From positions 1 to 64,000 of the IMG/VR virus record IMGVR_UViG_3300005937_000006: a stretch of DNA of 64,000 bases; one strand, given 5' to 3'. The notes under the pieces are model-generated. The model did no database searches. It was not told the origin of the DNA and saw only the letters and a list, made by a program, of their open reading frames with translations. This DNA comes from a virus (Duplodnaviria > Caudoviricetes). Positions 1 to 64,000 of this stretch are shown here, piece by piece. The position numbers were made by a program, and so were the translations under genes. The number at the start of each line of letters is the position of its first letter. Position 1 is the first letter of the stretch.

Positions 1-822
1 CTGTCCAAGCTCCGCAGCCTGATGCGCGAGATCTGGACGGACGACGAGGCAGCAAACTTCTCGGCAGCGCTCCTGCGGAACCATGCGATCCCCGGTGTGA
101 TCATCGCGCCGGGCGATGATGACTCGGAGTTCAGCCAGGAAGACGCTGATGCGCTGAAGATCAAGTACATGGGCCAGTTCAGCGACGATGGTCGCGGCGA
201 GCCGATGGTTGTATCTGCGCCCATCAAGGTTGAGATGCTCTCGTTCTCCCCCGAGCAGATGAACCTTGTTGGGATGCGGCGTATTCCTGAGGAGCGCGTC
301 TCCGCGATCTACGGAGTGAACGCGATCGTTGCGGGCCTGGGTGTCGGCCTGGAGCACTCGACTTTTCGCAACTACTCCGAGGCGCGTGCCGCTGCGTACG
401 AGGAGTGCATCCTGCCGCTCCAGAAGCTGATCGCGGCTGAGTTGACGCGCTCACTCTTGCCGCTCTTTCCTGGTGCCGAAGACTTGCTGGTGCGCTTTGA
501 TGCATCCAAACTGTCGATCTTCCAGGAGAACGCGATGGTCCGGGCCAGGATGGCAAACATGCTGGTGACGGGCGGGTGGGTCACGGTCGGCGCTGGGATG
601 CGGCTCATCGGTATGCCAGCCGACGAATCTTATGACTACTACCTGCGGCGTCGGCAGCAGCGAGCCGTACTCCTAGAGGATGCCGCGACCGATCAGCCGG
701 AGGACAAGCCAGCGCTGCCGCCGGGCGTGCAGCCGACGCAGCCTACACAGGTACCGAACCCGCAGCAGGAAGAAGAGGCCCAGCAAGGTGGTGGGAAGCC
801 AGCGGCGGTGGCAGCAGCATGA
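1..822 (+). CDS. Phage portal protein, HK97 family (5' truncated by window)
   Basis: Frame open from base 1. Portal C-terminal motifs (NAIPGVII, ISAIYGV, TFRNYSEAR, ILPLQKLIAAELTRSLL, VRFD) and a Q/P-rich tail; lies upstream of protease and capsid. Confidence 0.88.
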   Translation: MSKLRSLMREIWTDDEAANFSAALLRNHAIPGVIIAPGDDDSEFSQEDADALKIKYMGQFSDDGRGEPMVVSAPIKVEMLSFSPEQMNLVGMRRIPEERVSAIYGVNAIVAGLGVGLEHSTFRNYSEARAAAYEECILPLQKLIAAELTRSLLPLFPGAEDLLVRFDASKLSIFQENAMVRARMANMLVTGGWVTVGAGMRLIGMPADESYDYYLRRRQQRAVLLEDAATDQPEDKPALPPGVQPTQPTQVPNPQQEEEAQQGGGKPAAVAAA

Positions 823-1163
823 GCTTACATTTCCGTGTCATTGAGGTGCCGCTCCATCTGGTTACAGACGTGCTACCAATCGAGTGCTACCTCTCGTCTG
901 ACGAGGAGTCGGAGCGCACGCCACACGAGCGTGTCTGGCTGGAGATGCGCCATGCGCAGGGGCGCATCCTGATCGTCACGCCGGAGCGCATGCATGCCGA
1001 ACCGATCTACGTGGCCCACTGCGTTTTCGATCAGTATGGGACATGGCATCTGACCTGGAAGGGACTGCGTAACCTCCCGTCGAAGGATGCCAAGCACATC
1101 GTGATCGAAGTGGATCGGCCCATAGGGCAAATGTCCCTGTACGAGGAGCCCGAGATGTGCTAG
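819..1163 (+). CDS. Hypothetical protein
   Basis: ATGA overlap with portal stop; no recognisable motif. Confidence 0.6.
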   Translation: MSLHFRVIEVPLHLVTDVLPIECYLSSDEESERTPHERVWLEMRHAQGRILIVTPERMHAEPIYVAHCVFDQYGTWHLTWKGLRNLPSKDAKHIVIEVDRPIGQMSLYEEPEMC

Positions 1164-1191
1164 ACTCGGGCTACCTGTAGCCCACCCCACC

Positions 1192-1232
1192 AGGACGGCG
1201 CGCGGACGAACCCCGCAGCGCCGTCCTTTTTT
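1192..1232 (+). terminator. Rho-independent terminator-like hairpin
   Basis: aggacggcgc/gcgccgtcct stem with inner gcgg/ccgc stem followed by T6; a second small hairpin gggcta-cctg-tagccc lies at 1168-1183. Confidence 0.7.
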
Positions 1233-1246
1233 GTTGAGGAGCCGAG

Positions 1247-2137
1247 ATGACGCGCACGATGAACGGAAAGACGCTCGAAGGTAAGCAACCTCGTAAGATC
1301 GTTCCGATCATCGACCTCAAGTCACTCGACAATCCCACTGGTGGTTTCTCTGGCTACGGGTCTGTCTTTGGCAACGTGGATTCCTATGACGATATCGTCG
1401 TCAAAGGCGCCTACACTGACACCCTACCGGACTTCCTGAAGAACGGCTTCGTCTCGGTCGGCCATATGTGGTCGGACTTGCCCGTTGCAACCTTCAAGGA
1501 TGCCTATCAGGATGACACGGGATTGTTCGTCACTGCCGAGTTCCACTCCGATGAGTACAGTCAGCGTGCTCGACTGGTCACAACGGAGCGGATCGAGCGC
1601 GGGAAGGGCGTTGGCCTGTCGGTAGGCTTCTCCATCAAGAAGGGCGGAGCGTCCTGGGCGATGGATGAACAGGGACAGCATACGGGCATCCGCTTGCTCA
1701 ACAGTCTGGACCTCTTCGAGGTTGCGCTCGTCAATATGCCGGCTAATCCGAAAACATGGGTCGATACGATCAAGAGTACAATACAGACTTGTGACGACCC
1801 TGCGTGCGGATGCCGACTCTCGGAATCTTCCCATGCTGGCTTGAAGTTCGCTGACCACGGTGAAGCGCTGCTTACAGAGCTTCGCGGGTTCACTCAGCGC
1901 GCCCAGGCGCTTGCTGCCAAGCGTGCAGAACAGCAGCGAACACTCAGTGAAGAGCACGTTGACCGGGTGACTGCACTCGCTACCGACCTACGATCCTGCG
2001 CAGATGTAGTTGAGGGACTACTGCTGAGTAAGGCCGTAGATACCGATAGCGAGACGCGCAACGCTGCCCTTCGTGAAATCGCTCGGTTCGAGATTCTGCG
2101 CGCTCAGACCCTGAGCGCTGCTGGAGCAACAGCATGA
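1247..2137 (+). CDS. HK97-family prohead (maturation) protease
   Basis: FSGYGSVFGNVDSYDDIVVKGAY, GLSVGF and LFEVALVNMPANP motifs; RBS gaggag; helical C-terminal extension. Confidence 0.93.
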   Translation: MTRTMNGKTLEGKQPRKIVPIIDLKSLDNPTGGFSGYGSVFGNVDSYDDIVVKGAYTDTLPDFLKNGFVSVGHMWSDLPVATFKDAYQDDTGLFVTAEFHSDEYSQRARLVTTERIERGKGVGLSVGFSIKKGGASWAMDEQGQHTGIRLLNSLDLFEVALVNMPANPKTWVDTIKSTIQTCDDPACGCRLSESSHAGLKFADHGEALLTELRGFTQRAQALAAKRAEQQRTLSEEHVDRVTALATDLRSCADVVEGLLLSKAVDTDSETRNAALREIARFEILRAQTLSAAGATA

Positions 2138-3453
2138 GTGTCACCCTGCTAAGCGAGAGCGAGGCAAAGGCTCGCTCTCTCGCAGATCTGAATGGCCTGC
2201 TCAAGTCACATGCAGACCATGTCAAGGATCTGATCGAGAAAGGCGGCGAAGCGCTCGATCTGAACGACGCGGAAGTCGTTGAGCTTCGCTCACACAATGA
2301 CCAGATGACGCTCCTGGGCAAGGCGCGCGACGACAAGATGGAACTGCTCAAGATCGGGCAGCGCGCCACCGAGGAGATCGCCGGACAGAAGGACGTGTCA
2401 CGAGTGCTGCCTCATCCGGCCGATGGCGGCACAGGTGGCAAGGGCGGCAGTTCGGCGCAGCGCACAGTGTTCAAGGGCATCGGCCAGCAGTTCATCGAGT
2501 CGGATGTCTTCAAGGGGTACCGACCGTCCGAGCGACGATCCCCGGCCATCGACCTGGATATTGGCGAGATCCTGTCGATGCGCTTCCAGGGGATTGAAGA
2601 GAAGACACTGATGGTGTCAACGGATGTTGCCGGGCTGATCCAGCCTGAAGCAATGTTCGGAGGACAGCCGCTGGAACTGCTCACACGTCGGCCGGTGGTT
2701 GCCGATCTCATTCCACAGGGTACGACGGGCTCGCCGTCGCTCCGGTACGTGGAAGAGACGCTGAACACCAACAATGCCGACTTCGTGGCCGAGGGCGGGA
2801 CCAAGCCTGAGTCCGCACTCCAGTTCGCGGATCGCACCGCGACTGTGCGGAAGATCGCGACGGTCCTTCCGGTGACGGACGAGTTGTTTGCCGATGCGCC
2901 GGCCATGCGCTCGTACACCGAGGCTCGGCTACGACTGTTCATGGCCCTGCGCGAGGAATCCTCGCTGGTGTCCGGGACCGGTGTTGGCCTGGAGTATTAC
3001 GGGCTGCTGAACGTGCCCGGCTCGCAGACCAAGGCCACGTCGAGCTACGGCGGCAACGTGCTGGACACGCTGTTCCAGGCGATGGTCGCCATTCAGGTGA
3101 ACTCGTTCCTGGAGCCGTCCGGCGCGATCATGAACCCGCTCGACTGGGCGGACATCATCACGCTCAAGACGGCAGATGGCGTGTACATCTGGGGCCAGCC
3201 AAATGCTGCGCCCGGCCCGCAGCGTGTCTGGGGGATGCCGGTGGTTTCCACCCCGGTGATGCCGCAGAACACCGCCGTCGTGGCTGCGTTCAACTCGGCC
3301 ATGCAGATCTTCCGCCGCGAGGGTGTCACCTTCTCGGTGTCCGATCAGCACAACGACTTCTTCATCACGAACAAGCTCATGCTTCGGGTCGAGGAGCGGC
3401 TGGCCTTCGTGATCTACCGCCCGAGCGGTGTGTGCATCGTCACTGGGGTGTAG
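2134..3453 (+). CDS. Major capsid protein, HK97 fold
   Basis: N-terminal coiled-coil delta domain; VAEGGTKPES, IMNPLDWADIITLKTADGVYIW, RVWGMPVV and RVEERLAFVIYRP motifs. Confidence 0.96.
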   Translation: MSVTLLSESEAKARSLADLNGLLKSHADHVKDLIEKGGEALDLNDAEVVELRSHNDQMTLLGKARDDKMELLKIGQRATEEIAGQKDVSRVLPHPADGGTGGKGGSSAQRTVFKGIGQQFIESDVFKGYRPSERRSPAIDLDIGEILSMRFQGIEEKTLMVSTDVAGLIQPEAMFGGQPLELLTRRPVVADLIPQGTTGSPSLRYVEETLNTNNADFVAEGGTKPESALQFADRTATVRKIATVLPVTDELFADAPAMRSYTEARLRLFMALREESSLVSGTGVGLEYYGLLNVPGSQTKATSSYGGNVLDTLFQAMVAIQVNSFLEPSGAIMNPLDWADIITLKTADGVYIWGQPNAAPGPQRVWGMPVVSTPVMPQNTAVVAAFNSAMQIFRREGVTFSVSDQHNDFFITNKLMLRVEERLAFVIYRPSGVCIVTGV

Positions 3454-3456
3454 TCC

Positions 3457-3942
3457 ATGAACTACGTTCCTCGAACCAACATGGTTCCCGGCAGCGTCTC
3501 TCGGGTGAGTACGATGCCGGGCGCTCCGGTCACAGGTACAGCCGAAGTCCAGACGCTGACGAACAGCCATACGTCCGGGACGTACCGACTCGACTTCGGT
3601 GGGGGTGTCACAGCGCCGCTGGCCTACAATGCAGCGGCGGCTGCAATCCAGACTGCGCTGATCAACCTGCCGAATATCCCGACCGGCGGCGTGGTCGTGT
3701 CCGGTACTCTCCCTACCATCACGATCACGTTCGCCGCTGAGCTTGCCACTGGGCTGCAACCGCTGATCAAGATTGCCAACTCGACAATGGCAGGCGGTGC
3801 GGCCAGCGTCGCACGAACAACGCCGGGGGTTGCCCCGACGTTGCAGGGCGCACCGAAGGGGGCGCTCGCCACACGTTCCGACACGGGCGTGCTGATGAGC
3901 AATACCGGCACCCCCACCGCCCCGGTGTGGACGCCGACATGA
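3457..3942 (+). CDS. Putative virion structural (decoration) protein
   Basis: Directly after capsid; Thr/Gly/Ala-rich with TYRLDFGG..TAPLAYNAAAAAIQTAL segment typical of phage virion proteins. Confidence 0.55.
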   Translation: MNYVPRTNMVPGSVSRVSTMPGAPVTGTAEVQTLTNSHTSGTYRLDFGGGVTAPLAYNAAAAAIQTALINLPNIPTGGVVVSGTLPTITITFAAELATGLQPLIKIANSTMAGGAASVARTTPGVAPTLQGAPKGALATRSDTGVLMSNTGTPTAPVWTPT

Positions 3943-4568
3943 TGAGGGAAGAGCGGCTCGCTGCACTCAACTGTTACGACTGCGGCGCGCCGTTCGTTCC
4001 TGAACGTGGACGGTTTGCCTGCGCATCGGAATCCGGGTCGGGACTCACCATTCTCACGGAGGAAGAGCAGATGGCAGGAGAGCAGGTTGCCCTGACACGT
4101 CGGGTGTACCTGGATGAAGGGAAGAGCCAGGCCCTTCCGGCTGAGCCGAAGGAAGATGGCCCTATCGCTGCATGGCTGTACGGCGCGGCTGGCGCGCTGA
4201 AGTCTCGACTTGAGGCCGAGGGGCTTGGGCTCAAGGAAGGCGAGGATTTCGAGGAGCCACAGAACGCACGCGAGGGGCTTGCGGCAGTAGATCGCCAGCG
4301 GCGTGCGGAGATGGCGCGTTCCGATGCCACGATGATCGAGCCGCTGCCGATCCAAACTTCTTCGACTCCTGAGCGGCGGGAGTTCGACCGGAAGACTGGC
4401 GGCGAACTGGCGATCGAAGAGGATGCGTCCTCGGTTGATCAGGCCGATGCAACGGTTACGACATCTGATGCCGGGCCAACTCCCGCAACATCAACGGCGC
4501 CAAAGGCGTCATCGATCAGCAGCCCGAACCCGATGCCAACAAGTGGAGGCGGCGCTACGCCGGCCTAA
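3939..4568 (+). CDS. Hypothetical head-associated protein with S/T/P-rich tail
   Basis: ATGA overlap at 3939 (alternative start 4071 with ggagga RBS); N-terminal CxxC; low-complexity C-terminus. Confidence 0.55.
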   Translation: MMREERLAALNCYDCGAPFVPERGRFACASESGSGLTILTEEEQMAGEQVALTRRVYLDEGKSQALPAEPKEDGPIAAWLYGAAGALKSRLEAEGLGLKEGEDFEEPQNAREGLAAVDRQRRAEMARSDATMIEPLPIQTSSTPERREFDRKTGGELAIEEDASSVDQADATVTTSDAGPTPATSTAPKASSISSPNPMPTSGGGATPA

Positions 4569-4569
4569 G

Positions 4570-5154
4570 ATGCCCCAGTATGTGACGCCCGCAGAGCTAG
4601 CTGCGCATCTCAACATGATGACTACGCCGAATCCGACGCAGACACAGATGTTGACTGATGCCATCGAAGCAGCTTCCAAGCAGATTGACGGGCTCTGCGG
4701 GCGCACATTCGAGGCGACCCCCGAAGTGCGGTACTTCACCGCGCTTACGCCAACGATTGTGGAGGTTGGGTATCCCTCTACGATCATTGCCATTGATCTG
4801 GATGACTTCAACGACTACAGCTACGGAACACCACTTGTCGATACCGACTATTTCCTGACCGATACGCGCGGGCGCCGCTACTTGCAACTGAAAAGCACAG
4901 CGTTTAGCACTTTGCCATTGACATTGAATGCCATCCGAATCAACGCGGTCTTTGGCGAGACGAGTGTACCGCCTGACATCAAGATGGCGACCAAGCTTCA
5001 GTCGGCACGCTTGTGGAAGCGTAAAGACGCGGTCTTTGGCGAGATCGCGGGCGAGGTTGGCTACATGCGCATCCGTGACTGGTTCGACATGGATGCCAGA
5101 GAGATCCTGAAGAATGGCGGCTGGATTGCTCCACGCCGACTGGTGATCTCCTGA
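4570..5154 (+). CDS. Head-tail connector (adaptor) protein
   Basis: YVTPAELAAHL, AIEAASKQIDGLCGRTF and VPPDIKMATKLQSARLWKRKDAVFG are adaptor-like; start reassigned from 4423 to 4570. Confidence 0.85.
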   Translation: MPQYVTPAELAAHLNMMTTPNPTQTQMLTDAIEAASKQIDGLCGRTFEATPEVRYFTALTPTIVEVGYPSTIIAIDLDDFNDYSYGTPLVDTDYFLTDTRGRRYLQLKSTAFSTLPLTLNAIRINAVFGETSVPPDIKMATKLQSARLWKRKDAVFGEIAGEVGYMRIRDWFDMDAREILKNGGWIAPRRLVIS

Positions 5155-5660
5155 TGCCCGCATTTGGCCCCGAAGGCTCGCTACGAGTTGAAGTCCAGGT
5201 CAACACCGGCGACATCGCTTCGCTACGGCGCAAGCTGCACGGATTGCCGACCGTGATCAACTCCAGCTTGATTCAGCGTGCACGCGACATGTCGAGCCAA
5301 GCAGTCACCGAACTGAACAGGAGTGCGCCGGTCGGTGAGGGTGATCCCTGGCGGCGAGGAAACCCGCCGTTGTCGCAGTCACATCATGCGCAGGTGATCA
5401 ATGCCTACTACGCGGTGGTCTGGAGCGAGGCGCCACATGCGCTGTTCATCGTGACTGGCTTCACGCCACACATGCCACCGGCCGAAGCATGGACAGGAGA
5501 GCCGCGCGAGGGCTACCCGAAGCGACTCGCAGTGCTTCGTAATCAGACGCCTCAAGCACCACGCGACTACTTCACACCTGTTGTGGATGGTATGGCGCGA
5601 TATAACGAACGGACACGCAACGACCTGGAGAAGCGCGTAGACGCGCAACTGAAGTCATGA
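5154..5660 (+). CDS. Neck protein (HK97 gp10-like)
   Basis: Position after adaptor; SAPVG..L..SHH, A.FIVTG..PH and PRDYFTP pattern. Confidence 0.65.
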   Translation: MPAFGPEGSLRVEVQVNTGDIASLRRKLHGLPTVINSSLIQRARDMSSQAVTELNRSAPVGEGDPWRRGNPPLSQSHHAQVINAYYAVVWSEAPHALFIVTGFTPHMPPAEAWTGEPREGYPKRLAVLRNQTPQAPRDYFTPVVDGMARYNERTRNDLEKRVDAQLKS

Positions 5661-6064
5661 ACCTGATGGACGTACGCGAAGCCATTGTAGCAATCCTGAT
5701 GGAAGGGCTCGGCGGTATGTGGCAGGGCTACCCCTACATGATTGATCAGTTCGCGGCCCCTGCGTTCTTCGTTGCCGATCCTATTGCCTGGGATTACTCC
5801 CGCACGATGGATCGAGGGGTGAGCGTCACGCTCCCGATTCGCTTTGCGCTTCCGCGCGCAGATGAGCAAAGCGCACAAGAGATGATTGCCGCGCTGATGT
5901 CTACTGATCCTGGTTCACCGTATGACATCCTCGATGCGAATGTCAGCCTGAATGACACGGTGGATTCATCGCGGGTTGCCAGGGCGGGCAGGATCGCTTC
6001 ATATCGCACTGGCGGCGGGGATCTCTACCTCGGCTTCGAGTTGGAACTGGAGATCGAAGCATGA
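5657..6064 (+). CDS. Tail terminator/completion protein
   Basis: 135 aa with typical size and position; ends YLGFELELEIEA. Confidence 0.7.
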   Translation: MNLMDVREAIVAILMEGLGGMWQGYPYMIDQFAAPAFFVADPIAWDYSRTMDRGVSVTLPIRFALPRADEQSAQEMIAALMSTDPGSPYDILDANVSLNDTVDSSRVARAGRIASYRTGGGDLYLGFELELEIEA

Positions 6065-6684
6065 TGTACACCGGCGAGCGGCTGGTTCCTGACCGGTTCG
6101 GTGTGGGCGAACGCATCATGATCGAGCACATCGACCGCTATCGGTTTGCCACGCAGGTGATCTCAACCTGGGGGCAAGGGACGAAGCATACGAACCAACT
6201 TGACATACTGGATGCGCCCTGTGGTGTTGGTTATGGTGCCGCACTACTTGGCGAGCAACTGCAAGCCACGGTTGTCGGCATTGATAACGATCAGCAGACA
6301 ATCGATCATGCCCGACGCTTCTACTACTCGATCCCGAAGATAGAATTCCATCGCTTCGATCTCGATGAAGACCAACTCGATATCGGCGCCTATGATGTCG
6401 TCGTGTGCTTCGAGGGCATCGAGCATGTGCAGAAGCAAGACGTGGTTGCCAGGAAGCTGTGCCGAAGCCTTCGTTCACCCGGACTGATTCTTGTGTCAAC
6501 GCCGCGACGTGATGGTCCCGGTGCAGGCTCGGCATTCCACACCCGAGAGCTTATGCGTGAGGAGTTGTACGGGCTCTTTGCGCCGTACCTTGTTGAAGCG
6601 CAGATGTACGGCCAGGACTTGCGAGTCGCAGATCGCGCAGCAGATGCCGATCCACGCTACTTCGTGCTCGTGGGCAAGGTATGA
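6061..6684 (+). CDS. Class I SAM-dependent methyltransferase (glycan-associated type)
   Basis: YTGERLVP..EHIDRYRFA N-terminus, ILDAPCGVGYG (motif I), YDVVVCFEGIEHV, GLILVSTP. Confidence 0.9.
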   Translation: MMYTGERLVPDRFGVGERIMIEHIDRYRFATQVISTWGQGTKHTNQLDILDAPCGVGYGAALLGEQLQATVVGIDNDQQTIDHARRFYYSIPKIEFHRFDLDEDQLDIGAYDVVVCFEGIEHVQKQDVVARKLCRSLRSPGLILVSTPRRDGPGAGSAFHTRELMREELYGLFAPYLVEAQMYGQDLRVADRAADADPRYFVLVGKV

Positions 6685-7853
6685 AACTGCTCGTAGTTCA
6701 GCCGGGTGCGTCATATTCCACGGCGGATGTCTTTGATGGGCTCATCCGTCAATGGCAGATGCTGGGACACGAGGTAGTGCGCTACAACCTTGATGCGCGT
6801 ATCTCCCGTGCTGATTCCTGGCTGAAATTCAACTACGAGAAGGCCACGCAAGAAGGCTTCGCCGTCGAGCAGCCGTCGATACAGGACACCACGTACCTCG
6901 CCTCGGCAGAAGCTGTCCTCATGGCACTTCGCCATCTCCCAGATTGGGTCGTCATCATCTCCGGGATGTATTTCCATCAGGATGCGATGATCATGCTCAA
7001 ACGGGCGCGTCAGAACGTCGCGCTCATCCTGACTGAGTCCCCCTACGATGACGAGCCACAGATGCGCGTGCTGCCGTACGCTGACATCGTCTTCGTCAAT
7101 GAGAAATACTCTGTCGAAGAGTTCTCGAAGGTACACCGTAAGGTGTTCTATCTTCCTCATGCGTACGACCCTTCAAAACATCTTCTTCTAGACGATGAAG
7201 AGGACGACGTGCCTGCCCATGATGTCGTCTTCGTCGGCACGGGATTCCGCGAGCGCATTGAGCTACTGGCTCAGATCGATTGGGAAGGGATAGACCTCGG
7301 CTTGTATGGCTCGTACGAACTGCTGGATGACATGCCTGACGCGGCTGAGCGATTACGACCTTTCATCAAAGGTGGCATTGTTGAGAATCGCCGGACGGCA
7401 TCCCTCTACCGAAAGGCGAAGATCGGCTTGAACTTCCATCGTACATCGAAGGGGTTCGGCCTGGATGTAGGGCACATCGCACAGGCGTATTCGTTGAATC
7501 CACGCATGTATGAGCTTGCGGCAAACGGATGCTTCGTGATCTCGGACTACCGTCCTGAGATCACCGATGTGTTTGGGGATCTAGTTCCAACCTTCTCGGG
7601 CGCGCGCGAAGCGGAGACGTTGATCCGTCGATGGCTGAGAGATGAGGACGGAAGACAAGCAGTCTCTTCCAAACTCCTTGACGCTGTCGCTCAGCACACC
7701 TTCACGGCGAGAGCCGCGCAGGTGTCGCGTACCCTGATGGCCGAAGGAGCACAAGAGTGGCACGGTATCATGGACGCAAAGGCACCGTCTACGTCTCCAC
7801 CTCGGGGACGGGTGATGCAAGCTCCGTTGTCTCTCTCAACGCCTGGACGCTAG
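6681..7853 (+). CDS. Glycosyltransferase, CgeB/YkvP-like (GT-B)
   Basis: LTESPYDD, YLPHAYDP, DVVFVGT..ERIELL, LYRKAKIGLNFHR and LNPRMYELAANGCFVISD motifs; last 97 nt overlap the tail tube gene. Confidence 0.88.
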   Translation: MKLLVVQPGASYSTADVFDGLIRQWQMLGHEVVRYNLDARISRADSWLKFNYEKATQEGFAVEQPSIQDTTYLASAEAVLMALRHLPDWVVIISGMYFHQDAMIMLKRARQNVALILTESPYDDEPQMRVLPYADIVFVNEKYSVEEFSKVHRKVFYLPHAYDPSKHLLLDDEEDDVPAHDVVFVGTGFRERIELLAQIDWEGIDLGLYGSYELLDDMPDAAERLRPFIKGGIVENRRTASLYRKAKIGLNFHRTSKGFGLDVGHIAQAYSLNPRMYELAANGCFVISDYRPEITDVFGDLVPTFSGAREAETLIRRWLRDEDGRQAVSSKLLDAVAQHTFTARAAQVSRTLMAEGAQEWHGIMDAKAPSTSPPRGRVMQAPLSLSTPGR

Positions 7854-8152
7854 ACCAGACGACCGACAAGACGGAGGTTACCTCGTTCCTTGACGCGAAC
7901 AAGGTCTACGTGCAGGGCCTGAAGGACGTGTCGGGTACCCTTGGTGGCTTCTGGGACGATTCCGAAGAGAAGCTGTTCCAGGCAGCGGACTCTGCGGACG
8001 GCAACAAGATGTATCTCTACCCGTCTGTGGATGCAGCCACGCGGTACTGGTACGGTCCGTCCTGGCTTGATGCGTCGATCAACGTTGGCGTGGGCGATGC
8101 CATCAGCATCTCCGCGAACTTCTCAGCCAACGGCTCGTGGGGACGCTACTAA
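7757..8152 (+). CDS. Major tail (tube) protein
   Basis: GTG start with gaaggag RBS; YHGRKGTVY..AWTLDQTTDKTEVTSFLDANKVYVQGLKDVSGTLGGFWD tail-tube pattern. Confidence 0.88.
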   Translation: MARYHGRKGTVYVSTSGTGDASSVVSLNAWTLDQTTDKTEVTSFLDANKVYVQGLKDVSGTLGGFWDDSEEKLFQAADSADGNKMYLYPSVDAATRYWYGPSWLDASINVGVGDAISISANFSANGSWGRY

Positions 8153-8220
8153 GCCTCGTCGGATGGGTTGTACTCAGCGTGGCACTTCGCTACGCTGAGT
8201 ACATCCTGCTGTGCTGAGGC
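8153..8220 (+). other. Stem-loop after tail tube gene
   Basis: 12-bp perfect IR tgtactcagcgt (8169-8180)/acgctgagtaca (8192-8203) with outer gcctc/gaggc; no U-tract. Confidence 0.6.
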
Positions 8221-8226
8221 GGCGTT

Positions 8227-8532
8227 ATGCCAAACGCCTTGCGCGTTGAAGGCAATTCGGGAGCACTCCTGGTTGGCGGCAAGTGGATGGGGCAGCTCCT
8301 TCACTGGAAGATGGAGCAGATCGGAGGAGGACGCTACGCCTTCGAGGCAGACCGAGTACAGCTTGACGAGGTGTACTGGCCGTTTCGCGACCGTAACGCG
8401 CCGGTAACCGTTGAGCTACTCTTTCGACGTTCCACGATGCGGTTCCGTGTTATGCTCAGCAACGAGTCGCCTCTAAGCGGGGAGGCGACCCTCGACGCCA
8501 ACGTGGCAGAGGAACAAGGGGGGTTCTGGTGA
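8227..8532 (+). CDS. Hypothetical tail-region protein
   Basis: Between tail tube and chaperone; overlaps next start. Confidence 0.6.
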   Translation: MPNALRVEGNSGALLVGGKWMGQLLHWKMEQIGGGRYAFEADRVQLDEVYWPFRDRNAPVTVELLFRRSTMRFRVMLSNESPLSGEATLDANVAEEQGGFW

Positions 8533-9122
8533 CATCACCAGTGTCAGGCACCGTTCTACGCTCTGACCGAGCGATGGTCGATACCGATTATGTCGATCTG
8601 TTTGCCAGCGACGAACTGGTGCCGTTCCCGATCCCTGACACGCCGTTTACCTGCATGCTGCTGCGCGAGTTGGACTGGGGTGACCAGCAAGAGCTAGAAG
8701 CCGCTGCACTGCGCGGACTTCAGCGTGCCGACCTCGAAGCAGCCATCGCTGGCAATTCGACGCTCCTGCTTGACATCAGCCGGCAGCGCTTCCTGACGCT
8801 GGCGTTGCGCATCAAGAAGTGGAACGTCACGCGCCGCGACGCCTCGACGGGCGAACTGCGCCCGGTCCGTCTCCCTGAGCACGTCCAGGAGCGGATCATG
8901 GTCATGAAGAAGCTTCGCCCCAAGTGGGCGCGAGCGATCCTCACGAAGATTGAGGAGCTTGACCGCGAGAACAACGAGGCTGAGCCAGACATGCCGCAAC
9001 TGATTGCGCCGCAGCCTGACGAGGATCGGGAACCCCCAAAAGCTACGCAGAATGGCGTCATCGAAGGGCAGAGCGTAATGTCGTCCTCTGCAAGTTCATG
9101 GGTTGGTCCTACCGGGAATTGA
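8529..9122 (+). CDS. Tail assembly chaperone (G-like)
   Basis: Position before TMP; contains slippery heptamer C CCA AAA at 9035-9041. Confidence 0.8.
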   Translation: MTSPVSGTVLRSDRAMVDTDYVDLFASDELVPFPIPDTPFTCMLLRELDWGDQQELEAAALRGLQRADLEAAIAGNSTLLLDISRQRFLTLALRIKKWNVTRRDASTGELRPVRLPEHVQERIMVMKKLRPKWARAILTKIEELDRENNEAEPDMPQLIAPQPDEDREPPKATQNGVIEGQSVMSSSASSWVGPTGN

Positions 9123-9211
9123 TGGAGACGCCTACGTCGGTGGTGAAGGCAATCCTTCGCTCGATGGTTGAGGCGTCCAATGACGCGCAGCTACGCGCGA
9201 TGATGCGATGA
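9035..9211 (+). other. Programmed -1 frameshift extension (GT-like product 8529-9211)
   Basis: The -1 frame reads PKSYAEWRHRRAERNVVLCKFMGWSYRELMETPTSVVKAILRSMVEASNDAQLRAMMR*; its TGA overlaps the next ATG (9208). Confidence 0.85.
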
Positions 9212-9426
9212 CGGACATACGAGTGTGGTGCTCTACCTGTGGCGAGTCGTTCGGCCTGATGGGAAGCGAGAAGCAGGCCGAGATCATCGACGCTCATTAC
9301 CAGACGTGCACGGCATACCTGCACGGCGAAGGGCTGAAGAAAGAGCGACCCATCGCGTTCTCGACGGCGACGGAAGAAGAGGTGAGCAATGGCAGTGCTT
9401 ACCAGCCGAGGTCGCAAGCGTCTTAG
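9208..9426 (+). CDS. Small Zn-binding hypothetical protein
   Basis: CSTCG...H...C motif; ATGA coupling. Confidence 0.6.
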   Translation: MTDIRVWCSTCGESFGLMGSEKQAEIIDAHYQTCTAYLHGEGLKKERPIAFSTATEEEVSNGSAYQPRSQAS

Positions 9427-9619
9427 TTCGGGTAAGTTTGCGCTTCCTGGCAGGCGCTATCCGATACATGACAGAGCACATGCCAGAAATGCTCTCGCCA
9501 GAGTTGCGCAGCACGGTACGGCCAGCGAGAAAGCCAGGGTACGCGCGGCGGTCAAACGTCGTTTCCCTAGCATCGGTAAGAGCAAGAAGAGCACATCGCG
9601 GCGGAAGAGGAAGCGCTAG
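9389..9619 (+). CDS. Small, very basic protein
   Basis: RBS gagg; FALPGRRYPIHDRAHARNALARVAQHG core; K/R-rich tail. Confidence 0.75.
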   Translation: MAVLTSRGRKRLSSGKFALPGRRYPIHDRAHARNALARVAQHGTASEKARVRAAVKRRFPSIGKSKKSTSRRKRKR

Positions 9620-9894
9620 AACACGCGGCCCTCTCGTCGCCAGTGACAAATACGGCAGACCGAGATAAGGTTCGAGAGACGATTGGCGACTTTGTAGTCG
9701 CCATTGAACGAACGATACGGAATGAGATGATGCACGTCGAGACGGGGCTGATACTGGACCCGCCCACAGTCTCGGCACGTGTACTTGTCCCGCTTCCGTG
9801 CCGCGTCTGCCTGTCGCTGCCAGTTCGGCCCTCGATCAACGGGCTTGAAGCGAGCGTATTTCCGTCGCCGCTTACGCCGGGTCTTCGTGACCAT
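9616..9894 (-). CDS. HNH endonuclease (antisense to tail operon)
   Basis: RDKYTCRDCG..LDVHHLIP..NRLSNLISVCRICH HNH/Zn signature. Confidence 0.88.
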   Translation of the reverse strand: MVTKTRRKRRRKYARFKPVDRGPNWQRQADAARKRDKYTCRDCGRVQYQPRLDVHHLIPYRSFNGDYKVANRLSNLISVCRICHWRREGRVF

Positions 9895-9900
9895 AAGCCA

Positions 9901-9929
9901 TTTCTAGCACGGTTGGACCGTGCGTGCAA
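9901..9929 (-). promoter_or_regulatory. Putative leaderless promoter of HNH gene with palindromic spacer
   Basis: TTGCAC-N17-TAGAAA (TG extended) 6 nt before ATG; the spacer is the IR gcacggt-cca-accgtgc. Confidence 0.45.
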
Positions 9930-9937
9930 GAGCCACG

Positions 9938-12900
9938 ATGGCTAGCATCAGCACTGCCGAGCTTCGCATCCTGATCACCGCGCAGGACTACGCTTCGGCG
10001 CAGCTTGCTCGAACCGTGTCGGGGTTCAATAGCCTTGCACAAAAGGCAACCATGACCGGGTCGCAGATGACGCGGGCATTCACGCTGCCTGCGGGCGTCA
10101 TCGGCGGCAGCATCATCAAGGAAGCTGCCGACTTCGAGCAGACCCTGGACGTGCTGGTCAACACGACACGCGAGGCTGGCAACAATGTGCAGGATGCCGC
10201 CAATGGCTTCGGTGATGCTGAAACGCGCATGGCAGCGTTCCGTAAAGAAGCCCTGGCACTCGGCGCCGACCTGAACATCCCGGCTACATCGGCATCGGAT
10301 GCGGCACGGGCAATGGATGAGCTTGCCAAGGCGGGACTCAGTGCTACACAGGTGCTGGCTGCGGCAAGAGGTACGGTCCAGCTTGCCGCAGCAATGAACG
10401 TCGATGAAGCCAAAGCCGCGGACCTGATGTCAGCGGCGCTCAAAGCGTTCAGGCTTCCTGGCGAAGATGCGGTGCGCGTCACGAACATGATCGCGCGTGC
10501 CACCGAAGTCTCGCGCGCGAAGTTCGATGACTTCGCCATTGGCATTCGCCAGGGTGCTGCGGCTTTCGCTGTGACGGGGCGTCCGCTCGAAGAGTTCCTG
10601 GGGATGATCGGCATCCTGGTGGACCGAGGCGTCTCCGGCGGTGTGGCAGCCACGAGTCTGCGTCGTGCCGTTTCGGCTGTCGCGGCGCCAACCGCGAAAG
10701 CGACGGCCACGATGGAGAAGTATGGCGTCTCGCTCTTCGATGCAGAAGGGAAGATGAAGTCGTGGCCTGACATCATCGATCACCTGAGTGAGAGCTTCAA
10801 GGATCTCAACCCGCAGGAAACGTTCGCGGCCATCAAGAACATCTTCGGGCAGGAGGGATTCAAGTCCATTGCGCCGCTGATCGAGTTTAGTCGGCAGCAA
10901 AAGGAAGCGATGGATGAACTCAATGCATCCTTTGAAGCCGGTGAGATCAGTCAGGAAGAGTACGCGGCTGCGCAAGCACGTCTTGCCGAACAGGGCAAGA
11001 AGACCACTGATGAGTTACGCGCGAACATCGAGAGTATCAAAAACTCCGATGCCGCTGCCAAGATCACCGAGGCTCGCACGAAAGGGCTGAACGGCGCCAT
11101 CGACGGACTTGTCTCGTCGTTCCAGACGATGGCAATCGTTATCGGTACGCCGTTCCTGCAACGGCTCAACAACTTAGCAAGAGGCTTTGCTGAGCTTATC
11201 ACCAAATTCGGTGAGTTCATGTCCGCAAACCCACGGCTGCTGGAGTTTGTGGCGACCTTCGGCACAGTCATTGCGGCTGTTGGCCCGGCCCTATTGATCT
11301 TCGGGCGACTGCTCACGCTCATCGGCGCGCTTGCCACACCGTTTGGACTGGCAACTGCGGCTATCGCAACGTTCGCCGCCGCGTGGTCGATCAACCTAGG
11401 TAACGTCCAGGGGATCACGCACGACGCGCTTGGCGGCGTTGTCAAGATCATGGCTGGCCTTGGCGAGCGTTTGCGCGAGTGGGGCGCAGAGAACGAGCCG
11501 CTTGGCGAAATGATCGGGAAAGTCCTCTCAGGAATCGGCGGCATTGCACAGGGATTCCAATTCGCTATTCAAGGCAATATGGAAGCAGCCAAGAAAGCAT
11601 GGTCCGATGCACTTGGTGACTTTGGTAAAGCAGGCGAAATCGCACTACAACAAGTTGATCAGTTCGTCGGTGGCATCCTGGATAAGATCGGGGAGCTTAC
11701 CGGGATTGATGTCAGCGGCGCAACCACCGCGATTGACAAGCTTGCCACGCTGCTGGGGATTGACACGTCAGACTCGGTCGATGGGCTCACGCGGCTGTGG
11801 CAGATCCTCGATCGACTCGGGCAGCTTTCTCTCGGCGGGCTGACAACCATCTGGAACACGCTGAAGGAGCTAGGTTCGCTGACTTTTAGCGGGCTGGATA
11901 AGTTCCTGGACTTCAGCGCGAAGTTGTCGGGCATGACTTTCTCGGCTCCTGACCTTAGTCCGTTCGACAAGTTCAAGGAGCTTGCGCTGGCCGATTTCGG
12001 GCCTCTGGTTGATCTGCTTGCACGACTACAGCGGTTCACGTTCTCGGCGCCAGATCTCTCCACGCTTGACAAGCTCAAGGAGCTTGGTGAGTTCAACTGG
12101 AACGAACTGAAGGACTTCTTCAACAACCTTATGGTGGCGCTCCCTAAACTGAATATCCCCGGGGACTTCGCCAGGGCGCTAGAGAACATCCGCGTGGCGT
12201 TGGAGGGGATTGCCGACCTTCTCAGCAGCAAGCCGATCCAGTGGGAGAAAGCAACACCGCCACCCGATGCCGGGCAGCGTGCGCGACAGTATGCGGCTGA
12301 CCTGAAGTTCCTCTCTGCCACACTGGTGACGACAACGGGCGCATTTGCTGAGTCCATCAACATGGTCCGTGGTTTTGTGATCATGGCGGATTCGTTGATG
12401 CGGGTGCTGCCACTACTCGGACAAGCAGCCAAGGATGTCCTCACGGGCACCGAGCGAGTTGGCGCTGATAGCCCGCTGTTCCAGGCTCGCGAGATCATGC
12501 AAGAATCGAACCGGCAACTCGCTGAGCTTGGCTCGCAGAATGACGCAGCCAAGAAGCGCACGCAGGATGCCTGGGACGAATACTTCAACTTCATCAAACA
12601 GGGTGGCATCGACACGGCCAATGAGGTCGCCGCTGCGCAGCAGAAGACCACCCAGGCTGTGGACGGCACGTCCGAAGCGGTCAAAGCAGCGACGGTAGAC
12701 CTGGGCGAGTCGTTCGCGGATATTCCTGCGCAGACCGATGAGATGGCGACAGCCATTGAGCAGGGATTGGCGCCGATCCCTGCGGCGGTCACCGATACGC
12801 TCGATCCTGTTGCGCAACAGGTCACCGAGGTATCGGCAGAAGCCGCGCAGGCAATGGTCGATCAGCTTGCGTCGTTGCCTGCGAATGTCAGCCAAGCGAC

Positions 12901-15900
12901 GGGCGACATCATTACGACCATCGATCAAGTGCAGCCGCAAGCTCAAGAGTCAGGTACCGGCCTTGGGCAAGCGGTGATCGACGGTATTAGTGCAGCGTTG
13001 TCGTTGACAGCAACGCCAGCATTTGCCGAAGAACTACCTACACAGATTCAGGCCGTCGAAGCCCCTGCGCACGAGGCCGGGACGGCTGTTGGTACGGCAG
13101 TCGTCACCGGGCTGGAAGAAGGTGTCAAGCCAGCCGACACCGCGCTAGCACCGCTCTCCACATCCGTCGAGCAGTCGATGAACACGACGCTGGCAACGGT
13201 ACAGTCGAGCGGTGCGCAGATCATCGCATCGTTCACAACGACGTTCCAGCAGATCGTGGCTGCGGTGACGGCTGCGATGGCCCAGGTGACTGCAACGATC
13301 ACTACGTCAGCCCAGCAGCAGGTTGCTGCGATGCAGGCGGCGGGTGCGCAGATCCTGGCGTCGGCTCAGGCGACATGGCAGGCGATCCTGGCGTCTGCAA
13401 CCAGTACGTGGGCGACGATCACGCAGACGGTCGTTACGAGCGCGAACCAGACCCAGGCTGCGGTGGTCGCGGCTGGGCAGCAGATGACCGTCGCCATCAA
13501 CGCGGCCGGCAATTCGATGATCGCAGCCATGAGCAACGCGATGAGCGGCATGGTGAGCGCAGCAACGAGCGGGATCGCCCAGGTAATCAGCGCGGTGTCA
13601 GGGCAGGCTGCGGCGGCAGCGTCGGCGGGCGCATCCATCGGTAACTCGATCGCGAGCGGCCTGTCAAGCGCGATCCAGGCTGGTGCTGCACGGGCTGCGA
13701 GCGCGGCGGCTGCTGCCGTCAACGCGGCGATCAGCGCGGCGCGCGCGGCAGCGGACGCCCACTCGCCGTCGCGCAAGATGACCCAGCTTGGTACTGACAT
13801 GATCGACGGGCTCGCCAACGCGCTCTCGCAGGGGCAGTCGCGGGTGGCTGATGCCGTCAAGATCATCATCAAAGAGGCCCTGGCCGCGAACATCGACCCG
13901 ATGGTCGCGCTCGCGCTTGCCAAAGCTGAGTCCTCGTTGAACGCGCGCGCGCGCGGGGATTCCGGGCACTCGGTCGGCCTGTTTCAGCTACATGACGCGG
14001 GCCAGGGCGCCGGGATGTCGGTTGCTGCGCGCGAAGACCCTACAACGAACGCGCGAAAGTTCCTTCAGTCGCACTCGCAGTTGTTTGCACAACTGAAGGG
14101 ACAGATCAAAGACACCACCGAGCTAGTGCGCCAGTTCGGTGTGGCAGCGGAGCAGCCAGCCGATCAGACCGGTGCGGCGTACGTGGCGGCGTACCAGCAG
14201 ATTCAGCAGCAGATCCGTGATGCTGGCGGCTCGATTGCGGACTTGGTTGACAACCAGGATGCATTCAACACGGCGCTGGGCGAATCCGTCGATACCACTG
14301 CATCACTGACGCCACTGCTAGAACGACAACTCGCCCTCAAGGAGCAATCTGCTGCGCTCGACGTAAAGATGCTGGCAGGGCAACAGAACCTTGAGCGCAT
14401 CAACAGAGCTATTCAGCAGGTTGAAGAAGGCAGCATTGAACAGCGGCTAGCAGCGATGCAGGGCAGTCGCCAGGACAATGCGTACCTTCAGCAGGAGTTG
14501 CAACTCAAACTACAACTGCTCAAGGCCCAGCGCGATGCAGGGGTAGATTCCAAGGGCAAGCCGAGAGAGACGCAGGAGATTGCCGACATCAAGGCCGCGC
14601 TTGATCTCCTGAAGGATCAGCGCGAAGAGATCTCGCTCAATGCGGCGCTAACCAAGGCTGAGAACGAAGCGCGTTCGATGGGGCTCAAGGAGCAAGCATT
14701 GCTCCAGGGCGAAGCGCTGCGTCCACTCCAGAATCAGCAATTCCTACTCCAGCAGCAACTGGCACAGATCGACGCGCTCAATGCGGCGTGGCAAGCGGCG
14801 CAAGCGACGATCCAGAACAACAACAGCGCTGAGACGGCTGCGCGCCGCGAAGTCATCGCGACGATGCGCGAGCAAGCGGGGGCGAATACCAACATCGTCT
14901 CTGCTGGTCAGGCTGCGCTCACCGAGATGCGCAACTCGGGCAGGATCACCCAGCAAGAGTTCGAGCGCTACATGGGCATCCTGCAACAGTTCGGGCAGGT
15001 TGCCGTTGCATCGACCAATCAGGCTGCAACAGGCATCACGACGATTGCGACCGCATCGACGAATGCGCAGACAGCGATCGTCAACACTGGCGCCGCGCTG
15101 ACAACCACCGGGCAAGAGATGCAAGCTGTTGGGCAGGCCGGCGCGCAAGCAGGGCAGGTGTTGGCGACGAATGCCACGCAAGGGCTGACACAGTTCGCCA
15201 ATGAAGCGGCGGTTGCGGCGCAGAATGCCGTCAACTCGGTGATCAACGTCCTGCTGAACAGCGGTGGCGCAGCCTATGAGGCTGGGCGTACACTGGGCAA
15301 TAACGTTGGCGCTGGCCTGACTGATGGCATCGTAGAATCGGGCAACGCTGCCATCGACGCAGCGATTCAGGTTGCCAATGCGGTGATCGAAGCGATGCGC
15401 GGCCCGCAGGGCTTCGATGCGCACTCTCCTGCCCGTAAGTCGTACTTCATCGGTCAGGACGTGATGGCGGGCCTCATCAAGGGGCTCAACGATCCGACCA
15501 TCGGTGAGGATGTCAAGAAGCGCATTCAGCAGTACATCGACATGGCCGAGCGGTATCGCAAGCTGATCCCCGAGGCCATCGACAACGAGATGCGCATCAT
15601 CGAGACGCGCATCGATCAGGCCAAGGCGCTTCTTGGCATCCTCGACCTTGAGATGCGCATGAAAGAGGCTCAGCGTGCCGCCGAGGATGCGCGACGTGGA
15701 AGCCTCACCGATCAGATCAGGCTCCTGGACATTGAGCGCGACAAAAACGAGTTGCGACTCAAGGAGCTTGACCATGCCAAGAAGCTGACCGCAGCCCAGC
15801 GCGACGTTGAAGCAACCGAGCGGGCAATCCAGGAGATTGTGGAAGGCACGCTCGCGGAGCGCATCGCAGCGCTACAAGTTGAGCAGCAGCAGAACATCCT

Positions 15901-18900
15901 GAAGCGTCAACAGCTTGTGCTCCAGCAGCAGATGGCTGTTCTGAGCGCAGCGGTGCATAAAACTGAGCGCGAGATCCAGGAGACGCAGGATGGCTCGATT
16001 GCCACACAGGAGCATCTGCTCGATCTCGACTATCAGCGCGGGCTGATCCGTCAGCAAGAGTTGATGCATGCCAATGAACTGTTGGACGCCCAGAATGCTG
16101 TGGCCGATACCGAGCGGATTATTCGTGATCTGGAACGCGGCACACTGGCCGAGCGACAGGCCGAGATCACGCTCGACCATAAGAAGAATCTGCTCTCCAA
16201 GGAGCGCATTCAGATCGAGGCGCGCCTGCGGCAGATTCACGAGGCGGGCATCGCCAAGGACATCGCCGCGTTCTCGGGCCAGGGCTTGCAGGTTGTTGAT
16301 CCGTCCGACGCCACGCAGCAAGAAGTCAACGCGCTCCACAACCGACTGGCGGTCATCGAGGATCAGAACGAACTCCTGACCGACGAGGGCGAGATTCGTC
16401 GGCTCAATGGGCAGATCGCATCCTATGAGTATCGGCTCCAGCTTGAGGCGCAGCGTGATTCGGTTGATGTACTCGAACATCAAAACGAACTGCTCGAACG
16501 CCAGAGTCAGCGACTCCAAAATGAGAGCGAACTAGTCAAGCTCAACGGCGAGCTAGCTTCGCACTACTTGCAGGTGCGGCTGCTCCATGAGCAGGCTGCG
16601 CTCAAGACGTTGCAGGATCAGATCGACGCCATCGAAGCGCAGAACGATGCGCTCGATCTTGCTGCGCAGCTTCGTGCTGTTGATGCCGCTATCGCATCGA
16701 ATGCGCTGAAGATCCAGCTTGAGCAGCAGAAGGAAGCGCTGAAGGTACTCGAACAGCAGCAGCAAGTTTACGACGACCAGAACCAGGCACTCGATGAGGA
16801 AGCCGAGCGCATCCGCATCAACAACGAGCTTCGCGCCCATCAGTACGCAGTGGAAGCGGTCGTCCTGGAAGATGAGCATCGCCAGCAGCAGCGCATCATT
16901 GACGATCTGGATCGTCAATACGAAGCGCTCAACCGCCAGAAGCAGGTGTACGATGCAATTCTCCGTGCGGTTGACTACTTGCATGACCATCTACTGGACA
17001 TCGGCATTCTGGAAGACCCCTTCGCACAGCCGACGCACGAGCCTACGCCGCATGAAACGCCCGGTGGCAGCGGAGGTGGGCGATCAGGCGGCTCAGCGGG
17101 TGGTGCCGCTCGTGCGGGCGGTGCGGTGGCTGCGGCGGGTGAAGCCATTGGCAAGTCGATGAAGGATGCCGGGGCAGAAACCGAGAAGTTCGTCGGGAAT
17201 GCCCAGGCTGCATTGGCTCGCCTCAAGCCGGTCGTAACCGATGCTGCAACCACGGCAACAACCGCACTGGCTGGCACAGCAACAGCCGGGCATCAGATCG
17301 CCATTGAACTGGGCGACATCGGGAGCCGCGATTTCAAGGTGAATGTGGATGGCACGACCATTCGCGAAGCCCAGACGACCGCTGGCTACTTGATGGACAC
17401 GACTGGCGAGCTTGCCTCACAGACGTACGACATCAAAGTCAACGACCAGACCGTGCGCGTCTCCGGCGAGCAAGCCATCGCACTGCGCGAGTCCATCGAA
17501 GGGGTGGCTGATCCCGTTTCACTGAACGTCAACGGTCAGCAAGTCACGCTGACTGGGGCCGAGGTTGCCATACTCCGCGATCAACTAGCGTACGTCAACA
17601 GCGAACGGGTGACCCTATCGGTCGAGGATCAGGCCGTCAAGGATGCCGAGATGGGTGTCTCGCTGGTGACTGATGCGATCACCACGCTAGATGGCACTAC
17701 GGCTGCGCCAGCGGTTGTGCCCGAGGTAGACACCGCGCCTATCGAAGAGATGGTCACGGAGGCAGAAACCGAGCGCGTGATGGCGGTCGCCTCCGAGGTT
17801 GACACCGCTGCCGTCGATGATGTGGTGGCTGTCGTGGAGGCCGACCATACGCTGGCTGCTGCCACCGAAGTAGATACTGCTGCGGTCGATACGACCATAG
17901 CAACGATCACCGACGATCACACGCTGCCATCTACGACGACGGTTGATACCGCAGCGGTTGACTCTACGCTGGCGACGGTGGAAGCAAATCACGATCTACC
18001 GGCCACGACGGTGGTGGATCGAGCCACGCTCGACACTGCGGTGACGGTGGCAACGACGAACCATCCGATGCCGATGAACACCGTCGTGACTCAGGATACG
18101 ATGAACACGACGATCTCCACGGCGGCGACCGTGCATCCGGTCAACATGAATACCGTGGTGACTCAGGAGACGCTGGATGCGGCCATTGCGCTGGGTGAAG
18201 AACCCCACCCGCTGAACATGAACACCGTCGTCGTGCTGACCGAAATGGAAGCTGCGATCACCGAAGCTGACGCCCAGCATCCGCTCAACATGGAAACCAT
18301 CGTCGTACTGGATGAGATGGAGGCAGCCATTGCCGAGGCTGTTGCTCAGCATCCGCTCAACATGGAAACCATCGTCGTACTGGATGAGATGGAAGCTGCC
18401 ATTTCTGAGGCTGATGCACAACATCCGCTGAACATGGAGACGGTCGTCGTCCTCGAAGAGATGCAGGCCGCCATCGACGAAGCGGCAGCAGACCATGATC
18501 TCAACATCACAACGGTAGTCGAGCGAGCCGACCTCGACACCGCCATCGAAGACGTGGAAGCCGGCTATGATCTGGCAATTACCACACAGGTTGAACGCGG
18601 CGATCTTGACTCTGCCATCTCGGATGCCGAGAAAAGCTACGACCTTGCCGTCAAAGTCAAGGTTGAGGATGACGATCTCCAAGATGTGCTGGACGATCTT
18701 GATGAAGACCAGGAACTGAGCGTTGCCATCAAGATGGAGCGCGACGAGCTAGACGATGTCCTGGAAGAGATCAAGAAGAAGCACACCATGAAGGTCGAGG
18801 TTGAGAAGACCGGTGGCGGCGGGGAAGGCGAGGGTCATGCCACCGGCGGTGTGGTGCAGAGCGGTCGCGCTATCACCGTGGGTGAGTTTGGTCGCGAGAC

Positions 18901-19138
18901 ATTCGTGCCCTGGACAAAGGGCTATATTATGCCTCATCAGTTGACTGAACGGCTGATGGATGCCAATCGCGCACGGCAGATGCTTGCACCTGCGATGCCC
19001 GGTAGGCCGAACCAGCAGTCTACGGTGAACAACTTCAACGTAACCTACACAGCAGTGGAACAAAAGAAGAAGGGCGAGGCTGACATCAATCAGGTGCTCA
19101 GAGATACGGTCATGCTGCTGAGCATCGGAGGCTCCTGA
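9938..19138 (+). CDS. Tape measure protein (~3066 aa)
   Basis: N-terminal tape-measure motifs (AKALGA..PATSASDAARAMDELAKAG, GGVAATSLR), SLT-like domain, C-terminal ATGG..VGEFGRETFVP; start set at ATG 9938. Confidence 0.95.
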   Translation: MASISTAELRILITAQDYASAQLARTVSGFNSLAQKATMTGSQMTRAFTLPAGVIGGSIIKEAADFEQTLDVLVNTTREAGNNVQDAANGFGDAETRMAAFRKEALALGADLNIPATSASDAARAMDELAKAGLSATQVLAAARGTVQLAAAMNVDEAKAADLMSAALKAFRLPGEDAVRVTNMIARATEVSRAKFDDFAIGIRQGAAAFAVTGRPLEEFLGMIGILVDRGVSGGVAATSLRRAVSAVAAPTAKATATMEKYGVSLFDAEGKMKSWPDIIDHLSESFKDLNPQETFAAIKNIFGQEGFKSIAPLIEFSRQQKEAMDELNASFEAGEISQEEYAAAQARLAEQGKKTTDELRANIESIKNSDAAAKITEARTKGLNGAIDGLVSSFQTMAIVIGTPFLQRLNNLARGFAELITKFGEFMSANPRLLEFVATFGTVIAAVGPALLIFGRLLTLIGALATPFGLATAAIATFAAAWSINLGNVQGITHDALGGVVKIMAGLGERLREWGAENEPLGEMIGKVLSGIGGIAQGFQFAIQGNMEAAKKAWSDALGDFGKAGEIALQQVDQFVGGILDKIGELTGIDVSGATTAIDKLATLLGIDTSDSVDGLTRLWQILDRLGQLSLGGLTTIWNTLKELGSLTFSGLDKFLDFSAKLSGMTFSAPDLSPFDKFKELALADFGPLVDLLARLQRFTFSAPDLSTLDKLKELGEFNWNELKDFFNNLMVALPKLNIPGDFARALENIRVALEGIADLLSSKPIQWEKATPPPDAGQRARQYAADLKFLSATLVTTTGAFAESINMVRGFVIMADSLMRVLPLLGQAAKDVLTGTERVGADSPLFQAREIMQESNRQLAELGSQNDAAKKRTQDAWDEYFNFIKQGGIDTANEVAAAQQKTTQAVDGTSEAVKAATVDLGESFADIPAQTDEMATAIEQGLAPIPAAVTDTLDPVAQQVTEVSAEAAQAMVDQLASLPANVSQATGDIITTIDQVQPQAQESGTGLGQAVIDGISAALSLTATPAFAEELPTQIQAVEAPAHEAGTAVGTAVVTGLEEGVKPADTALAPLSTSVEQSMNTTLATVQSSGAQIIASFTTTFQQIVAAVTAAMAQVTATITTSAQQQVAAMQAAGAQILASAQATWQAILASATSTWATITQTVVTSANQTQAAVVAAGQQMTVAINAAGNSMIAAMSNAMSGMVSAATSGIAQVISAVSGQAAAAASAGASIGNSIASGLSSAIQAGAARAASAAAAAVNAAISAARAAADAHSPSRKMTQLGTDMIDGLANALSQGQSRVADAVKIIIKEALAANIDPMVALALAKAESSLNARARGDSGHSVGLFQLHDAGQGAGMSVAAREDPTTNARKFLQSHSQLFAQLKGQIKDTTELVRQFGVAAEQPADQTGAAYVAAYQQIQQQIRDAGGSIADLVDNQDAFNTALGESVDTTASLTPLLERQLALKEQSAALDVKMLAGQQNLERINRAIQQVEEGSIEQRLAAMQGSRQDNAYLQQELQLKLQLLKAQRDAGVDSKGKPRETQEIADIKAALDLLKDQREEISLNAALTKAENEARSMGLKEQALLQGEALRPLQNQQFLLQQQLAQIDALNAAWQAAQATIQNNNSAETAARREVIATMREQAGANTNIVSAGQAALTEMRNSGRITQQEFERYMGILQQFGQVAVASTNQAATGITTIATASTNAQTAIVNTGAALTTTGQEMQAVGQAGAQAGQVLATNATQGLTQFANEAAVAAQNAVNSVINVLLNSGGAAYEAGRTLGNNVGAGLTDGIVESGNAAIDAAIQVANAVIEAMRGPQGFDAHSPARKSYFIGQDVMAGLIKGLNDPTIGEDVKKRIQQYIDMAERYRKLIPEAIDNEMRIIETRIDQAKALLGILDLEMRMKEAQRAAEDARRGSLTDQIRLLDIERDKNELRLKELDHAKKLTAAQRDVEATERAIQEIVEGTLAERIAALQVEQQQNILKRQQLVLQQQMAVLSAAVHKTEREIQETQDGSIATQEHLLDLDYQRGLIRQQELMHANELLDAQNAVADTERIIRDLERGTLAERQAEITLDHKKNLLSKERIQIEARLRQIHEAGIAKDIAAFSGQGLQVVDPSDATQQEVNALHNRLAVIEDQNELLTDEGEIRRLNGQIASYEYRLQLEAQRDSVDVLEHQNELLERQSQRLQNESELVKLNGELASHYLQVRLLHEQAALKTLQDQIDAIEAQNDALDLAAQLRAVDAAIASNALKIQLEQQKEALKVLEQQQQVYDDQNQALDEEAERIRINNELRAHQYAVEAVVLEDEHRQQQRIIDDLDRQYEALNRQKQVYDAILRAVDYLHDHLLDIGILEDPFAQPTHEPTPHETPGGSGGGRSGGSAGGAARAGGAVAAAGEAIGKSMKDAGAETEKFVGNAQAALARLKPVVTDAATTATTALAGTATAGHQIAIELGDIGSRDFKVNVDGTTIREAQTTAGYLMDTTGELASQTYDIKVNDQTVRVSGEQAIALRESIEGVADPVSLNVNGQQVTLTGAEVAILRDQLAYVNSERVTLSVEDQAVKDAEMGVSLVTDAITTLDGTTAAPAVVPEVDTAPIEEMVTEAETERVMAVASEVDTAAVDDVVAVVEADHTLAAATEVDTAAVDTTIATITDDHTLPSTTTVDTAAVDSTLATVEANHDLPATTVVDRATLDTAVTVATTNHPMPMNTVVTQDTMNTTISTAATVHPVNMNTVVTQETLDAAIALGEEPHPLNMNTVVVLTEMEAAITEADAQHPLNMETIVVLDEMEAAIAEAVAQHPLNMETIVVLDEMEAAISEADAQHPLNMETVVVLEEMQAAIDEAAADHDLNITTVVERADLDTAIEDVEAGYDLAITTQVERGDLDSAISDAEKSYDLAVKVKVEDDDLQDVLDDLDEDQELSVAIKMERDELDDVLEEIKKKHTMKVEVEKTGGGGEGEGHATGGVVQSGRAITVGEFGRETFVPWTKGYIMPHQLTERLMDANRARQMLAPAMPGRPNQQSTVNNFNVTYTAVEQKKKGEADINQVLRDTVMLLSIGGS
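13892..14210 (+). other. Lytic transglycosylase (SLT-like) domain within TMP
   Basis: IDPMVALALAKAESSLNARARGDSGHSVGLFQL (catalytic ES and GLFQ). Confidence 0.8.
17702..18781 (+). repeat. Fifteen in-frame 72-nt (24-aa) tandem repeats in TMP
   Basis: Unit starts every 72 nt from 17702 to 18710; 47-nt identical stretch at 18275 and 18347 (HPLNMETIVVLDEME). Confidence 0.9.
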
Positions 19139-20055
19139 TGCCGGTGCCCACACAGATTGACGAATACTTCACGTTCTTTCATCCTGTCACGAAGGCGGGA
19201 TTGGACCTGAACGATAGCGTCAACTACCGCGTGTTGCAACACGACGGGCTAAGCGGGATTGGCGATTTCGAGCACCTTGCGGTTGGGGTGCCGGAACTCC
19301 AGGGACAGTATTGGTACGATGTCAAACTTGATGCCAAAGTTGTCACGCTAGATATGCGTATCATTGCGCGGACATTCATCGACCTCGAAAATAAGAAGCG
19401 TCAGTTGATGGACTACTTCAACCCGCTGGCCGTCGATCCCAAGCGCGGGCTTGTGCCGATTCTGCGCGTGCGGCAAGCCAATGGCGCAGAGCTTCAGATG
19501 AACTGCGTGCTGCACGAGTCGGCGCCATTGCCGACACAGCAGAACATTGGGCAGTTCAACGCGCGCTACCTATTCCGCTTCCGTACAATAGCCGAGCCGT
19601 ACATGTATGAGGCGCAGCCCCAGGAGATCATCTACTTCATCGGGGCAGCGCCAGGGTTCAGGGTGCCATTCCGCTTGCCGTTGCGCGTGGGCGCCGGGGG
19701 TGTCTATCAACGTCCCGTGCTCAACAACGACGGACATGCACCCTCACCCGTGTACATCGACATCGAAGGGCCATGCGCATCGCCGATCATCGTCAACGAG
19801 ACGACGAATCGGACGATAGCTTTCGAGAACGTAGGCGCACCGCTGACGATTGATGCTGGGCAGCATCTCATCATCGACACTGATCCCTTCCGCCAGAGAG
19901 TCGAAGTCGATGGCACCCCCGTGTGGCAGACGCTATCCAGTGCGGAGTTCTGGCAGGTAGAAGTTGGGTATAACCAACTGCGCATCGAGATGACGGGGAC
20001 GGGAGATGTCACCCGTATGACGATCCACTGGGCACGACGATACCTGGGGATGTAG
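19138..20055 (+). CDS. Distal tail protein (Dit-like)
   Basis: Follows TMP; NDGHAPSPVYIDIEGP..PIIVNET, LIIDTDP and FWQVEVGYNQL motifs. Confidence 0.88.
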   Translation: MPVPTQIDEYFTFFHPVTKAGLDLNDSVNYRVLQHDGLSGIGDFEHLAVGVPELQGQYWYDVKLDAKVVTLDMRIIARTFIDLENKKRQLMDYFNPLAVDPKRGLVPILRVRQANGAELQMNCVLHESAPLPTQQNIGQFNARYLFRFRTIAEPYMYEAQPQEIIYFIGAAPGFRVPFRLPLRVGAGGVYQRPVLNNDGHAPSPVYIDIEGPCASPIIVNETTNRTIAFENVGAPLTIDAGQHLIIDTDPFRQRVEVDGTPVWQTLSSAEFWQVEVGYNQLRIEMTGTGDVTRMTIHWARRYLGM

Positions 20056-20064
20056 GGGGCTACG

Positions 20065-22341
20065 ATGCCGGAGGATAGCCGATTCTTTGAGGGACGCGAC
20101 CACAGCGAGGCCGAGGTCGCGGAAGTCTTTCAGGACTTCTCTGAAGACGGTATCTACCAGCATGCCGATCAGCGCCTCGCCGTCTCCGCTCCGGGCGGGC
20201 TCGTCGTCAACGTTGCGGCCGGGCGCGCCATCGTACAGGGGTTCTGGTATCGCCTGCCTGTTGCCACAGGTGTACCGATCCCATTCAACAACACTGCGTC
20301 GATTCGATATGACCGTGTTGTGCTTCGGCTAGAGCGTGGACCGAATCGCGTTATCCTTGGTCTGCGACTTGGCGCACCGGGTGGCGGTATCCCTGCGCTC
20401 GAACGTGCCATCGGCGGGAACTGGGAGCTGTCGCTTGGCTGGGTGCGTAGCGGGCCAAGCGTCACAAATATCACCGCGAGCGACATCGGGGATGAGCGGA
20501 GCTATGCCAGCGTCTGTGGCTATGCAAACCGCTCCGGCTACATTGGCGCTCCTGCGCTCGATGGGCTCCCAAGTTTCGCCGGGTTCTTCGGGGACTCGAA
20601 TACAGGCTTCCAGAACTACGCCGAAGACGGCATCAATATCATGACCGGCGGCAAAGCGATGGCGACGATCCATTCGAGCGTCGTCTATTTTGGATCGTAT
20701 AACACGCCGGTGATCATTCGCGCAGGAGGCCCAGCCGGCGCTGGCTATGAGCGCATCTACGTCGATGGGACATATATCCTGATTGGACGAGATGGCAGTG
20801 GCGGGAGTACCGGACCGAGTCAGATTGAGCTTGGCACATCCAAATCAGTGACGGCGATCTCGTACGGGCACACGGGCGCAACGTACGCAACACACTACAT
20901 CTATGGGTCTGTCAGCTTTACGCCGCCCCAGACGAACTACTACCTTCCGTTCTACTATACGGAGGGGTACTACACGGGCATTGCCTTCCGTAACAACGGG
21001 TACTACAACCGCGAAGCATACATCCTCTTGAACGGCGGTCTTGGCGGGCAAGGCGACCTGTCGATCTACACCTCAGGCCCGTGGTCAAACCGCCTGATCT
21101 TTGGCGTGCAGGGCGCAGGGAAGATGATCATCGGGCCGAACTCGTTTGCCTTCGGGAATCAGGTCGGGCGGAACTCCGCATACAACTTCCAGGCGCAGTA
21201 CAACCACCCCGACTGGGGGATTCGACTATTCCATACGAACCAGTCACATCATCTCGACTGGTATCCCGATGATACGGGTCGGCATGTCTGGGGGATCAAC
21301 AACACGCCGCAAATGTGGCTGATGACGGGCGGTGTCTTCACGATCGGCTGGGCGCCTAAAGACAGCGGGTTCAACTTCCAGCAGCAGTACAACCATCCGT
21401 TCTGGGGCATTCGCATCTGGCACACCAATGCCGTGCATGCCTTAGATTACTACGCAGATGACAGCGGGCGTCACACCTGGGGGATCAACGGCGTTCCGCA
21501 GATGTGGTTGTTCACGCAAGGGCAGTTCACTATTGGTGGGCCTGCGCCGAAGGGTGCCGGGTTCAACTTCCAGCAGGCATCGAACTTCTCCTACTATGGT
21601 CTGCGCGTGTTCCACACGAATGGGTCGTGGCACAACGACTTCTATACAGACGATGCCGGTCGCCTGCGAGTGGGCTTCAACGATGCGCCCAAGTTCGCAA
21701 TGGCCGCAGACGGCAAGATTACGCTGGGGCCAACGCCGACTGATGTGGCGATGCTGCACATTCCTGCGCAGTTCGCGGATGGCGAGTCGAACGGCATTCG
21801 GTTCACCGCTGGGGGTGCGGCCGGGCGTGTTTGGGTTCACAGCAATGGGATGTTCCATCTCGGGAGTGCCACATGCTACGTAATCGTGCAGCATTCTCCG
21901 TTGGCGTTCACCCCCGGCACAGCAAGCAACGTCGAACTGGGAACGACGACGCTTCCCTGGAATAACCTCTACATCGCTGCGCAGGGGTATAAGGCCGGTG
22001 GTGGCTCCTGGGCTGCACTGTCCGATGAGCGCATGAAGCTCTCGGAGTCGATCCGTCCTTTCACCGATGGGATCGACCGCTTGATGCAGTTCGAGCCTAT
22101 CTGGTTCCGGTACAGCGGCGAGTACAATGTCGCGGCCACAGAGCGTGACTACGTCGGCTTCTCCGCGCAGCGGATGCTCCAGGTCGCGCCAGAGATGGTC
22201 GAGACGCTGTCGATGAAGCGCAACGATGATACCGACGAGGAAGATGTGTATGCCGTTGATACCAGTCCGCTGATCTTCATGCTCCTGAATGCCGTGAAGG
22301 ACATCGAGACGCGACTGCGGGCATTGGAGGGGAGAGCCTAA
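20065..22341 (+). CDS. Tail fibre with baseplate-anchor N-terminus and C-terminal intramolecular chaperone (peptidase S74-like)
   Basis: VNVAAGRAIVQGFWY..RYDRVVLRL N-terminus; three 63-64 aa repeats; WAALSDERMK..GIDRLMQFEPIWFRY. Confidence 0.85.
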   Translation: MPEDSRFFEGRDHSEAEVAEVFQDFSEDGIYQHADQRLAVSAPGGLVVNVAAGRAIVQGFWYRLPVATGVPIPFNNTASIRYDRVVLRLERGPNRVILGLRLGAPGGGIPALERAIGGNWELSLGWVRSGPSVTNITASDIGDERSYASVCGYANRSGYIGAPALDGLPSFAGFFGDSNTGFQNYAEDGINIMTGGKAMATIHSSVVYFGSYNTPVIIRAGGPAGAGYERIYVDGTYILIGRDGSGGSTGPSQIELGTSKSVTAISYGHTGATYATHYIYGSVSFTPPQTNYYLPFYYTEGYYTGIAFRNNGYYNREAYILLNGGLGGQGDLSIYTSGPWSNRLIFGVQGAGKMIIGPNSFAFGNQVGRNSAYNFQAQYNHPDWGIRLFHTNQSHHLDWYPDDTGRHVWGINNTPQMWLMTGGVFTIGWAPKDSGFNFQQQYNHPFWGIRIWHTNAVHALDYYADDSGRHTWGINGVPQMWLFTQGQFTIGGPAPKGAGFNFQQASNFSYYGLRVFHTNGSWHNDFYTDDAGRLRVGFNDAPKFAMAADGKITLGPTPTDVAMLHIPAQFADGESNGIRFTAGGAAGRVWVHSNGMFHLGSATCYVIVQHSPLAFTPGTASNVELGTTTLPWNNLYIAAQGYKAGGGSWAALSDERMKLSESIRPFTDGIDRLMQFEPIWFRYSGEYNVAATERDYVGFSAQRMLQVAPEMVETLSMKRNDDTDEEDVYAVDTSPLIFMLLNAVKDIETRLRALEGRA

Positions 22342-22829
22342 TGGCCGATCTGCGCGAGGTCATCATCGGGAACATCCGCTTTACGATCATGGCAGGCCCA
22401 GATCCCGATGACCGGCAAGTCTCGGTCATGGGCAATGCCACGATCTTCGACCAGAACCTGAATCAGACCCGTGTGTATGTCGGTGATCTTACGTCGAAGA
22501 TGACGAACGCAGATTATCAGATGTGCCAGGGACTCGTTGACAGGTTCATACAGGGCGTGATGCTTGAATACAACATCACCGCTGCAAACATCGCGGAGGG
22601 CGGTGACATCCTAGATGCGCAGGGACAGCCACAGAGCACACCGCAGGGTCAAGCCGCGCCTCAGTCGTTCATGCCGATGGAGGGCGTTGCGCCAATGACA
22701 ACATCGGCACCGGCGCCGCCCCCATCGAACCCCGGCGGCGGTGCAATTGGTGTGCCTTCGACACCCGAGCCGTCCGCGCCTGTTTCCACCGATACTGGCG
22801 ACGGTGAGTTCATCCCGCAAATGCCATAG
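22341..22829 (+). CDS. Hypothetical protein
   Basis: TAATG overlap; P/Q/S-rich C-terminus. Confidence 0.6.
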   Translation: MADLREVIIGNIRFTIMAGPDPDDRQVSVMGNATIFDQNLNQTRVYVGDLTSKMTNADYQMCQGLVDRFIQGVMLEYNITAANIAEGGDILDAQGQPQSTPQGQAAPQSFMPMEGVAPMTTSAPAPPPSNPGGGAIGVPSTPEPSAPVSTDTGDGEFIPQMP

Positions 22830-22842
22830 GAGAGGACACCGT

Positions 22843-23100
22843 ATGACTGCGAATCGTCATCCACATGCAACCGTTGATGGCACGTTCATCCCGCAGGACA
22901 CGCCCACGGAGCCGCCGCCCACGGAGATCAGTGAAGCCGACATGGAGTTGCTGCTGGCATTCCAGCAGGATCTTCAGGCGGCACAGCGGGCCTATGCCAC
23001 GCTGATGAACCAGTATGCTGGCCGCTACCAATTGCGCGAGGGTGATCGCATCGAGATGAGCCGCTCGATCACGCGGAGGGACGATGGCAAACGCGCCTAG
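22843..23100 (+). CDS. Small coiled-coil hypothetical protein
   Basis: RBS ggagagg; start reassigned to ATG 22843. Confidence 0.6.
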   Translation: MTANRHPHATVDGTFIPQDTPTEPPPTEISEADMELLLAFQQDLQAAQRAYATLMNQYAGRYQLREGDRIEMSRSITRRDDGKRA

Positions 23101-23521
23101 TATCAGCACGGCGGCACGCAATGTTGCCTGTGATGCCGTCGTTGACATGTGCGATGCCGGGAATGAAGCTGCCCAGCTTCGCATCTACTCTGGGCCGAAG
23201 CCGGTGACGGTGGATGCTGGACTCTCAGGTAATACACTGCTGGCCCAGTTGACGATGTCCGATCCAGCCTTTGGGTCGGCTACGAACGGGCAGGCTATCG
23301 CCGGTGCCATCGTCTCCGATGCCGCAGCAGATGCATCGGGGACTGCCACGTTCTTCCGCGTTGGGTCGGTGGACAGCGGCGCGTTCACGCCGGTAATTCA
23401 GGGCGAGGTAGGCACCGTGGGCTCCGACCTCAACCTGAACTCAACCGCGATTACCATCGGCGGAACGGTGGCGGTAAGCTCGCTGACGTATACGCAGGCA
23501 CCGGTGCCGCCTGGGCCGTAG
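23084..23521 (+). CDS. Putative minor tail/virion protein
   Basis: ARNVACDAVVD..LRIYSGPKP..LLAQLTMSDPAFG..ASGTATFFRV pattern typical of small phage tail proteins. Confidence 0.65.
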   Translation: MANAPSISTAARNVACDAVVDMCDAGNEAAQLRIYSGPKPVTVDAGLSGNTLLAQLTMSDPAFGSATNGQAIAGAIVSDAAADASGTATFFRVGSVDSGAFTPVIQGEVGTVGSDLNLNSTAITIGGTVAVSSLTYTQAPVPPGP

Positions 23522-23530
23522 GAGGCTAGG

Positions 23531-23971
23531 ATGGTCGTTGTCGCAAAGCTGTACGGCAAGGTCTTCCTCTCTGCCTTCAACAAAGAGATCGATCTTGTCG
23601 ATGACAACATCGCGTGTACGTTGCACGCCGCCGCGTACACGCCCGATCAGGATACCCATCAGTATGTGTCATCGCTAACCAATGAAGTACCCGCATCGGG
23701 CGGATACTCAACAGGCGGGCAGAATCTCGCCAATGACACGCTGACGTATACCGCTGCGACCAACGTCATCATGTATGACGCAGACGATGTCGTCTGGCCC
23801 GGCTCCACGATCACCGCCAGGACAGCGGTCGTCTCGGATCGCACGCCGGGCACCGCTGCGGCACAGCCGTTGATTTGCTACCAGCAGAGCGACGTGGACA
23901 TCGTCTCCAGCGGAGGCGAGTTCAGGGTCGCCTGGAATGCCAGCGGCATCTTCACGGTCACCGTTTCGTAG
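23531..23971 (+). CDS. Putative minor tail/virion protein
   Basis: EIDLVDDNIACTL..YTPDQDTH..NEV..GYSTGG..DADDVVW..TITARTAV pattern. Confidence 0.7.
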   Translation: MVVVAKLYGKVFLSAFNKEIDLVDDNIACTLHAAAYTPDQDTHQYVSSLTNEVPASGGYSTGGQNLANDTLTYTAATNVIMYDADDVVWPGSTITARTAVVSDRTPGTAAAQPLICYQQSDVDIVSSGGEFRVAWNASGIFTVTVS

Positions 23972-23980
23972 GGAGTCCAC

Positions 23981-24247
23981 ATGGAGCAGGATGACACTGC
24001 GGTTGCCGAGCTTGAAGCGCTCCTGGCGATTCCCGGCGCGCTGAAGATCATCACCAATGAACCGAATCCCGATGCGCCCGACAATGCCGATTTACGACTG
24101 CCATCATCGTTCGTCTGCCATGACGTAACGGGCATCACCGGACCGGATGAGCGGGGGCGGTATCTGGCTTCCTCAGCAGAGGGTGATTGGACGTTGGGCT
24201 ATCCCTCTGCACTGCTGTCGCGACTGCGGCAGTGGAGGAGTGGCTAA
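23981..24247 (+). CDS. Hypothetical protein
   Basis: RBS gggag; stop overlaps next ATG. Confidence 0.5.
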   Translation: MEQDDTAVAELEALLAIPGALKIITNEPNPDAPDNADLRLPSSFVCHDVTGITGPDERGRYLASSAEGDWTLGYPSALLSRLRQWRSG

Positions 24248-24906
24248 TGGCCGACAACATCAAAGTGCTCGCGGCCACGGGCGTCTCCGATCCGCCGGTT
24301 GCAACCGATGAGGTGACCATCAATGGCACCCCCGTGCATGTCCAGCGGATCAAGCAAGGCTGGGGCGTCGATGGTACCTGGAATGAGACTGCGGATACCG
24401 ATGGGATTCGCTTTCCTGTGGGTGGCGCGCAGATCGGCGCGATCAATGAATCGGCCCCAGCATCAGACATCGCGAATAGCGGCCTGAATGGGCGGCTGCA
24501 ACGCATCGCACAGAGACTGACGAGCCTGATCGCACTCTTGCCCGCAGCCCTTACGGCAGCAGGCGGGCTCAAGACTGGAACGGTGGAATCCACGCTCGTC
24601 TGTAGTGTTGCGGCAGGTGCGCAGGTAGCTGCCAACGGCATCGATCTGGCAGGGATCAGGACATGGGGCGTCATCGTCCCCACGACATTCGATGGTGCGG
24701 CGATTGGCTTCTCGGTATCCGACACGCTCACTGGAGCGTACTTTCCTGCGTACGACATCACCAATACGATGGTGACCATCCCGGTCGGTCCCGGCCGGTA
24801 TTACGACGTGCCCGGTGAGGTGATGGCGGCGCGCTTCCTCAAGATCACGACCGACGTGAATCAGACCGGCACGTCCACTGACTTCATTGTGATCGCCAAG
24901 TCATGA
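24247..24906 (+). CDS. Putative tail-associated protein
   Basis: TAATG overlap; MADN..VATDEV..QRIKQGWGVDG N-terminus; start reassigned from 24187. Confidence 0.6.
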   Translation: MADNIKVLAATGVSDPPVATDEVTINGTPVHVQRIKQGWGVDGTWNETADTDGIRFPVGGAQIGAINESAPASDIANSGLNGRLQRIAQRLTSLIALLPAALTAAGGLKTGTVESTLVCSVAAGAQVAANGIDLAGIRTWGVIVPTTFDGAAIGFSVSDTLTGAYFPAYDITNTMVTIPVGPGRYYDVPGEVMAARFLKITTDVNQTGTSTDFIVIAKS

Positions 24907-26897
24907 CCGGGAAGCGACATGTAGCCGAACGTAGCCTCAGCTTGCTTCAGGCTGGCGGGGTCGCCAATCGGGGGATGGCGACGAGCACAGGCGCCAGCAT
25001 GGCGATGCAGCAAGCCTCGGGCGGCATGCTGGCGGCGGGCATCGCCGTCCGGACGGCCAGCCGGATCGTCGCCGCGTCGAACGCTTCCACACTGATGAAG
25101 GCGATGGCCGACGCGGTCTGTGACGGCACCGCCGACGAGGTGGAGATCAATGCGGCCCTGACCGCGCTGGGCTGGCTTGGGGGCCGCGTGCTGCTGTCTG
25201 AGGGCACGTTCACGCTGGCTGCGCCGATCATCATGAATGCCGACAAGCAGACGCTCGCCGGGATGGGGCTGGGCGCGACCACGCTTGCAGCGAAGAACGC
25301 GGCCGGCACCCCGCTCGACGTGGCGATCATCCAGATCTCAGGCGCCATAGCCGAGCTTCGCGACCTGACGGTCGATGGCAACAAGGCGAACAACGCCACG
25401 CTCACACACATGATGCTGGTGAGCATGGCATCGCTTAGCGGGAGCGCCTATGTTCAGCGCGTGCGGTTGATCAATAGCGCAGGCACCGGCATGATGGTTG
25501 CCAACACCGTACAGAGCGCTGTTGTGCGTGACTGCCTGATTGAAAGCAATGCCAATGGCGGCATGATCTGCCGATCAGCGTATGCATGCACTCTCGTCGT
25601 TTCCGGCTGCACAGCCAAGAACAATTCGCAGTACGGATTCCTCTGTGATAACGGCTCGGTGATACTCTCCGACTGTCAGGCACTTAGCAGCGGTGCCTAT
25701 GGCTTCGATGTCGCGACAGATGCCGCCGTGATCGTACAGAACTGTCATGCGCAGGGGAATACCTGCGGCTTTCGCGCAGGAGCCGCAAGCGTACTCGCGC
25801 AGTTCCAGGACTGCCGTGCGATCTCCAATACTACTTTAGGATTCCTCTCAGACACCGGTGCAACACGGCCCATGTTCATCGGCTGCACCGCGCAAGGTAC
25901 GGGAACAGGGACCGGCTTTGCTAGTAACGGCAATGACGATCTGATAGTCGGCTGTCATTCAGCGAGTCACGCCAACGGATTTAGCCACAACAGCACCGGG
26001 CGGATGCAGGCCGTTGGATGCCAGAGCATCGCGAATACCGATCGCATCTTTGATGTCACGAACGGGCAGGCGCAGATCCAGGGATGCTACGGTGTCAGCA
26101 GTGCTGCGAGTTCTGGCTACGCCATTGTGATGCAGACGGCCGGCAGTAATCACATGGTGGATGGCTGCCGTATTCGATCCTGGGGTGCGGACGGTATTCT
26201 CTGTGTCGTTCCCAATGTGCAGATCACGAACAATTACACGTCAGATGTCGGGCTCGCAATGAATGGGACGTATCGACATATCGTCACTGGTGGCAATCGA
26301 AGCTTCATCCACGGGAATGTCATGCGCGATCCAGGCTCGGGCAATCGCCCGGCCTATGGCATTTACGTCACTTCGGACTCAACCAACAGCTACGTCGGTG
26401 TGAACGAGATCGCCGGCACCGGCACGGTTAGCTCGTTCCTGGATCAGGGCGTCAATACCAGGCAGACTGTCAAGCAGCAGTTGCTATACAATCAGGCCAT
26501 TGATAGCGCGGCAGGTGCGCTGACGGCTAACACCTGGACGAACATTCATAACCCCGTCTCGTTCCGCGTCGATTCGCCTACCAGCGTGGTTGAGATTACC
26601 GTTCGAGGCTGCGCGCTGGTCGGTATCGGTGGGAGCCATCTCAACTCACGCCTTGCCGTTGACGCAGCAGCCACCCCGATCTATCGGAACTTGGGCGGCG
26701 ATATGGCGCAAGGCAACGGCTATTCTAACGTCCTGGCTGGCGGCGGGCAGTGCGTCAGGTACACGGGGCTTGCTGTCGGGACGCACACCGTCTCAGTACA
26801 GGCACGCTGCCAGACATCAGTCAGCCTGTACTGCCGCTCAGCATCGTATCCGAATAACGAGATGCTCGTCGTGCAGGCAATGGAGTACCAGCGCTAA
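24903..26897 (+). CDS. Tailspike-like right-handed beta-helix protein 1
   Basis: ADAVCDGTADEVEINAAL..GGRVLLSEGTFTL, N/C-laddered beta-helix repeats, C-terminal FRVDS domain. Confidence 0.85.
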   Translation: MTGKRHVAERSLSLLQAGGVANRGMATSTGASMAMQQASGGMLAAGIAVRTASRIVAASNASTLMKAMADAVCDGTADEVEINAALTALGWLGGRVLLSEGTFTLAAPIIMNADKQTLAGMGLGATTLAAKNAAGTPLDVAIIQISGAIAELRDLTVDGNKANNATLTHMMLVSMASLSGSAYVQRVRLINSAGTGMMVANTVQSAVVRDCLIESNANGGMICRSAYACTLVVSGCTAKNNSQYGFLCDNGSVILSDCQALSSGAYGFDVATDAAVIVQNCHAQGNTCGFRAGAASVLAQFQDCRAISNTTLGFLSDTGATRPMFIGCTAQGTGTGTGFASNGNDDLIVGCHSASHANGFSHNSTGRMQAVGCQSIANTDRIFDVTNGQAQIQGCYGVSSAASSGYAIVMQTAGSNHMVDGCRIRSWGADGILCVVPNVQITNNYTSDVGLAMNGTYRHIVTGGNRSFIHGNVMRDPGSGNRPAYGIYVTSDSTNSYVGVNEIAGTGTVSSFLDQGVNTRQTVKQQLLYNQAIDSAAGALTANTWTNIHNPVSFRVDSPTSVVEITVRGCALVGIGGSHLNSRLAVDAAATPIYRNLGGDMAQGNGYSNVLAGGGQCVRYTGLAVGTHTVSVQARCQTSVSLYCRSASYPNNEMLVVQAMEYQR

Positions 26898-28903
26898 TGG
26901 AGATGTACCGCGTCAAGCAGCCTGTTAGCGTGATCGCCCCCGGTGGCGTAGCCGACCGTCTCGCCGGTACGTCCGATGGCCTTGTCATGCAGATGCAGCA
27001 GGCTGCGCTAGCAGCATTAGCCCCAGGAGCTATTGCCGGGCGTGCAGTCACGCTGATGGTTGCAGCTTCCAATGCCTCTACGGCGATGCGCAATGCGGCT
27101 GACTACCGCTGCGACGGTACCGCCGATGATGTGGAGATCAACGCTGCACTGGCAGCGATTGCCACAACGGGCGGGGTTGTGCTGCTGTCCGAAGGGACGT
27201 TCACACTGGCAGCGTCAGTCCAGTTGAACGCCGCTGGGCAGACGCTGGCAGGCTCGGGCATGGCAAGCACGTTACTGCGCATGGTGAATAGCGCATCAAC
27301 CATCAACTGGCTGGTGCAGATCACGCAGAGCTACGGTGTCGTCTGCGACCTGACCGTTGACGGAAATAAAGCCAACAATAGCTCGTCGTTCACCAGTGGT
27401 ATTGGTCTTAGCGGACTGACTGCGCCGTTCATCCAGCGTGTCAGCGTGATCAACTGCACGAGCATCGGCATTGAATGCACAACGACGATTGCCAATGGGC
27501 TGATCCGTGACTCTAACGCGCAAGACTGCGACAGGGAGGGCTATTCGATCCAGGCATCAAGCGGACAGCCTTTCATCATTTCCGGCTGTACCTCGCAGGG
27601 GAATGGGCTCGCAGGTTTCACGCTGAGTGCCGGACCGATCGACCTCAGCGATTGCCAAGCGCTAAACATCATCACAGCGCTGAGTGCTGCCTATGGGTTC
27701 AACATCCCGTTTGCGTCTACGGCTATCGTCACGATGACGAACTGCATGGCCCAGAACTGTGCCTCATATGGGTTCTTCGTCTCTGGCACGACCGCTCGGG
27801 CTCGCTATACGGCATGCCGTTCCATCAACAATACAACATACGGCTTCTACACAGCCGGTATCCAGGTGCAGCATATCGGCTGTGTGGCAGTCAGTACCTA
27901 TGGGTATGGCTTCTGGAATAACTCAGCGGCAGCAGACGCGCTGTACGAGGGGTGCTCGGCCATCGGTAATTTCAACTCCGGCTTCTACCATCAGTCGAGC
28001 AGCGCGAGCTACGTGGGATGTCGGGCCATCGACAATAGCACGGCCGGGTTCGATCTCCAGGGGGGTACAGCGCTCGTCAAGGGTTGTTTCATCTACGGGC
28101 AGGCCGGCTCCGACTACGGCATCAACATGGCGCAGGGTACCCGTCATGTGCTGCATGCCAATCGCATTCAGAACATGGGGCGTAGCGGCATCCTCTCGGC
28201 TACTGTCAACGATGCCCAGATTACGAACAACAACATCTCCGATATCAGTCTTGCAACGAACGCTGGCTACTACCACGTAGAGGTACGGGGCGCCCGCGTG
28301 CACATCGCTGGCAACATGCTGCGTGATCCAGCGGCAGGGAATCGCCCGTCGTACGGCATCAATATCACCGGCTCCGCAGCGAACTGCTTACTGGGTTACA
28401 ACGATACCTCCGGTGTCGGGGTAAATGGCGAGATCATCGATCAGAGTAGCTCGACGCGGCGCATCGTTGAGCTTCAGCTTGACTATGCGCCAACCGCCGA
28501 TCAGACCACGATCCTGATGTCGTCAGCGGTAACATGGTACGACTTCATCCCGGCCCAAACCTTCCGCGTAGACTCGAAGAACAGTCTGATCGTGATCGCC
28601 TGTCGCGGCATGTTGATGGGCGGCTACAACGGCGGCACCGGCGCTACGCAGGTGAAATGCCGATTGGCGGTTGATGGTGGTACGTACTACCAGTATGGCG
28701 GGAATACCACCGATGATGGTTTCACGAATCAGAATGTGCTGGCCGGGGGCAATCCCGTTGTCATCTCTGGGCTCTCTGTTGGTACTCATACCGTCAAGCT
28801 TCAGACATATTCCACCACGGCGAATACCAACGTGTACTGCCGCTCTTCTAGCCAGCTTGACATGGAGACGTTCGGCATGCAGGTCACGGAGTTCTCTCGA
28901 TGA
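26897..28903 (+). CDS. Tailspike-like right-handed beta-helix protein 2
   Basis: Same architecture: ADYRCDGTADDVEINAAL, SEGTFTL, GNRPSYGI, FRVDS. Confidence 0.85.
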   Translation: MEMYRVKQPVSVIAPGGVADRLAGTSDGLVMQMQQAALAALAPGAIAGRAVTLMVAASNASTAMRNAADYRCDGTADDVEINAALAAIATTGGVVLLSEGTFTLAASVQLNAAGQTLAGSGMASTLLRMVNSASTINWLVQITQSYGVVCDLTVDGNKANNSSSFTSGIGLSGLTAPFIQRVSVINCTSIGIECTTTIANGLIRDSNAQDCDREGYSIQASSGQPFIISGCTSQGNGLAGFTLSAGPIDLSDCQALNIITALSAAYGFNIPFASTAIVTMTNCMAQNCASYGFFVSGTTARARYTACRSINNTTYGFYTAGIQVQHIGCVAVSTYGYGFWNNSAAADALYEGCSAIGNFNSGFYHQSSSASYVGCRAIDNSTAGFDLQGGTALVKGCFIYGQAGSDYGINMAQGTRHVLHANRIQNMGRSGILSATVNDAQITNNNISDISLATNAGYYHVEVRGARVHIAGNMLRDPAAGNRPSYGINITGSAANCLLGYNDTSGVGVNGEIIDQSSSTRRIVELQLDYAPTADQTTILMSSAVTWYDFIPAQTFRVDSKNSLIVIACRGMLMGGYNGGTGATQVKCRLAVDGGTYYQYGGNTTDDGFTNQNVLAGGNPVVISGLSVGTHTVKLQTYSTTANTNVYCRSSSQLDMETFGMQVTEFSR

Positions 28904-30885
28904 CTGCCAAGCGCTTCCAGGCGAGGCGTCCGGTGCGCTTGCTGGCTGCTGGCGGGACGGCTAACCGGGTGGTTGCCACAACCGATGGTGTCACGCTCAC
29001 GATGCAGCAAGTCGCCAGTAGCATGGTCATGCCAACTGGACGAGCTACCACGCTGAACGTTGCAGCCAACAATGCTACAGCGCTCGTCAAGTCGTTGGCC
29101 GACTACGTCTGTGATGGCGTCGCTGATGAGGTGCAGATCAACGCGGCCTGCGCCTCACTGCCAGCGGCCGGCGGCGCCGTGGTGCTCTCCGAAGGGACGT
29201 TCACACTGGCGTCGCCCATCTATATGGGCTCGGGCGGCAAGCGTACGCTACGCGGCATGGGTATGCAAGCCACGTTGCTTCAGGTTGTCAATAACGGCGG
29301 AAGCAACGTGAACGGCGGCATGATCCAGATGGAAGGAGGCTACTCGGAAGTCTCCGACCTGACGCTCGACGGGAATCGCGCCAATAACGCTGCGCAGACC
29401 CAGATGATTGGCATCTATGTGCCGCCCGTCGCCAATCCGTCGATCCAGCGTTGTCGAGTTGTCAACAGCGCCCACAACGGCATCACGGTGTGGAACGTCG
29501 CAGAGAACGGCGTGATCCGCGATTGCCTCATCGAGAACTCGGAAGGGCTCAGCATCTACCTGTACTGTGCGAGCGGTCAGCCGTTCGTCGTCTCCGGCTG
29601 CACAACCAAGGGCGGCTCGCTGGGCTACTACCTGGATGGCGGTGCAATCGAACTGTCGAACTGCGAGGCACTAAACGCGACCTATCAAGGTTTTGGGATC
29701 TACGCAAACGCCAGTGCATCGCTCAGCCAGTGTAGGGCGCAGTCTTGTGGCGCCGAAGGCTTCTATGTCAACGCCGCCGTGCGTGCACACCTCGCGAGTT
29801 GTCGGGCGGTAAGCTGTGTCAACGCTGGCTTCTACACCGATGGCACCCAGGCGCAGTTCATCGGCTGTGTTGCTACGGACACAAGCGGCAATGGACATGG
29901 CTTCCTGAGCACGACCGGTGCGCTCCAGACCTTCTACAGCGGCTGCGTCTCTGGGCCGGGTAACGTGGGTGATGGCTTCCGACATGCCAATGTAGATGCC
30001 TCGACGTATATTGGCTGCCGCGTTGTGAGCGCTGCGGCGAGTGGATTTCAGGCCACAAACGGGAACATTCACGTTTATGATTGCACCGTTATTGGCGCTG
30101 GCTCCTCTAGCGTACATGGTGTAGCGCTCAATGGTGGGTCGCGTCATGTTATCGAAGGCTCACGCATCGAGAGCATGGGCCAACATGGGATCGTCGTAAG
30201 CTCAGGCGTACTCGAAAGCCAGATCATCAACAACTCGATCTACAACATCAGCCTGCTGACGAACAATGGCTATTGGGGCATCATTGCCGATGCCAACACG
30301 ACCTTTGTGTACGGCAACACCGTACGTGATGGCACCGGCAATAGGCCCTATGGCGGTATAGCAACTGGCGGGAACTCCACGGGGACATACTTCGGCCATA
30401 ACGATGTGTATGGCGCGGGAGTTAGTGCCGAGATACTGGACACAGGCGTGACCTCACGACAGCCAGTCAAGACCCAGCTTGCGTACACCTTTTCGGCTGA
30501 TCTGTTCAACGCCACAGCGGTGACGGCAAACGTGTGGTACAACGCTGGGCCATCACATACCTTCCGAGTTGACTCATCTCGTGACATCATCGATCTTTCA
30601 GCCCAGATCTACATACTGGTAGGCGGCAATAACGCATCTCCGGCCTGGATGATCGCGCGCATGGTGCTCGATGGCTCCATTGTCTATCCATATGGCGCAG
30701 GCATCCAAGAAAATGCGAACGTCTGGCAGAATCCTTTTGCCGGCGGCGCCTCGGTGAAGCTCACCGGGCTGAGCGTCGGTAACCACACCGTCGTGTGGCA
30801 GTTCCAGCCGGCTATCAATGAGCTTGCATATCTGCGTGCAGCCTACGAGCATTACTACGCACAGGTACTGGAGTACGCCCGATGA
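28900..30885 (+). CDS. Tailspike-like right-handed beta-helix protein 3
   Basis: Same architecture: ADYVCDGVADEVQINAAC, SEGTFTL, GNRPYGGI, FRVDS. Confidence 0.85.
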   Translation: MTAKRFQARRPVRLLAAGGTANRVVATTDGVTLTMQQVASSMVMPTGRATTLNVAANNATALVKSLADYVCDGVADEVQINAACASLPAAGGAVVLSEGTFTLASPIYMGSGGKRTLRGMGMQATLLQVVNNGGSNVNGGMIQMEGGYSEVSDLTLDGNRANNAAQTQMIGIYVPPVANPSIQRCRVVNSAHNGITVWNVAENGVIRDCLIENSEGLSIYLYCASGQPFVVSGCTTKGGSLGYYLDGGAIELSNCEALNATYQGFGIYANASASLSQCRAQSCGAEGFYVNAAVRAHLASCRAVSCVNAGFYTDGTQAQFIGCVATDTSGNGHGFLSTTGALQTFYSGCVSGPGNVGDGFRHANVDASTYIGCRVVSAAASGFQATNGNIHVYDCTVIGAGSSSVHGVALNGGSRHVIEGSRIESMGQHGIVVSSGVLESQIINNSIYNISLLTNNGYWGIIADANTTFVYGNTVRDGTGNRPYGGIATGGNSTGTYFGHNDVYGAGVSAEILDTGVTSRQPVKTQLAYTFSADLFNATAVTANVWYNAGPSHTFRVDSSRDIIDLSAQIYILVGGNNASPAWMIARMVLDGSIVYPYGAGIQENANVWQNPFAGGASVKLTGLSVGNHTVVWQFQPAINELAYLRAAYEHYYAQVLEYAR

Positions 30886-31481
30886 CATCGCCGCCAGTTC
30901 CACCGGCGCAGCAGGCGCAAGTACGTATCATCGACCGTCTCGTGCTCGCTGTGGGATTATTTCCTGCGGGCAGCCCCGATCCTGACACCATTGAGATCGT
31001 GGATCTTGACGAAGAAGCATGGGCCGAATTCCAGGCCGCACCACCGGGCGATAAGTACCTTGCTGAAGACGGCACGCTGACGGTCGTCCCGCCGCCGCCG
31101 CCGCCATTGCGCTATGAAGCGACGACGCAAGTCAACGCCACGCTGCGGACGACGAACGACACCCCAACCGAGATCTACCGCTACGCATGTGGACAGAATC
31201 GTACCTACACCGGCGCGCTGATCTTCCAGGCGGTCAACCCGACGAACTGGGCTACCCGTAGCAACGGCATGCGCTACGCCTTCAAACGGGTGACGGCCGG
31301 CGCCGTGCTGATCGGTGAGGCTCCGGTCTTCGCCATTGACGAGTCGGGCTCGGCATCCTGGAACGTCGAGGCCATCGTCAGCGGGAACGACTTCATTGTC
31401 CGCGTGATCGGTGGGCGCACCAATACCGTGGACTGGCTGGTCACCGGCGATATCCAGGTCTACGTGCCGGCGGGATTCTAA
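30882..31481 (+). CDS. Hypothetical tail-associated protein
   Basis: ATGA overlap; poly-Pro linker then beta-rich domain. Confidence 0.6.
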   Translation: MTSPPVPPAQQAQVRIIDRLVLAVGLFPAGSPDPDTIEIVDLDEEAWAEFQAAPPGDKYLAEDGTLTVVPPPPPPLRYEATTQVNATLRTTNDTPTEIYRYACGQNRTYTGALIFQAVNPTNWATRSNGMRYAFKRVTAGAVLIGEAPVFAIDESGSASWNVEAIVSGNDFIVRVIGGRTNTVDWLVTGDIQVYVPAGF

Positions 31482-33659
31482 ATGCTGCTGCTCTTCTGGC
31501 GCGGCCTACCAGCCCTCGTTGCCGCTGAGACGGCAACGGCGACGGCGACTGCCATCCCCGCCGGGCTCCAGGTCAGCGCGAGCTTCGCCGCGCCCACAGC
31601 AGTCGCTACCGCCCAGGCGCTGCCGATCCGCAGCCCGAGCGCGCGCTTTGACGCAGAGGCTGCTACAGCCTCTGGGAGCGCCGTAGCAGGGGCTCTCACC
31701 ACCCGGGTGGATCTTAGTGGTCAGACGGCCCTGGCGAGCGCTACCGCCCCCGGAGCAGCGCTCAGCGCAGGCGCCGTCGTAGGAGCACCGACTGCAACAG
31801 CGACGGTCCGTGCAGAGATCGCCAGCATGGGGGCGATCTCCTACCTCACCGCCCAGACGGCTACTGCCGTCGCCGCCGCGCCCGCCCCCGAGATCGGCAT
31901 CTATGCCACACTCGTCGCCCTGGCGGCAAGCGGCAGCGCCACCGCGATAGTCGCCGTACTACTCGCCGGACAGACGTTCAACGCCCAGCTTGCATTTGCG
32001 ATTGCACAGGCGTTTCCCGTTCAATATGTCATCGGGGGTGTCGGCAGTATCTTGATCCCTGCGCCGCAGCTTAGCGGCGAAGGATTCATACCACTTACTG
32101 GTGCAGGCGATATCGTCATTCCGCCGCCGATCCTGCAAGGGACGGCGTTTTTTGCGCACAACCTTGGCGCCGGCGGTGTGGTCATCCCTCCGCCGATTCT
32201 CAGCGGCGATGGCACCCATACGATTCACGGTAATGGTGCTATCGTTATCCCGCCGCCGATACTCAGCGGCGAGGGCGCCACTCCCGTTGAAGGTGCTGGC
32301 AACATTACCATCGGCGCGCCGCGACTCAGCGGTGCTGGCACCATCGACTATCGCGGCACAGGTGGCGTGGTCATTCTGCCGCCACTGCTATCAGGCTCAG
32401 GCCAGCTTGGCTACACAGGCACAGGCGCTATCGTCATCCCGCCACCGATACTTACTGGCCTGGCGCCGTCTCCAACACTGCCGCCGCCCCCGCCGCCCGT
32501 TCCGTCTGATATCCACATCATCGAATGTTTCGATATCAATGGGGTGCTCCTTGGTCGTATACAGCCGATTCGACGGGCCAAGTTCACGATGGTCGAGAAT
32601 GATATCGGTGACTTCGAGATCGAGCTACCCTGGATCTACGATGATCTGATCAATATTTTGCAGACGAGAAACCGCATCGAATACACCATCAAGGGTATCA
32701 AAGTGTTCGGCGGCTACATCATGAAGCGCGACTTCAAGCAGACGGGCCGCTACTCGATGGTGACGCTCTCGGGGCCAGGGTACAATGGGATCTTGGCGAA
32801 GCGCATCCTGATTCCGCCGGCCACGCAAGAGTTCGATGTCTACACGAATGTCCGTGCCGATGATCTGATGAAACGGATCGTACGTCGCCATCTTGGTGAC
32901 CTTGCGCCTGCCGCCCGACAAGTCCCTGCGTTCACCGTCGATGTGGAGCACAGTGCATCATCGGTCGTTGCTAACTACAATGGCCGCTATGAAACGGTGA
33001 TCGATGCCCTAAAGAGCATCGCGAAGCAAGCCACTGACACGCGCTTCCTAGTGATGAAGGCGCCTAATGGCACGTTGCAGTTCCGTACCTACGTTCCGAT
33101 CATCGGCGTGGAGCATGGTATTGGCACGCCCGATACTGTGCTGTTTGACACGGCGGGCGGCAACGTCCTTGACGTAGAGTATGTCGAAGATGGCACAAGC
33201 CTGAGCAACTACATCATCGGTGGCGGTACCGGCGATGGCGCCTCTCGACTGATCCGGGAGGGATTCAACACGCAGTCCATTGACGATTGGGGTAGGCTGG
33301 AAGAGTTCCTGGATACGAGCGCAAAGACGAGCCCCGAGCTTGATGTGGAGATCCTGAAGAAGCTCGATGAGGTGTCGCGCGCCGGTCCCTCGCTGAGCTT
33401 CACGGTTGGGCGCGCTGGGCGCTATGAATTCCCCGTAGACTTCCAGTTCGGTGATCGAGTCTCTGCCATCTGGAAGGAAGCCGGATTGACGTTGACCGAT
33501 GTGATCAGCGGGATTACCATGACGCTGGAGGAAAATGAAGGCTTCCAGATCGAGATGAGCGTTGGTCAGCCAAATCTCTTCCGTCTTGCGCCAGGGCGTG
33601 CAATCGCACGCTTCATCCGAGCGATGCGCGGAGAGGTTGGGCTCATGCAGCGCCATTAG
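31482..33659 (+). CDS. Siphovirus Gp37/Tal-like baseplate hub protein with N-terminal repeat arrays
   Basis: C-terminal half: NDIGDFEIEL, LAKRILIPP, NYIIGGGTGDGASR, WGRLEEFLD, YEFPVDFQFGDRVS; N-terminal Ala-rich and IPPPILSG repeats. Confidence 0.8.
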   Translation: MLLLFWRGLPALVAAETATATATAIPAGLQVSASFAAPTAVATAQALPIRSPSARFDAEAATASGSAVAGALTTRVDLSGQTALASATAPGAALSAGAVVGAPTATATVRAEIASMGAISYLTAQTATAVAAAPAPEIGIYATLVALAASGSATAIVAVLLAGQTFNAQLAFAIAQAFPVQYVIGGVGSILIPAPQLSGEGFIPLTGAGDIVIPPPILQGTAFFAHNLGAGGVVIPPPILSGDGTHTIHGNGAIVIPPPILSGEGATPVEGAGNITIGAPRLSGAGTIDYRGTGGVVILPPLLSGSGQLGYTGTGAIVIPPPILTGLAPSPTLPPPPPPVPSDIHIIECFDINGVLLGRIQPIRRAKFTMVENDIGDFEIELPWIYDDLINILQTRNRIEYTIKGIKVFGGYIMKRDFKQTGRYSMVTLSGPGYNGILAKRILIPPATQEFDVYTNVRADDLMKRIVRRHLGDLAPAARQVPAFTVDVEHSASSVVANYNGRYETVIDALKSIAKQATDTRFLVMKAPNGTLQFRTYVPIIGVEHGIGTPDTVLFDTAGGNVLDVEYVEDGTSLSNYIIGGGTGDGASRLIREGFNTQSIDDWGRLEEFLDTSAKTSPELDVEILKKLDEVSRAGPSLSFTVGRAGRYEFPVDFQFGDRVSAIWKEAGLTLTDVISGITMTLEENEGFQIEMSVGQPNLFRLAPGRAIARFIRAMRGEVGLMQRH

Positions 33660-33667
33660 GAGAAAGT

Positions 33668-33841
33668 ATGAGCGAGCAGCGTGAAGAGCTTCCGGAATGG
33701 ACCCGGCAGAGAACTCCTGAACGGACACGCGACCGTCACGACGCGCAGACCTCACAGCAGGTACCGGAGCATGCCGAGATTGCTCCTGCTGGAGGAGATA
33801 AACACCATGCAACGCAGGAGGAGGAGACGGATGGCAACTAA
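33668..33841 (+). CDS. Small hydrophilic hypothetical protein (57 aa, not in ORF track)
   Basis: MSEQREELPEW..DGN*; ggagaaagt upstream; overlaps next start. Confidence 0.4.
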   Translation: MSEQREELPEWTRQRTPERTRDRHDAQTSQQVPEHAEIAPAGGDKHHATQEEETDGN

Positions 33842-33992
33842 CGTTGCGCCACGCGCATACTACTTGACACCGAAGTTCTGGGTCTTGCTCTTCGGGATTC
33901 TCCTGATGGTGATCTCGTTCTTCGCAGAGCCGATCCCCAGACTGTTCGATGTTGGTATCACCGTGGCTTGGACATCGCTACTGGTGCCATAG
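33831..33992 (+). CDS. Small membrane protein, possible holin (53 aa)
   Basis: RBS gaggag; two hydrophobic segments; at end of late operon. Confidence 0.5.
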   Translation: MATNVAPRAYYLTPKFWVLLFGILLMVISFFAEPIPRLFDVGITVAWTSLLVP

Positions 33993-33993
33993 G

Positions 33994-34230
33994 ATGCAGA
34001 TCGTGGGCGACTGCGGGCAAGAGATCTGGGTTACCGGGGTGAAAGGCTACATCCGCATGGAGTATCCACACGAGGTGGAGATCAAGGTCACAGATGCCAA
34101 GGGGGAATACACCAAGCATCTGGAGATCCATGATACCGAGCGCGATCCTGAGGTTGTCGCTCGCAAGATCGTCGGCAAGGTTGTGGAGCGGTTCCCCGGC
34201 AAGGTGCGGCCTATCGAGTATGACCTCTAA
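33994..34230 (+). CDS. Hypothetical protein
   Basis: ATG just after previous stop; stop overlaps the convergent MTase stop. Confidence 0.5.
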   Translation: MQIVGDCGQEIWVTGVKGYIRMEYPHEVEIKVTDAKGEYTKHLEIHDTERDPEVVARKIVGKVVERFPGKVRPIEYDL

Positions 34231-34931
34231 AGGCACATAGCTCGTCGCACACCGCGCGCAATAGCACGTCCCATCGGGATCGGCACCGCGTTGCCAATAG
34301 CCCGGAATTTACCGGCTCTCGTGAATGGCATGTCGCGACAGAAGTCGCGCGGCAAGCCCTGAAGCTCGCACGCCTCTTCGATGGAATAGGCATGGCGGCG
34401 TAGCAGGCCGCTGCCTTGCCCACCGAGCACTGCATGTGCGGCAGCGCCGCGCGCAAGCAAGGCAAGATCCAGCGGGAGACGCGCGCCATCTCGCGTGCCA
34501 AACGAGAATCGCCGGGTGCGATGCTGTCTGGCTCCGAAGCCAAGCACATCCCCGAATCGTCGGTTGTTGACGATGACGTTATCCAAGAGGTATCCGGGGA
34601 TGTCCGGCAGGGGCGCTTGTGGGACGTTCTCCATGATGAACCAGGACGGCTGACCCTCGATCACAACCCGCTCGAACTCGGGGATCATGTTGCCGAACTT
34701 CGGCTGGCGTCCGTTCTGGCGCACCATGAATGACAGGACGCTGAACGTCTGGCAGGGCGGGCCACCGATGATGCCGTCGAAACGCCCAGGCGGGATGTGG
34801 AAGCGCGCGACATCGCCGCCCCAGAGCGGATCGGGGCCGCGCACGACACAGAAGCCCTCTAGCTCAAACGCCGTGTCAAGCAAGCCGATGCCAGGGAACA
34901 AGCTGAGCACAACTTGATCGGCTATCGGCAC
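34227..34931 (-). CDS. DNA (cytosine-5) methyltransferase
   Basis: LSLFPGIG (I), GGPPCQTFS (IV), FIMENV (VI), QHRTRRF (VIII), LQGLP (IX), AIGNAV (X). Confidence 0.9.
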   Translation of the reverse strand: MPIADQVVLSLFPGIGLLDTAFELEGFCVVRGPDPLWGGDVARFHIPPGRFDGIIGGPPCQTFSVLSFMVRQNGRQPKFGNMIPEFERVVIEGQPSWFIMENVPQAPLPDIPGYLLDNVIVNNRRFGDVLGFGARQHRTRRFSFGTRDGARLPLDLALLARGAAAHAVLGGQGSGLLRRHAYSIEEACELQGLPRDFCRDMPFTRAGKFRAIGNAVPIPMGRAIARGVRRAMCL

Positions 34932-34998
34932 GAGACTTGCTTTCTGCGCAGCATGAAGACTGCCCTATGGTATCTGATCTGGCTGGCGCTGGGGAGCC

Positions 34999-35433
34999 CT
35001 AAGACGACGGCTTCCTCAGGGCGAGCAAGGCGCCGATCAGCGGCACGATCTCGCAGCCGTCCTGGTGCACAATTTGCTGAGCGAAGTCACCGAATGCGCC
35101 GCAACTCGTACAGGTGAGGACTGCCTCGCCGGTTCTTTCCTTCGTCACGCGATAGAGAAATGCGTCGTGGTCAATGAGTGATTGCGCAGCCACAATTACC
35201 CGCTCATATTCAGGCGAGGGGTTCGCCAAAACGTCCGGGGTCACAACCTCGCAGCATGCAAGGCAGAAAATCAGCGTCTTCTCCGGCAGCTTATCCACAC
35301 CGTAGTATTCGGGTGGCCCGTCTGGCATGGGCCTACCATCGCTGCGCATACCGATGAGGATGCGCCCGATGATGGTCTGCACAAGGATCAGGTCTTCGCC
35401 TTCTTCGCAGAAAGGACAGATCACGAGCGCCAT
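34999..35433 (-). CDS. Hypothetical Zn-binding protein
   Basis: Three CxxC-type motifs; RBS aaggag. Confidence 0.6.
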   Translation of the reverse strand: MALVICPFCEEGEDLILVQTIIGRILIGMRSDGRPMPDGPPEYYGVDKLPEKTLIFCLACCEVVTPDVLANPSPEYERVIVAAQSLIDHDAFLYRVTKERTGEAVLTCTSCGAFGDFAQQIVHQDGCEIVPLIGALLALRKPSS

Positions 35434-35442
35434 GATCGCTCC

Positions 35443-35688
35443 TTAGAACGGGGCTTCTGCCGCAATCGCTTCGAGCGTTAGTTGCCACTCGCCTTCAGTG
35501 CATGGCTTTCGCCGCATCAACACGGCGAACTTCCATTTCGGTTCGTCGCACTTGATGGACGACTTGACGACCTCGAAGCCGACAACCTCTGTCTGCTTTA
35601 CAATGCCCCAGACTTCCGCGACGGTATCGACCATCTGCTCAGGATCGAACGGATCGCTTTCGATGGTGACCGACTCGTGGATCTTCAT
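35443..35688 (-). CDS. Hypothetical protein
   Basis: ATGA overlap. Confidence 0.55.
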   Translation of the reverse strand: MKIHESVTIESDPFDPEQMVDTVAEVWGIVKQTEVVGFEVVKSSIKCDEPKWKFAVLMRRKPCTEGEWQLTLEAIAAEAPF

Positions 35689-36020
35689 ACCTCAAGCGCC
35701 TCATCGAGTCCCTTGATAGCATCTCGCATGCGGGCCTGAGATGCAGGATCGTTCGGGTCAAAGTCCCAGAGGATGATGTCGGCAGCACGTGCGAGCCTAG
35801 ATGGCACAGTCTCTCCTGGCAGCGCGCAGATGATCAGCGGCTTGTCTAGCAGCAGGATCGCGCCTAGCTCAATGGCCTGCTTCGGGCTCGGGGTAGAGCC
35901 TGCGCTATGGGCATCAATGAGCGTCACCGCGATGCGCGATGCGTCGATCTTAGGCACGCCGTTCTTCGCGAAGTCCTCGAAGAATCGCTTCGTTGCTTGG
36001 TCTATTTTCCGGTCCGTCAC
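35685..36020 (-). CDS. Nucleoside 2-deoxyribosyltransferase-like small Rossmann-type protein (tentative)
   Basis: SPKQAIELGAILLLDKPLIICALPG resembles the ELG.A..LDKP motif; GTG start at 36020 overlaps upstream stop. Confidence 0.4.
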   Translation of the reverse strand: MTDRKIDQATKRFFEDFAKNGVPKIDASRIAVTLIDAHSAGSTPSPKQAIELGAILLLDKPLIICALPGETVPSRLARAADIILWDFDPNDPASQARMRDAIKGLDEALEV

Positions 36021-36280
36021 CGCGTGACCTCCAACCAGATGATCCAGAACAACAGGATCACGTTCAGCGTTACTTGTACCCACATGACCGCATACAGGGT
36101 GTGCACGTGGCCGATGCACCAGCGCAGATGCGACTCTGCGTCAGCTTGAGCCCGCTCGTGCGCAGCCCAGGCTGTCATGGTGCTAGAGCTTAGCTCCTGG
36201 TGCAGGATGGTCAGGTTTTCGACCTTCTGGACGAGGGTTCGAGGATCTCTGACAAAGCCGTTCGGCTTGTCCTCACTCAT
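36017..36280 (-). CDS. Hypothetical C-terminally membrane-anchored protein
   Basis: Coiled coil followed by hydrophobic helix. Confidence 0.6.
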   Translation of the reverse strand: MSEDKPNGFVRDPRTLVQKVENLTILHQELSSSTMTAWAAHERAQADAESHLRWCIGHVHTLYAVMWVQVTLNVILLFWIIWLEVTR

Positions 36281-36302
36281 CTATGACGCCTTTCGGAGAC
36301 GC

Positions 36303-36340
36303 AAAAGCCCCCTCGTGCGTGGCGAAACACGAGGGGGCTT
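36303..36340 (-). terminator. Rho-independent terminator
   Basis: 13-bp IR aagccccctcgtg/cacgagggggctt followed by T-run on - strand. Confidence 0.8.
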
Positions 36341-36375
36341 CAAAGCGCACACCGGGGGTACGTGTGCGTCGGGAC

Positions 36376-36696
36376 TTAGGCGTCTACGGCTTCCTGGGTC
36401 TTGCCGTTCCTACGCCGCGAGGGCGGCTTGGGCTGATCGGTCAGCCAGACCAGGATGTCGCCGTTCCGGTTGTTGCCGTACAGGACGTTGATCCCCATCT
36501 CCTTTGCGGCATCGTTGATCCGGAACTTGATGGCACGCTGCGACTCGTCTCCGGGGGTAATGACGAGCACCTGCCCGTTCTTCAGACTCCCCAGTGCCTC
36601 ACGGTAGGGAGCACGATTGAGGTATCCCTGAGGCGGCGTAGCAAGCTCCGCATTACGAGTTGCCTCGTCCATCTCGACAGTAGAAAACTGAACCAC
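36376..36696 (-). CDS. Small putative DNA-binding protein
   Basis: GTG start with ggggag RBS downstream of a consensus promoter; basic C-terminus. Confidence 0.6.
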   Translation of the reverse strand: MVQFSTVEMDEATRNAELATPPQGYLNRAPYREALGSLKNGQVLVITPGDESQRAIKFRINDAAKEMGINVLYGNNRNGDILVWLTDQPKPPSRRRNGKTQEAVDA

Positions 36697-36723
36697 GATG
36701 CTCTCCCCTGTAGTGGTACGTCT

Positions 36724-36752
36724 AATGTACCATGAACTACGACAAATGTCAA
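36724..36752 (-). promoter_or_regulatory. Sigma70-type promoter
   Basis: TTGACA-N17-TACATT with extended TG. Confidence 0.85.
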
Positions 36753-37591
36753 CGGAGATCGAAGATCCTCTGCAAAACAGCTCGCACGTCGTCATACCGT
36801 CGAGCATCGCAGAGCACAATACCCAGGCGCGCGAGCCCTGCGCTCCCGTGGAGATCGTCAATGCCGAGTGACGCGGCAAGCGACTCCAATGTCTCACCCC
36901 CCTTCGCGGGCGCGTCTACGGGGTCGTCATCCAGGAAGTCGGACGGCAGCGACTCTACAGATGTGGAAATTTGCACATGCCGGCGGTCGTTGACATCCTT
37001 TACCGTGAGCTTGCCCGTGTCTTCAAGCTGAAGGGCCAGCCCATACTGATCGGCTTGCGAGAGCTTCCGCGCTTGCTCAGCAGCAGCGACCGAGATCGTG
37101 CCCTCGTCCAGTGCTGCACGCAATGCGGGGTGGAGATCGCGTAGGCGAAGCCGTGCGCGAATTGTCCCGAGGCCCAGGCCCGTTGCCTGGGAGATCTGCT
37201 TGTCGGAGTACCCCAGATCCATGAGGTGCTCGATGTGCTTCAGGTCGGCGGCGGGGTTTTCCTTGCGCAGGGCATGATCGCTCAGGGCTGCGCTCGCAAT
37301 AGACTCCCCTGATTCGATGATCGCAGGGATGTGCTTGAAGCCACATGTGATGGCCGCGAGCAGGCGCCGCCGCCCGGCCACAAGCTGATAGACGCCGCCA
37401 TCGGCGTACATGATCGTGATCGGCGTGCGCACGCCGCGCGCGCGAATGTTCTCCACAAGCTCACGCGACGGCTCCGGCCCGATCTCGTCGTAGAGGATAT
37501 CCCCGATCTCGACCTCTTCGAGGCGAGACTCCAATGGGCCGGCGGGCAAGAGATCGTCTAGCTCGATGACTTCAAAGGTCGGCTGCTCCAT
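36749..37591 (-). CDS. parB: ParB/Spo0J-family protein
   Basis: LVENIRARGVRTPITI..YQLVAGRRRLLAA (ParB N-domain) and HTH GYSDKQISQATGLGLGTIRARLRL. Confidence 0.85.
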   Translation of the reverse strand: MEQPTFEVIELDDLLPAGPLESRLEEVEIGDILYDEIGPEPSRELVENIRARGVRTPITIMYADGGVYQLVAGRRRLLAAITCGFKHIPAIIESGESIASAALSDHALRKENPAADLKHIEHLMDLGYSDKQISQATGLGLGTIRARLRLRDLHPALRAALDEGTISVAAAEQARKLSQADQYGLALQLEDTGKLTVKDVNDRRHVQISTSVESLPSDFLDDDPVDAPAKGGETLESLAASLGIDDLHGSAGLARLGIVLCDARRYDDVRAVLQRIFDLR

Positions 37592-38117
37592 CTGATACTC
37601 CTATGGGGTTCTCGGCAATGACGATGGCTTTCGCCTTATCGAAGTCGAACATGTTGAGCGACATTTCCAGGAAGAGACGCAGGACCGTATCGGCAAGACT
37701 ATCAAGCTCCTCTCTGTGGCTTTGCGTCACACGCTTCGACAGGACGTGCTCCAAGTCGTCGTTGTAGAAAAGCACGCGCAGTTGATCGCGCGATGTCAGG
37801 TCTTTGAGGTCGGCTAACTGCTGCGGGTCTGCCGGGTTGAAGAACGTCTCCATGACGATCGAGGTCTGCTCTTCGATATCCTCAAAGGGCATCCGCACTT
37901 TCATGTAGACGACGAGGACGAGACGTGCGAGCGGACCATACTCCGTCTTGTGCACCTGATACACAACGTAGATCGGCAGACGCCCGCGACAATCCTCAAT
38001 GTCCGCACTCGGCATCTTGACAATCAACACCGCTCCATCGGTGGTGTCTTGTGCCAGCATGGCGTAGGTCTGATCGCGCAGATAGGACGCCAACGGTGGC
38101 GGAAGCTTCACCGGCAT
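37572..38117 (-). CDS. Hypothetical protein
   Basis: Start at ATG 38117 next to upstream stop. Confidence 0.6.
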   Translation of the reverse strand: MPVKLPPPLASYLRDQTYAMLAQDTTDGAVLIVKMPSADIEDCRGRLPIYVVYQVHKTEYGPLARLVLVVYMKVRMPFEDIEEQTSIVMETFFNPADPQQLADLKDLTSRDQLRVLFYNDDLEHVLSKRVTQSHREELDSLADTVLRLFLEMSLNMFDFDKAKAIVIAENPIGVSDGAADL

Positions 38118-38118
38118 A

Positions 38119-38649
38119 TTACCCCCAGCGTGAACGTGTCTGTTCGATCTGAACAACCTCGACGTACTCCCCAGCGACGATGATCAAACCGATGCCCTTC
38201 TGGGCCGTCGCTTGATAGCTCTCGGTGATTACCATATACATCTCGGGGTTCTCCCGAGCATCGTCCTGATTGACTGTCAGCACGTCGTACTTCGCGGCAT
38301 CCTTCTCGGTGAAGTCGCGAAACTGCGCGTTCTCTCGCGAGATAAATGGGCAGACCTTTGCGGCGTACTCTGCGCACTCACGATGCATGCCAGGATCGAA
38401 GAACGAGTGCCCATCCCGCGAACGCGGCCCGCCGATGAACGCGATGTACTTTCCCAGCGACTCTCCACACATGGCGCAGAGCTTCTGGTTCACGCACTGC
38501 ATCTGCCGACGCACGTCCAGCACTCGGAAGTCGGGCTCGTTTGTGAAGGGGTCCAGCATCGTGACGAACGGCACCGGGTAGCCGCGCCGTTCCTTAGGAA
38601 GCTTCCTCATCCGCTTTGGGATCGGGAAGTCGCGCTGTGCGGGAGTCAT
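38119..38649 (-). CDS. Conserved phage hypothetical protein (Zn-binding)
   Basis: RGYPVPF..DFR..CAMCG..FIGGP..MHRECAEYAAKVCPF; RBS gaggaggag. Confidence 0.7.
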   Translation of the reverse strand: MTPAQRDFPIPKRMRKLPKERRGYPVPFVTMLDPFTNEPDFRVLDVRRQMQCVNQKLCAMCGESLGKYIAFIGGPRSRDGHSFFDPGMHRECAEYAAKVCPFISRENAQFRDFTEKDAAKYDVLTVNQDDARENPEMYMVITESYQATAQKGIGLIIVAGEYVEVVQIEQTRSRWG

Positions 38650-38828
38650 CTCTCCTCCTCTCGCAGAGCATCGCATAAAGACAGCGCCTCGCGCACATGA
38701 GGCGCGAGACGCTGTGCAATACCACTGCGAGGATATCGTGCGATAAGATCGGCAATAATCTCGATGTGCATCGTTAGATGCTCAAGGGCCTCCTCGCGAT
38801 CATGTGGACAGAGCGGTGGCCGCTCCAT
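38646..38828 (-). CDS. Hypothetical protein
   Basis: Coupled to both neighbours. Confidence 0.5.
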   Translation of the reverse strand: MERPPLCPHDREEALEHLTMHIEIIADLIARYPRSGIAQRLAPHVREALSLCDALREEER

Positions 38829-38830
38829 GA

Positions 38831-39532
38831 CTACTCATCGACAACATCAATCTTGATGTCCAATGACAGTTGAGCGCCGACCTTGCACGCCGTCTCTACG
38901 TGCGAGTTGGTTGACGGGTCTTTGACCACCGCGATCCGGCTGATCGGCAGCACCATGAAGATCGCCGGCTTGGTTTCGGTGTACGACCCTGGCTGCTGGC
39001 GTGCCTCGTAGGTGAACGAAGGCATCTCGCGGGTATAGATCTCGCCCGGCAGCAGCCGCTGCTTCGCGTCGTGATCGGCCCACCACTGGTTCGCGCAGAC
39101 GTGGGCCAGTGGCTCGATCTGCAACCGATCGTGCAGCGCGCGCACCAGCCGTGGGCACTGCTGTGGGCTCTCATACGGGTTCTCGAACTCGGGTACCCCA
39201 GCCCGACTGTGAATCAGGATCAGCCGACTCCTGGCCGAGAGCTTCGAGAAGTCCAGGTTCTGCGACAGGCGACGGCTAGCACCGAAGCGCCGCACCTCTT
39301 CAATGAAGTCGGAGACGTTCGGGTAGTACCCCTCCCCGACCCAGTCAAAGATGTGGACGACACCTTGATGCTCAATCAATTTGATGCCCACGGGGGTAAG
39401 CCCCATTGACTGCACGTCAATACCCAGCGGCGGGGCTTTGATCATGCACTCGATAGGGTGCCCGTCCGGGCCAAGCAACGTCTCGACGTAGACACCCCCG
39501 AGCACACGGGTGCCGCATCCTCTAACAACCAT
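38831..39532 (-). CDS. Hypothetical protein
   Basis: RGCG.R..GGVY..HIFDWVG..YP..DFIEEVRRFGASRR pattern; RBS ggag. Confidence 0.65.
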   Translation of the reverse strand: MVVRGCGTRVLGGVYVETLLGPDGHPIECMIKAPPLGIDVQSMGLTPVGIKLIEHQGVVHIFDWVGEGYYPNVSDFIEEVRRFGASRRLSQNLDFSKLSARSRLILIHSRAGVPEFENPYESPQQCPRLVRALHDRLQIEPLAHVCANQWWADHDAKQRLLPGEIYTREMPSFTYEARQQPGSYTETKPAIFMVLPISRIAVVKDPSTNSHVETACKVGAQLSLDIKIDVVDE

Positions 39533-39956
39533 CAGGCTCCTCCGTGAGCTTCAGTCCCAGGCGCTGAAGCAGCAGATCGACGTAACGCTTCGCGCGTTCG
39601 ATGCGCGCATCCAAGAACTGTTCGTGGTCGAGCGGCGTGCATGTACCAAGGCTCTCGACACGCAGGACGATCTCGCCGCTGAAGCCGCAGCTAGCGTGCA
39701 ACGGGATCGTCCACTGCTCATGCACGCCCACGGCGGATGTCTCGTGGAGCGCGTCGAAGATCGCCACAATGGCGGGGTCGATCTCGCTGCGAACGTCGTG
39801 CAGCAATTCGTCGTGCGTTGTCTCTGGCGATTCGCCTTCCATCTTCACTCCGATGATACGTGCGATAGTTTTGCCGTCCATCACCCAGATCTCACCCTCA
39901 GGCACGATCTGGCTGATACGAATCGGGATGCCGTAGATCTCTCCTTCCTCGCTCAT
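39522..39956 (-). CDS. Hypothetical protein
   Basis: Overlapping start and stop with neighbours. Confidence 0.55.
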   Translation of the reverse strand: MSEEGEIYGIPIRISQIVPEGEIWVMDGKTIARIIGVKMEGESPETTHDELLHDVRSEIDPAIVAIFDALHETSAVGVHEQWTIPLHASCGFSGEIVLRVESLGTCTPLDHEQFLDARIERAKRYVDLLLQRLGLKLTEEPDGC

Positions 39957-40285
39957 GCGCGTGGGATGTTGCGCTGCGGCATAGTCTGTTGCCGAACGTG
40001 CTGCTCGATGTGCATCCTCAAGTCCTGCGACATCTCATGCAGCGACTGCATCACACCCGTAGCTCCTGCCGTAAACCCGGCGCCGAAGACAGTCAGGAGC
40101 GGCTCTTCGTACAGGTCCAGCATGACGGAGATATCTTCAACAAGGGACTGCTCGCCTTCGGTGAGGTTGTCGCGCTCCAACAGCGTGGCATGGAACGCCT
40201 TGAACTCCTCAAATGCCGTCTTGATGATCTCTGCTTCTTCGGACAGCGACTCCTCTTCGTCCTTCTTCCGCTTTCGCTTCGACAT
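39953..40285 (-). CDS. Hypothetical protein
   Basis: RBS ggagg; TAATG coupling. Confidence 0.6.
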   Translation of the reverse strand: MSKRKRKKDEEESLSEEAEIIKTAFEEFKAFHATLLERDNLTEGEQSLVEDISVMLDLYEEPLLTVFGAGFTAGATGVMQSLHEMSQDLRMHIEQHVRQQTMPQRNIPRA

Positions 40286-40494
40286 TAGTCCTCCAGCTTC
40301 GGCACGTGAATCTCGGCAGGCGGATCAACGGCGGGCGCCCAGTCATCGCCGTGTGGCTGTATTTGCAACCAGTCAAGCCACGCAATGAAAAGCGGAATCA
40401 TCTCCTTCAATGGCATGATGACGACGGGGCGTCCATCTCGAAGATCGTAGCGAACCTCATTGCTGTGATAGAGTTCGCCCAGCGCGTCCGACAT
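40285..40494 (-). CDS. Hypothetical protein
   Basis: 3' part of the 40285-40806 ORF; start uncertain. Confidence 0.45.
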   Translation of the reverse strand: MSDALGELYHSNEVRYDLRDGRPVVIMPLKEMIPLFIAWLDWLQIQPHGDDWAPAVDPPAEIHVPKLED

Positions 40495-40573
40495 GGCGAG
40501 TCCCCGCCCAAGCTGCATCAGCATTCGCTTGCGCGACCGACTATCCGGTACGCAACCTCCTACGTCATGGTGA

Positions 40574-40852
40574 TCACATGACATCATCACGGTCATACGC
40601 AACCTCCTCGACGGTGACACGATACCGCTTCTTCGGATCACGTCTATCGTTGATCCAGAAGCGGTTGTTGATGGAAATGTCCGGCTGCATAGGAACGCCC
40701 CATGCTCGCATCGCATCCCTGAAGTACGCACTGAGCGCAACCGTGATGTCATCCTGATTACGCAGGAGCGATGGCTGCGCATGACATGCACATCGGCAGC
40801 CCTCACCTACACAGTGGTCGCGCTCGTAGTTGAAGCAGCACTCCTCAATCAT
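40574..40852 (-). CDS. Hypothetical Cys-rich protein
   Basis: ATG 40852 overlaps upstream stop; CC..HC..GCRCACH. Confidence 0.5.
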   Translation of the reverse strand: MIEECCFNYERDHCVGEGCRCACHAQPSLLRNQDDITVALSAYFRDAMRAWGVPMQPDISINNRFWINDRRDPKKRYRVTVEEVAYDRDDVM

Positions 40853-41025
40853 TTCCCCAGAATCTCCGAGATGTTCACGCAGAGCCAGAACGTCCAGAAG
40901 GTCATCATCCCCCAGTGAAACACTCGCATACACCCCCGTTTATAGACACACACACCAAAGGCGGCTGCGGCAATACCGAAGCAGTCAAGGGCGATCCACA
41001 CGGTGGGGTTGTAGTCAAAGGGCAT
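40849..41025 (-). CDS. Small two-helix membrane protein (58 aa, not in ORF track)
   Basis: MPFDYNPTVWIALDCFGIAAAAFGVCV..FWTFWLCVNISEILGK*; start abuts the upstream TAG and stop overlaps the next ATG. Confidence 0.55.
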   Translation of the reverse strand: MPFDYNPTVWIALDCFGIAAAAFGVCVYKRGCMRVFHWGMMTFWTFWLCVNISEILGK

Positions 41026-41235
41026 CTAGTTCCTCAGGGTGTGTAACTCGCGCTTTATGAAGCGCGGGATTCGCTCCCCGGGATCAGGCGGAAGCCACCA
41101 GGGGATAGGGCGGCGAGTCCAGCCGTACTGTCGCGCGAGTACCCGCCCGCAGAACCAGCACCAGGAAACATAGCGCTCCTGGTGCAGTGGGCAGAGCACG
41201 CAGAAATGATCGCGAAGCACAAACCATCGCACCAT
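41026..41235 (-). CDS. Hypothetical protein
   Basis: Tightly packed in operon; CxxC motifs. Confidence 0.45.
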   Translation of the reverse strand: MVRWFVLRDHFCVLCPLHQERYVSWCWFCGRVLARQYGWTRRPIPWWLPPDPGERIPRFIKRELHTLRN

Positions 41236-41236
41236 G

Positions 41237-41428
41237 TCAGCCGGTCACTTGCAGCGTGCGACAGTCCTTGGTGTCGGTGTGGTAGAAGTGCAGGCTGAAG
41301 GCGGGCCGCTCCTGTACGCGCTGCCCGACGACGAATACCTCGCCGCACGCAGCACAGGCACGCTGCTCCTCATCGAACTGCTCGTCGTCGTTGTAGTTCC
41401 AGCGGGCGATCTTGCCGGGTTGCTCCAT
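41237..41428 (-). CDS. Small Zn-binding hypothetical protein
   Basis: CAACG..H..C; RBS ggag. Confidence 0.5.
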   Translation of the reverse strand: MEQPGKIARWNYNDDEQFDEEQRACAACGEVFVVGQRVQERPAFSLHFYHTDTKDCRTLQVTG

Positions 41429-41429
41429 A

Positions 41430-41756
41430 TCAATCTCCCAGGTCAGCTTCTTCCTGGTGGAAGGCGAGTGCTTCGCGCATCTCCTGGCGCGCACGCCGCT
41501 GAATTTCGTGTCGCTCCTGGCGCATCGCGAGAAGTACCTGCGAAGCACGCTGACGGCTCATCCCAACGCGATCGAGCACACGCATCAGGACTTCGTCTCC
41601 TTCCGCAGCGGTGGCCGCTTCCAGCAGGAAGGCTGCAACCTCGCGTGCCTTCGCAGGAGTTACCTGGAGATGGCTACGCCCAAGCGTGATCTCGACGTAC
41701 CCGCGTTTGTTCTGGGCACCGTAGATCGATGTGACTCCGAAGCTCTCATCTTCCAT
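41430..41756 (-). CDS. Hypothetical protein
   Basis: Start likely MEDES at 41756. Confidence 0.55.
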   Translation of the reverse strand: MEDESFGVTSIYGAQNKRGYVEITLGRSHLQVTPAKAREVAAFLLEAATAAEGDEVLMRVLDRVGMSRQRASQVLLAMRQERHEIQRRARQEMREALAFHQEEADLGD

Positions 41757-42057
41757 CAGGAGGCAACCCCTTTCGCAGATTCTCACACACCGTCTCGTGT
41801 ACGATCTCTGCGTCGTCGAACGTGCAGGAGCGGCAATCCCACTTGTCGTATGGACCGCCGAAGATCATCGTCTCAAAGGCGAGTGGTACCCCCATGATCT
41901 CGTCCACGGGGAGAGGGATGAAGACTGTGGAGATGTGCATCTCATCTCCTAGCACCGTGTAGGCAACGCGCCGCTCGTCGCTGGATTGGAAGTACCACTC
42001 ACTCTCATCAACAGGGACGACTTCGCGATCCTTGAGCAGGTAGTACAGGTGGCGCAT
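41746..42057 (-). CDS. Conserved phage hypothetical protein
   Basis: ISTVF..PLAFETMIFGG..RS.TFDDAE.VH pattern. Confidence 0.65.
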   Translation of the reverse strand: MRHLYYLLKDREVVPVDESEWYFQSSDERRVAYTVLGDEMHISTVFIPLPVDEIMGVPLAFETMIFGGPYDKWDCRSCTFDDAEIVHETVCENLRKGLPPDGR

Positions 42058-42293
42058 CAGTTCACCGGCCAGAGTACCAGTACGGGCTTCCAGTCGGGCG
42101 GTACGTTTTCGCCATCTTCGAGATCCTCAGGTGTGTACACCTCCCCGCTATAGGTGCTGTCAGCAACGTAGTAGCCGCGCTCGCCACCAACGAGCGGACT
42201 GTAGCCGTTCCCTTCGGCATCCTTCTGAAGAATGATCTCAGCGTCGAGATCCGGCTGAGCAACCAGGAGCTTGAGCAGTTCACGAATCGTCAT
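42057..42293 (-). CDS. Conserved phage hypothetical protein
   Basis: MTIRELL..DAEIILQKDAEGNGYSPL. Confidence 0.65.
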   Translation of the reverse strand: MTIRELLKLLVAQPDLDAEIILQKDAEGNGYSPLVGGERGYYVADSTYSGEVYTPEDLEDGENVPPDWKPVLVLWPVN

Positions 42294-42296
42294 GGC

Positions 42297-42812
42297 TCAC
42301 TCCTCGAAGGCAGTCTGCGCAACGGGGCTTCCCTTTCCTGGTCCCGCGCGGAACCCCGCGCGGAACCCGAAGGGGAACTCCAACTCGGGATCGGCTAGCA
42401 CATAGATGTGGTACTGGTCCGCGCAATCGGCCACGCGATCTTCGGACGGATACAGTTCCACACCTTCGTGGTTTGGCCCAACGAGTTCAGTCTTGATGCG
42501 CTGGAAGTCGCGGTAGCGCTCAGGGCCTGGGCGCTTACGGTCGTTCCGGCGGATGCTCAGATGGATGACCTTGGGCGCGGTGTCGTACCAGGGCTCTTCC
42601 GTCCTGATGACGATCACCGTGTACCGACTGTTCCGGTACATCTCCTGGTTCTCGCGCTCCTCGATCAGCGTCTGCTCGATGTCCGCGCGCGAGAGTTCAA
42701 CCCCCTGAGCGCGCGCTTCCTGTTGGATGTGCGCGATGATCGCCTTGCGCTTCTCGACGCTCAGGTACGGGTTGACGCGCACAAAGGGCGTCCAGGCTGG
42801 CAATGGGTTCAT
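42297..42812 (-). CDS. Conserved phage hypothetical protein
   Basis: IHLSIRR..DFQRIKTELVGP..GVELYP..VADCADQYH; start at 42812. Confidence 0.7.
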   Translation of the reverse strand: MNPLPAWTPFVRVNPYLSVEKRKAIIAHIQQEARAQGVELSRADIEQTLIEERENQEMYRNSRYTVIVIRTEEPWYDTAPKVIHLSIRRNDRKRPGPERYRDFQRIKTELVGPNHEGVELYPSEDRVADCADQYHIYVLADPELEFPFGFRAGFRAGPGKGSPVAQTAFEE

Positions 42813-43024
42813 TGACCCTCCAGTTCGGGATACAGTCCCGTGAGTGCTTTCGCTGCTTCGGGCAGCATCAAGCAGTAGCGCACGTAGCCGTCTTGAAACG
42901 GAAGTCCCACAACAGCGGGATGTCGCCCGTTCTCCAGGACAATTTGGGTTGCCTCGCGCTCGGCAACCCAATGGTCAAGCGTGGCGAAGTCGTGGTATCT
43001 CCGCTGGAATTCATCGTCGGTCAT
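42809..43024 (-). CDS. Hypothetical protein
   Basis: RBS aagga; ATGA overlap. Confidence 0.55.
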   Translation of the reverse strand: MTDDEFQRRYHDFATLDHWVAEREATQIVLENGRHPAVVGLPFQDGYVRYCLMLPEAAKALTGLYPELEGQ

Positions 43025-43033
43025 GGTGCGTCC

Positions 43034-43588
43034 TTAGATGACGAGCGACATGGGATGACAGCCGTCGTTTGCCATCTTCTCTGCGCGCAGCGCATGCACG
43101 TAGGGGTGCCATTCCATGCAGTGATATGGCGGGATCGTCGCCGTGGCATAGACTAGCCCACGTCTGCGCGCGATCATGCCTGACACCGGCGAGGGCGTCA
43201 GCAGGAACGATGTGGAGCCCTTACCCCAGAGCGGGGCATTGAGCGGAGGATTCCAGATCTTGATGATCTGCCGCTCAGACTCGCGCAAGCTATCGGGGCC
43301 TATATCCGATGTGTCGTAGTACACCAGGACATAACTGCGCGACCCGCCGAATTTCACTCGCCGAGCAAGTTTGTCGGCAAGCTCGACCTTACCGCCCGGC
43401 TGACGGTGCGAGCCCCAGCGGCGATAGAGCGATGTCGTTGCGATCCCGACATAGGCCACGAAGCACATACCGACATCGTTCATGACGACGATGGCGTACA
43501 GGCCGGGCCTATCGGGCAGGAGATGGCTCAGCCCTAATGGCACGTTGGGCAGCGTGAGGATGTTCGCTGCATCTCTCCACTCGGTCAT
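43034..43588 (-). CDS. GIY-YIG nuclease-family protein
   Basis: PGLYAI..AYVGIA..LYRRW..H..ESERQII..NPPLN. Confidence 0.75.
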   Translation of the reverse strand: MTEWRDAANILTLPNVPLGLSHLLPDRPGLYAIVVMNDVGMCFVAYVGIATTSLYRRWGSHRQPGGKVELADKLARRVKFGGSRSYVLVYYDTSDIGPDSLRESERQIIKIWNPPLNAPLWGKGSTSFLLTPSPVSGMIARRRGLVYATATIPPYHCMEWHPYVHALRAEKMANDGCHPMSLVI

Positions 43589-43589
43589 G

Positions 43590-43865
43590 CTACTCTTTCT
43601 TAGGCGTCATATCGCGCCCTTCAAGAATCAGACGGTCGTTCTCGTAGCGTACGTTGACGCCCGTCTTACCTTCACGAATCGCTTGCTCTTGTTCGAGTTG
43701 CACCTCCCGCGAGCGATCTGAGTGTCCTCGGATGTATCCCCGCCGATATGCCATGAACAGCAACTCGTCAAGTCGCATCGCGATAAGCTTGTCGAAGCCT
43801 TCATGCTTGATGCGCGAATACTCGTCCGTGAACGCAGACTCAATCCGCTCGTTCATCACGCTCAC
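43590..43865 (-). CDS. Hypothetical protein
   Basis: GTG overlap; RBS gaggag. Confidence 0.55.
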   Translation of the reverse strand: MSVMNERIESAFTDEYSRIKHEGFDKLIAMRLDELLFMAYRRGYIRGHSDRSREVQLEQEQAIREGKTGVNVRYENDRLILEGRDMTPKKE

Positions 43866-44062
43866 GGTGTCTCCTCTTCGATACTAGCCACAGGCATGTT
43901 GTGACTAGAAGCAAACGCGATGGCTTCATCGCGTGTATCGAACGTGACCAATGGCTGACCGATGACGCAAATCGCCCACATCACACGAGCGGGCTTGTCT
44001 TCCCATGCGCGCGTGACAATCCAGCGCTCAATTGTCGCTTCGACTGGCTGCGCATCGCTCAT
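43862..44062 (-). CDS. Hypothetical protein
   Basis: ATGA overlap; RBS ggagg. Confidence 0.55.
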   Translation of the reverse strand: MSDAQPVEATIERWIVTRAWEDKPARVMWAICVIGQPLVTFDTRDEAIAFASSHNMPVASIEEETP

Positions 44063-44397
44063 GCCAACGGCCTCCGAAAGCAGGTCTGCCGAACGCCAGT
44101 CAGCGCGTACGCTTCCAAGCGGCTCCAAACCGCCACGTCCAGCCAGGGCATAGGGTTGCCATCGCCCAGCATGCCGCGATCAGCAACACGATAGGTACCG
44201 AGTCCTTGAATCTCCGCAATGGAACCCATGCGTACATCCCAGCTTGCTGCGACAATCTTCTCCTCCGTCCAGATTGGCGTCCCGTCGTACGTACTTCCGC
44301 TAAACTCTGTGCGAACATACCCCGTGATCTTCGACGGACCGCACCACGGCGCGTAGATCTCGATCATCAGGAGGGCTGCGACAATGGCGTCAGTCAT
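44059..44397 (-). CDS. 3D-domain (double-psi beta-barrel) peptidoglycan-related protein
   Basis: ITGYV..TYDGT..IVAASWD..MGS..IQGLGTYRVADRG..WLDVAV; hydrophobic N-terminus. Confidence 0.7.
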   Translation of the reverse strand: MTDAIVAALLMIEIYAPWCGPSKITGYVRTEFSGSTYDGTPIWTEEKIVAASWDVRMGSIAEIQGLGTYRVADRGMLGDGNPMPWLDVAVWSRLEAYALTGVRQTCFRRPLA

Positions 44398-44756
44398 ACG
44401 GATCCCTGTCGATTCTTCATGACCTCAATGGCAGCGGCAAGCCGCAAGTACAGTTCGCCAGCAAACTCGGGAGTGAGATGCTGGAGATCCAGGCCCGAGA
44501 TCATGTCTGCTGCTGCGCACGTGATGTCGCTCAGTGCTATCGTGATCTCTGAAAGCTCCTTTGCTTTCTGGCGAAAGTCACGGAAGCCAGCCAGGATCAC
44601 CGCGATGTCGCACGGCCAGATCTCATCACACACCGAGCAGGCATGTTCGTTGGTTGTGGCAATGGGCACTGAGCGCGGCCAATGCTCCTGGATCAGGTTT
44701 GAGTACGCCAGAGCTTGTTCCGTCTCGCTAGGATGCAGGTCATCCAGCGGGGTCAT
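44394..44756 (-). CDS. Hypothetical protein
   Basis: H..C..C..WPC motif. Confidence 0.55.
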   Translation of the reverse strand: MTPLDDLHPSETEQALAYSNLIQEHWPRSVPIATTNEHACSVCDEIWPCDIAVILAGFRDFRQKAKELSEITIALSDITCAAADMISGLDLQHLTPEFAGELYLRLAAAIEVMKNRQGSV

Positions 44757-46363
44757 CGCAACTCCTGTACGCAGAGTGGGCTCACTGCACCGGTCAGGAT
44801 AAGCGCTTCCTTAGCTCGCGTCATCCCAACATACATCTGACGGATCGTACTGTCTCTTCCCCCTCCGATGTACTCGCTGTATCCCGGCCTGGACAGGTCG
44901 GGCATCAGGTAGACCGCATCTGCTTCCCCGCCCTTGACGCTGTGAATTGTTCCGATGATGATCTGTGGCGCCTTGAGCACCATCTCGATCCCGTGCTTGC
45001 GCAGGATGGTCAGCGGGTAGGTGTACACTCCTCTCTTGCTCTCCAAGAGCAGATCGCTGAAGTGGTCAACGGGGTCGTCCACACTGGCAAACCCGTTGAT
45101 GAACTCGGGAGTGAACACGCGCGAGTAATACTCCTGTGGCATCGGGTGATACTGCTGCCCGATACCGTCGAGCATCTTCTCGCCCGAGCCCCGGACGAAG
45201 ACCTTGGGCTTGCTCATGTGGAACGACCATGTCTTCACATCGTGGGGCGTCCACTCCGATGGCAGCTTCATCCAGGCCGCGAGTCGATGCCCCGCGCTGA
45301 CACCCCTGGCGGGATGCAGCGGATTCCAGCGCCCGTTCTTGCGGCGGTATGGGTTGTGAAATGTCAGACCACGTGCACGCATCTCCTGTACAAGCTCATC
45401 GAGCATGTACGCGCAGCTCCCCAGGTACATCACCGTCTGACCCGCTTCCAGATACCGCTCGGCATCATCCAGCAGTAAATCGGGATGCTCGAAGTCCGCC
45501 CTTTTGTTGCCATACTCCGATGCATCGGTCAGCCGCCGAAACGAGCCCTCGTAGTCGCGAGGCTTGTACATCTTTGGCTCGCGCCGCGAGAGCCGCAATA
45601 CCCAGTCTTCTGCAAAGGTGTGGACGGCCAGCGGGATGCGATACGACTGCGCCAGCACCCGCTTCTGCGAGGCCGGCAGGGGTGGGTCCAGGAAGGCGTC
45701 AGGGGTGGCGCCCTTGAAGGCGTAGATCGACTGATCGTCGTCGCCCGCCATCACGAGGTACTCCATATGGGAGCCCCACTTGCGGACGAGCGCTAGCTCC
45801 AATGGGGTGAGATCCTGAGCCTCGTCAATGAAGCCGATCAGCGGCTCACCCGGCGCCTCTTCGATGTCGTTCAGCGCCATCTCGATCATGTCGGTGAAGT
45901 CGATGTACTCGTTCTCTGCTTTCCAAGACTCCCACTTCTCTGCGAAGTACCGTACGTCAGCCTCCCAGAGATCACGCGGGCGCAGCAACGCACGATAGGT
46001 CTGGTAGCGTGCGGCGATTTCATCAGCATCGCTGGAGTAGTTCGCTTCGGCGGCATCATCCACATCGACACCGCTGACAGTTAGCACATGCCTCGCATCG
46101 GTGGCCCCGGCGTTCCACTCTTTGATGTGCTTCTCGGCTACTTCAGGTCGGCCAAGTGAGCGGTAGGCATGCGCGTGCAGTGTGGCGCACATCTGAGGCG
46201 GGATCGGAAGCCCTCGGCTCCCGATCTCCGCTGCTGCTGCGCGCGTAAAGCTCGATACCAATACGCGATCGGCACCGTACTTCTGCGCGGCGCGACTTAC
46301 CTGCGCCGCGAGGTACGTGGTCTTGCCGGTCCCAGGTGGACCGAAGACCCGTAGCTCTGTCAT
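44753..46363 (-). CDS. UvrD/Rep-like SF1 helicase
   Basis: GPPGTGKT, FIDEAQD, GDDDQSIY, QSYR, TIHSVKGGEAD, YVGMTRAK. Confidence 0.93.
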   Translation of the reverse strand: MTELRVFGPPGTGKTTYLAAQVSRAAQKYGADRVLVSSFTRAAAAEIGSRGLPIPPQMCATLHAHAYRSLGRPEVAEKHIKEWNAGATDARHVLTVSGVDVDDAAEANYSSDADEIAARYQTYRALLRPRDLWEADVRYFAEKWESWKAENEYIDFTDMIEMALNDIEEAPGEPLIGFIDEAQDLTPLELALVRKWGSHMEYLVMAGDDDQSIYAFKGATPDAFLDPPLPASQKRVLAQSYRIPLAVHTFAEDWVLRLSRREPKMYKPRDYEGSFRRLTDASEYGNKRADFEHPDLLLDDAERYLEAGQTVMYLGSCAYMLDELVQEMRARGLTFHNPYRRKNGRWNPLHPARGVSAGHRLAAWMKLPSEWTPHDVKTWSFHMSKPKVFVRGSGEKMLDGIGQQYHPMPQEYYSRVFTPEFINGFASVDDPVDHFSDLLLESKRGVYTYPLTILRKHGIEMVLKAPQIIIGTIHSVKGGEADAVYLMPDLSRPGYSEYIGGGRDSTIRQMYVGMTRAKEALILTGAVSPLCVQELR

Positions 46364-46557
46364 CGGCGTCCTGCTTTCTTGTTGCGACGTTCTTGCTTTC
46401 GCCGCTTCCTCACGCGAGCGAGATGACGAGCCACATCGGCGGGCTTCTCAGCGCGCATCTTCACGATGAACTCACTGTAAACCCTCTGGTATGGCATGTA
46501 CTTCACCGCGCCTGGTGGCTTTGGTTGGGTATCAGGCTGGGGCGTCTCTTCGCGCAT
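46360..46557 (-). CDS. Small basic hypothetical protein
   Basis: TGATG overlap at 46557. Confidence 0.5.
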   Translation of the reverse strand: MREETPQPDTQPKPPGAVKYMPYQRVYSEFIVKMRAEKPADVARHLARVRKRRKQERRNKKAGRR

Positions 46558-46757
46558 CACAACTCCTTGCAAGTGCAGTGCGCCGATCCCGTCACTGTCT
46601 CGCACCAAGGATGATGTTCACGTTCGCGAACCTCATGCTGTTCAGCGGCCCGCTTCGTGATGGATGGGGATGTGTTCGCATATGACCAGCCGCATATGCA
46701 TGAGGCGCAGAAGAATGTGTCTTTCCAACGGACCGTCGTGAAGTGGTCCATCAGCAT
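46557..46757 (-). CDS. Small Zn-binding hypothetical protein
   Basis: CICGW..HE..H..C..C.C. Confidence 0.5.
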   Translation of the reverse strand: MLMDHFTTVRWKDTFFCASCICGWSYANTSPSITKRAAEQHEVREREHHPWCETVTGSAHCTCKEL

Positions 46758-46969
46758 TCACATGGATGGTTGTCAAACTCCAGTACGTCGAGCAGTCCCT
46801 GGAAATCCCGCTCGATCATCTTCTTGCTCAGTGTATCCGGCGGCAACGTCTCTAAGTACGGAGACAGGATCTCCGTCCATAGGCGCTGCAACATCGTCAG
46901 CGCATGCCGCTTGAGTCGCAGCCTGTCACGGCAATCCCCTCTGTGACACACGGCTCCCTCTAATTCCAA
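46751..46969 (-). CDS. Hypothetical protein
   Basis: Operon packing. Confidence 0.5.
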   Translation of the reverse strand: MELEGAVCHRGDCRDRLRLKRHALTMLQRLWTEILSPYLETLPPDTLSKKMIERDFQGLLDVLEFDNHPCEC

Positions 46970-47382
46970 TGCTCTTGTGCCCCCAAAGCGCGCTCCACTT
47001 TTACTTCCGGCTCGCGAGTGCGTTCACGATACTCGATGATCGCTGCGCACTCATCGCCCTGTGTACATATGCATACCTCCTCAGTGGTCATGTCGATGAC
47101 CGTGGTATCGGCCTTCGTGTTGTGGTCGATCATTGCCCAGTTGGCAACACCATAGTGGAAGAGAATGCCATGCAGATGGCAGTAGATCGTGTCAGTCTTG
47201 CTGGCGTTCGAGTACGTTGTCAGGAAGCGCCAGCGAGGCTCAAAAGGGCACGTGTAGGCCGGGAGCCTGTACTCCGCGAAGGTGAAGGCAGGGTACGACC
47301 AGTTGCAGCGTGGTCGCTCCTGCCACTCTTCGTCGGAATACTCGGGTGCATCGAGCAGGAAGAGCGCGTCGTCATCTTCCAT
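46960..47382 (-). CDS. Hypothetical protein
   Basis: Operon packing. Confidence 0.5.
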   Translation of the reverse strand: MEDDDALFLLDAPEYSDEEWQERPRCNWSYPAFTFAEYRLPAYTCPFEPRWRFLTTYSNASKTDTIYCHLHGILFHYGVANWAMIDHNTKADTTVIDMTTEEVCICTQGDECAAIIEYRERTREPEVKVERALGAQEHWN

Positions 47383-47384
47383 CG

Positions 47385-47816
47385 CTATGCTTTCTGAAAC
47401 ACCGCCTCGTCACGACGATGCCGAATCTCGGACTGCCAGGCGTCATCGAGCCAGCCGAACCAATTCATCTCGTCGATGTCATAGTCGTCTATGTCGTCCG
47501 GGTCGGGCACGTTGAATCCCAAGAAGCGATCCGGGAACTCACCCTGATAGCGCATCTCCTCGAAGAGATCGCTGTGCTCAGCAGCGAGTACATCGACGGC
47601 ATCTCGCCAGCGAGGATCACCCTCGAACTTCGCAAGGATCGCCCCATAGTAGTCACCCTCAGGGCTCGGGTATAGCTGCCCGATGATGCAGGACTCTCCG
47701 TCTGACATATCCAGACGTTCAGTCTCGATGTGGTCAACCCAGTTCGGATCGTAACGGTCAAGCAGCCGTGCGCCAATACTGGCGCACGCTGCTGCGATTT
47801 CTCGCGTGTATTCCAC
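47385..47816 (-). CDS. Hypothetical acidic protein
   Basis: GA.LLD..P.W..I....LDM....CIIGQLY; RBS ggaggg. Confidence 0.6.
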   Translation of the reverse strand: MEYTREIAAACASIGARLLDRYDPNWVDHIETERLDMSDGESCIIGQLYPSPEGDYYGAILAKFEGDPRWRDAVDVLAAEHSDLFEEMRYQGEFPDRFLGFNVPDPDDIDDYDIDEMNWFGWLDDAWQSEIRHRRDEAVFQKA

Positions 47817-48157
47817 TAGCCCCTCCAGACGTAGCCCGCGAGCATGCCGCGCGAGCCATTCGGGTTGAGCGTGTACACGCTCATCAACCGGCTGGGATGC
47901 TGCTTACGCTCGCCAAGCTTCGCACGAATCATGCAGATCGAGATCCTGAGGCCGTTCCGCGTGCGCGTGCCCCAGCGTGTGGGAGGCAGGATCTTGGACA
48001 GTCGGCGCAGGAGTTCGTCTTCCTCAATCGGACGCGGGAACTCTCCCACGACGATGTTCAGAATCATCGCCTCTTGCGGCGTGAATCGCGGATACACCGG
48101 CTGTGTGAGCGGGTGGGCCTGCGTGATCGCCGTCTCAGTCATGGTGGCTTGCATCAT
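47816..48157 (-). CDS. Stand-alone OmpR/PhoB-type winged-helix protein
   Basis: FTPQEAMIL..ELL..L..TRNGLRISICMIRAKLG..LMSV..GYVW; RBS aaggag; no receiver domain. Confidence 0.7.
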   Translation of the reverse strand: MMQATMTETAITQAHPLTQPVYPRFTPQEAMILNIVVGEFPRPIEEDELLRRLSKILPPTRWGTRTRNGLRISICMIRAKLGERKQHPSRLMSVYTLNPNGSRGMLAGYVWRG

Positions 48158-48519
48158 GCTCCTTCGTTTGCTACATCGATATGCTCGATGTACAGTTGCG
48201 GTACGGACTGGAGGCTCTGGTAGACATCCGTCCATTCATGGTCGGGCGGCTCATTGCGCGCTCGTGTGGCATACACGCAGTCACGGTTGAGATCACCTTG
48301 CTTGTCTACCCAGACGACATGGAGATGCATGCTGTTACACGATCCCCAGTAGTAGTTGACGCGCCCAAGGACATCGCCATTCAGTTTCAGGTTCCGTCGA
48401 TTGACCAGTGTGCGCTTGGGCAACTGACGGAACACCGATGCGCTCATCGGATGCCCATCAATCTCTAGCACTGTGATCGTCACAGGCTTCGGCATCAGGG
48501 CGACGCTCGCTGCTTTCAT
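48154..48519 (-). CDS. Hypothetical protein
   Basis: RBS gagga; ATGA overlap. Confidence 0.55.
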   Translation of the reverse strand: MKAASVALMPKPVTITVLEIDGHPMSASVFRQLPKRTLVNRRNLKLNGDVLGRVNYYWGSCNSMHLHVVWVDKQGDLNRDCVYATRARNEPPDHEWTDVYQSLQSVPQLYIEHIDVANEGA

Positions 48520-48784
48520 CTATCTCCTCTTCGATGTAGCCGTCTCGGACTTCCTGCTGGTACTTCTCCCAGGTCATCGTGAGGTACATACCTGACTGAT
48601 ACCTCCCGATCTGGTAGGACACGTAGTATCCGTCTTCGCGGTCGTCCAACTCGACCTTGCGCAGCGGTGCTCGCCCGGACGACAGCCCCAGCTTCGCTGA
48701 GAATCGCACGGCGAGCGGCGTGGTTTCCTGCACAATGTTCTCGTAGTCGTATGCGACCGGAGCGTTCGTCACCCACGTGCTCAT
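48458..48784 (-). CDS. Hypothetical protein
   Basis: ATGA overlap at start. Confidence 0.5.
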   Translation of the reverse strand: MSTWVTNAPVAYDYENIVQETTPLAVRFSAKLGLSSGRAPLRKVELDDREDGYYVSYQIGRYQSGMYLTMTWEKYQQEVRDGYIEEEIDESSERRPDAEACDDHSARD

Positions 48785-49041
48785 GACTCAGCCGATCCGT
48801 CCCGACCAGCGGGCACAGGCTGGCCGATATGCGCACGAATCACCGCTGTGTCGAAGCCATGTGAGATCGTGCTCAGGTACGCAATCGCGCACTCCACGCG
48901 GTGGAGGTACGCCGTCTCGTTGTCATTCGGCGCCCGGATGATGATCCAGCGCTTGCTGATCACGTTCTCATCCTGTGTCTCAACCTCGCAGTTTGGTCCG
49001 TCGCACATGTAGATCGTGCGACTCACGCGGCGTTTACTCAT
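48781..49041 (-). CDS. Small Zn-binding hypothetical protein
   Basis: CDGPNC..H..EC. Confidence 0.55.
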   Translation of the reverse strand: MSKRRVSRTIYMCDGPNCEVETQDENVISKRWIIIRAPNDNETAYLHRVECAIAYLSTISHGFDTAVIRAHIGQPVPAGRDGSAES

Positions 49042-49042
49042 G

Positions 49043-50278
49043 TCAGCGCTCCACAGTGAATACCCGCTTCGATGGCGGCTTGAACGGCTTTGACATATCA
49101 CCCTTGACGTACGCAGAGATCCAGCGCCATTGCTTGATCCACTGACCCTCTTCGTTCTTCATCGGCTGATGGCGCCAGAACCCGCCGTTTGCGGACCCGA
49201 CGAGCCAATGACACGACCACTCGCGATGCACCTCCTCTTCATCGCTGGCGTGCTTGACGCGCTCGGGCTTGCGCAGCGTGACAACATTGACGGTGTCCCA
49301 CTGGGGCTTCTTGGCGTTGCCACGCGCCAGCCTCCGCAGGACGGCTCGATCGGTGTGTGACGGAACGCTGACGAACACCTTGGTGGACAGAAAGTTGAGG
49401 GCCGCGCCAAAGAGCTTGAGATAGCCTTCGGTGCAGTACGGGCAGGCATTCGAGGGATCGCTGTAGGCCAGGGCATTCTTCTCCATCGTCTGCGCGATGG
49501 TCTGCCCCGAACGCCAGGGTGTGATCAGCCAGGGGATGCCGCCCGGCCTGATCACGCTCGTCTCGCGATGCGCGGTCAGCATCATCTGCCGATACGCTTC
49601 CTGCTCGACATCCTCGTTCGTTGCGCTACGTAGCAGCGTCTCTGCTCCGTCGATGACTTCCGGCGTCGATCCAAACTGTTCAGCTAGACGCTGTACGGCT
49701 TCGCGGTTCTTCGTCTCTTCCTCTTCTTGCGTTTTGCGGATGAGGCGATCCAGACGGTTGTACGTCTGCTTGGACAGGCGACTTGTCATCCAGGTTGGCG
49801 GGAACACTTCCATGATCGACTGCTCGCCGGGCTGCACCCAGGCACACAGATCGATGAACGTCGTATTCCGCGACTTTCGCCATGACAATGACGTGACGCG
49901 ATCCTCGGTGCCCATGCAAGCATCGTCGGGCGGATGCGAGTGCTTGAGCGAGATCGGCTGCTCCAGGTGGATGAACCCACGCTGGGTGAACAGCATCGGG
50001 TCGGTTAGCCGCCAGGACATCGGCAGCGTACCGTACGACTGCTCCAGGATCGTGCAGAACGCAGCGGGCCAGTAGACCGGCTCAGCTTCGCTCAGGATCG
50101 AGACGAGCAGCGACCTTGCGTCATCGGCCTTGATGACATCAACGCCATCGGTGGCGGCGAGCTTGCGGTCAGTCAGGTAGTCCGACCGTGCTCGTAGGAT
50201 GTCGATGCCCTTCTGGCTCAGGAGCCAGCGCAGATTCTCTGCGAGGGTATCGACGGCGACGTTCCAACGCGGTGCCAT
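49043..50278 (-). CDS. Large hypothetical protein (411 aa)
   Basis: RBS aggagg; C-terminal HW.V..FWRHQP..WISAYVKG motif. Confidence 0.7.
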   Translation of the reverse strand: MAPRWNVAVDTLAENLRWLLSQKGIDILRARSDYLTDRKLAATDGVDVIKADDARSLLVSILSEAEPVYWPAAFCTILEQSYGTLPMSWRLTDPMLFTQRGFIHLEQPISLKHSHPPDDACMGTEDRVTSLSWRKSRNTTFIDLCAWVQPGEQSIMEVFPPTWMTSRLSKQTYNRLDRLIRKTQEEEETKNREAVQRLAEQFGSTPEVIDGAETLLRSATNEDVEQEAYRQMMLTAHRETSVIRPGGIPWLITPWRSGQTIAQTMEKNALAYSDPSNACPYCTEGYLKLFGAALNFLSTKVFVSVPSHTDRAVLRRLARGNAKKPQWDTVNVVTLRKPERVKHASDEEEVHREWSCHWLVGSANGGFWRHQPMKNEEGQWIKQWRWISAYVKGDMSKPFKPPSKRVFTVER

Positions 50279-50326
50279 TGAACCTCCTGCTGCCGTCTGT
50301 GCGGCACGAGACGCCCTAGAGTGTAC

Positions 50327-52054
50327 TTACTCTCCTAACGCTTCTGCCGCAATCCGTTCCGGGATGTGCCAACAATGCTTCGTCGTCCAGCTACCACTCG
50401 GTCGCTGGAACCCGATCGTGCGCTGCGACGCCTCGACATTCCGCAGCATCAGCCCAAGCTCGCGCGGCGCAATCAAGTGGCGGTAGTTCGTGTGAATCCA
50501 TGCGCGAAAGGCTGGCCCGAAGATGTAGAGCTGTCCGTCCTTGAAGAAGGACGATTGCGTCCGGTAGGCATCGGATAGGGACTCGGTGGGGGCTCGGTCG
50601 TTCAGGTAGTGCACGAGGTAGCTGATGACCATGCCCGCGTCGGTGGCATCATCAGCGACATCCTGCTCCTCCATGATATCCCCGAAGATGTTCAGGATGT
50701 CGTCCCACTGATCCCGCTTGAACTGGCGCACCATACGCTTCGTGACATCGTACACCCGTTGGCGGAAGCCAGTCTGCGAGACAAGTGTCTCGACTTTATC
50801 GAAGCGAACCTTGCCGTGATTCGTATCCATGACGTAGGACGGTGGCTCGGATCGATACTTGATGATGCCTAGGATCTGGATCGGACCAAGCACACCGGAG
50901 AGGAGCGACAGGGTTCGATCCAGGCTATCTGATGCCGCGATCTCGTTCATCACCGCGCCATACTCGGATTCCTTACTCCGCTTCGGCGGCGGCATCAACG
51001 GCGGTGCCTGTGGCGCCGCGATCTCCGGGTTGTCTGGATTGGCGGATGGCACCCCATTGTGGCGCGGCGCGCTCTTCCGTAGTGTGCGGCGCAGGTAGTC
51101 TTCCATGTTCTTGTGACTACCCGTCTCGCCGTACCTACGTCGATGGGCAATGAGCAGATCCACAATCTCTTGTGTAGACCAGCCCGCATAGGCTGCAATG
51201 GCCGCGAGCGACATGTCATAGGACGACAGGGACTGATCCTGCATGTCTTTGCGTTCGTGTCTCCAAGACTGCTTGAACTTGATGTGGGTATCCTGGAGCA
51301 GATCGAACTTCGCCATTGGCGGATCAGCCATCAGGTTGATCTTGAACTCACCAACATCGGTGACCGCTTCGGGGTCAGTCTCTGGCGACTCCATGAGATA
51401 GGGCTCGAAGTCGCTCGGACTATAGCGGGCGATCTCTGCGCCCATGTAGTGTTGTATTCGGATCGTGACTGGTAGGCGTCTACCGCCACGCTCAACATCT
51501 TTGTAGTTGAACGTGCCTGGGATGCGCATGACCCTCGAAAGATCATGCACTGCATCGATGTCCAGGTGCGCCTCGTGTGCCCGAAATCGAAAGGTATTTG
51601 ACCACCGTCGTGAGAGGTCGATGGCAGAGCGCCGTTCATCAGCGTCTGCGAACATCCAGGGCTCGTTGAACAGCCACCATGCTTGCAAGCCGTGGCCCGA
51701 ATCAACGAGGTACGAAGGTTTCAGCGGTGTGACCTGATTGATGAAGTGCTCGGCTTCTTCCTTGGATGGGAAGAGGTTGACTTTCTGGTGCGCTTCATCA
51801 ACCACGTCAACGTCGAGCCAGAGCGCGGCGATGCCGACCACATCATCGGTGCCCCCACGCTGGGACGGTGGCAGGGCTCGTGCACGTAGACCAGTGCCGA
51901 CGTAGACATCCCCACGCTCAGCAAGGCGTGTGGCTGCTGTGATGGCAACCTCTACATCGGCGTAGAACTCAGAGCGTCCGTTCTGGAGTGACCAGAGGAG
52001 AATCCAACTGTCTTCGGGCTTGAATCGCCACAAATCCCGAAGCATCTCCGTCAT
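50327..52054 (-). CDS. RepB-like (AEP-type) DNA primase
   Basis: DVYVG..ALWLDVD, PSYLVDSGHGLQAWW, DLSRVMRIPGTFN; helical SSYDMSLA domain. Confidence 0.85.
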   Translation of the reverse strand: MTEMLRDLWRFKPEDSWILLWSLQNGRSEFYADVEVAITAATRLAERGDVYVGTGLRARALPPSQRGGTDDVVGIAALWLDVDVVDEAHQKVNLFPSKEEAEHFINQVTPLKPSYLVDSGHGLQAWWLFNEPWMFADADERRSAIDLSRRWSNTFRFRAHEAHLDIDAVHDLSRVMRIPGTFNYKDVERGGRRLPVTIRIQHYMGAEIARYSPSDFEPYLMESPETDPEAVTDVGEFKINLMADPPMAKFDLLQDTHIKFKQSWRHERKDMQDQSLSSYDMSLAAIAAYAGWSTQEIVDLLIAHRRRYGETGSHKNMEDYLRRTLRKSAPRHNGVPSANPDNPEIAAPQAPPLMPPPKRSKESEYGAVMNEIAASDSLDRTLSLLSGVLGPIQILGIIKYRSEPPSYVMDTNHGKVRFDKVETLVSQTGFRQRVYDVTKRMVRQFKRDQWDDILNIFGDIMEEQDVADDATDAGMVISYLVHYLNDRAPTESLSDAYRTQSSFFKDGQLYIFGPAFRAWIHTNYRHLIAPRELGLMLRNVEASQRTIGFQRPSGSWTTKHCWHIPERIAAEALGE

Positions 52055-52066
52055 CGTATCCCCCTT

Positions 52067-52108
52067 GAAAGCGAAGACCGCAGGGCAATAGCACCCTGCG
52101 GTCTTCGC
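52067..52108 (-). terminator. Terminator-like hairpin
   Basis: 15-bp perfect IR gcgaagaccgcaggg/ccctgcggtcttcgc followed by ttt on - strand. Confidence 0.7.
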
Positions 52109-52113
52109 GTGCG

Positions 52114-52956
52114 CTAGCGGGGGTTGGTGTCTGTGGCTACCTCCGCCTGCGCCTCTTCGGTGAACACCGTCTCGACAGCCCTCTGGGAGAACTGCTCGAA
52201 GAGCGGCGTCAAGTTCTCTGCATATGCCTTCATAAAGGCAAACTCCTCAGCCGACAACACTCCCACTCGACGGACCTTCATCTTGCTGTACTCGATGTTG
52301 CCCCGTGGCCCGCCGCGATCTACTTCCAAGCCGACCTCGATGATCGCGCGACGGAAGCTAATACCGCGTGCGAGAAGCTGACCGGCAAACGTGCTCCACA
52401 CCGCGAGAGATGATGGCGGCACGCTAACGACCAGCGGGAGCAGGTGCACATCCTCTGCATCTTCCGACTTCGGAATCATGAACAGCGGATGCGTCTCCCT
52501 GCACAAGGGGCGCTCATCGTTTCGGAACTTCGAGAGGGGGCATGCCTGACACGAGAATGGACCCTGCTGCTCCGGGTGAAGCTGGAGCGACGGGTGCGCG
52601 ATCCCCTTGACCTCGTGAATGGGCTTCCCGTAGCCAACGATGCCATCAGGGGAGGAGCAATCTGGAATCTGACCCCCGCCGGATTCCTCGTAGCTCTCTT
52701 CCCAGAACAGGCGATTGGGGACGTGGTGCACGATCAGCCCGGTGAGGGTGGACATCATCTTGTCGCCCTCATCGGTCGGCACCTTGAACTGCAAGACGCC
52801 CCCGGTCGGCCAGGAGATCCGAGTAAGCTTTGGCAGCATCCCATTGAGGTTGTCGCTGAGCAGTTCCGCTAGTTCGGCCTTGTCATAGGCGAGAACAGGG
52901 AACTGGTCGCGAGCGGGAACCGCCAGCGCCTGAGTTTGCGGTTTGCTCGTTGCCAT
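52114..52956 (-). CDS. Putative ssDNA-binding/annealing protein
   Basis: PTGG..F..LTGLIVH..FW..PDCSSPDG..CQACP..C..LF..P...VPPSS; lies between helicase and primase. Confidence 0.65.
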   Translation of the reverse strand: MATSKPQTQALAVPARDQFPVLAYDKAELAELLSDNLNGMLPKLTRISWPTGGVLQFKVPTDEGDKMMSTLTGLIVHHVPNRLFWEESYEESGGGQIPDCSSPDGIVGYGKPIHEVKGIAHPSLQLHPEQQGPFSCQACPLSKFRNDERPLCRETHPLFMIPKSEDAEDVHLLPLVVSVPPSSLAVWSTFAGQLLARGISFRRAIIEVGLEVDRGGPRGNIEYSKMKVRRVGVLSAEEFAFMKAYAENLTPLFEQFSQRAVETVFTEEAQAEVATDTNPR

Positions 52957-53191
52957 CTGTGTTCTGCTCTCTTCGATCTGCAATCTTCAGCATGAACGTC
53001 GGTATGTGATACCGACCATCGACAGTGGGGAACAGTTCGCGCGCAACCTCCTCTTCCAAGAGTCGATTGTCCGCAGCAGCATACCAGCGGCGCGTACCGC
53101 TGGCACGCTCTGCGACAACCGCAACGATCTCCGACAGGTGTGTTCCCCTGACCACCTGATCGTACTTATAGGTACGCAATTCGCGTGGCAT
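52883..53191 (-). CDS. Hypothetical protein
   Basis: Start MPREL at 53191; overlaps next gene by 74 nt. Confidence 0.45.
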   Translation of the reverse strand: MPRELRTYKYDQVVRGTHLSEIVAVVAERASGTRRWYAAADNRLLEEEVARELFPTVDGRYHIPTFMLKIADRREQNTDGNEQTANSGAGGSRSRPVPCSRL

Positions 53192-53248
53192 GCAGCCCCC
53201 TACGGAGGGCGCATACTGGCGCACACGGCGGGGAAGCGTGCCGACAGG

Positions 53249-53755
53249 CTACGCCTTCCTCTTCGACAAGGAGAACCGAGTCGAAGCCTCAATGGCACCG
53301 GCAAACTCCGGTGGTAGCTCCATGTCTTCCAGCATCCACTCGTTGAGCATCGGTGCGAGCGATTGGCCTTTGATCGTCAGCATGTCCATGATCGCGTCGG
53401 CTTCGTCGTAGCGATCTTCATCCTGCAATCGGACCGCGTAGTTTCGCAACGCATTCGCTGCCACGAGGGAGCCGCGAACCATCTTGGGGTAGGTCCGCGA
53501 GGTGATGCTGAATTTCATCCTAACGCCACTGTCAGTCGTGACGGTGATCGACGGCGTGTCGTCAGTCAGCATCCGTTGTAGCACCAGCGCCTCGATCTGA
53601 TCGCCCGCTGCCTTGACGGCAGCGAGGGCCTGTGACAGCCGGCGCTCTTCGTCGGTCAGGATCGCGAGTTGCTTGAGCAGATCCACGGTGGGAGTGGCTT
53701 CGAGTGCCACTTGTGCATCCAACTCAGACGGGGTGGTAATCTCCCTTGATGTCAC
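53249..53755 (-). CDS. Hypothetical protein (coiled coil) of replication module
   Basis: GTG start with ggagg RBS. Confidence 0.65.
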   Translation of the reverse strand: MTSREITTPSELDAQVALEATPTVDLLKQLAILTDEERRLSQALAAVKAAGDQIEALVLQRMLTDDTPSITVTTDSGVRMKFSITSRTYPKMVRGSLVAANALRNYAVRLQDEDRYDEADAIMDMLTIKGQSLAPMLNEWMLEDMELPPEFAGAIEASTRFSLSKRKA

Positions 53756-53854
53756 GGGACCAACCTCCAGGCTCGGTCGCGTAGGTAGGTGCGTCCTTGC
53801 GTGAACCCGTCACCCATCTGAAACGCCTTCGGACATGGTTTCCCCCGCCCCGAG

Positions 53855-53884
53855 AGTATAGCAGATCGGTCAAGGCAACGTCAA
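53855..53884 (-). promoter_or_regulatory. Sigma70-type promoter
   Basis: TTGACG-N18-TATACT with extended TG. Confidence 0.8.
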
Positions 53885-53901
53885 GTAGACGCGCAAAATC
53901 A

Positions 53902-53944
53902 CCGCTCACTCGTTATCTCAAATCTCAAGAGCGCGAGTGAGCGG
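53902..53944. repeat. 11-bp inverted repeat enclosing tandem ATCTCAA x2
   Basis: ccgctcactcg/cgagtgagcgg; atctcaa at 53915-53921 and 53922-53928. Confidence 0.75.
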
Positions 53945-53960
53945 CACGACAATGCGAAAA

Positions 53961-55802
53961 TTAGCCCCGGCGGACTAATTCAGCCAAATTCTCCACGACA
54001 TCCCTGCGCTGATCCAGAGCCTTATAGATCGTCCCGTCGATGGTGTTCTCGGCCAGCAGATGGTAGTACGTCACGGGCCGACTGCTACCATCAGGCAACG
54101 GACGGTCGAGCCGTGCCAACGACTGATCGTAGTTGCCAAGGGAGCGATCCAACGAGTAGTAGATGGCGTAGTTGGCACCCGTCAAGTCGATGCCGACACC
54201 TCCCGATTGAATCTGCACGCCCAGAACATCGCACTCGGATGGGTAGGTGGCATTCGGGCCAAGCTCTTTGCGATTGCCCGATAGCTCCTTGTACCGCTTC
54301 CCGAGACGCTCGGCAACCTGGGCGATCACCGCGAGATCGTGCTGGAACCGCGCGAACACGACGACGGGCTCGTCAATGTCCTCTAGGATGTCTGCGAGCA
54401 GTTCCTCTTTGCTGGTGTCCACACGGATGTCTCGCCCGAGATCGTCGCGGACATACCCGCTCGTGACCTGTTGGCATCTGAGGAGCTTGACCAGCACGTT
54501 GCTGATCGTGGTGCGCTCATCCCCGTCGCCTCGGCCTGCGACGTACTGATCAAGCTCGGCGTAGAACTCCCGCTCGATCTTTTTGTACGTTTCCTGAGCC
54601 TTGGCGGTGAGGCGACAGTGGCGTGTGATGTGCTGCGCGGGTGGAAGCTCTAACACTTCCTTGCCGACGCTGAAGGTGATCGTCGCGAGTTGCGAGGCCA
54701 GCCAGGGCTGGTTGACCCAGCGGATCACTTGGTGCTGGTTGTAGCCGCCCATCTCCGCGATCTGCGAACGGAACTTCGGGAACGAATCGCCCAGGATTCT
54801 GTTGTCCAGGAACTGGAACTGTGCCCAGATATCCAGGGGCGAGTGCGGCATCGGCGTGCCGGTCAGGCAGGCGCGGAATGTCGCATGCGTGCGCAAGAGA
54901 CGGCAGAAGCGCGAGGCTTTGCCTGCGGGAGCTTTGATGCGATGAGACTCGTCAAGAATGACGGCATCCCACCGCTGTGTGAGCGCGAAGCCTCGATCGA
55001 TGATCTCGTTCCGGGCATTGCGCGTTGGCCCGAATGGGGATCGCCATGCTGACTCGTAGTTGACGATGATGACCAGTCGCTTTCCGACTGCATCGCACCA
55101 CTCGATCATGCGCGAAGCTAAGTCAGCTTTCCCTGATACCGTGCCATCGTCCAGCTTCAGGATCTCGTAGTCGTCAACGGCGTGGCGCGCGATCTGGTTC
55201 GGCCAGACATCCATGACGGACTTCGGGCAGATGATGAGGATCTTCCTCATCATCCGATTGCCCATCAGGTCGCAGATGACCTTGCTCTTGCCCGTGCCCA
55301 TCTTCATGTCGAGCATGACGGACTCTTTGCGGAAGCTGTACCAGAACGCAGCCCGCTGATGGCGCCAGGACGGCGTCTTCTCGATGGGCAACGGGCGATC
55401 CAGGTCCGCAACGGGCGTCGGGGTGAACAGCGGTACCTGTGAACGGTCCACCGTATCACGGCGGGTTGTTCGCGTTTGTTCGGGATTCGGCAGACGGGTC
55501 GCCGGCGGGTCCGGCGGTGGGACCGGATGGCCCATCACCAGGGCGCGGAACTCGTGGCTGACCGTCCAGCGCAGCGGCAGACTGTAGATGGCCTGGGCCG
55601 TGCTGCGGTTCTTGGGCCAGTGCCATGTCTGCGTCTCGCCAAAGTAGCGCCCGTTCGGGATCGTCTTGATATGCTCACGATCCCCGAAGCGGGCCGCGAC
55701 GACGATCTCCTCCCCGACCAAGAATGCGCTAGGCCGTCGAGTTAGATAGGGCCGCTCCGCTGGCCCGAATCGTGCGGGCGGCGCAGGGTTGGAATAGGGC
55801 AT
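53961..55802 (-). CDS. SNF2-like SF2 helicase
   Basis: MLDMKMGTGKS, ILDESHRIK, CLTGTP, VVVFARF, QSGGVGIDL, QSLARLDR. Confidence 0.93.
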   Translation of the reverse strand: MPYSNPAPPARFGPAERPYLTRRPSAFLVGEEIVVAARFGDREHIKTIPNGRYFGETQTWHWPKNRSTAQAIYSLPLRWTVSHEFRALVMGHPVPPPDPPATRLPNPEQTRTTRRDTVDRSQVPLFTPTPVADLDRPLPIEKTPSWRHQRAAFWYSFRKESVMLDMKMGTGKSKVICDLMGNRMMRKILIICPKSVMDVWPNQIARHAVDDYEILKLDDGTVSGKADLASRMIEWCDAVGKRLVIIVNYESAWRSPFGPTRNARNEIIDRGFALTQRWDAVILDESHRIKAPAGKASRFCRLLRTHATFRACLTGTPMPHSPLDIWAQFQFLDNRILGDSFPKFRSQIAEMGGYNQHQVIRWVNQPWLASQLATITFSVGKEVLELPPAQHITRHCRLTAKAQETYKKIEREFYAELDQYVAGRGDGDERTTISNVLVKLLRCQQVTSGYVRDDLGRDIRVDTSKEELLADILEDIDEPVVVFARFQHDLAVIAQVAERLGKRYKELSGNRKELGPNATYPSECDVLGVQIQSGGVGIDLTGANYAIYYSLDRSLGNYDQSLARLDRPLPDGSSRPVTYYHLLAENTIDGTIYKALDQRRDVVENLAELVRRG

Positions 55803-55832
55803 CGAGTGGCCCTCCCTCTCTGGTCAGGCTGT

Positions 55833-55867
55833 CATGGTTGCGTAACCACGATGCCTGTCGGTATGAT
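55833..55867 (+). promoter_or_regulatory. Leaderless promoter with overlapping palindrome
   Basis: TTGCGT (55838)-N18-TATGAT (55862), 7 nt before ATG; tggtt-N4-aacca covers the -35 box. Confidence 0.6.
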
Positions 55868-55874
55868 AGCGGGT

Positions 55875-56114
55875 ATGAGTCCCGTGCTAGAGCGCGCAGA
55901 GGCCAATGATCGCGAAGCCGCACGATCCGCCGGGCAGGCGTTGAATGCGTTGCGGCGTACCGTCACGCGCACCTGTGGGGTGTGCGGCATCGAGATCACC
56001 GGCGTGAGCACCATCAAATGGTGCAGCCCTCGCTGTGCCAAGCGACACGAGCGTGCACTGAAGCGTGCACGAGGCACGCGCGTTGCTGCGTTCCTCAAGC
56101 GAGACGCGAGCTAG
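55875..56114 (+). CDS. Zn-finger protein, counter-oriented
   Basis: CGVCG..WCSPRC; no RBS; start reassigned to 55875. Confidence 0.7.
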   Translation: MSPVLERAEANDREAARSAGQALNALRRTVTRTCGVCGIEITGVSTIKWCSPRCAKRHERALKRARGTRVAAFLKRDAS

Positions 56115-56545
56115 AGCCCTTCGTACTGCGAGCAGTATTTGCGGTGCTCGATGATGGCGTCAGCGCCGTACTCCTCCGATTCTGCACTGCATTCTATGCA
56201 GGTATTCACGGAGGTCGCGGCAACGATGGCTTCCCAGTCGCGGTTGAGTTCGGCCTGGTGCTTGTACAGGTCTACCGAGACAAAGCCATCGGTCGTCTCT
56301 TTGAGGATGGCACCATCCATCTCGACGCACAGCATGACGATCTCGCTGGCGTTCAGGCGGCTTTCCACATCGACGGAGTTGTTGTGCTCGTCAATAAGCT
56401 CCGGGTCCATGCCCTCAGGGAAGTCGAACAGATGGTACGCCGAGAGGTTGTCACCTCCCGCGAAGCCATCGTCCGCGCCGCTGCCGGCGATGACGTAGAA
56501 GAATTCAGCCACGGGCTCGTGGTTGAATTTAGGGCTGCTCCTCAT
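56111..56545 (-). CDS. Hypothetical acidic protein
   Basis: RBS ggggg; C-terminal CxxC..H..C. Confidence 0.6.
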   Translation of the reverse strand: MRSSPKFNHEPVAEFFYVIAGSGADDGFAGGDNLSAYHLFDFPEGMDPELIDEHNNSVDVESRLNASEIVMLCVEMDGAILKETTDGFVSVDLYKHQAELNRDWEAIVAATSVNTCIECSAESEEYGADAIIEHRKYCSQYEGL

Positions 56546-56840
56546 GGGTAATCCCCCTGTCGAGCGCGCGGCTAACGCACTCGCAGACGTTGGAGATGAA
56601 GCACTCATGCCTATTGCAATCGCGGGTGGAATCCTCGACGGCATGCACGAGCATGAACAGACAGACGCCACAGATGCTGATGGCGCCTATCACGCGGGCG
56701 TAATCGACCTCGGCGGTTTGCATGTCCTCCCGTAGCTTGTCGCGGTAGAGCGGATGCCCACACAGCGGGCGCAGGCTGGCGCGCATGATGTGCCAGTCCC
56801 CGTAGGCGAACTCGCCCAACGTGCGGATGCGGATGAGCAT
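56529..56840 (-). CDS. Hypothetical Cys-rich protein
   Basis: TGATG overlap. Confidence 0.45.
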   Translation of the reverse strand: MLIRIRTLGEFAYGDWHIMRASLRPLCGHPLYRDKLREDMQTAEVDYARVIGAISICGVCLFMLVHAVEDSTRDCNRHECFISNVCECVSRALDRGITHEEQP

Positions 56841-57001
56841 CACTTCAGCATCGCTCCAATCACGCCGAAGAGGATCGGCACGACCAGTACGAAGAACACG
56901 ATCAGCCCAATGGAGCCGAGACAGCCCCACATGATGCTGAGACAGCCGAGCTTGAAGGCTCGGTCCATCCAGGTGTCAACGCTCGTGGGTGTCTCGCTCA
57001 T
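56840..57001 (-). CDS. Small membrane protein
   Basis: Long hydrophobic stretch; ATGA overlap. Confidence 0.6.
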   Translation of the reverse strand: MSETPTSVDTWMDRAFKLGCLSIMWGCLGSIGLIVFFVLVVPILFGVIGAMLK

Positions 57002-57375
57002 GCTCTGTGGCCTTTCAGGGCCTTGTGTGCCCGAACCAGGGTGGAGACTTCGGGCAGATGACGCCCGAACCAACTGTGCGAGCCGTCCTGATTGTGCAGG
57101 ATGCGCTCGAACAGGTCACCTTTGATCTCTAGGGCATCTCTGGGGAGCGTCCTGCAATGCGTCGGGACGCTCGCGTCGATGACGCGCTCCTCGCCGTTGA
57201 TCGTAACGACCGGCCAGGGGCCGAAGAGCTTCGTGCAGGAGCGCACGATGACGTAGAACTTCTGGTGTGCCAAGCCCTGGACGATCATGTCGCGCGGGCA
57301 CGGTACCAATTCGGTGTCGGGTGGGCGCAGGCTCTCGTGATCGAGAACGAGGTCCACGGCGATCAGCAGTTTCAT
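56998..57375 (-). CDS. Hypothetical protein
   Basis: RBS ggag. Confidence 0.6.
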   Translation of the reverse strand: MKLLIAVDLVLDHESLRPPDTELVPCPRDMIVQGLAHQKFYVIVRSCTKLFGPWPVVTINGEERVIDASVPTHCRTLPRDALEIKGDLFERILHNQDGSHSWFGRHLPEVSTLVRAHKALKGHRA

Positions 57376-57395
57376 GTGTTGGATAGCTCCACGGG

Positions 57396-57785
57396 CTAGG
57401 CCCGGCAGTAGACGCGATCTTTGCCGAACCTTCGGTTGATCGCAACGCGGAACAGACGCTCAGCCAGCGCACCTTCGATCTTGTTGCCATGTAACGCGAT
57501 GTAGGTGACGCGCTGAAGGTCGGTCGTCAAGGACGGCGGGGCCACGCCGATGTACGCGGCGTAGTCGCCACCGTGGTCAGGGTGGAAGCGAATGGACGCG
57601 ACCACCGTCACGGGGACGAGATAGGTCGCGGCATCCGAACCCTGATTGGTCACTGGCGTCTCGCCGGTCTGGTGGCCGGGGATCGTCAGCCCAACGTGCT
57701 GAATCGTCAGCCACATCAGGGTGCGGTCGTCGTCGGTGCGCTCGTAGATGTGGTAGCGAGCGCGCCCTCGCTGGAGTGGCGGCAC
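57396..57785 (-). CDS. Hypothetical protein
   Basis: GTG start with aggaggg RBS. Confidence 0.6.
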   Translation of the reverse strand: MPPLQRGRARYHIYERTDDDRTLMWLTIQHVGLTIPGHQTGETPVTNQGSDAATYLVPVTVVASIRFHPDHGGDYAAYIGVAPPSLTTDLQRVTYIALHGNKIEGALAERLFRVAINRRFGKDRVYCRA

Positions 57786-57786
57786 G

Positions 57787-58071
57787 TTATCTCCCTCCTG
57801 AACGTGGGACGCTGCCGGAGCGGCGTCGTAGCGGCACAACGGGCTGGAGCCTGAACGTGGACGTGCTCGGGAAGCTCTGGCCTTCGTTGCCCTGCCACTG
57901 CGTGAAGTGCAGCGTGCAGAGTACGACCCAGAGCCATCCCGGCTCGTCCTCGTTTGCTGTCGGGGCAACGTAGGTTGCACCGATCTGGCATTCGCCATCG
58001 GGATCGATGGCAGCACAGCGCGGATAGATCCTACGGGAATCCCCGTGTCCAACGCTGACTGAACGGTTCAT
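57787..58071 (-). CDS. Hypothetical protein
   Basis: RBS aggag; C..C..C..H residues. Confidence 0.45.
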   Translation of the reverse strand: MNRSVSVGHGDSRRIYPRCAAIDPDGECQIGATYVAPTANEDEPGWLWVVLCTLHFTQWQGNEGQSFPSTSTFRLQPVVPLRRRSGSVPRSGGR

Positions 58072-58148
58072 ACAGCTCCTCTCTGATGCTGAACGCATCG
58101 GGCACCCTCGAACCCGTGGGGATTCGGGGGTGCTCGCCACGTCGAAGC

Positions 58149-58445
58149 CTAGTACTCAGACGGGAGCAGAATGGTGGTGGACGAGCGGTCAGCCTCGGTG
58201 ATGATCCAGATCTTGGCATCGTCGCCGGGAAGACCGGTCGGCCATGCAGTCAGGATGCGCATGCCCTCGCGAACGGCGTGCATGTTGGCCTGCTGATCGA
58301 AGCTGTCCAGGTGTGGGCATCGTCCGTACGAATGCTCGATCAGCCACGCGGGCAAGCTCTCCGCAACGCCGATGTGCTCCAGGATGCGCATGGCGCCCGG
58401 CGTTGCGACGATCTGGCCCAGATCAACGTGTGGTTGACGGGCCAT
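58149..58445 (-). CDS. Conserved mobile-element hypothetical protein
   Basis: LGQIVATPGA..AN..A..G.RI..KIWIITEADRSSTTILLPSEY. Confidence 0.75.
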   Translation of the reverse strand: MARQPHVDLGQIVATPGAMRILEHIGVAESLPAWLIEHSYGRCPHLDSFDQQANMHAVREGMRILTAWPTGLPGDDAKIWIITEADRSSTTILLPSEY

Positions 58446-58657
58446 TACTTGATGCTCACGATCTTGCCGGTGGCGTCCACGAGCACACGGGCATACCAGC
58501 GATGCGGCTCGGGGTAGTGGGGGCCTTCGATCGAGATCCAGCCGCCGCCATCAGGCAGGCGACCCATGCCCGGCTCGAAGGCGTACATGGACTGCCCGCG
58601 CGTGAGCGCATCCTTGAGGGCTTTCTTGGTCTTGGGGTTGCCGCGAACGTACGTCAT
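58445..58657 (-). CDS. Conserved phage hypothetical protein
   Basis: KTKKALKDA..EGPHYPEPHRWYA. Confidence 0.7.
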   Translation of the reverse strand: MTYVRGNPKTKKALKDALTRGQSMYAFEPGMGRLPDGGGWISIEGPHYPEPHRWYARVLVDATGKIVSIK

Positions 58658-59079
58658 GTGGTCTGCTCCTTGGCGCGTGATTGGATGTACTCGATCAGGA
58701 GATTGCTGGCCTGCACGAGGACGTGCATTCGAGTGCGAAGCTCCGTGTCATCGCTCTCCTCTTCGAGATACTCAGCCCACGTGGTGATCTCGCCGTCGAG
58801 GTCAAGCATCTCTGCGAGTAGGCGCGTGGCCTCGCCCTGGCTTAGTGGCGGCATCGTCGGTCCTTGAGAGGTGGAGCGCCCGTCGTATGACAGGCGCCAT
58901 TCGGTGCTTCCGTTGACCTCAAGCCACTGCGTACCGACCTGGGCATCGAAGGCGTGGGCGAAGCTGTCCACACACGCGCTGGCGTCCCCGTAGGTGAGCC
59001 CCTGTCCGATCAGCACCTCGCGCATCAGTCGGTTGATTGAGAGCCCCAGCTTGATGTCGGGATCTGGCATGTGCTCCAT
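58654..59079 (-). CDS. Hypothetical protein
   Basis: TAATG overlap at 59079. Confidence 0.55.
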   Translation of the reverse strand: MEHMPDPDIKLGLSINRLMREVLIGQGLTYGDASACVDSFAHAFDAQVGTQWLEVNGSTEWRLSYDGRSTSQGPTMPPLSQGEATRLLAEMLDLDGEITTWAEYLEEESDDTELRTRMHVLVQASNLLIEYIQSRAKEQTT

Positions 59080-59255
59080 TAGAGCACCCAGATCCGCTTG
59101 CGCTCGTGCAGCCACTTCAGGAAGCACAAGTGCTCGATCTCGTCCTGGCTGAAGCCCTTGGACATGAGGTCGTACTTCATTTTGTAGATCGTCAGCCGAA
59201 CCTGCTCTTGATGCGTGAGCAGGGCCAGCGACTCGTCGCTGATGGTCAGTGTCAT
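59079..59255 (-). CDS. Small hypothetical protein
   Basis: GFSQDEIEHLCFLKWLHERKRI; RBS gagga. Confidence 0.55.
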   Translation of the reverse strand: MTLTISDESLALLTHQEQVRLTIYKMKYDLMSKGFSQDEIEHLCFLKWLHERKRIWVL

Positions 59256-59339
59256 GTCGGTCCTCGTGGGCGTCGATGCGCCCGGGTTTACCACGGCGTG
59301 ATCTCACGGGAGCCGGTGACGCCATGCCGCTCAGGCATG

Positions 59340-59861
59340 TCAGTCCTCCGTGGCGCGAGCACGATACGCTTCGACGGTCAGCCCGGACAGGGCAGCCAGG
59401 ATCGCGTCGAGGTCGTTGCCGCCGTCTAGGACGGGTTCGGCGGCCGGCGGGGCCTGCGGGGGCTGTGGCGAGCGCTCAGGGGCCTGCCGGGCACGGGCGG
59501 CGCGGGCATCGGCCCTGGCCCGCTTGGCGTGCTGCTGAGCCAGCGCGAGCGCTTGCTCTTCGATGGGCGGCACCTCGTAACGGCCGGCGTAGCGCACCCG
59601 AAGCTGACTGATCTCCCAGCGGACTTCGTCCGTGATGGGATCAGTTTCGCCATCGGGTTCGAGCAGGAAGCTCATCAGGTAGGTGAGCGACCGCTCGTGG
59701 TACTGGAGGGAGGACTCCAGCTTGCGTGCGCGCTCAGGATTGGCGCCCACGGTGCTGGTGGACCGCTCCAGCAATGCGGTGCCATATGCGGTCAGGATCT
59801 CCGTCACGCGTTCGGGCGTGGCGTTGGCCTGGGTGACCGCATACGGGTCGGTGATGGGCAT
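59340..59861 (-). CDS. Hypothetical protein
   Basis: Start MPITDP with aaagggg RBS. Confidence 0.55.
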   Translation of the reverse strand: MPITDPYAVTQANATPERVTEILTAYGTALLERSTSTVGANPERARKLESSLQYHERSLTYLMSFLLEPDGETDPITDEVRWEISQLRVRYAGRYEVPPIEEQALALAQQHAKRARADARAARARQAPERSPQPPQAPPAAEPVLDGGNDLDAILAALSGLTVEAYRARATED

Positions 59862-59991
59862 CGGATGCCCCTTTCTCGTGCGCGGACCCGAGTCCTGCGG
59901 ACTCGGGGTGGCATGCACGTGCTGCGCAAGCACATGGGTACGATGGCGCACGCTTCCGCCGCCACACCGGAGTGGACGGCGGATGCGTGAG

Positions 59992-60174
59992 TCAGTCGTC
60001 GGTGCGTGAGGCTCGCCAGAAGATCAGGACGCCAAGGAGCGAGAGCCCGATCGGTGCCCAGTAGGTGAGCAGGAACGCGCGCGCGTCCAGGTCTGGGCGG
60101 AATCGGATCAGGGCGATGATGCCGATCTCGATGCAGACCAACATGGCGAAGGTGATCGCCACTCGTAGGTTCAT
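59992..60174 (-). CDS. Small two-TM membrane protein
   Basis: Two hydrophobic helices; ATGA overlap. Confidence 0.65.
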   Translation of the reverse strand: MNLRVAITFAMLVCIEIGIIALIRFRPDLDARAFLLTYWAPIGLSLLGVLIFWRASRTDD

Positions 60175-60719
60175 GGCTTCGGCAGATCGAGCGCTTCGGC
60201 CTGCTCATGGGTCACGTAGACGTTGTGCGGCAGGCCGTTGGCCGTGAGCTGCCACACCGTCTGGCCGGCGATGCGGGCCTTGCTGACGCGGGCGGTGGCG
60301 TTGATCAGCCAGTCGTCATGCGCGCCGCGTGCGCTGAAGTCGCGCGTGGCTTCTTGCTCAGGATTGGCGACCACTCGGAAGAGGTAGCCCTTGTGCTGCA
60401 CGCTGTACGAGCGCGCGGGCATCGGCAGAGGCTCCTTGCGAATGGCGTGGCGTGGGTACAGGATCGGCGGCAGCGGCTTGCCAGTGTTCTGGTCGTAGCC
60501 GCCTGGATACTCTTGTGCGTACTGCGTGACGTGCTTGCGCTCAGCGCAGTCGCGAGCCTGATGCTTCATCGGCCAGACGAGACGGCAGTCGTTGCACATC
60601 CAGGCGTACTTGTGCGCGCTGGAGGGGCGGTAGCCGCCCTCGTAGAGCGCCTCCTGAATGTCCGCGTGGATCTTCTCCATCTTGGTGACATGCGCGTCAC
60701 GAGGATCGTGGTAGGTCAT
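60171..60719 (-). CDS. Hypothetical protein
   Basis: RBS gaggag; CNDC..C..H motif. Confidence 0.6.
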   Translation of the reverse strand: MTYHDPRDAHVTKMEKIHADIQEALYEGGYRPSSAHKYAWMCNDCRLVWPMKHQARDCAERKHVTQYAQEYPGGYDQNTGKPLPPILYPRHAIRKEPLPMPARSYSVQHKGYLFRVVANPEQEATRDFSARGAHDDWLINATARVSKARIAGQTVWQLTANGLPHNVYVTHEQAEALDLPKP

Positions 60720-60734
60720 GTTGGATAGCTCCTC

Positions 60735-60762
60735 GGCACCCCCGGGCGAACCCGGGGGTGCC
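60735..60762. other. 12-bp GC hairpin
   Basis: ggcacccccggg-cgaa-cccgggggtgcc (UUCG loop on - strand) just before an RBS. Confidence 0.7.
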
Positions 60763-60782
60763 ATGTGTTGGATTGCTGCCGG

Positions 60783-61280
60783 TCAGTCTGCCTGGAGGAT
60801 GTCGAGCATCCACACGAGCAGGTTGTCCGTCAGGAACAGCAGGGTGGCCTGATGCTCTTTTGGCACCCAGCAGATGTAGTCGTTGTTCAACTCGATGCGG
60901 ACCAGCGCGGTGCTGTCTCCCTTCTTGTACTCGCCGTACTTGCTGATGGCGTCGTCCATGACTTCGCGCACGTAGTACAGCGCGCCCAGGCTGGTGTTCT
61001 CGGGGCCGCGCTTGGCATCGCAGGTGCTATCCTGCGATGCATTCTGCGTGGTACCGCCGGCCGCATGGGTCGGCGTCGTTGCGACCAATGTCATGGTGGT
61101 CGCGGCGAACATCGCGAGTGCGATGTTGGTGAGCTTCTGCCAGGGGCCACGGCGGATCGGCTGCGGGCGCGTGGTCCCGTAGCGCGGCGGCTGCACGAAC
61201 ACGGGGCCATGCAGCGGCTGCTTGCGCTCGCGCTTCCAGGCAGGGAGGCTCATGGCCTCAAGCTCGGTGATCTCGGGCAT
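60783..61280 (-). CDS. Putative secreted or membrane-anchored protein
   Basis: RBS gaaggag; basic N-region then hydrophobic segment ending THA-AG. Confidence 0.6.
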   Translation of the reverse strand: MPEITELEAMSLPAWKRERKQPLHGPVFVQPPRYGTTRPQPIRRGPWQKLTNIALAMFAATTMTLVATTPTHAAGGTTQNASQDSTCDAKRGPENTSLGALYYVREVMDDAISKYGEYKKGDSTALVRIELNNDYICWVPKEHQATLLFLTDNLLVWMLDILQAD

Positions 61281-61385
61281 CACTGTGCCCTCCTTCCCGT
61301 GCACCTCGACGGCGCACGCCCCTGCCAGGGATCGCTCACAGGCAGGGGCGTGGGTCGGGCGAGGCTTTCGCTCTTTTGGTCTTAT

Positions 61386-61463
61386 TACACATGAGAAAAT
61401 CGTAAGACAGATGTTCCACGACCCCCGTCGTAGAACAAACGTCTTACGATTTTCTCATGTGTA
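61386..61463. repeat. 78-nt near-perfect palindrome
   Basis: 23-bp perfect arms (61386-61408/61441-61463) plus inner tgttc/gaaca and acgac/gtcgt stems. Confidence 0.95.
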
Positions 61464-61554
61464 GTACTAGCGAAAAATCGGGCTGTGGACGGGGGATTTT
61501 AGCCAGTTTGGCTAAAAACCGTCGGACAGATGTTCTGGTGCCGAAAGTCTGTTC
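61405..61554. promoter_or_regulatory. Cluster of four GAAC-N4-GTTC-like operator boxes
   Basis: AGAC-agat-GTTC 61405, GAAC-aaac-GTCT 61433, GGAC-agat-GTTC 61524, GAAA-gtct-GTTC 61543. Confidence 0.55.
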
Positions 61555-61655
61555 TATGCATTCCTCCGATCTCGTGATATGGCTATAGGTCAGCGCGATT
61601 CGCTCGCGTGCACGCGCTCGACCGTCACACGAATGTGGCGGGCGAGCGCGTATCG

Positions 61656-61958
61656 CTAGGCGTGTAGCGGGGCGATGTCGGCGTCGAACCAATCGTGTGT
61701 CGGCGTGCCAACCCACCCGCAGAATTCCCAGCCGCTGCGGGCCTCGTGCACGCTCATATGCACGTGATAGGCGATGTCTACGTTGTGGACACCGTCTTCG
61801 GCAGGACGGTTGCACGTGACGAGCACGTGCTTGTATCGCGTGTCGCTTGTGCGCTCCAGCGAGCGCACTGCTTGCGCGAACGTCATGCCCATATCTTCGG
61901 TGGCTTCAAGCTCACCAGTGATTGGGCATACGAGGCGTAGATCGTAGTGCCATCCCAT
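61656..61958 (-). CDS. Hypothetical protein
   Basis: RBS aagga; start MGWHY. Confidence 0.55.
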   Translation of the reverse strand: MGWHYDLRLVCPITGELEATEDMGMTFAQAVRSLERTSDTRYKHVLVTCNRPAEDGVHNVDIAYHVHMSVHEARSGWEFCGWVGTPTHDWFDADIAPLHA

Positions 61959-62024
61959 GTTGGATTCCTTTGAGGCAACGTTGTGACTGCGGGTCACAGC
62001 AGCCACAACGGCCTCGGTGTTAGA

Positions 62025-62303
62025 TTACTCGGCGTCGTCGGCGTCCATGATGCTCTGCTCGATCCCGATCAGGATGTTGCGCGAGATCTCCTGCACCATC
62101 TCGCGCACGGCCCGGCGGGCGAAGCGCCGCTCGGAGCGGTGCTCCAGGGCGTGGTAGGTGGCGCCGATGCTCTGGCCGAGTGCCTCGGCAGCGAGCATGG
62201 CTTCCGCGAACAGTGCTGCCGTCTCCTCGGCGTCATCCCCCAGGAAGAGGGCACGCGCATTCTCCATGCGCTCAGCGACAAGCTCAGCTTGTGACATAGC
62301 CAT
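62025..62303 (-). CDS. Hypothetical helical protein
   Basis: RBS aaggag. Confidence 0.6.
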   Translation of the reverse strand: MAMSQAELVAERMENARALFLGDDAEETAALFAEAMLAAEALGQSIGATYHALEHRSERRFARRAVREMVQEISRNILIGIEQSIMDADDAE

Positions 62304-62682
62304 CTGTGTGGCTCCTTTCCGCGAAGGCTTCGTGCTTCGCGATCTCTACGTCAGGGCGCAGGCTCTGGCGCAGGGATCGACAAGCGACGTGCCTAGAGCG
62401 TGCGACATGGCCTCTGGATGTTGGCCGGCACGCTCGTGCGCATGCACTGATAATTACCCCCACTTTTTTGGCTAAAAATGCCTAAAAAGGCCCCTTTGGG
62501 CATACTTCCGCTCCTTCGGGTCGCTTCGCGCCGCGCGCTCTCCCCCTTAGGCGGGGGCGGTGCATAGATTCTGCGCGGCGCTAGGATAAATTTTCCCCGG
62601 GCCGCGCTGAATTCTCGCCTGGAGTCGTCGTCCCCGGGCGCGCGTCAGGAGGCTCACTGGCGCCCCCCTGGTACCGGGACGC

Positions 62683-62713
62683 CAAGAAGCCCCCTGACCC
62701 ATGTCAGGGGGCT
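62683..62713 (-). terminator. Terminator-like hairpin
   Basis: 11-bp IR agccccctgac/gtcagggggct then tctt on - strand, downstream of 62737-63432. Confidence 0.7.
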
Positions 62714-62736
62714 CCACTCGGAGGGGGTGGGCCGGG

Positions 62737-63432
62737 CTACTTGCCCTTCTTGGTCTGGCCCTTCTTGGGGCGGGCTGGCGCCTGGAGCTTTGCCAGTTCC
62801 GCTTTGAGACGCTCGATCTCGGCCTGGGCGCGGGTCAGCTTGTACTCCGCGCGTACAGCCCGCGTGTGAAGTCTATTCTGCTCGGCCTTGCACAAAGTGT
62901 GCGTTGCGACCTCGGTTACACGGCCCGGTTGGGCGCTGGTGTGGTAGTCGGCCACGGGCGGGAGCGGTTCGAGCTTCGGCAGAGGCTCCAAACGCAGTTC
63001 TTCGGGATTTTTTAGCCCCTCATATAGCGATACCTCGCTGTGGCTATAAGTATCGAGCCTCGCGCCGACCTCGGGATACTGGACCTGGACGCTCCGTAGC
63101 TCCCCTCGGGGCATGGTCGGTCGGTTCCCGCCCAGCCCGCGCACCCGTATCCCGGCAACGCGCTCCGCGTGGCCTTCGGTCCGTACCGGCCCGCAGCGGC
63201 ATAGCCAGGGCTGCTCTTTCGTGCCAAGGCACTCGCCCCACGCCGCGTGCTTCACGAGCGGTGCTTCGGGACTCCCACCGCGCAACGGTTTCACGGTCAG
63301 GCGAGCGGTGGGGTCCACCTCCGTCGCCTCGGACTCCGGTGATTCTCCGGAAGCCGCGGCCTCTACATCGGCCTTGCTGATGTTCCCAAGGGACATCAGC
63401 TCAGCGAAAACGTCATCTAGGCTGGACATCAT
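62737..63432 (-). CDS. Hypothetical protein
   Basis: RBS ggagg; C-terminal coiled coil and basic tail. Confidence 0.5.
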   Translation of the reverse strand: MMSSLDDVFAELMSLGNISKADVEAAASGESPESEATEVDPTARLTVKPLRGGSPEAPLVKHAAWGECLGTKEQPWLCRCGPVRTEGHAERVAGIRVRGLGGNRPTMPRGELRSVQVQYPEVGARLDTYSHSEVSLYEGLKNPEELRLEPLPKLEPLPPVADYHTSAQPGRVTEVATHTLCKAEQNRLHTRAVRAEYKLTRAQAEIERLKAELAKLQAPARPKKGQTKKGK

Positions 63433-63456
63433 CGGCCTCCGCAGGCACGGCGAAAC

Positions 63457-63515
63457 CCCGGCAGGGCCTGCCTGCCGGGTGAGACGCGCGAAGCGGGCGG
63501 CCTTTCGGCCGCCCG
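63457..63515. other. Two adjacent GC hairpins
   Basis: cccggcagg/cctgccggg and gcgggcggcc-tttc-ggccgcccgc in the intergenic gap. Confidence 0.7.
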
Positions 63516-63524
63516 CGTGAGGGC

Positions 63525-63989
63525 CTAAGCGCGGGCGAACTCGCGCACGCTGGCGGCCTGCGGATAGTTGGCGACTTCGGCATCACGAAGAGCGTTGAAG
63601 CACTTCGCGTGAGCGTTGAACTCTTCGCCCGTCATGCCTTCGAGCGCCCGCGTCGAGTTCTGCCGGAAGTTCGGCAGAGCAACAGCGCCCGCGTTCTCGA
63701 CGATTTCTGACACGCGGCAGGCGCCGCATGGACGGTCACCGGTTGGCCGGTAGCCTTCGGCATTGTGCTGAATGGCCCGGTACAGAACGCCATCCTTGTC
63801 GCGAAGCTCTTTGTTCCCGTTCTGCTTTGCCGGCTTGCCCGGCTTGCCGGTCACTGGCGCGGCCTTCGGCTTGCCGAAGAGATCAAGAGCGGCGAACTGT
63901 GTTGCGAATGCCGCGCGGAGTCCGTACGCGGCCTCGTCGCGAGCGTTCAGGGTATCAAGCTCGCGCTCGCGCTCAACACGCAGGATCAT
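63525..63989 (-). CDS. Hypothetical protein (may extend beyond window)
   Basis: CGAC motif; frame open to window end. Confidence 0.5.
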   Translation of the reverse strand: MILRVERERELDTLNARDEAAYGLRAAFATQFAALDLFGKPKAAPVTGKPGKPAKQNGNKELRDKDGVLYRAIQHNAEGYRPTGDRPCGACRVSEIVENAGAVALPNFRQNSTRALEGMTGEEFNAHAKCFNALRDAEVANYPQAASVREFARA

Positions 63990-64000
63990 CTCGTCAATCA

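Follow-up and report, generated by a model that had tools for sequence, protein, structure and literature searches.

To our knowledge, only for a few mycobacteriophages has it been shown that enzymes encoded by the phage glycosylate the virion. Glycosylation cassettes are reported for phages Corndog (gp35–38), Che8 and Myrna in accounts that rely on Freeman et al. 2023 (PMC11600133; PMC12619734; PMC12363180). In the cluster O mycobacteriophages, which include Corndog, an O-methyltransferase gene is described as being followed by three tandem glycosyltransferase genes (PMC11600133), and these enzymes are said by two of these accounts, following Freeman 2023, to modify the capsid and the tail tube (PMC11600133; PMC12619734) at acceptor sites that one of these accounts places at the C-termini of the capsid/tube subunits (PMC12619734). 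Corndog gp35 is a TylF/Methyltransf_24 protein, gp37 and gp38 are GT-A enzymes, GT2-like and GT25-like respectively, and their genes lie between those for the portal and the protease.

The locus discussed here lies in a window of 64,000 nucleotides (positions 1 to 64,000 of IMG/VR record IMGVR_UViG_3300005937_000006). Like the mycobacteriophage cassettes it has methyltransferase and glycosyltransferase genes inside the virion structural operon. Its enzymes are different, however: a UbiG-like PF13489-type methyltransferase and a single GT-B enzyme of family PF13524, encoded between the tail terminator and the tail tube. No homology to Corndog gp35–38 was found for either of them, so the analogy with Corndog is functional only. 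Some relatives of the window do have a TylF-like Methyltransf_24 protein and a GT2 enzyme, as Corndog does. Two further differences from the mycobacteriophages are the linkage to the tube gene specifically and a tube protein that has no C-terminal acceptor tail. The sequence-only reading of this locus had suggested that its pairing of a methyltransferase with a glycosyltransferase might be an undescribed variant; such a pairing is already described in cluster O (PMC11600133), and what remains particular to this locus is its enzyme families and their fixed linkage to the tube gene. This arrangement was not found in the literature on PF13524/CgeB in phages or on glycosyltransferases and major tail proteins.

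Gene organization

The genome that carries the cassette is complete (72,966 bp, with terminal repeats), and all the features described in this section are on the plus strand. The tail terminator gene (bp 5657–6064; 135 amino acids) matches phrog_17840 tail terminator (E = 1.4e-5), and the protein at the same position in relatives matches PF12691 and PF11367. It is followed by a class I SAM-dependent methyltransferase gene (bp 6061–6684; 207 amino acids; Methyltransf_23/25/11, E = 1e-13 to 6e-12), a CgeB-type (PF13524) GT-B glycosyltransferase gene (bp 6681–7853; 390 amino acids, with a folded core of residues 1–363; GT below) and the gene for the major tail (tube) protein (bp 7757–8152; 131 amino acids; phrog_10528 and phrog_9522 major tail protein). 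The first three genes are chained by ATGA start/stop overlaps at bp 6061–6064 and 6681–6684, and the GT gene, which ends with a TAG codon at bp 7851–7853, overlaps the tube gene in a second frame for 97 nt (bp 7757–7853). The tube gene begins with a GTG codon at bp 7757, and its Shine-Dalgarno sequence (GAAGGAG, bp 7743–7749; 7-nt spacing) lies inside the GT coding sequence. All 107 unique tube homolog sequences open with an N-terminus of the type M-A-R-Y-H-G; this common N-terminus fixes the tube start at bp 7757, so that the 97-nt overlap is real.

The position of the two enzyme genes between terminator and tube, their ATGA chaining and the 97-nt reading of the GT gene into the tube gene had all been proposed previously and are borne out by the open reading frames, the sequence and the homologous tube N-termini. 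The proposed location of the pair within the late head-tail operon likewise holds, and no internal promoter or terminator signal rises above chance. Directly after the tube stop codon is a strong RNA hairpin (bp 8153–8220; MFE -44.7 kcal/mol; z = -5.5; matched by none of 200 shuffled sequences). It likely closes off the enzyme-tube unit, as an element that either ends the transcript or stabilizes it.

The overlap is a lineage-specific C-terminal read-through of GT. It encodes a 32-residue GT tail, and residues 364–390, which have pLDDT values below 50 in the AF2 model, lie within this extension into the tube gene. Comparison with a relative that is 86% identical (L001) shows eight nucleotide differences in the overlap, six of them at the third position of tube codons, and these change two residues of the tube and 6 of 31 in the GT tail. 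The tail is disordered and drifting, and it is the tube frame that is under constraint. A functional C-terminal extension of GT was considered and rejected, since this segment is disordered and evolves at the synonymous sites of the tube gene.

The methyltransferase

The product of bp 6061–6684 exceeds the curated Pfam cut-offs of five Methyltransf families. The N-terminal motif that had drawn attention to it, T-G-E-R-L-V-P ... E-H-I-D-R-Y-R-F-A, is present, and residues P10, H23, R26, and Y27 of this motif are invariant across the family. Motif I (D-A-P-C-G-V-G-Y-G) is intact, and D51, G55, G57, and G59, as well as the acidic D75, are invariant. The structures closest to its AF2 model (pLDDT 92.5) are UbiG, AtmM, MitM, and GNMT, with Foldseek E values of ∼1e-11 for UbiG and 3l8d; the enzyme is of the small-molecule (UbiG/RebM-like) type, akin to small-molecule and sugar O-methyltransferases. 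It belongs to a subfamily other than that of the methyltransferase commonly adjacent to GT in the relatives, and it has one weak match in 50,697 deposited phage genomes. No DNA methyltransferase family (N6, N4, or C5) matches it in Pfam, NCBIfam, or PHROGs, which together with the class I family matches agrees with the sequence-only reading that it is not a DNA methyltransferase. The same genome has a separate C5 DNA-methylase-like open reading frame at bp 34,227–34,931.

The glycosyltransferase

GT matches PF13524 (Glyco_trans_1_2) with E = 2e-18 and 67.1 bits (cut-off 25); the match covers residues 194–348, the C-terminal Rossmann domain, and positions 4–142 of the 144 in the profile. Its AF2 model has a pLDDT of 90 and a pTM of 0.85, and Foldseek gives E values of ∼1e-12 to HepE, BshA, and MshA and 6e-11 to PimA. 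The profile and structure searches thus confirm both proteins as they had first been named, a class I methyltransferase and a CgeB-type GT-B enzyme. GT is a well-folded, soluble GT4-like GT-B enzyme, and no membrane-anchor domain was recognized by Pfam search or in the model. The GT family profile matches no PDB sequence, tblastn finds no match to GT in the 50,697 deposited phage genomes, and no DNA match to bp 5000–9000 was found in the same genomes.

With the GT4-type enzymes PimA (2gej), BshA (6n1x), and HepE (4xso) GT has in common a two-Rossmann fold over ∼320 residues (Z = 24.5–26.5, rmsd 3.0–3.6), PimA being the nearest (VIA Z 26.5, 318 residues aligned); MshA (3c4q) aligns more poorly (Z = 20.0, rmsd 10.1). 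Identity to these enzymes is 11–15%, however, and only the second Glu of their E-x7-E motif is evident in GT (E278). PimA, BshA, MshA, and HepE use lipid or small-molecule acceptors. The structural neighbors also include Gtf3 (3rhz, Z = 21.0) and SdgB (7ec1, Z = 18.2), which with FlmG (PMC7591256) are soluble GT-B enzymes that O-glycosylate a polymerizing or surface protein of bacteria in the cytoplasm (an SRRP in the case of Gtf3, flagellin in that of FlmG) before its export or assembly, as GT would if the tube is its acceptor; unlike them, GT has no TPR or other recognizable substrate-docking domain. The best viral structural matches are CgeB/YkvP-like glycosyltransferases of the giant viruses Yasminevirus and Hokovirus (BFVD; E = 3e-15 to 1e-14, TM 0.62–0.67), but these are proteins of eukaryotic viruses, are often multidomain and have no link to a tail.

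The T4 DNA α-glucosyltransferase also lies near the top of this range (Z = 23.0 against 26.5 for the best match), so the modeled fold does not distinguish between classes of acceptor. Since the T4 β-glucosyltransferase (Z = 18.3) and the phage HY126 glycosyltransferase (Z = 18.6) have the fold as well, GT might in principle decorate modified phage bases and so evade restriction. However, no PF00303 thymidylate-synthase-type hydroxymethylase turned up when the whole genome was searched in six frames (the controls being positive), and Pfam found no other base-modification genes. Moreover, the gene lies in the tail module rather than the replication module and is linked to the tube family. A DNA modification role was rejected for the lack of hydroxymethylase and base-modification genes, and we consider it extremely improbable.

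Among GT homologs (n = 26, ∼50% identity) 47 columns are invariant, and these include polar and charged residues in both Rossmann domains, among them an N-P-R-x-x-E segment and a T-E-S-P-Y motif. Such conservation argues against the idea that GT serves the tube family without catalysis, as a chaperone or assembly factor with vestigial sugar chemistry, as do the tailoring enzymes, active-looking by sequence, that lie beside GT or are fused to it in most loci. The GT gene has a fixed place immediately upstream of the tube gene, a position often taken by tail assembly factors, and this favors such a role, which nonetheless seems very improbable.

GT belongs with the Bacillus subtilis spore-surface glycosyltransferases CgeB and YkvP in that all have the PF13524 C-terminal Rossmann domain, and metagenome pipelines name its relatives "spore maturation protein CgeB." It differs from CgeB proper in that DUF3880 was not detected in it (one relative, L034, has a weak sub-threshold match) and in being encoded in a phage tail operon and not a spore-coat locus. 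Where viral contigs of this clade bear such a name, the genes belong to the tail module, and for them the reading of virome genes of this kind as sporulation auxiliary genes (e.g., PMC13317609) may be mistaken.

Linkage of GT to the tube gene

GT relatives are encoded on 484 IMG/VR contigs and tube relatives on 226. A tube homolog lies directly downstream of GT in 82 of 89 GT-anchored loci, with a median gap of 17 nt (72 of the 82 are within 100 nt or overlap), and these tube proteins are 45–65% identical to that of the window. Conversely, GT is upstream of the tube gene in all 75 further loci that were independently anchored on the tube. With more than 150 independent viral loci showing it, the arrangement is far beyond chance, and this synteny survey of head-tail modules finds GT and tube strictly linked in both directions and the methyltransferase slot variable. 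The head modules, on the other hand, vary from locus to locus (their capsid proteins belong to phrog_10, phrog_3990, and phrog_4523) while GT and tube remain constant. Distant tube homologs in the cultured phages DSL-LC06 and S-H1 (∼27% identity) are not accompanied by GT. A Chloroflexia MAG contains one of the relatives as a prophage; the hosts are uncultured bacteria, probably other than mycobacteria.

It had been suggested that the GT gene looks as if it were inserted in front of the ribosome binding site of the tube gene. This does not hold: GC3 is like that of the adjoining genes, and the GT-tube pair, conserved throughout a large clade of uncultured phages, is ancestral to that clade. 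On these grounds, overall GC also being like that of the neighbors, a recent insertion and acquisition by horizontal transfer were both rejected.

The tight linkage strengthens the reading that the cassette glycosylates the virion, and since GT accompanies this tube type in all relatives sampled, the tails of these phages are probably coated with sugar. Because synteny is strong in phage structural modules, conserved adjacency can be historical; it shows that GT is retained, not what its target is. GT and the methyltransferase might act late on a host envelope or receptor glycan, for example to exclude competitors or to prevent progeny from adsorbing again to cells that are lysing, the adjacency to the tube being inherited synteny. 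PF13524 and GT4-like enzymes do mostly act on lipid, sugar, and polysaccharide acceptors, the top structural neighbors of GT (PimA, BshA, WaaG, and HepE) are in keeping with this, and the accessory GT2, DegT, and methyltransferase genes of the clade are typical of polysaccharide clusters. Envelope modification nonetheless appears unlikely, given that the linkage is strict both ways while head modules have been exchanged, that GT is soluble with no recognized anchor, that flippase, polymerase, and Gtr-type genes are lacking from the genome, and that nothing ties the cassette to lysogeny or early modules.

The variable slot upstream of GT

Non-orthologous class I methyltransferases occupy the slot upstream of GT in 52 of 93 non-redundant loci, and 41 of the 93 have none. 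Other occupants are GT2 enzymes (28 loci), radical SAM proteins (12), TylF-like Methyltransf_24 proteins (4), and a DegT sugar aminotransferase (1), and methyltransferase-GT fusions are found among the relatives. The slot appears to be a swappable tailoring position for enzyme types of glycan pathways, which would diversify the glycan. The fusions and the co-occurrence with GT2 and DegT suggest a single glycan pathway, and the non-orthology of the methyltransferases and their absence from 41 loci fit an optional tailoring step within it.

The same observations bear on whether the methyltransferase might instead modify a Lys, Arg, or carboxyl group of the tube directly, so that it and GT would be two independent modifiers of the tail. 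Methylation of a tail protein by a host enzyme is described as important for mycobacteriophage infectivity (PMC13445384), class I methyltransferases of similar size include protein methyltransferases (the lysine methyltransferase 8hkr is a weak match to the window enzyme), and K49 of the tube is near-invariant. However, its best structural neighbors, UbiG, AtmM, and MitM, are small-molecule/sugar methyltransferases, and neither a single glycan pathway nor a slot that is so variably filled and so often lacks a methyltransferase favors direct protein methylation, which we regard as quite unlikely. We consider it almost an even bet that the sugar receives the methyl group.

The tube protein as candidate acceptor

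Homology of the tube protein to the PHROG major tail protein spans residues 2–128, and the 131-amino acid protein has no decoration domain. Comparison with PDB sequences gave nothing meaningful. Hydroxyl residues are conserved at T42, S79, S107, and T31, and position 42 is also Thr in the outgroup tubes that lack GT. The C-terminus ends in W-G-R-Y and is not Ser/Thr-rich, so that the tube has no C-terminal Ser/Thr tail of the kind that holds the mycobacteriophage acceptor sites, which counts against the glycosylation reading. The acceptor is probably a virion protein of some kind, and the chance that it is the tube itself falls a little short of even.

Proposed role and implications

We somewhat favor the interpretation that the cassette glycosylates a virion protein as part of the late operon; the tube would most likely be the acceptor, and the sugar would be tailored by the methyltransferase. 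The methyltransferase-GT cassette would be co-transcribed with the neck and tail genes and hence expressed late. The soluble GT-B enzyme would take a nucleotide sugar made by the host, since the phage encodes no sugar-nucleotide genes, and, still in the cytoplasm, would attach this sugar to a virion protein, most likely the tube subunit encoded downstream, before or during tail polymerization. The small-molecule-type methyltransferase would then methylate the sugar or its activated precursor. Across the clade GT would be the fixed "priming" enzyme, and the upstream slot would vary the glycan.

A broader proposal, put forward tentatively and with somewhat less confidence than an even chance, is that this uncultured clade of long-tailed phages (hundreds of contigs) has an obligate, tube-specific protein glycosyltransferase, that each minimal 131-amino acid tube subunit is sugar-coated, that the coat replaces Ig-like decoration domains, and that the tailoring slot diversifies the glycan as an arms-race surface. 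If this is true, each tail, its length set by a tape measure protein of 1000–3072 amino acids, would contain several hundred such sugar-coated subunits, and the PF13524 "CgeB" family would gain its first role as a protein-O-glycosyltransferase. The linked pair of a 390-amino acid GT and a 131-amino acid tube would be a clean enzyme-substrate pair to test, and the variable slot would make it possible to follow the diversification of phage surface glycans. A sugar coat on the tail could influence adsorption, the stability of the particle, its recognition by antibodies, and the sensing of the tube by bacterial defense systems. Virion glycosylation would then extend well beyond the actinobacteriophages and be widespread in environmental phages, by way of a different enzyme fold that is genetically locked to one tail-tube family.

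Gene organization of the enzyme block

The source record is complete, with a length of 72,966 bp and direct terminal repeats; the window covers its first 64 kb. The head-tail operon occupies positions 1–19138 on the + strand and includes the prohead protease and HK97-type capsid (2134–3453; PF05065), head-tail adaptor (4423–5154), tail terminator (5657–6064; phrog_17840), a 207-aa class I SAM methyltransferase (6061–6684; Methyltransf_23/25/11, E 1e-13 to 6e-12), a 390-aa PF13524 Glyco_trans_1_2 (CgeB/YkvP-like) glycosyltransferase (GT; 6681–7853; 67 bits, cut-off 25), the 131-aa major tail (tube) protein (7757–8152; phrog_10528, residues 2–128 aligned), two small genes, and the 3072-aa tape measure (9920–19138). 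ATGA start/stop overlaps join terminator to methyltransferase (6061–6064) and methyltransferase to GT (6681–6684), and the GT stop codon (7851–7853) lies inside the tube gene, whose GTG start at 7757 is preceded by GAAGGAG at 7743–7749. The sequence-only reading had described this arrangement, including the 97-nt GT/tube overlap and the N-terminal methyltransferase motif, accurately in every detail. The base composition of the two enzyme genes (GC 0.56–0.57, GC3 0.63–0.64) agrees with that of the neighboring terminator and adaptor genes, and no promoter-like or terminator-like sites exceed shuffled expectation inside the enzyme block. The tube stop codon is followed by a strong RNA hairpin (8153–8220; 15-bp perfect core, −44.7 kcal/mol, z −5.5), probably a transcript-stabilizing or attenuating element that separates the tube gene from the genes for the chaperones. 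Tape measures of relatives are ∼1000–2100 aa long; with the 3072-aa window protein, these lengths indicate that the whole clade is long-tailed and builds its tails from a minimal 131-aa tube protein.

The GT gene is linked to the tube gene

A large protein collection contains 1877 relatives of the GT, mostly 350–380 aa long and about 50% identical, often labeled “spore maturation protein CgeB” by JGI and in some cases fused to a methyltransferase domain. A pattern scan found a relative encoded on 484 IMG/VR contigs, and a tube-anchored search found 226 contigs; the best 80 of each scan were fetched. The tube gene is next downstream of the GT in 82 of 89 loci (80 viral and nine from MAGs), encoding tubes 26–95% (mostly 45–65%) identical to that of the window. 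The two genes are separated by a median of 17 nt and, in 72 of the 82 loci, overlap or lie within 100 nt of each other. Conversely, all 75 newly fetched tube-anchored loci have the GT directly upstream. The linkage is ancestral and two-way. Capsid families differ among these loci (phrog_10, phrog_3990, the protease-capsid fusion phrog_4523, and others without assignment), so the GT travels with the tube and not with the head. Cultured phages with a detectable tube homolog are limited to DSL-LC06 and Synechococcus phage S-H1 (both ∼27% identical) and CRP-701 (37%, partial match); neither of the two examined, DSL-LC06 and S-H1, has a GT at its tube locus. We found no description in the literature of a PF13524 GT locked to a tail tube gene, and in one virome study a CgeB gene of viral origin is interpreted as an auxiliary gene for sporulation (PMC13317609).

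One GT-tube locus (L081, CAVSNU010000005.1) lies inside a 1.35-Mb contig from a Chloroflexia MAG, presumably as a prophage, and gives a lead to the hosts of part of the clade. Fusions of methyltransferase and GT are also reported from Chloroflexota MAGs (P0035). Some relatives (L052, at 2925–4232, and L059) have in their head module an extra 435-aa protein that matches a methyltransferase (phrog_8156).

In most relatives the GT ends before the tube start. In the window lineage it continues for 32 codons into the tube gene in another frame, and these residues form a disordered tail. A comparison with the relative L001, which is 86% identical, shows eight nucleotide differences in the overlap, six of them at tube third-codon positions; two residues change in the tube and six of 31 in the GT tail. 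The tube frame is therefore the one under selection. The proposal that the enzymes were inserted in front of the tube ribosome binding site thus does not hold, as the overlap is a read-through and not an insertion scar. A second lineage (L009, L012, L013, and L014), whose GT is only ∼50% identical, has an overlap of ∼98 nt by simple ORF calls, so read-through may have arisen more than once.

A variable slot upstream of the GT

Genes in the 3 kb preceding the GT were tallied in 93 non-redundant loci, each with 1.5 kb or more of sequence on that side, using a simple longest-ORF chain in which N-terminal lengths and moderate-size “fusions” are approximate. A class I methyltransferase is present in 52 of these, a GT2 glycosyltransferase in 28, a radical-SAM/SPASM enzyme in 12, a TylF-like Methyltransf_24 in four, and a DegT-type sugar aminotransferase in one; examples of each type were confirmed with Pfam. 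No accessory gene was recognized in 14 loci, several of which have GT ORFs of 500–650 aa with unexplained N-terminal extensions. The radical-SAM/SPASM enzymes (among them L003, 6615–7997, as well as L002, L035, L057, and L063) may have a sugar, a peptide, or a protein as substrate; a 69-aa ORF separates this gene from the GT in L002 and L003. The window methyltransferase and the GT-adjacent methyltransferase common among its relatives are not orthologs, and the two are similar only over ∼40 residues around motif IV. The pairing has therefore arisen repeatedly, in some cases as a fusion, which argues that methyltransferase and GT act in one pathway.

Predicted enzymes and their acceptor

The GT is predicted to fold as two Rossmann domains (pLDDT 90, pTM 0.85, from a 26-sequence alignment), with disorder confined to residues 364–390. 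Its structural neighbors by VIA and Foldseek are retaining GT4-type GT-B enzymes, including PimA (Z 26.5), GlgM (26.0), and BshA (25.9) over ∼320 residues at rmsd 3.0–3.5 (VIA), and HepE, BshA, and MshA at E about 1e-12 (Foldseek); the best viral model matches are giant-virus CgeB/YkvP-like proteins. At ∼50% identity the family retains 47 invariant columns, including T-E-S-P-Y, H-D-V-V-F-V-G, and N-P-R-x-x-E segments. This conservation fits an active enzyme, and we consider a non-catalytic role for the GT in assembly very improbable. Since VIA matches include both the protein O-glycosyltransferases Gtf3 (Z 21.0) and SdgB (Z 18.2) and the DNA glucosyltransferase T4 alpha-GT (Z 23.0), the modeled fold does not tell these classes of acceptor apart.

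Glycosylation of DNA by the GT is nonetheless highly unlikely. Pfam searches of 72 further ORFs over the whole record identified tail fibers, beta-helix spikes, helicases, ParB, primase, a C5 DNA-methylase-like ORF, terminase, and portal, and found no other glycosyltransferase, nucleotide-sugar synthesis, or base-hypermodification genes; a six-frame search of the genome with positive controls found no thymidylate-synthase-type hydroxymethylase. T4-type DNA glycosylation thus has no substrate pathway here, and the GT must draw on host nucleotide sugars. The C5-methylase-like ORF (34227–34931, − strand, 234 aa) matches only profile positions 57–114 of 324, and its 3′ part is overlapped by a predicted tRNA-Ser(GCT) (34344–34436, − strand). 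The methylase could be truncated; alternatively, one of the two calls could be spurious.

The methyltransferase model is confident (pLDDT 92.5), with motif I and the acidic residue of strand 2 intact, and resembles small-molecule and sugar methyltransferases: UbiG; AtmM, a RebM-like sugar O-methyltransferase; MitM; and GNMT. It matches no DNA-methyltransferase family, and neither sequence nor fold reveals its acceptor. That it methylates the sugar is a reasonable possibility, a little short of an even chance; that it methylates protein directly (compare PMC13445384) is unlikely.

The best-supported mechanism is late cytoplasmic glycosylation of a virion protein. In this reading the sugar would be added by the fixed GT-B enzyme, most likely to the tube, and optional tailoring, in the window methylation, would follow. 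A virion protein is probably the acceptor, and the tube itself is a plausible though not quite favored candidate; modification of the host envelope by the cassette is unlikely. The sequence-only reading had likewise proposed a methylated sugar on virion proteins. Virion glycosylation is known from cluster O mycobacteriophages, in which an O-methyltransferase gene precedes three tandem glycosyltransferase genes whose products modify capsid and tail tube (PMC11600133). In the cluster O phage Corndog the genes checked (gp35, TylF/Methyltransf_24; gp37, GT2-like; gp38, GT25-like) belong to other families, and gp35–gp38 lie between portal and protease, so the two systems are analogous and not homologous. 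Mycobacteriophage glycans are located at subunit C-termini (PMC12619734), whereas the window tube has no Ser/Thr C-terminal tail. The main interest of the phage system lies in its strict, enzyme-substrate-like linkage, which is spread over hundreds of contigs and makes a clean experiment possible.
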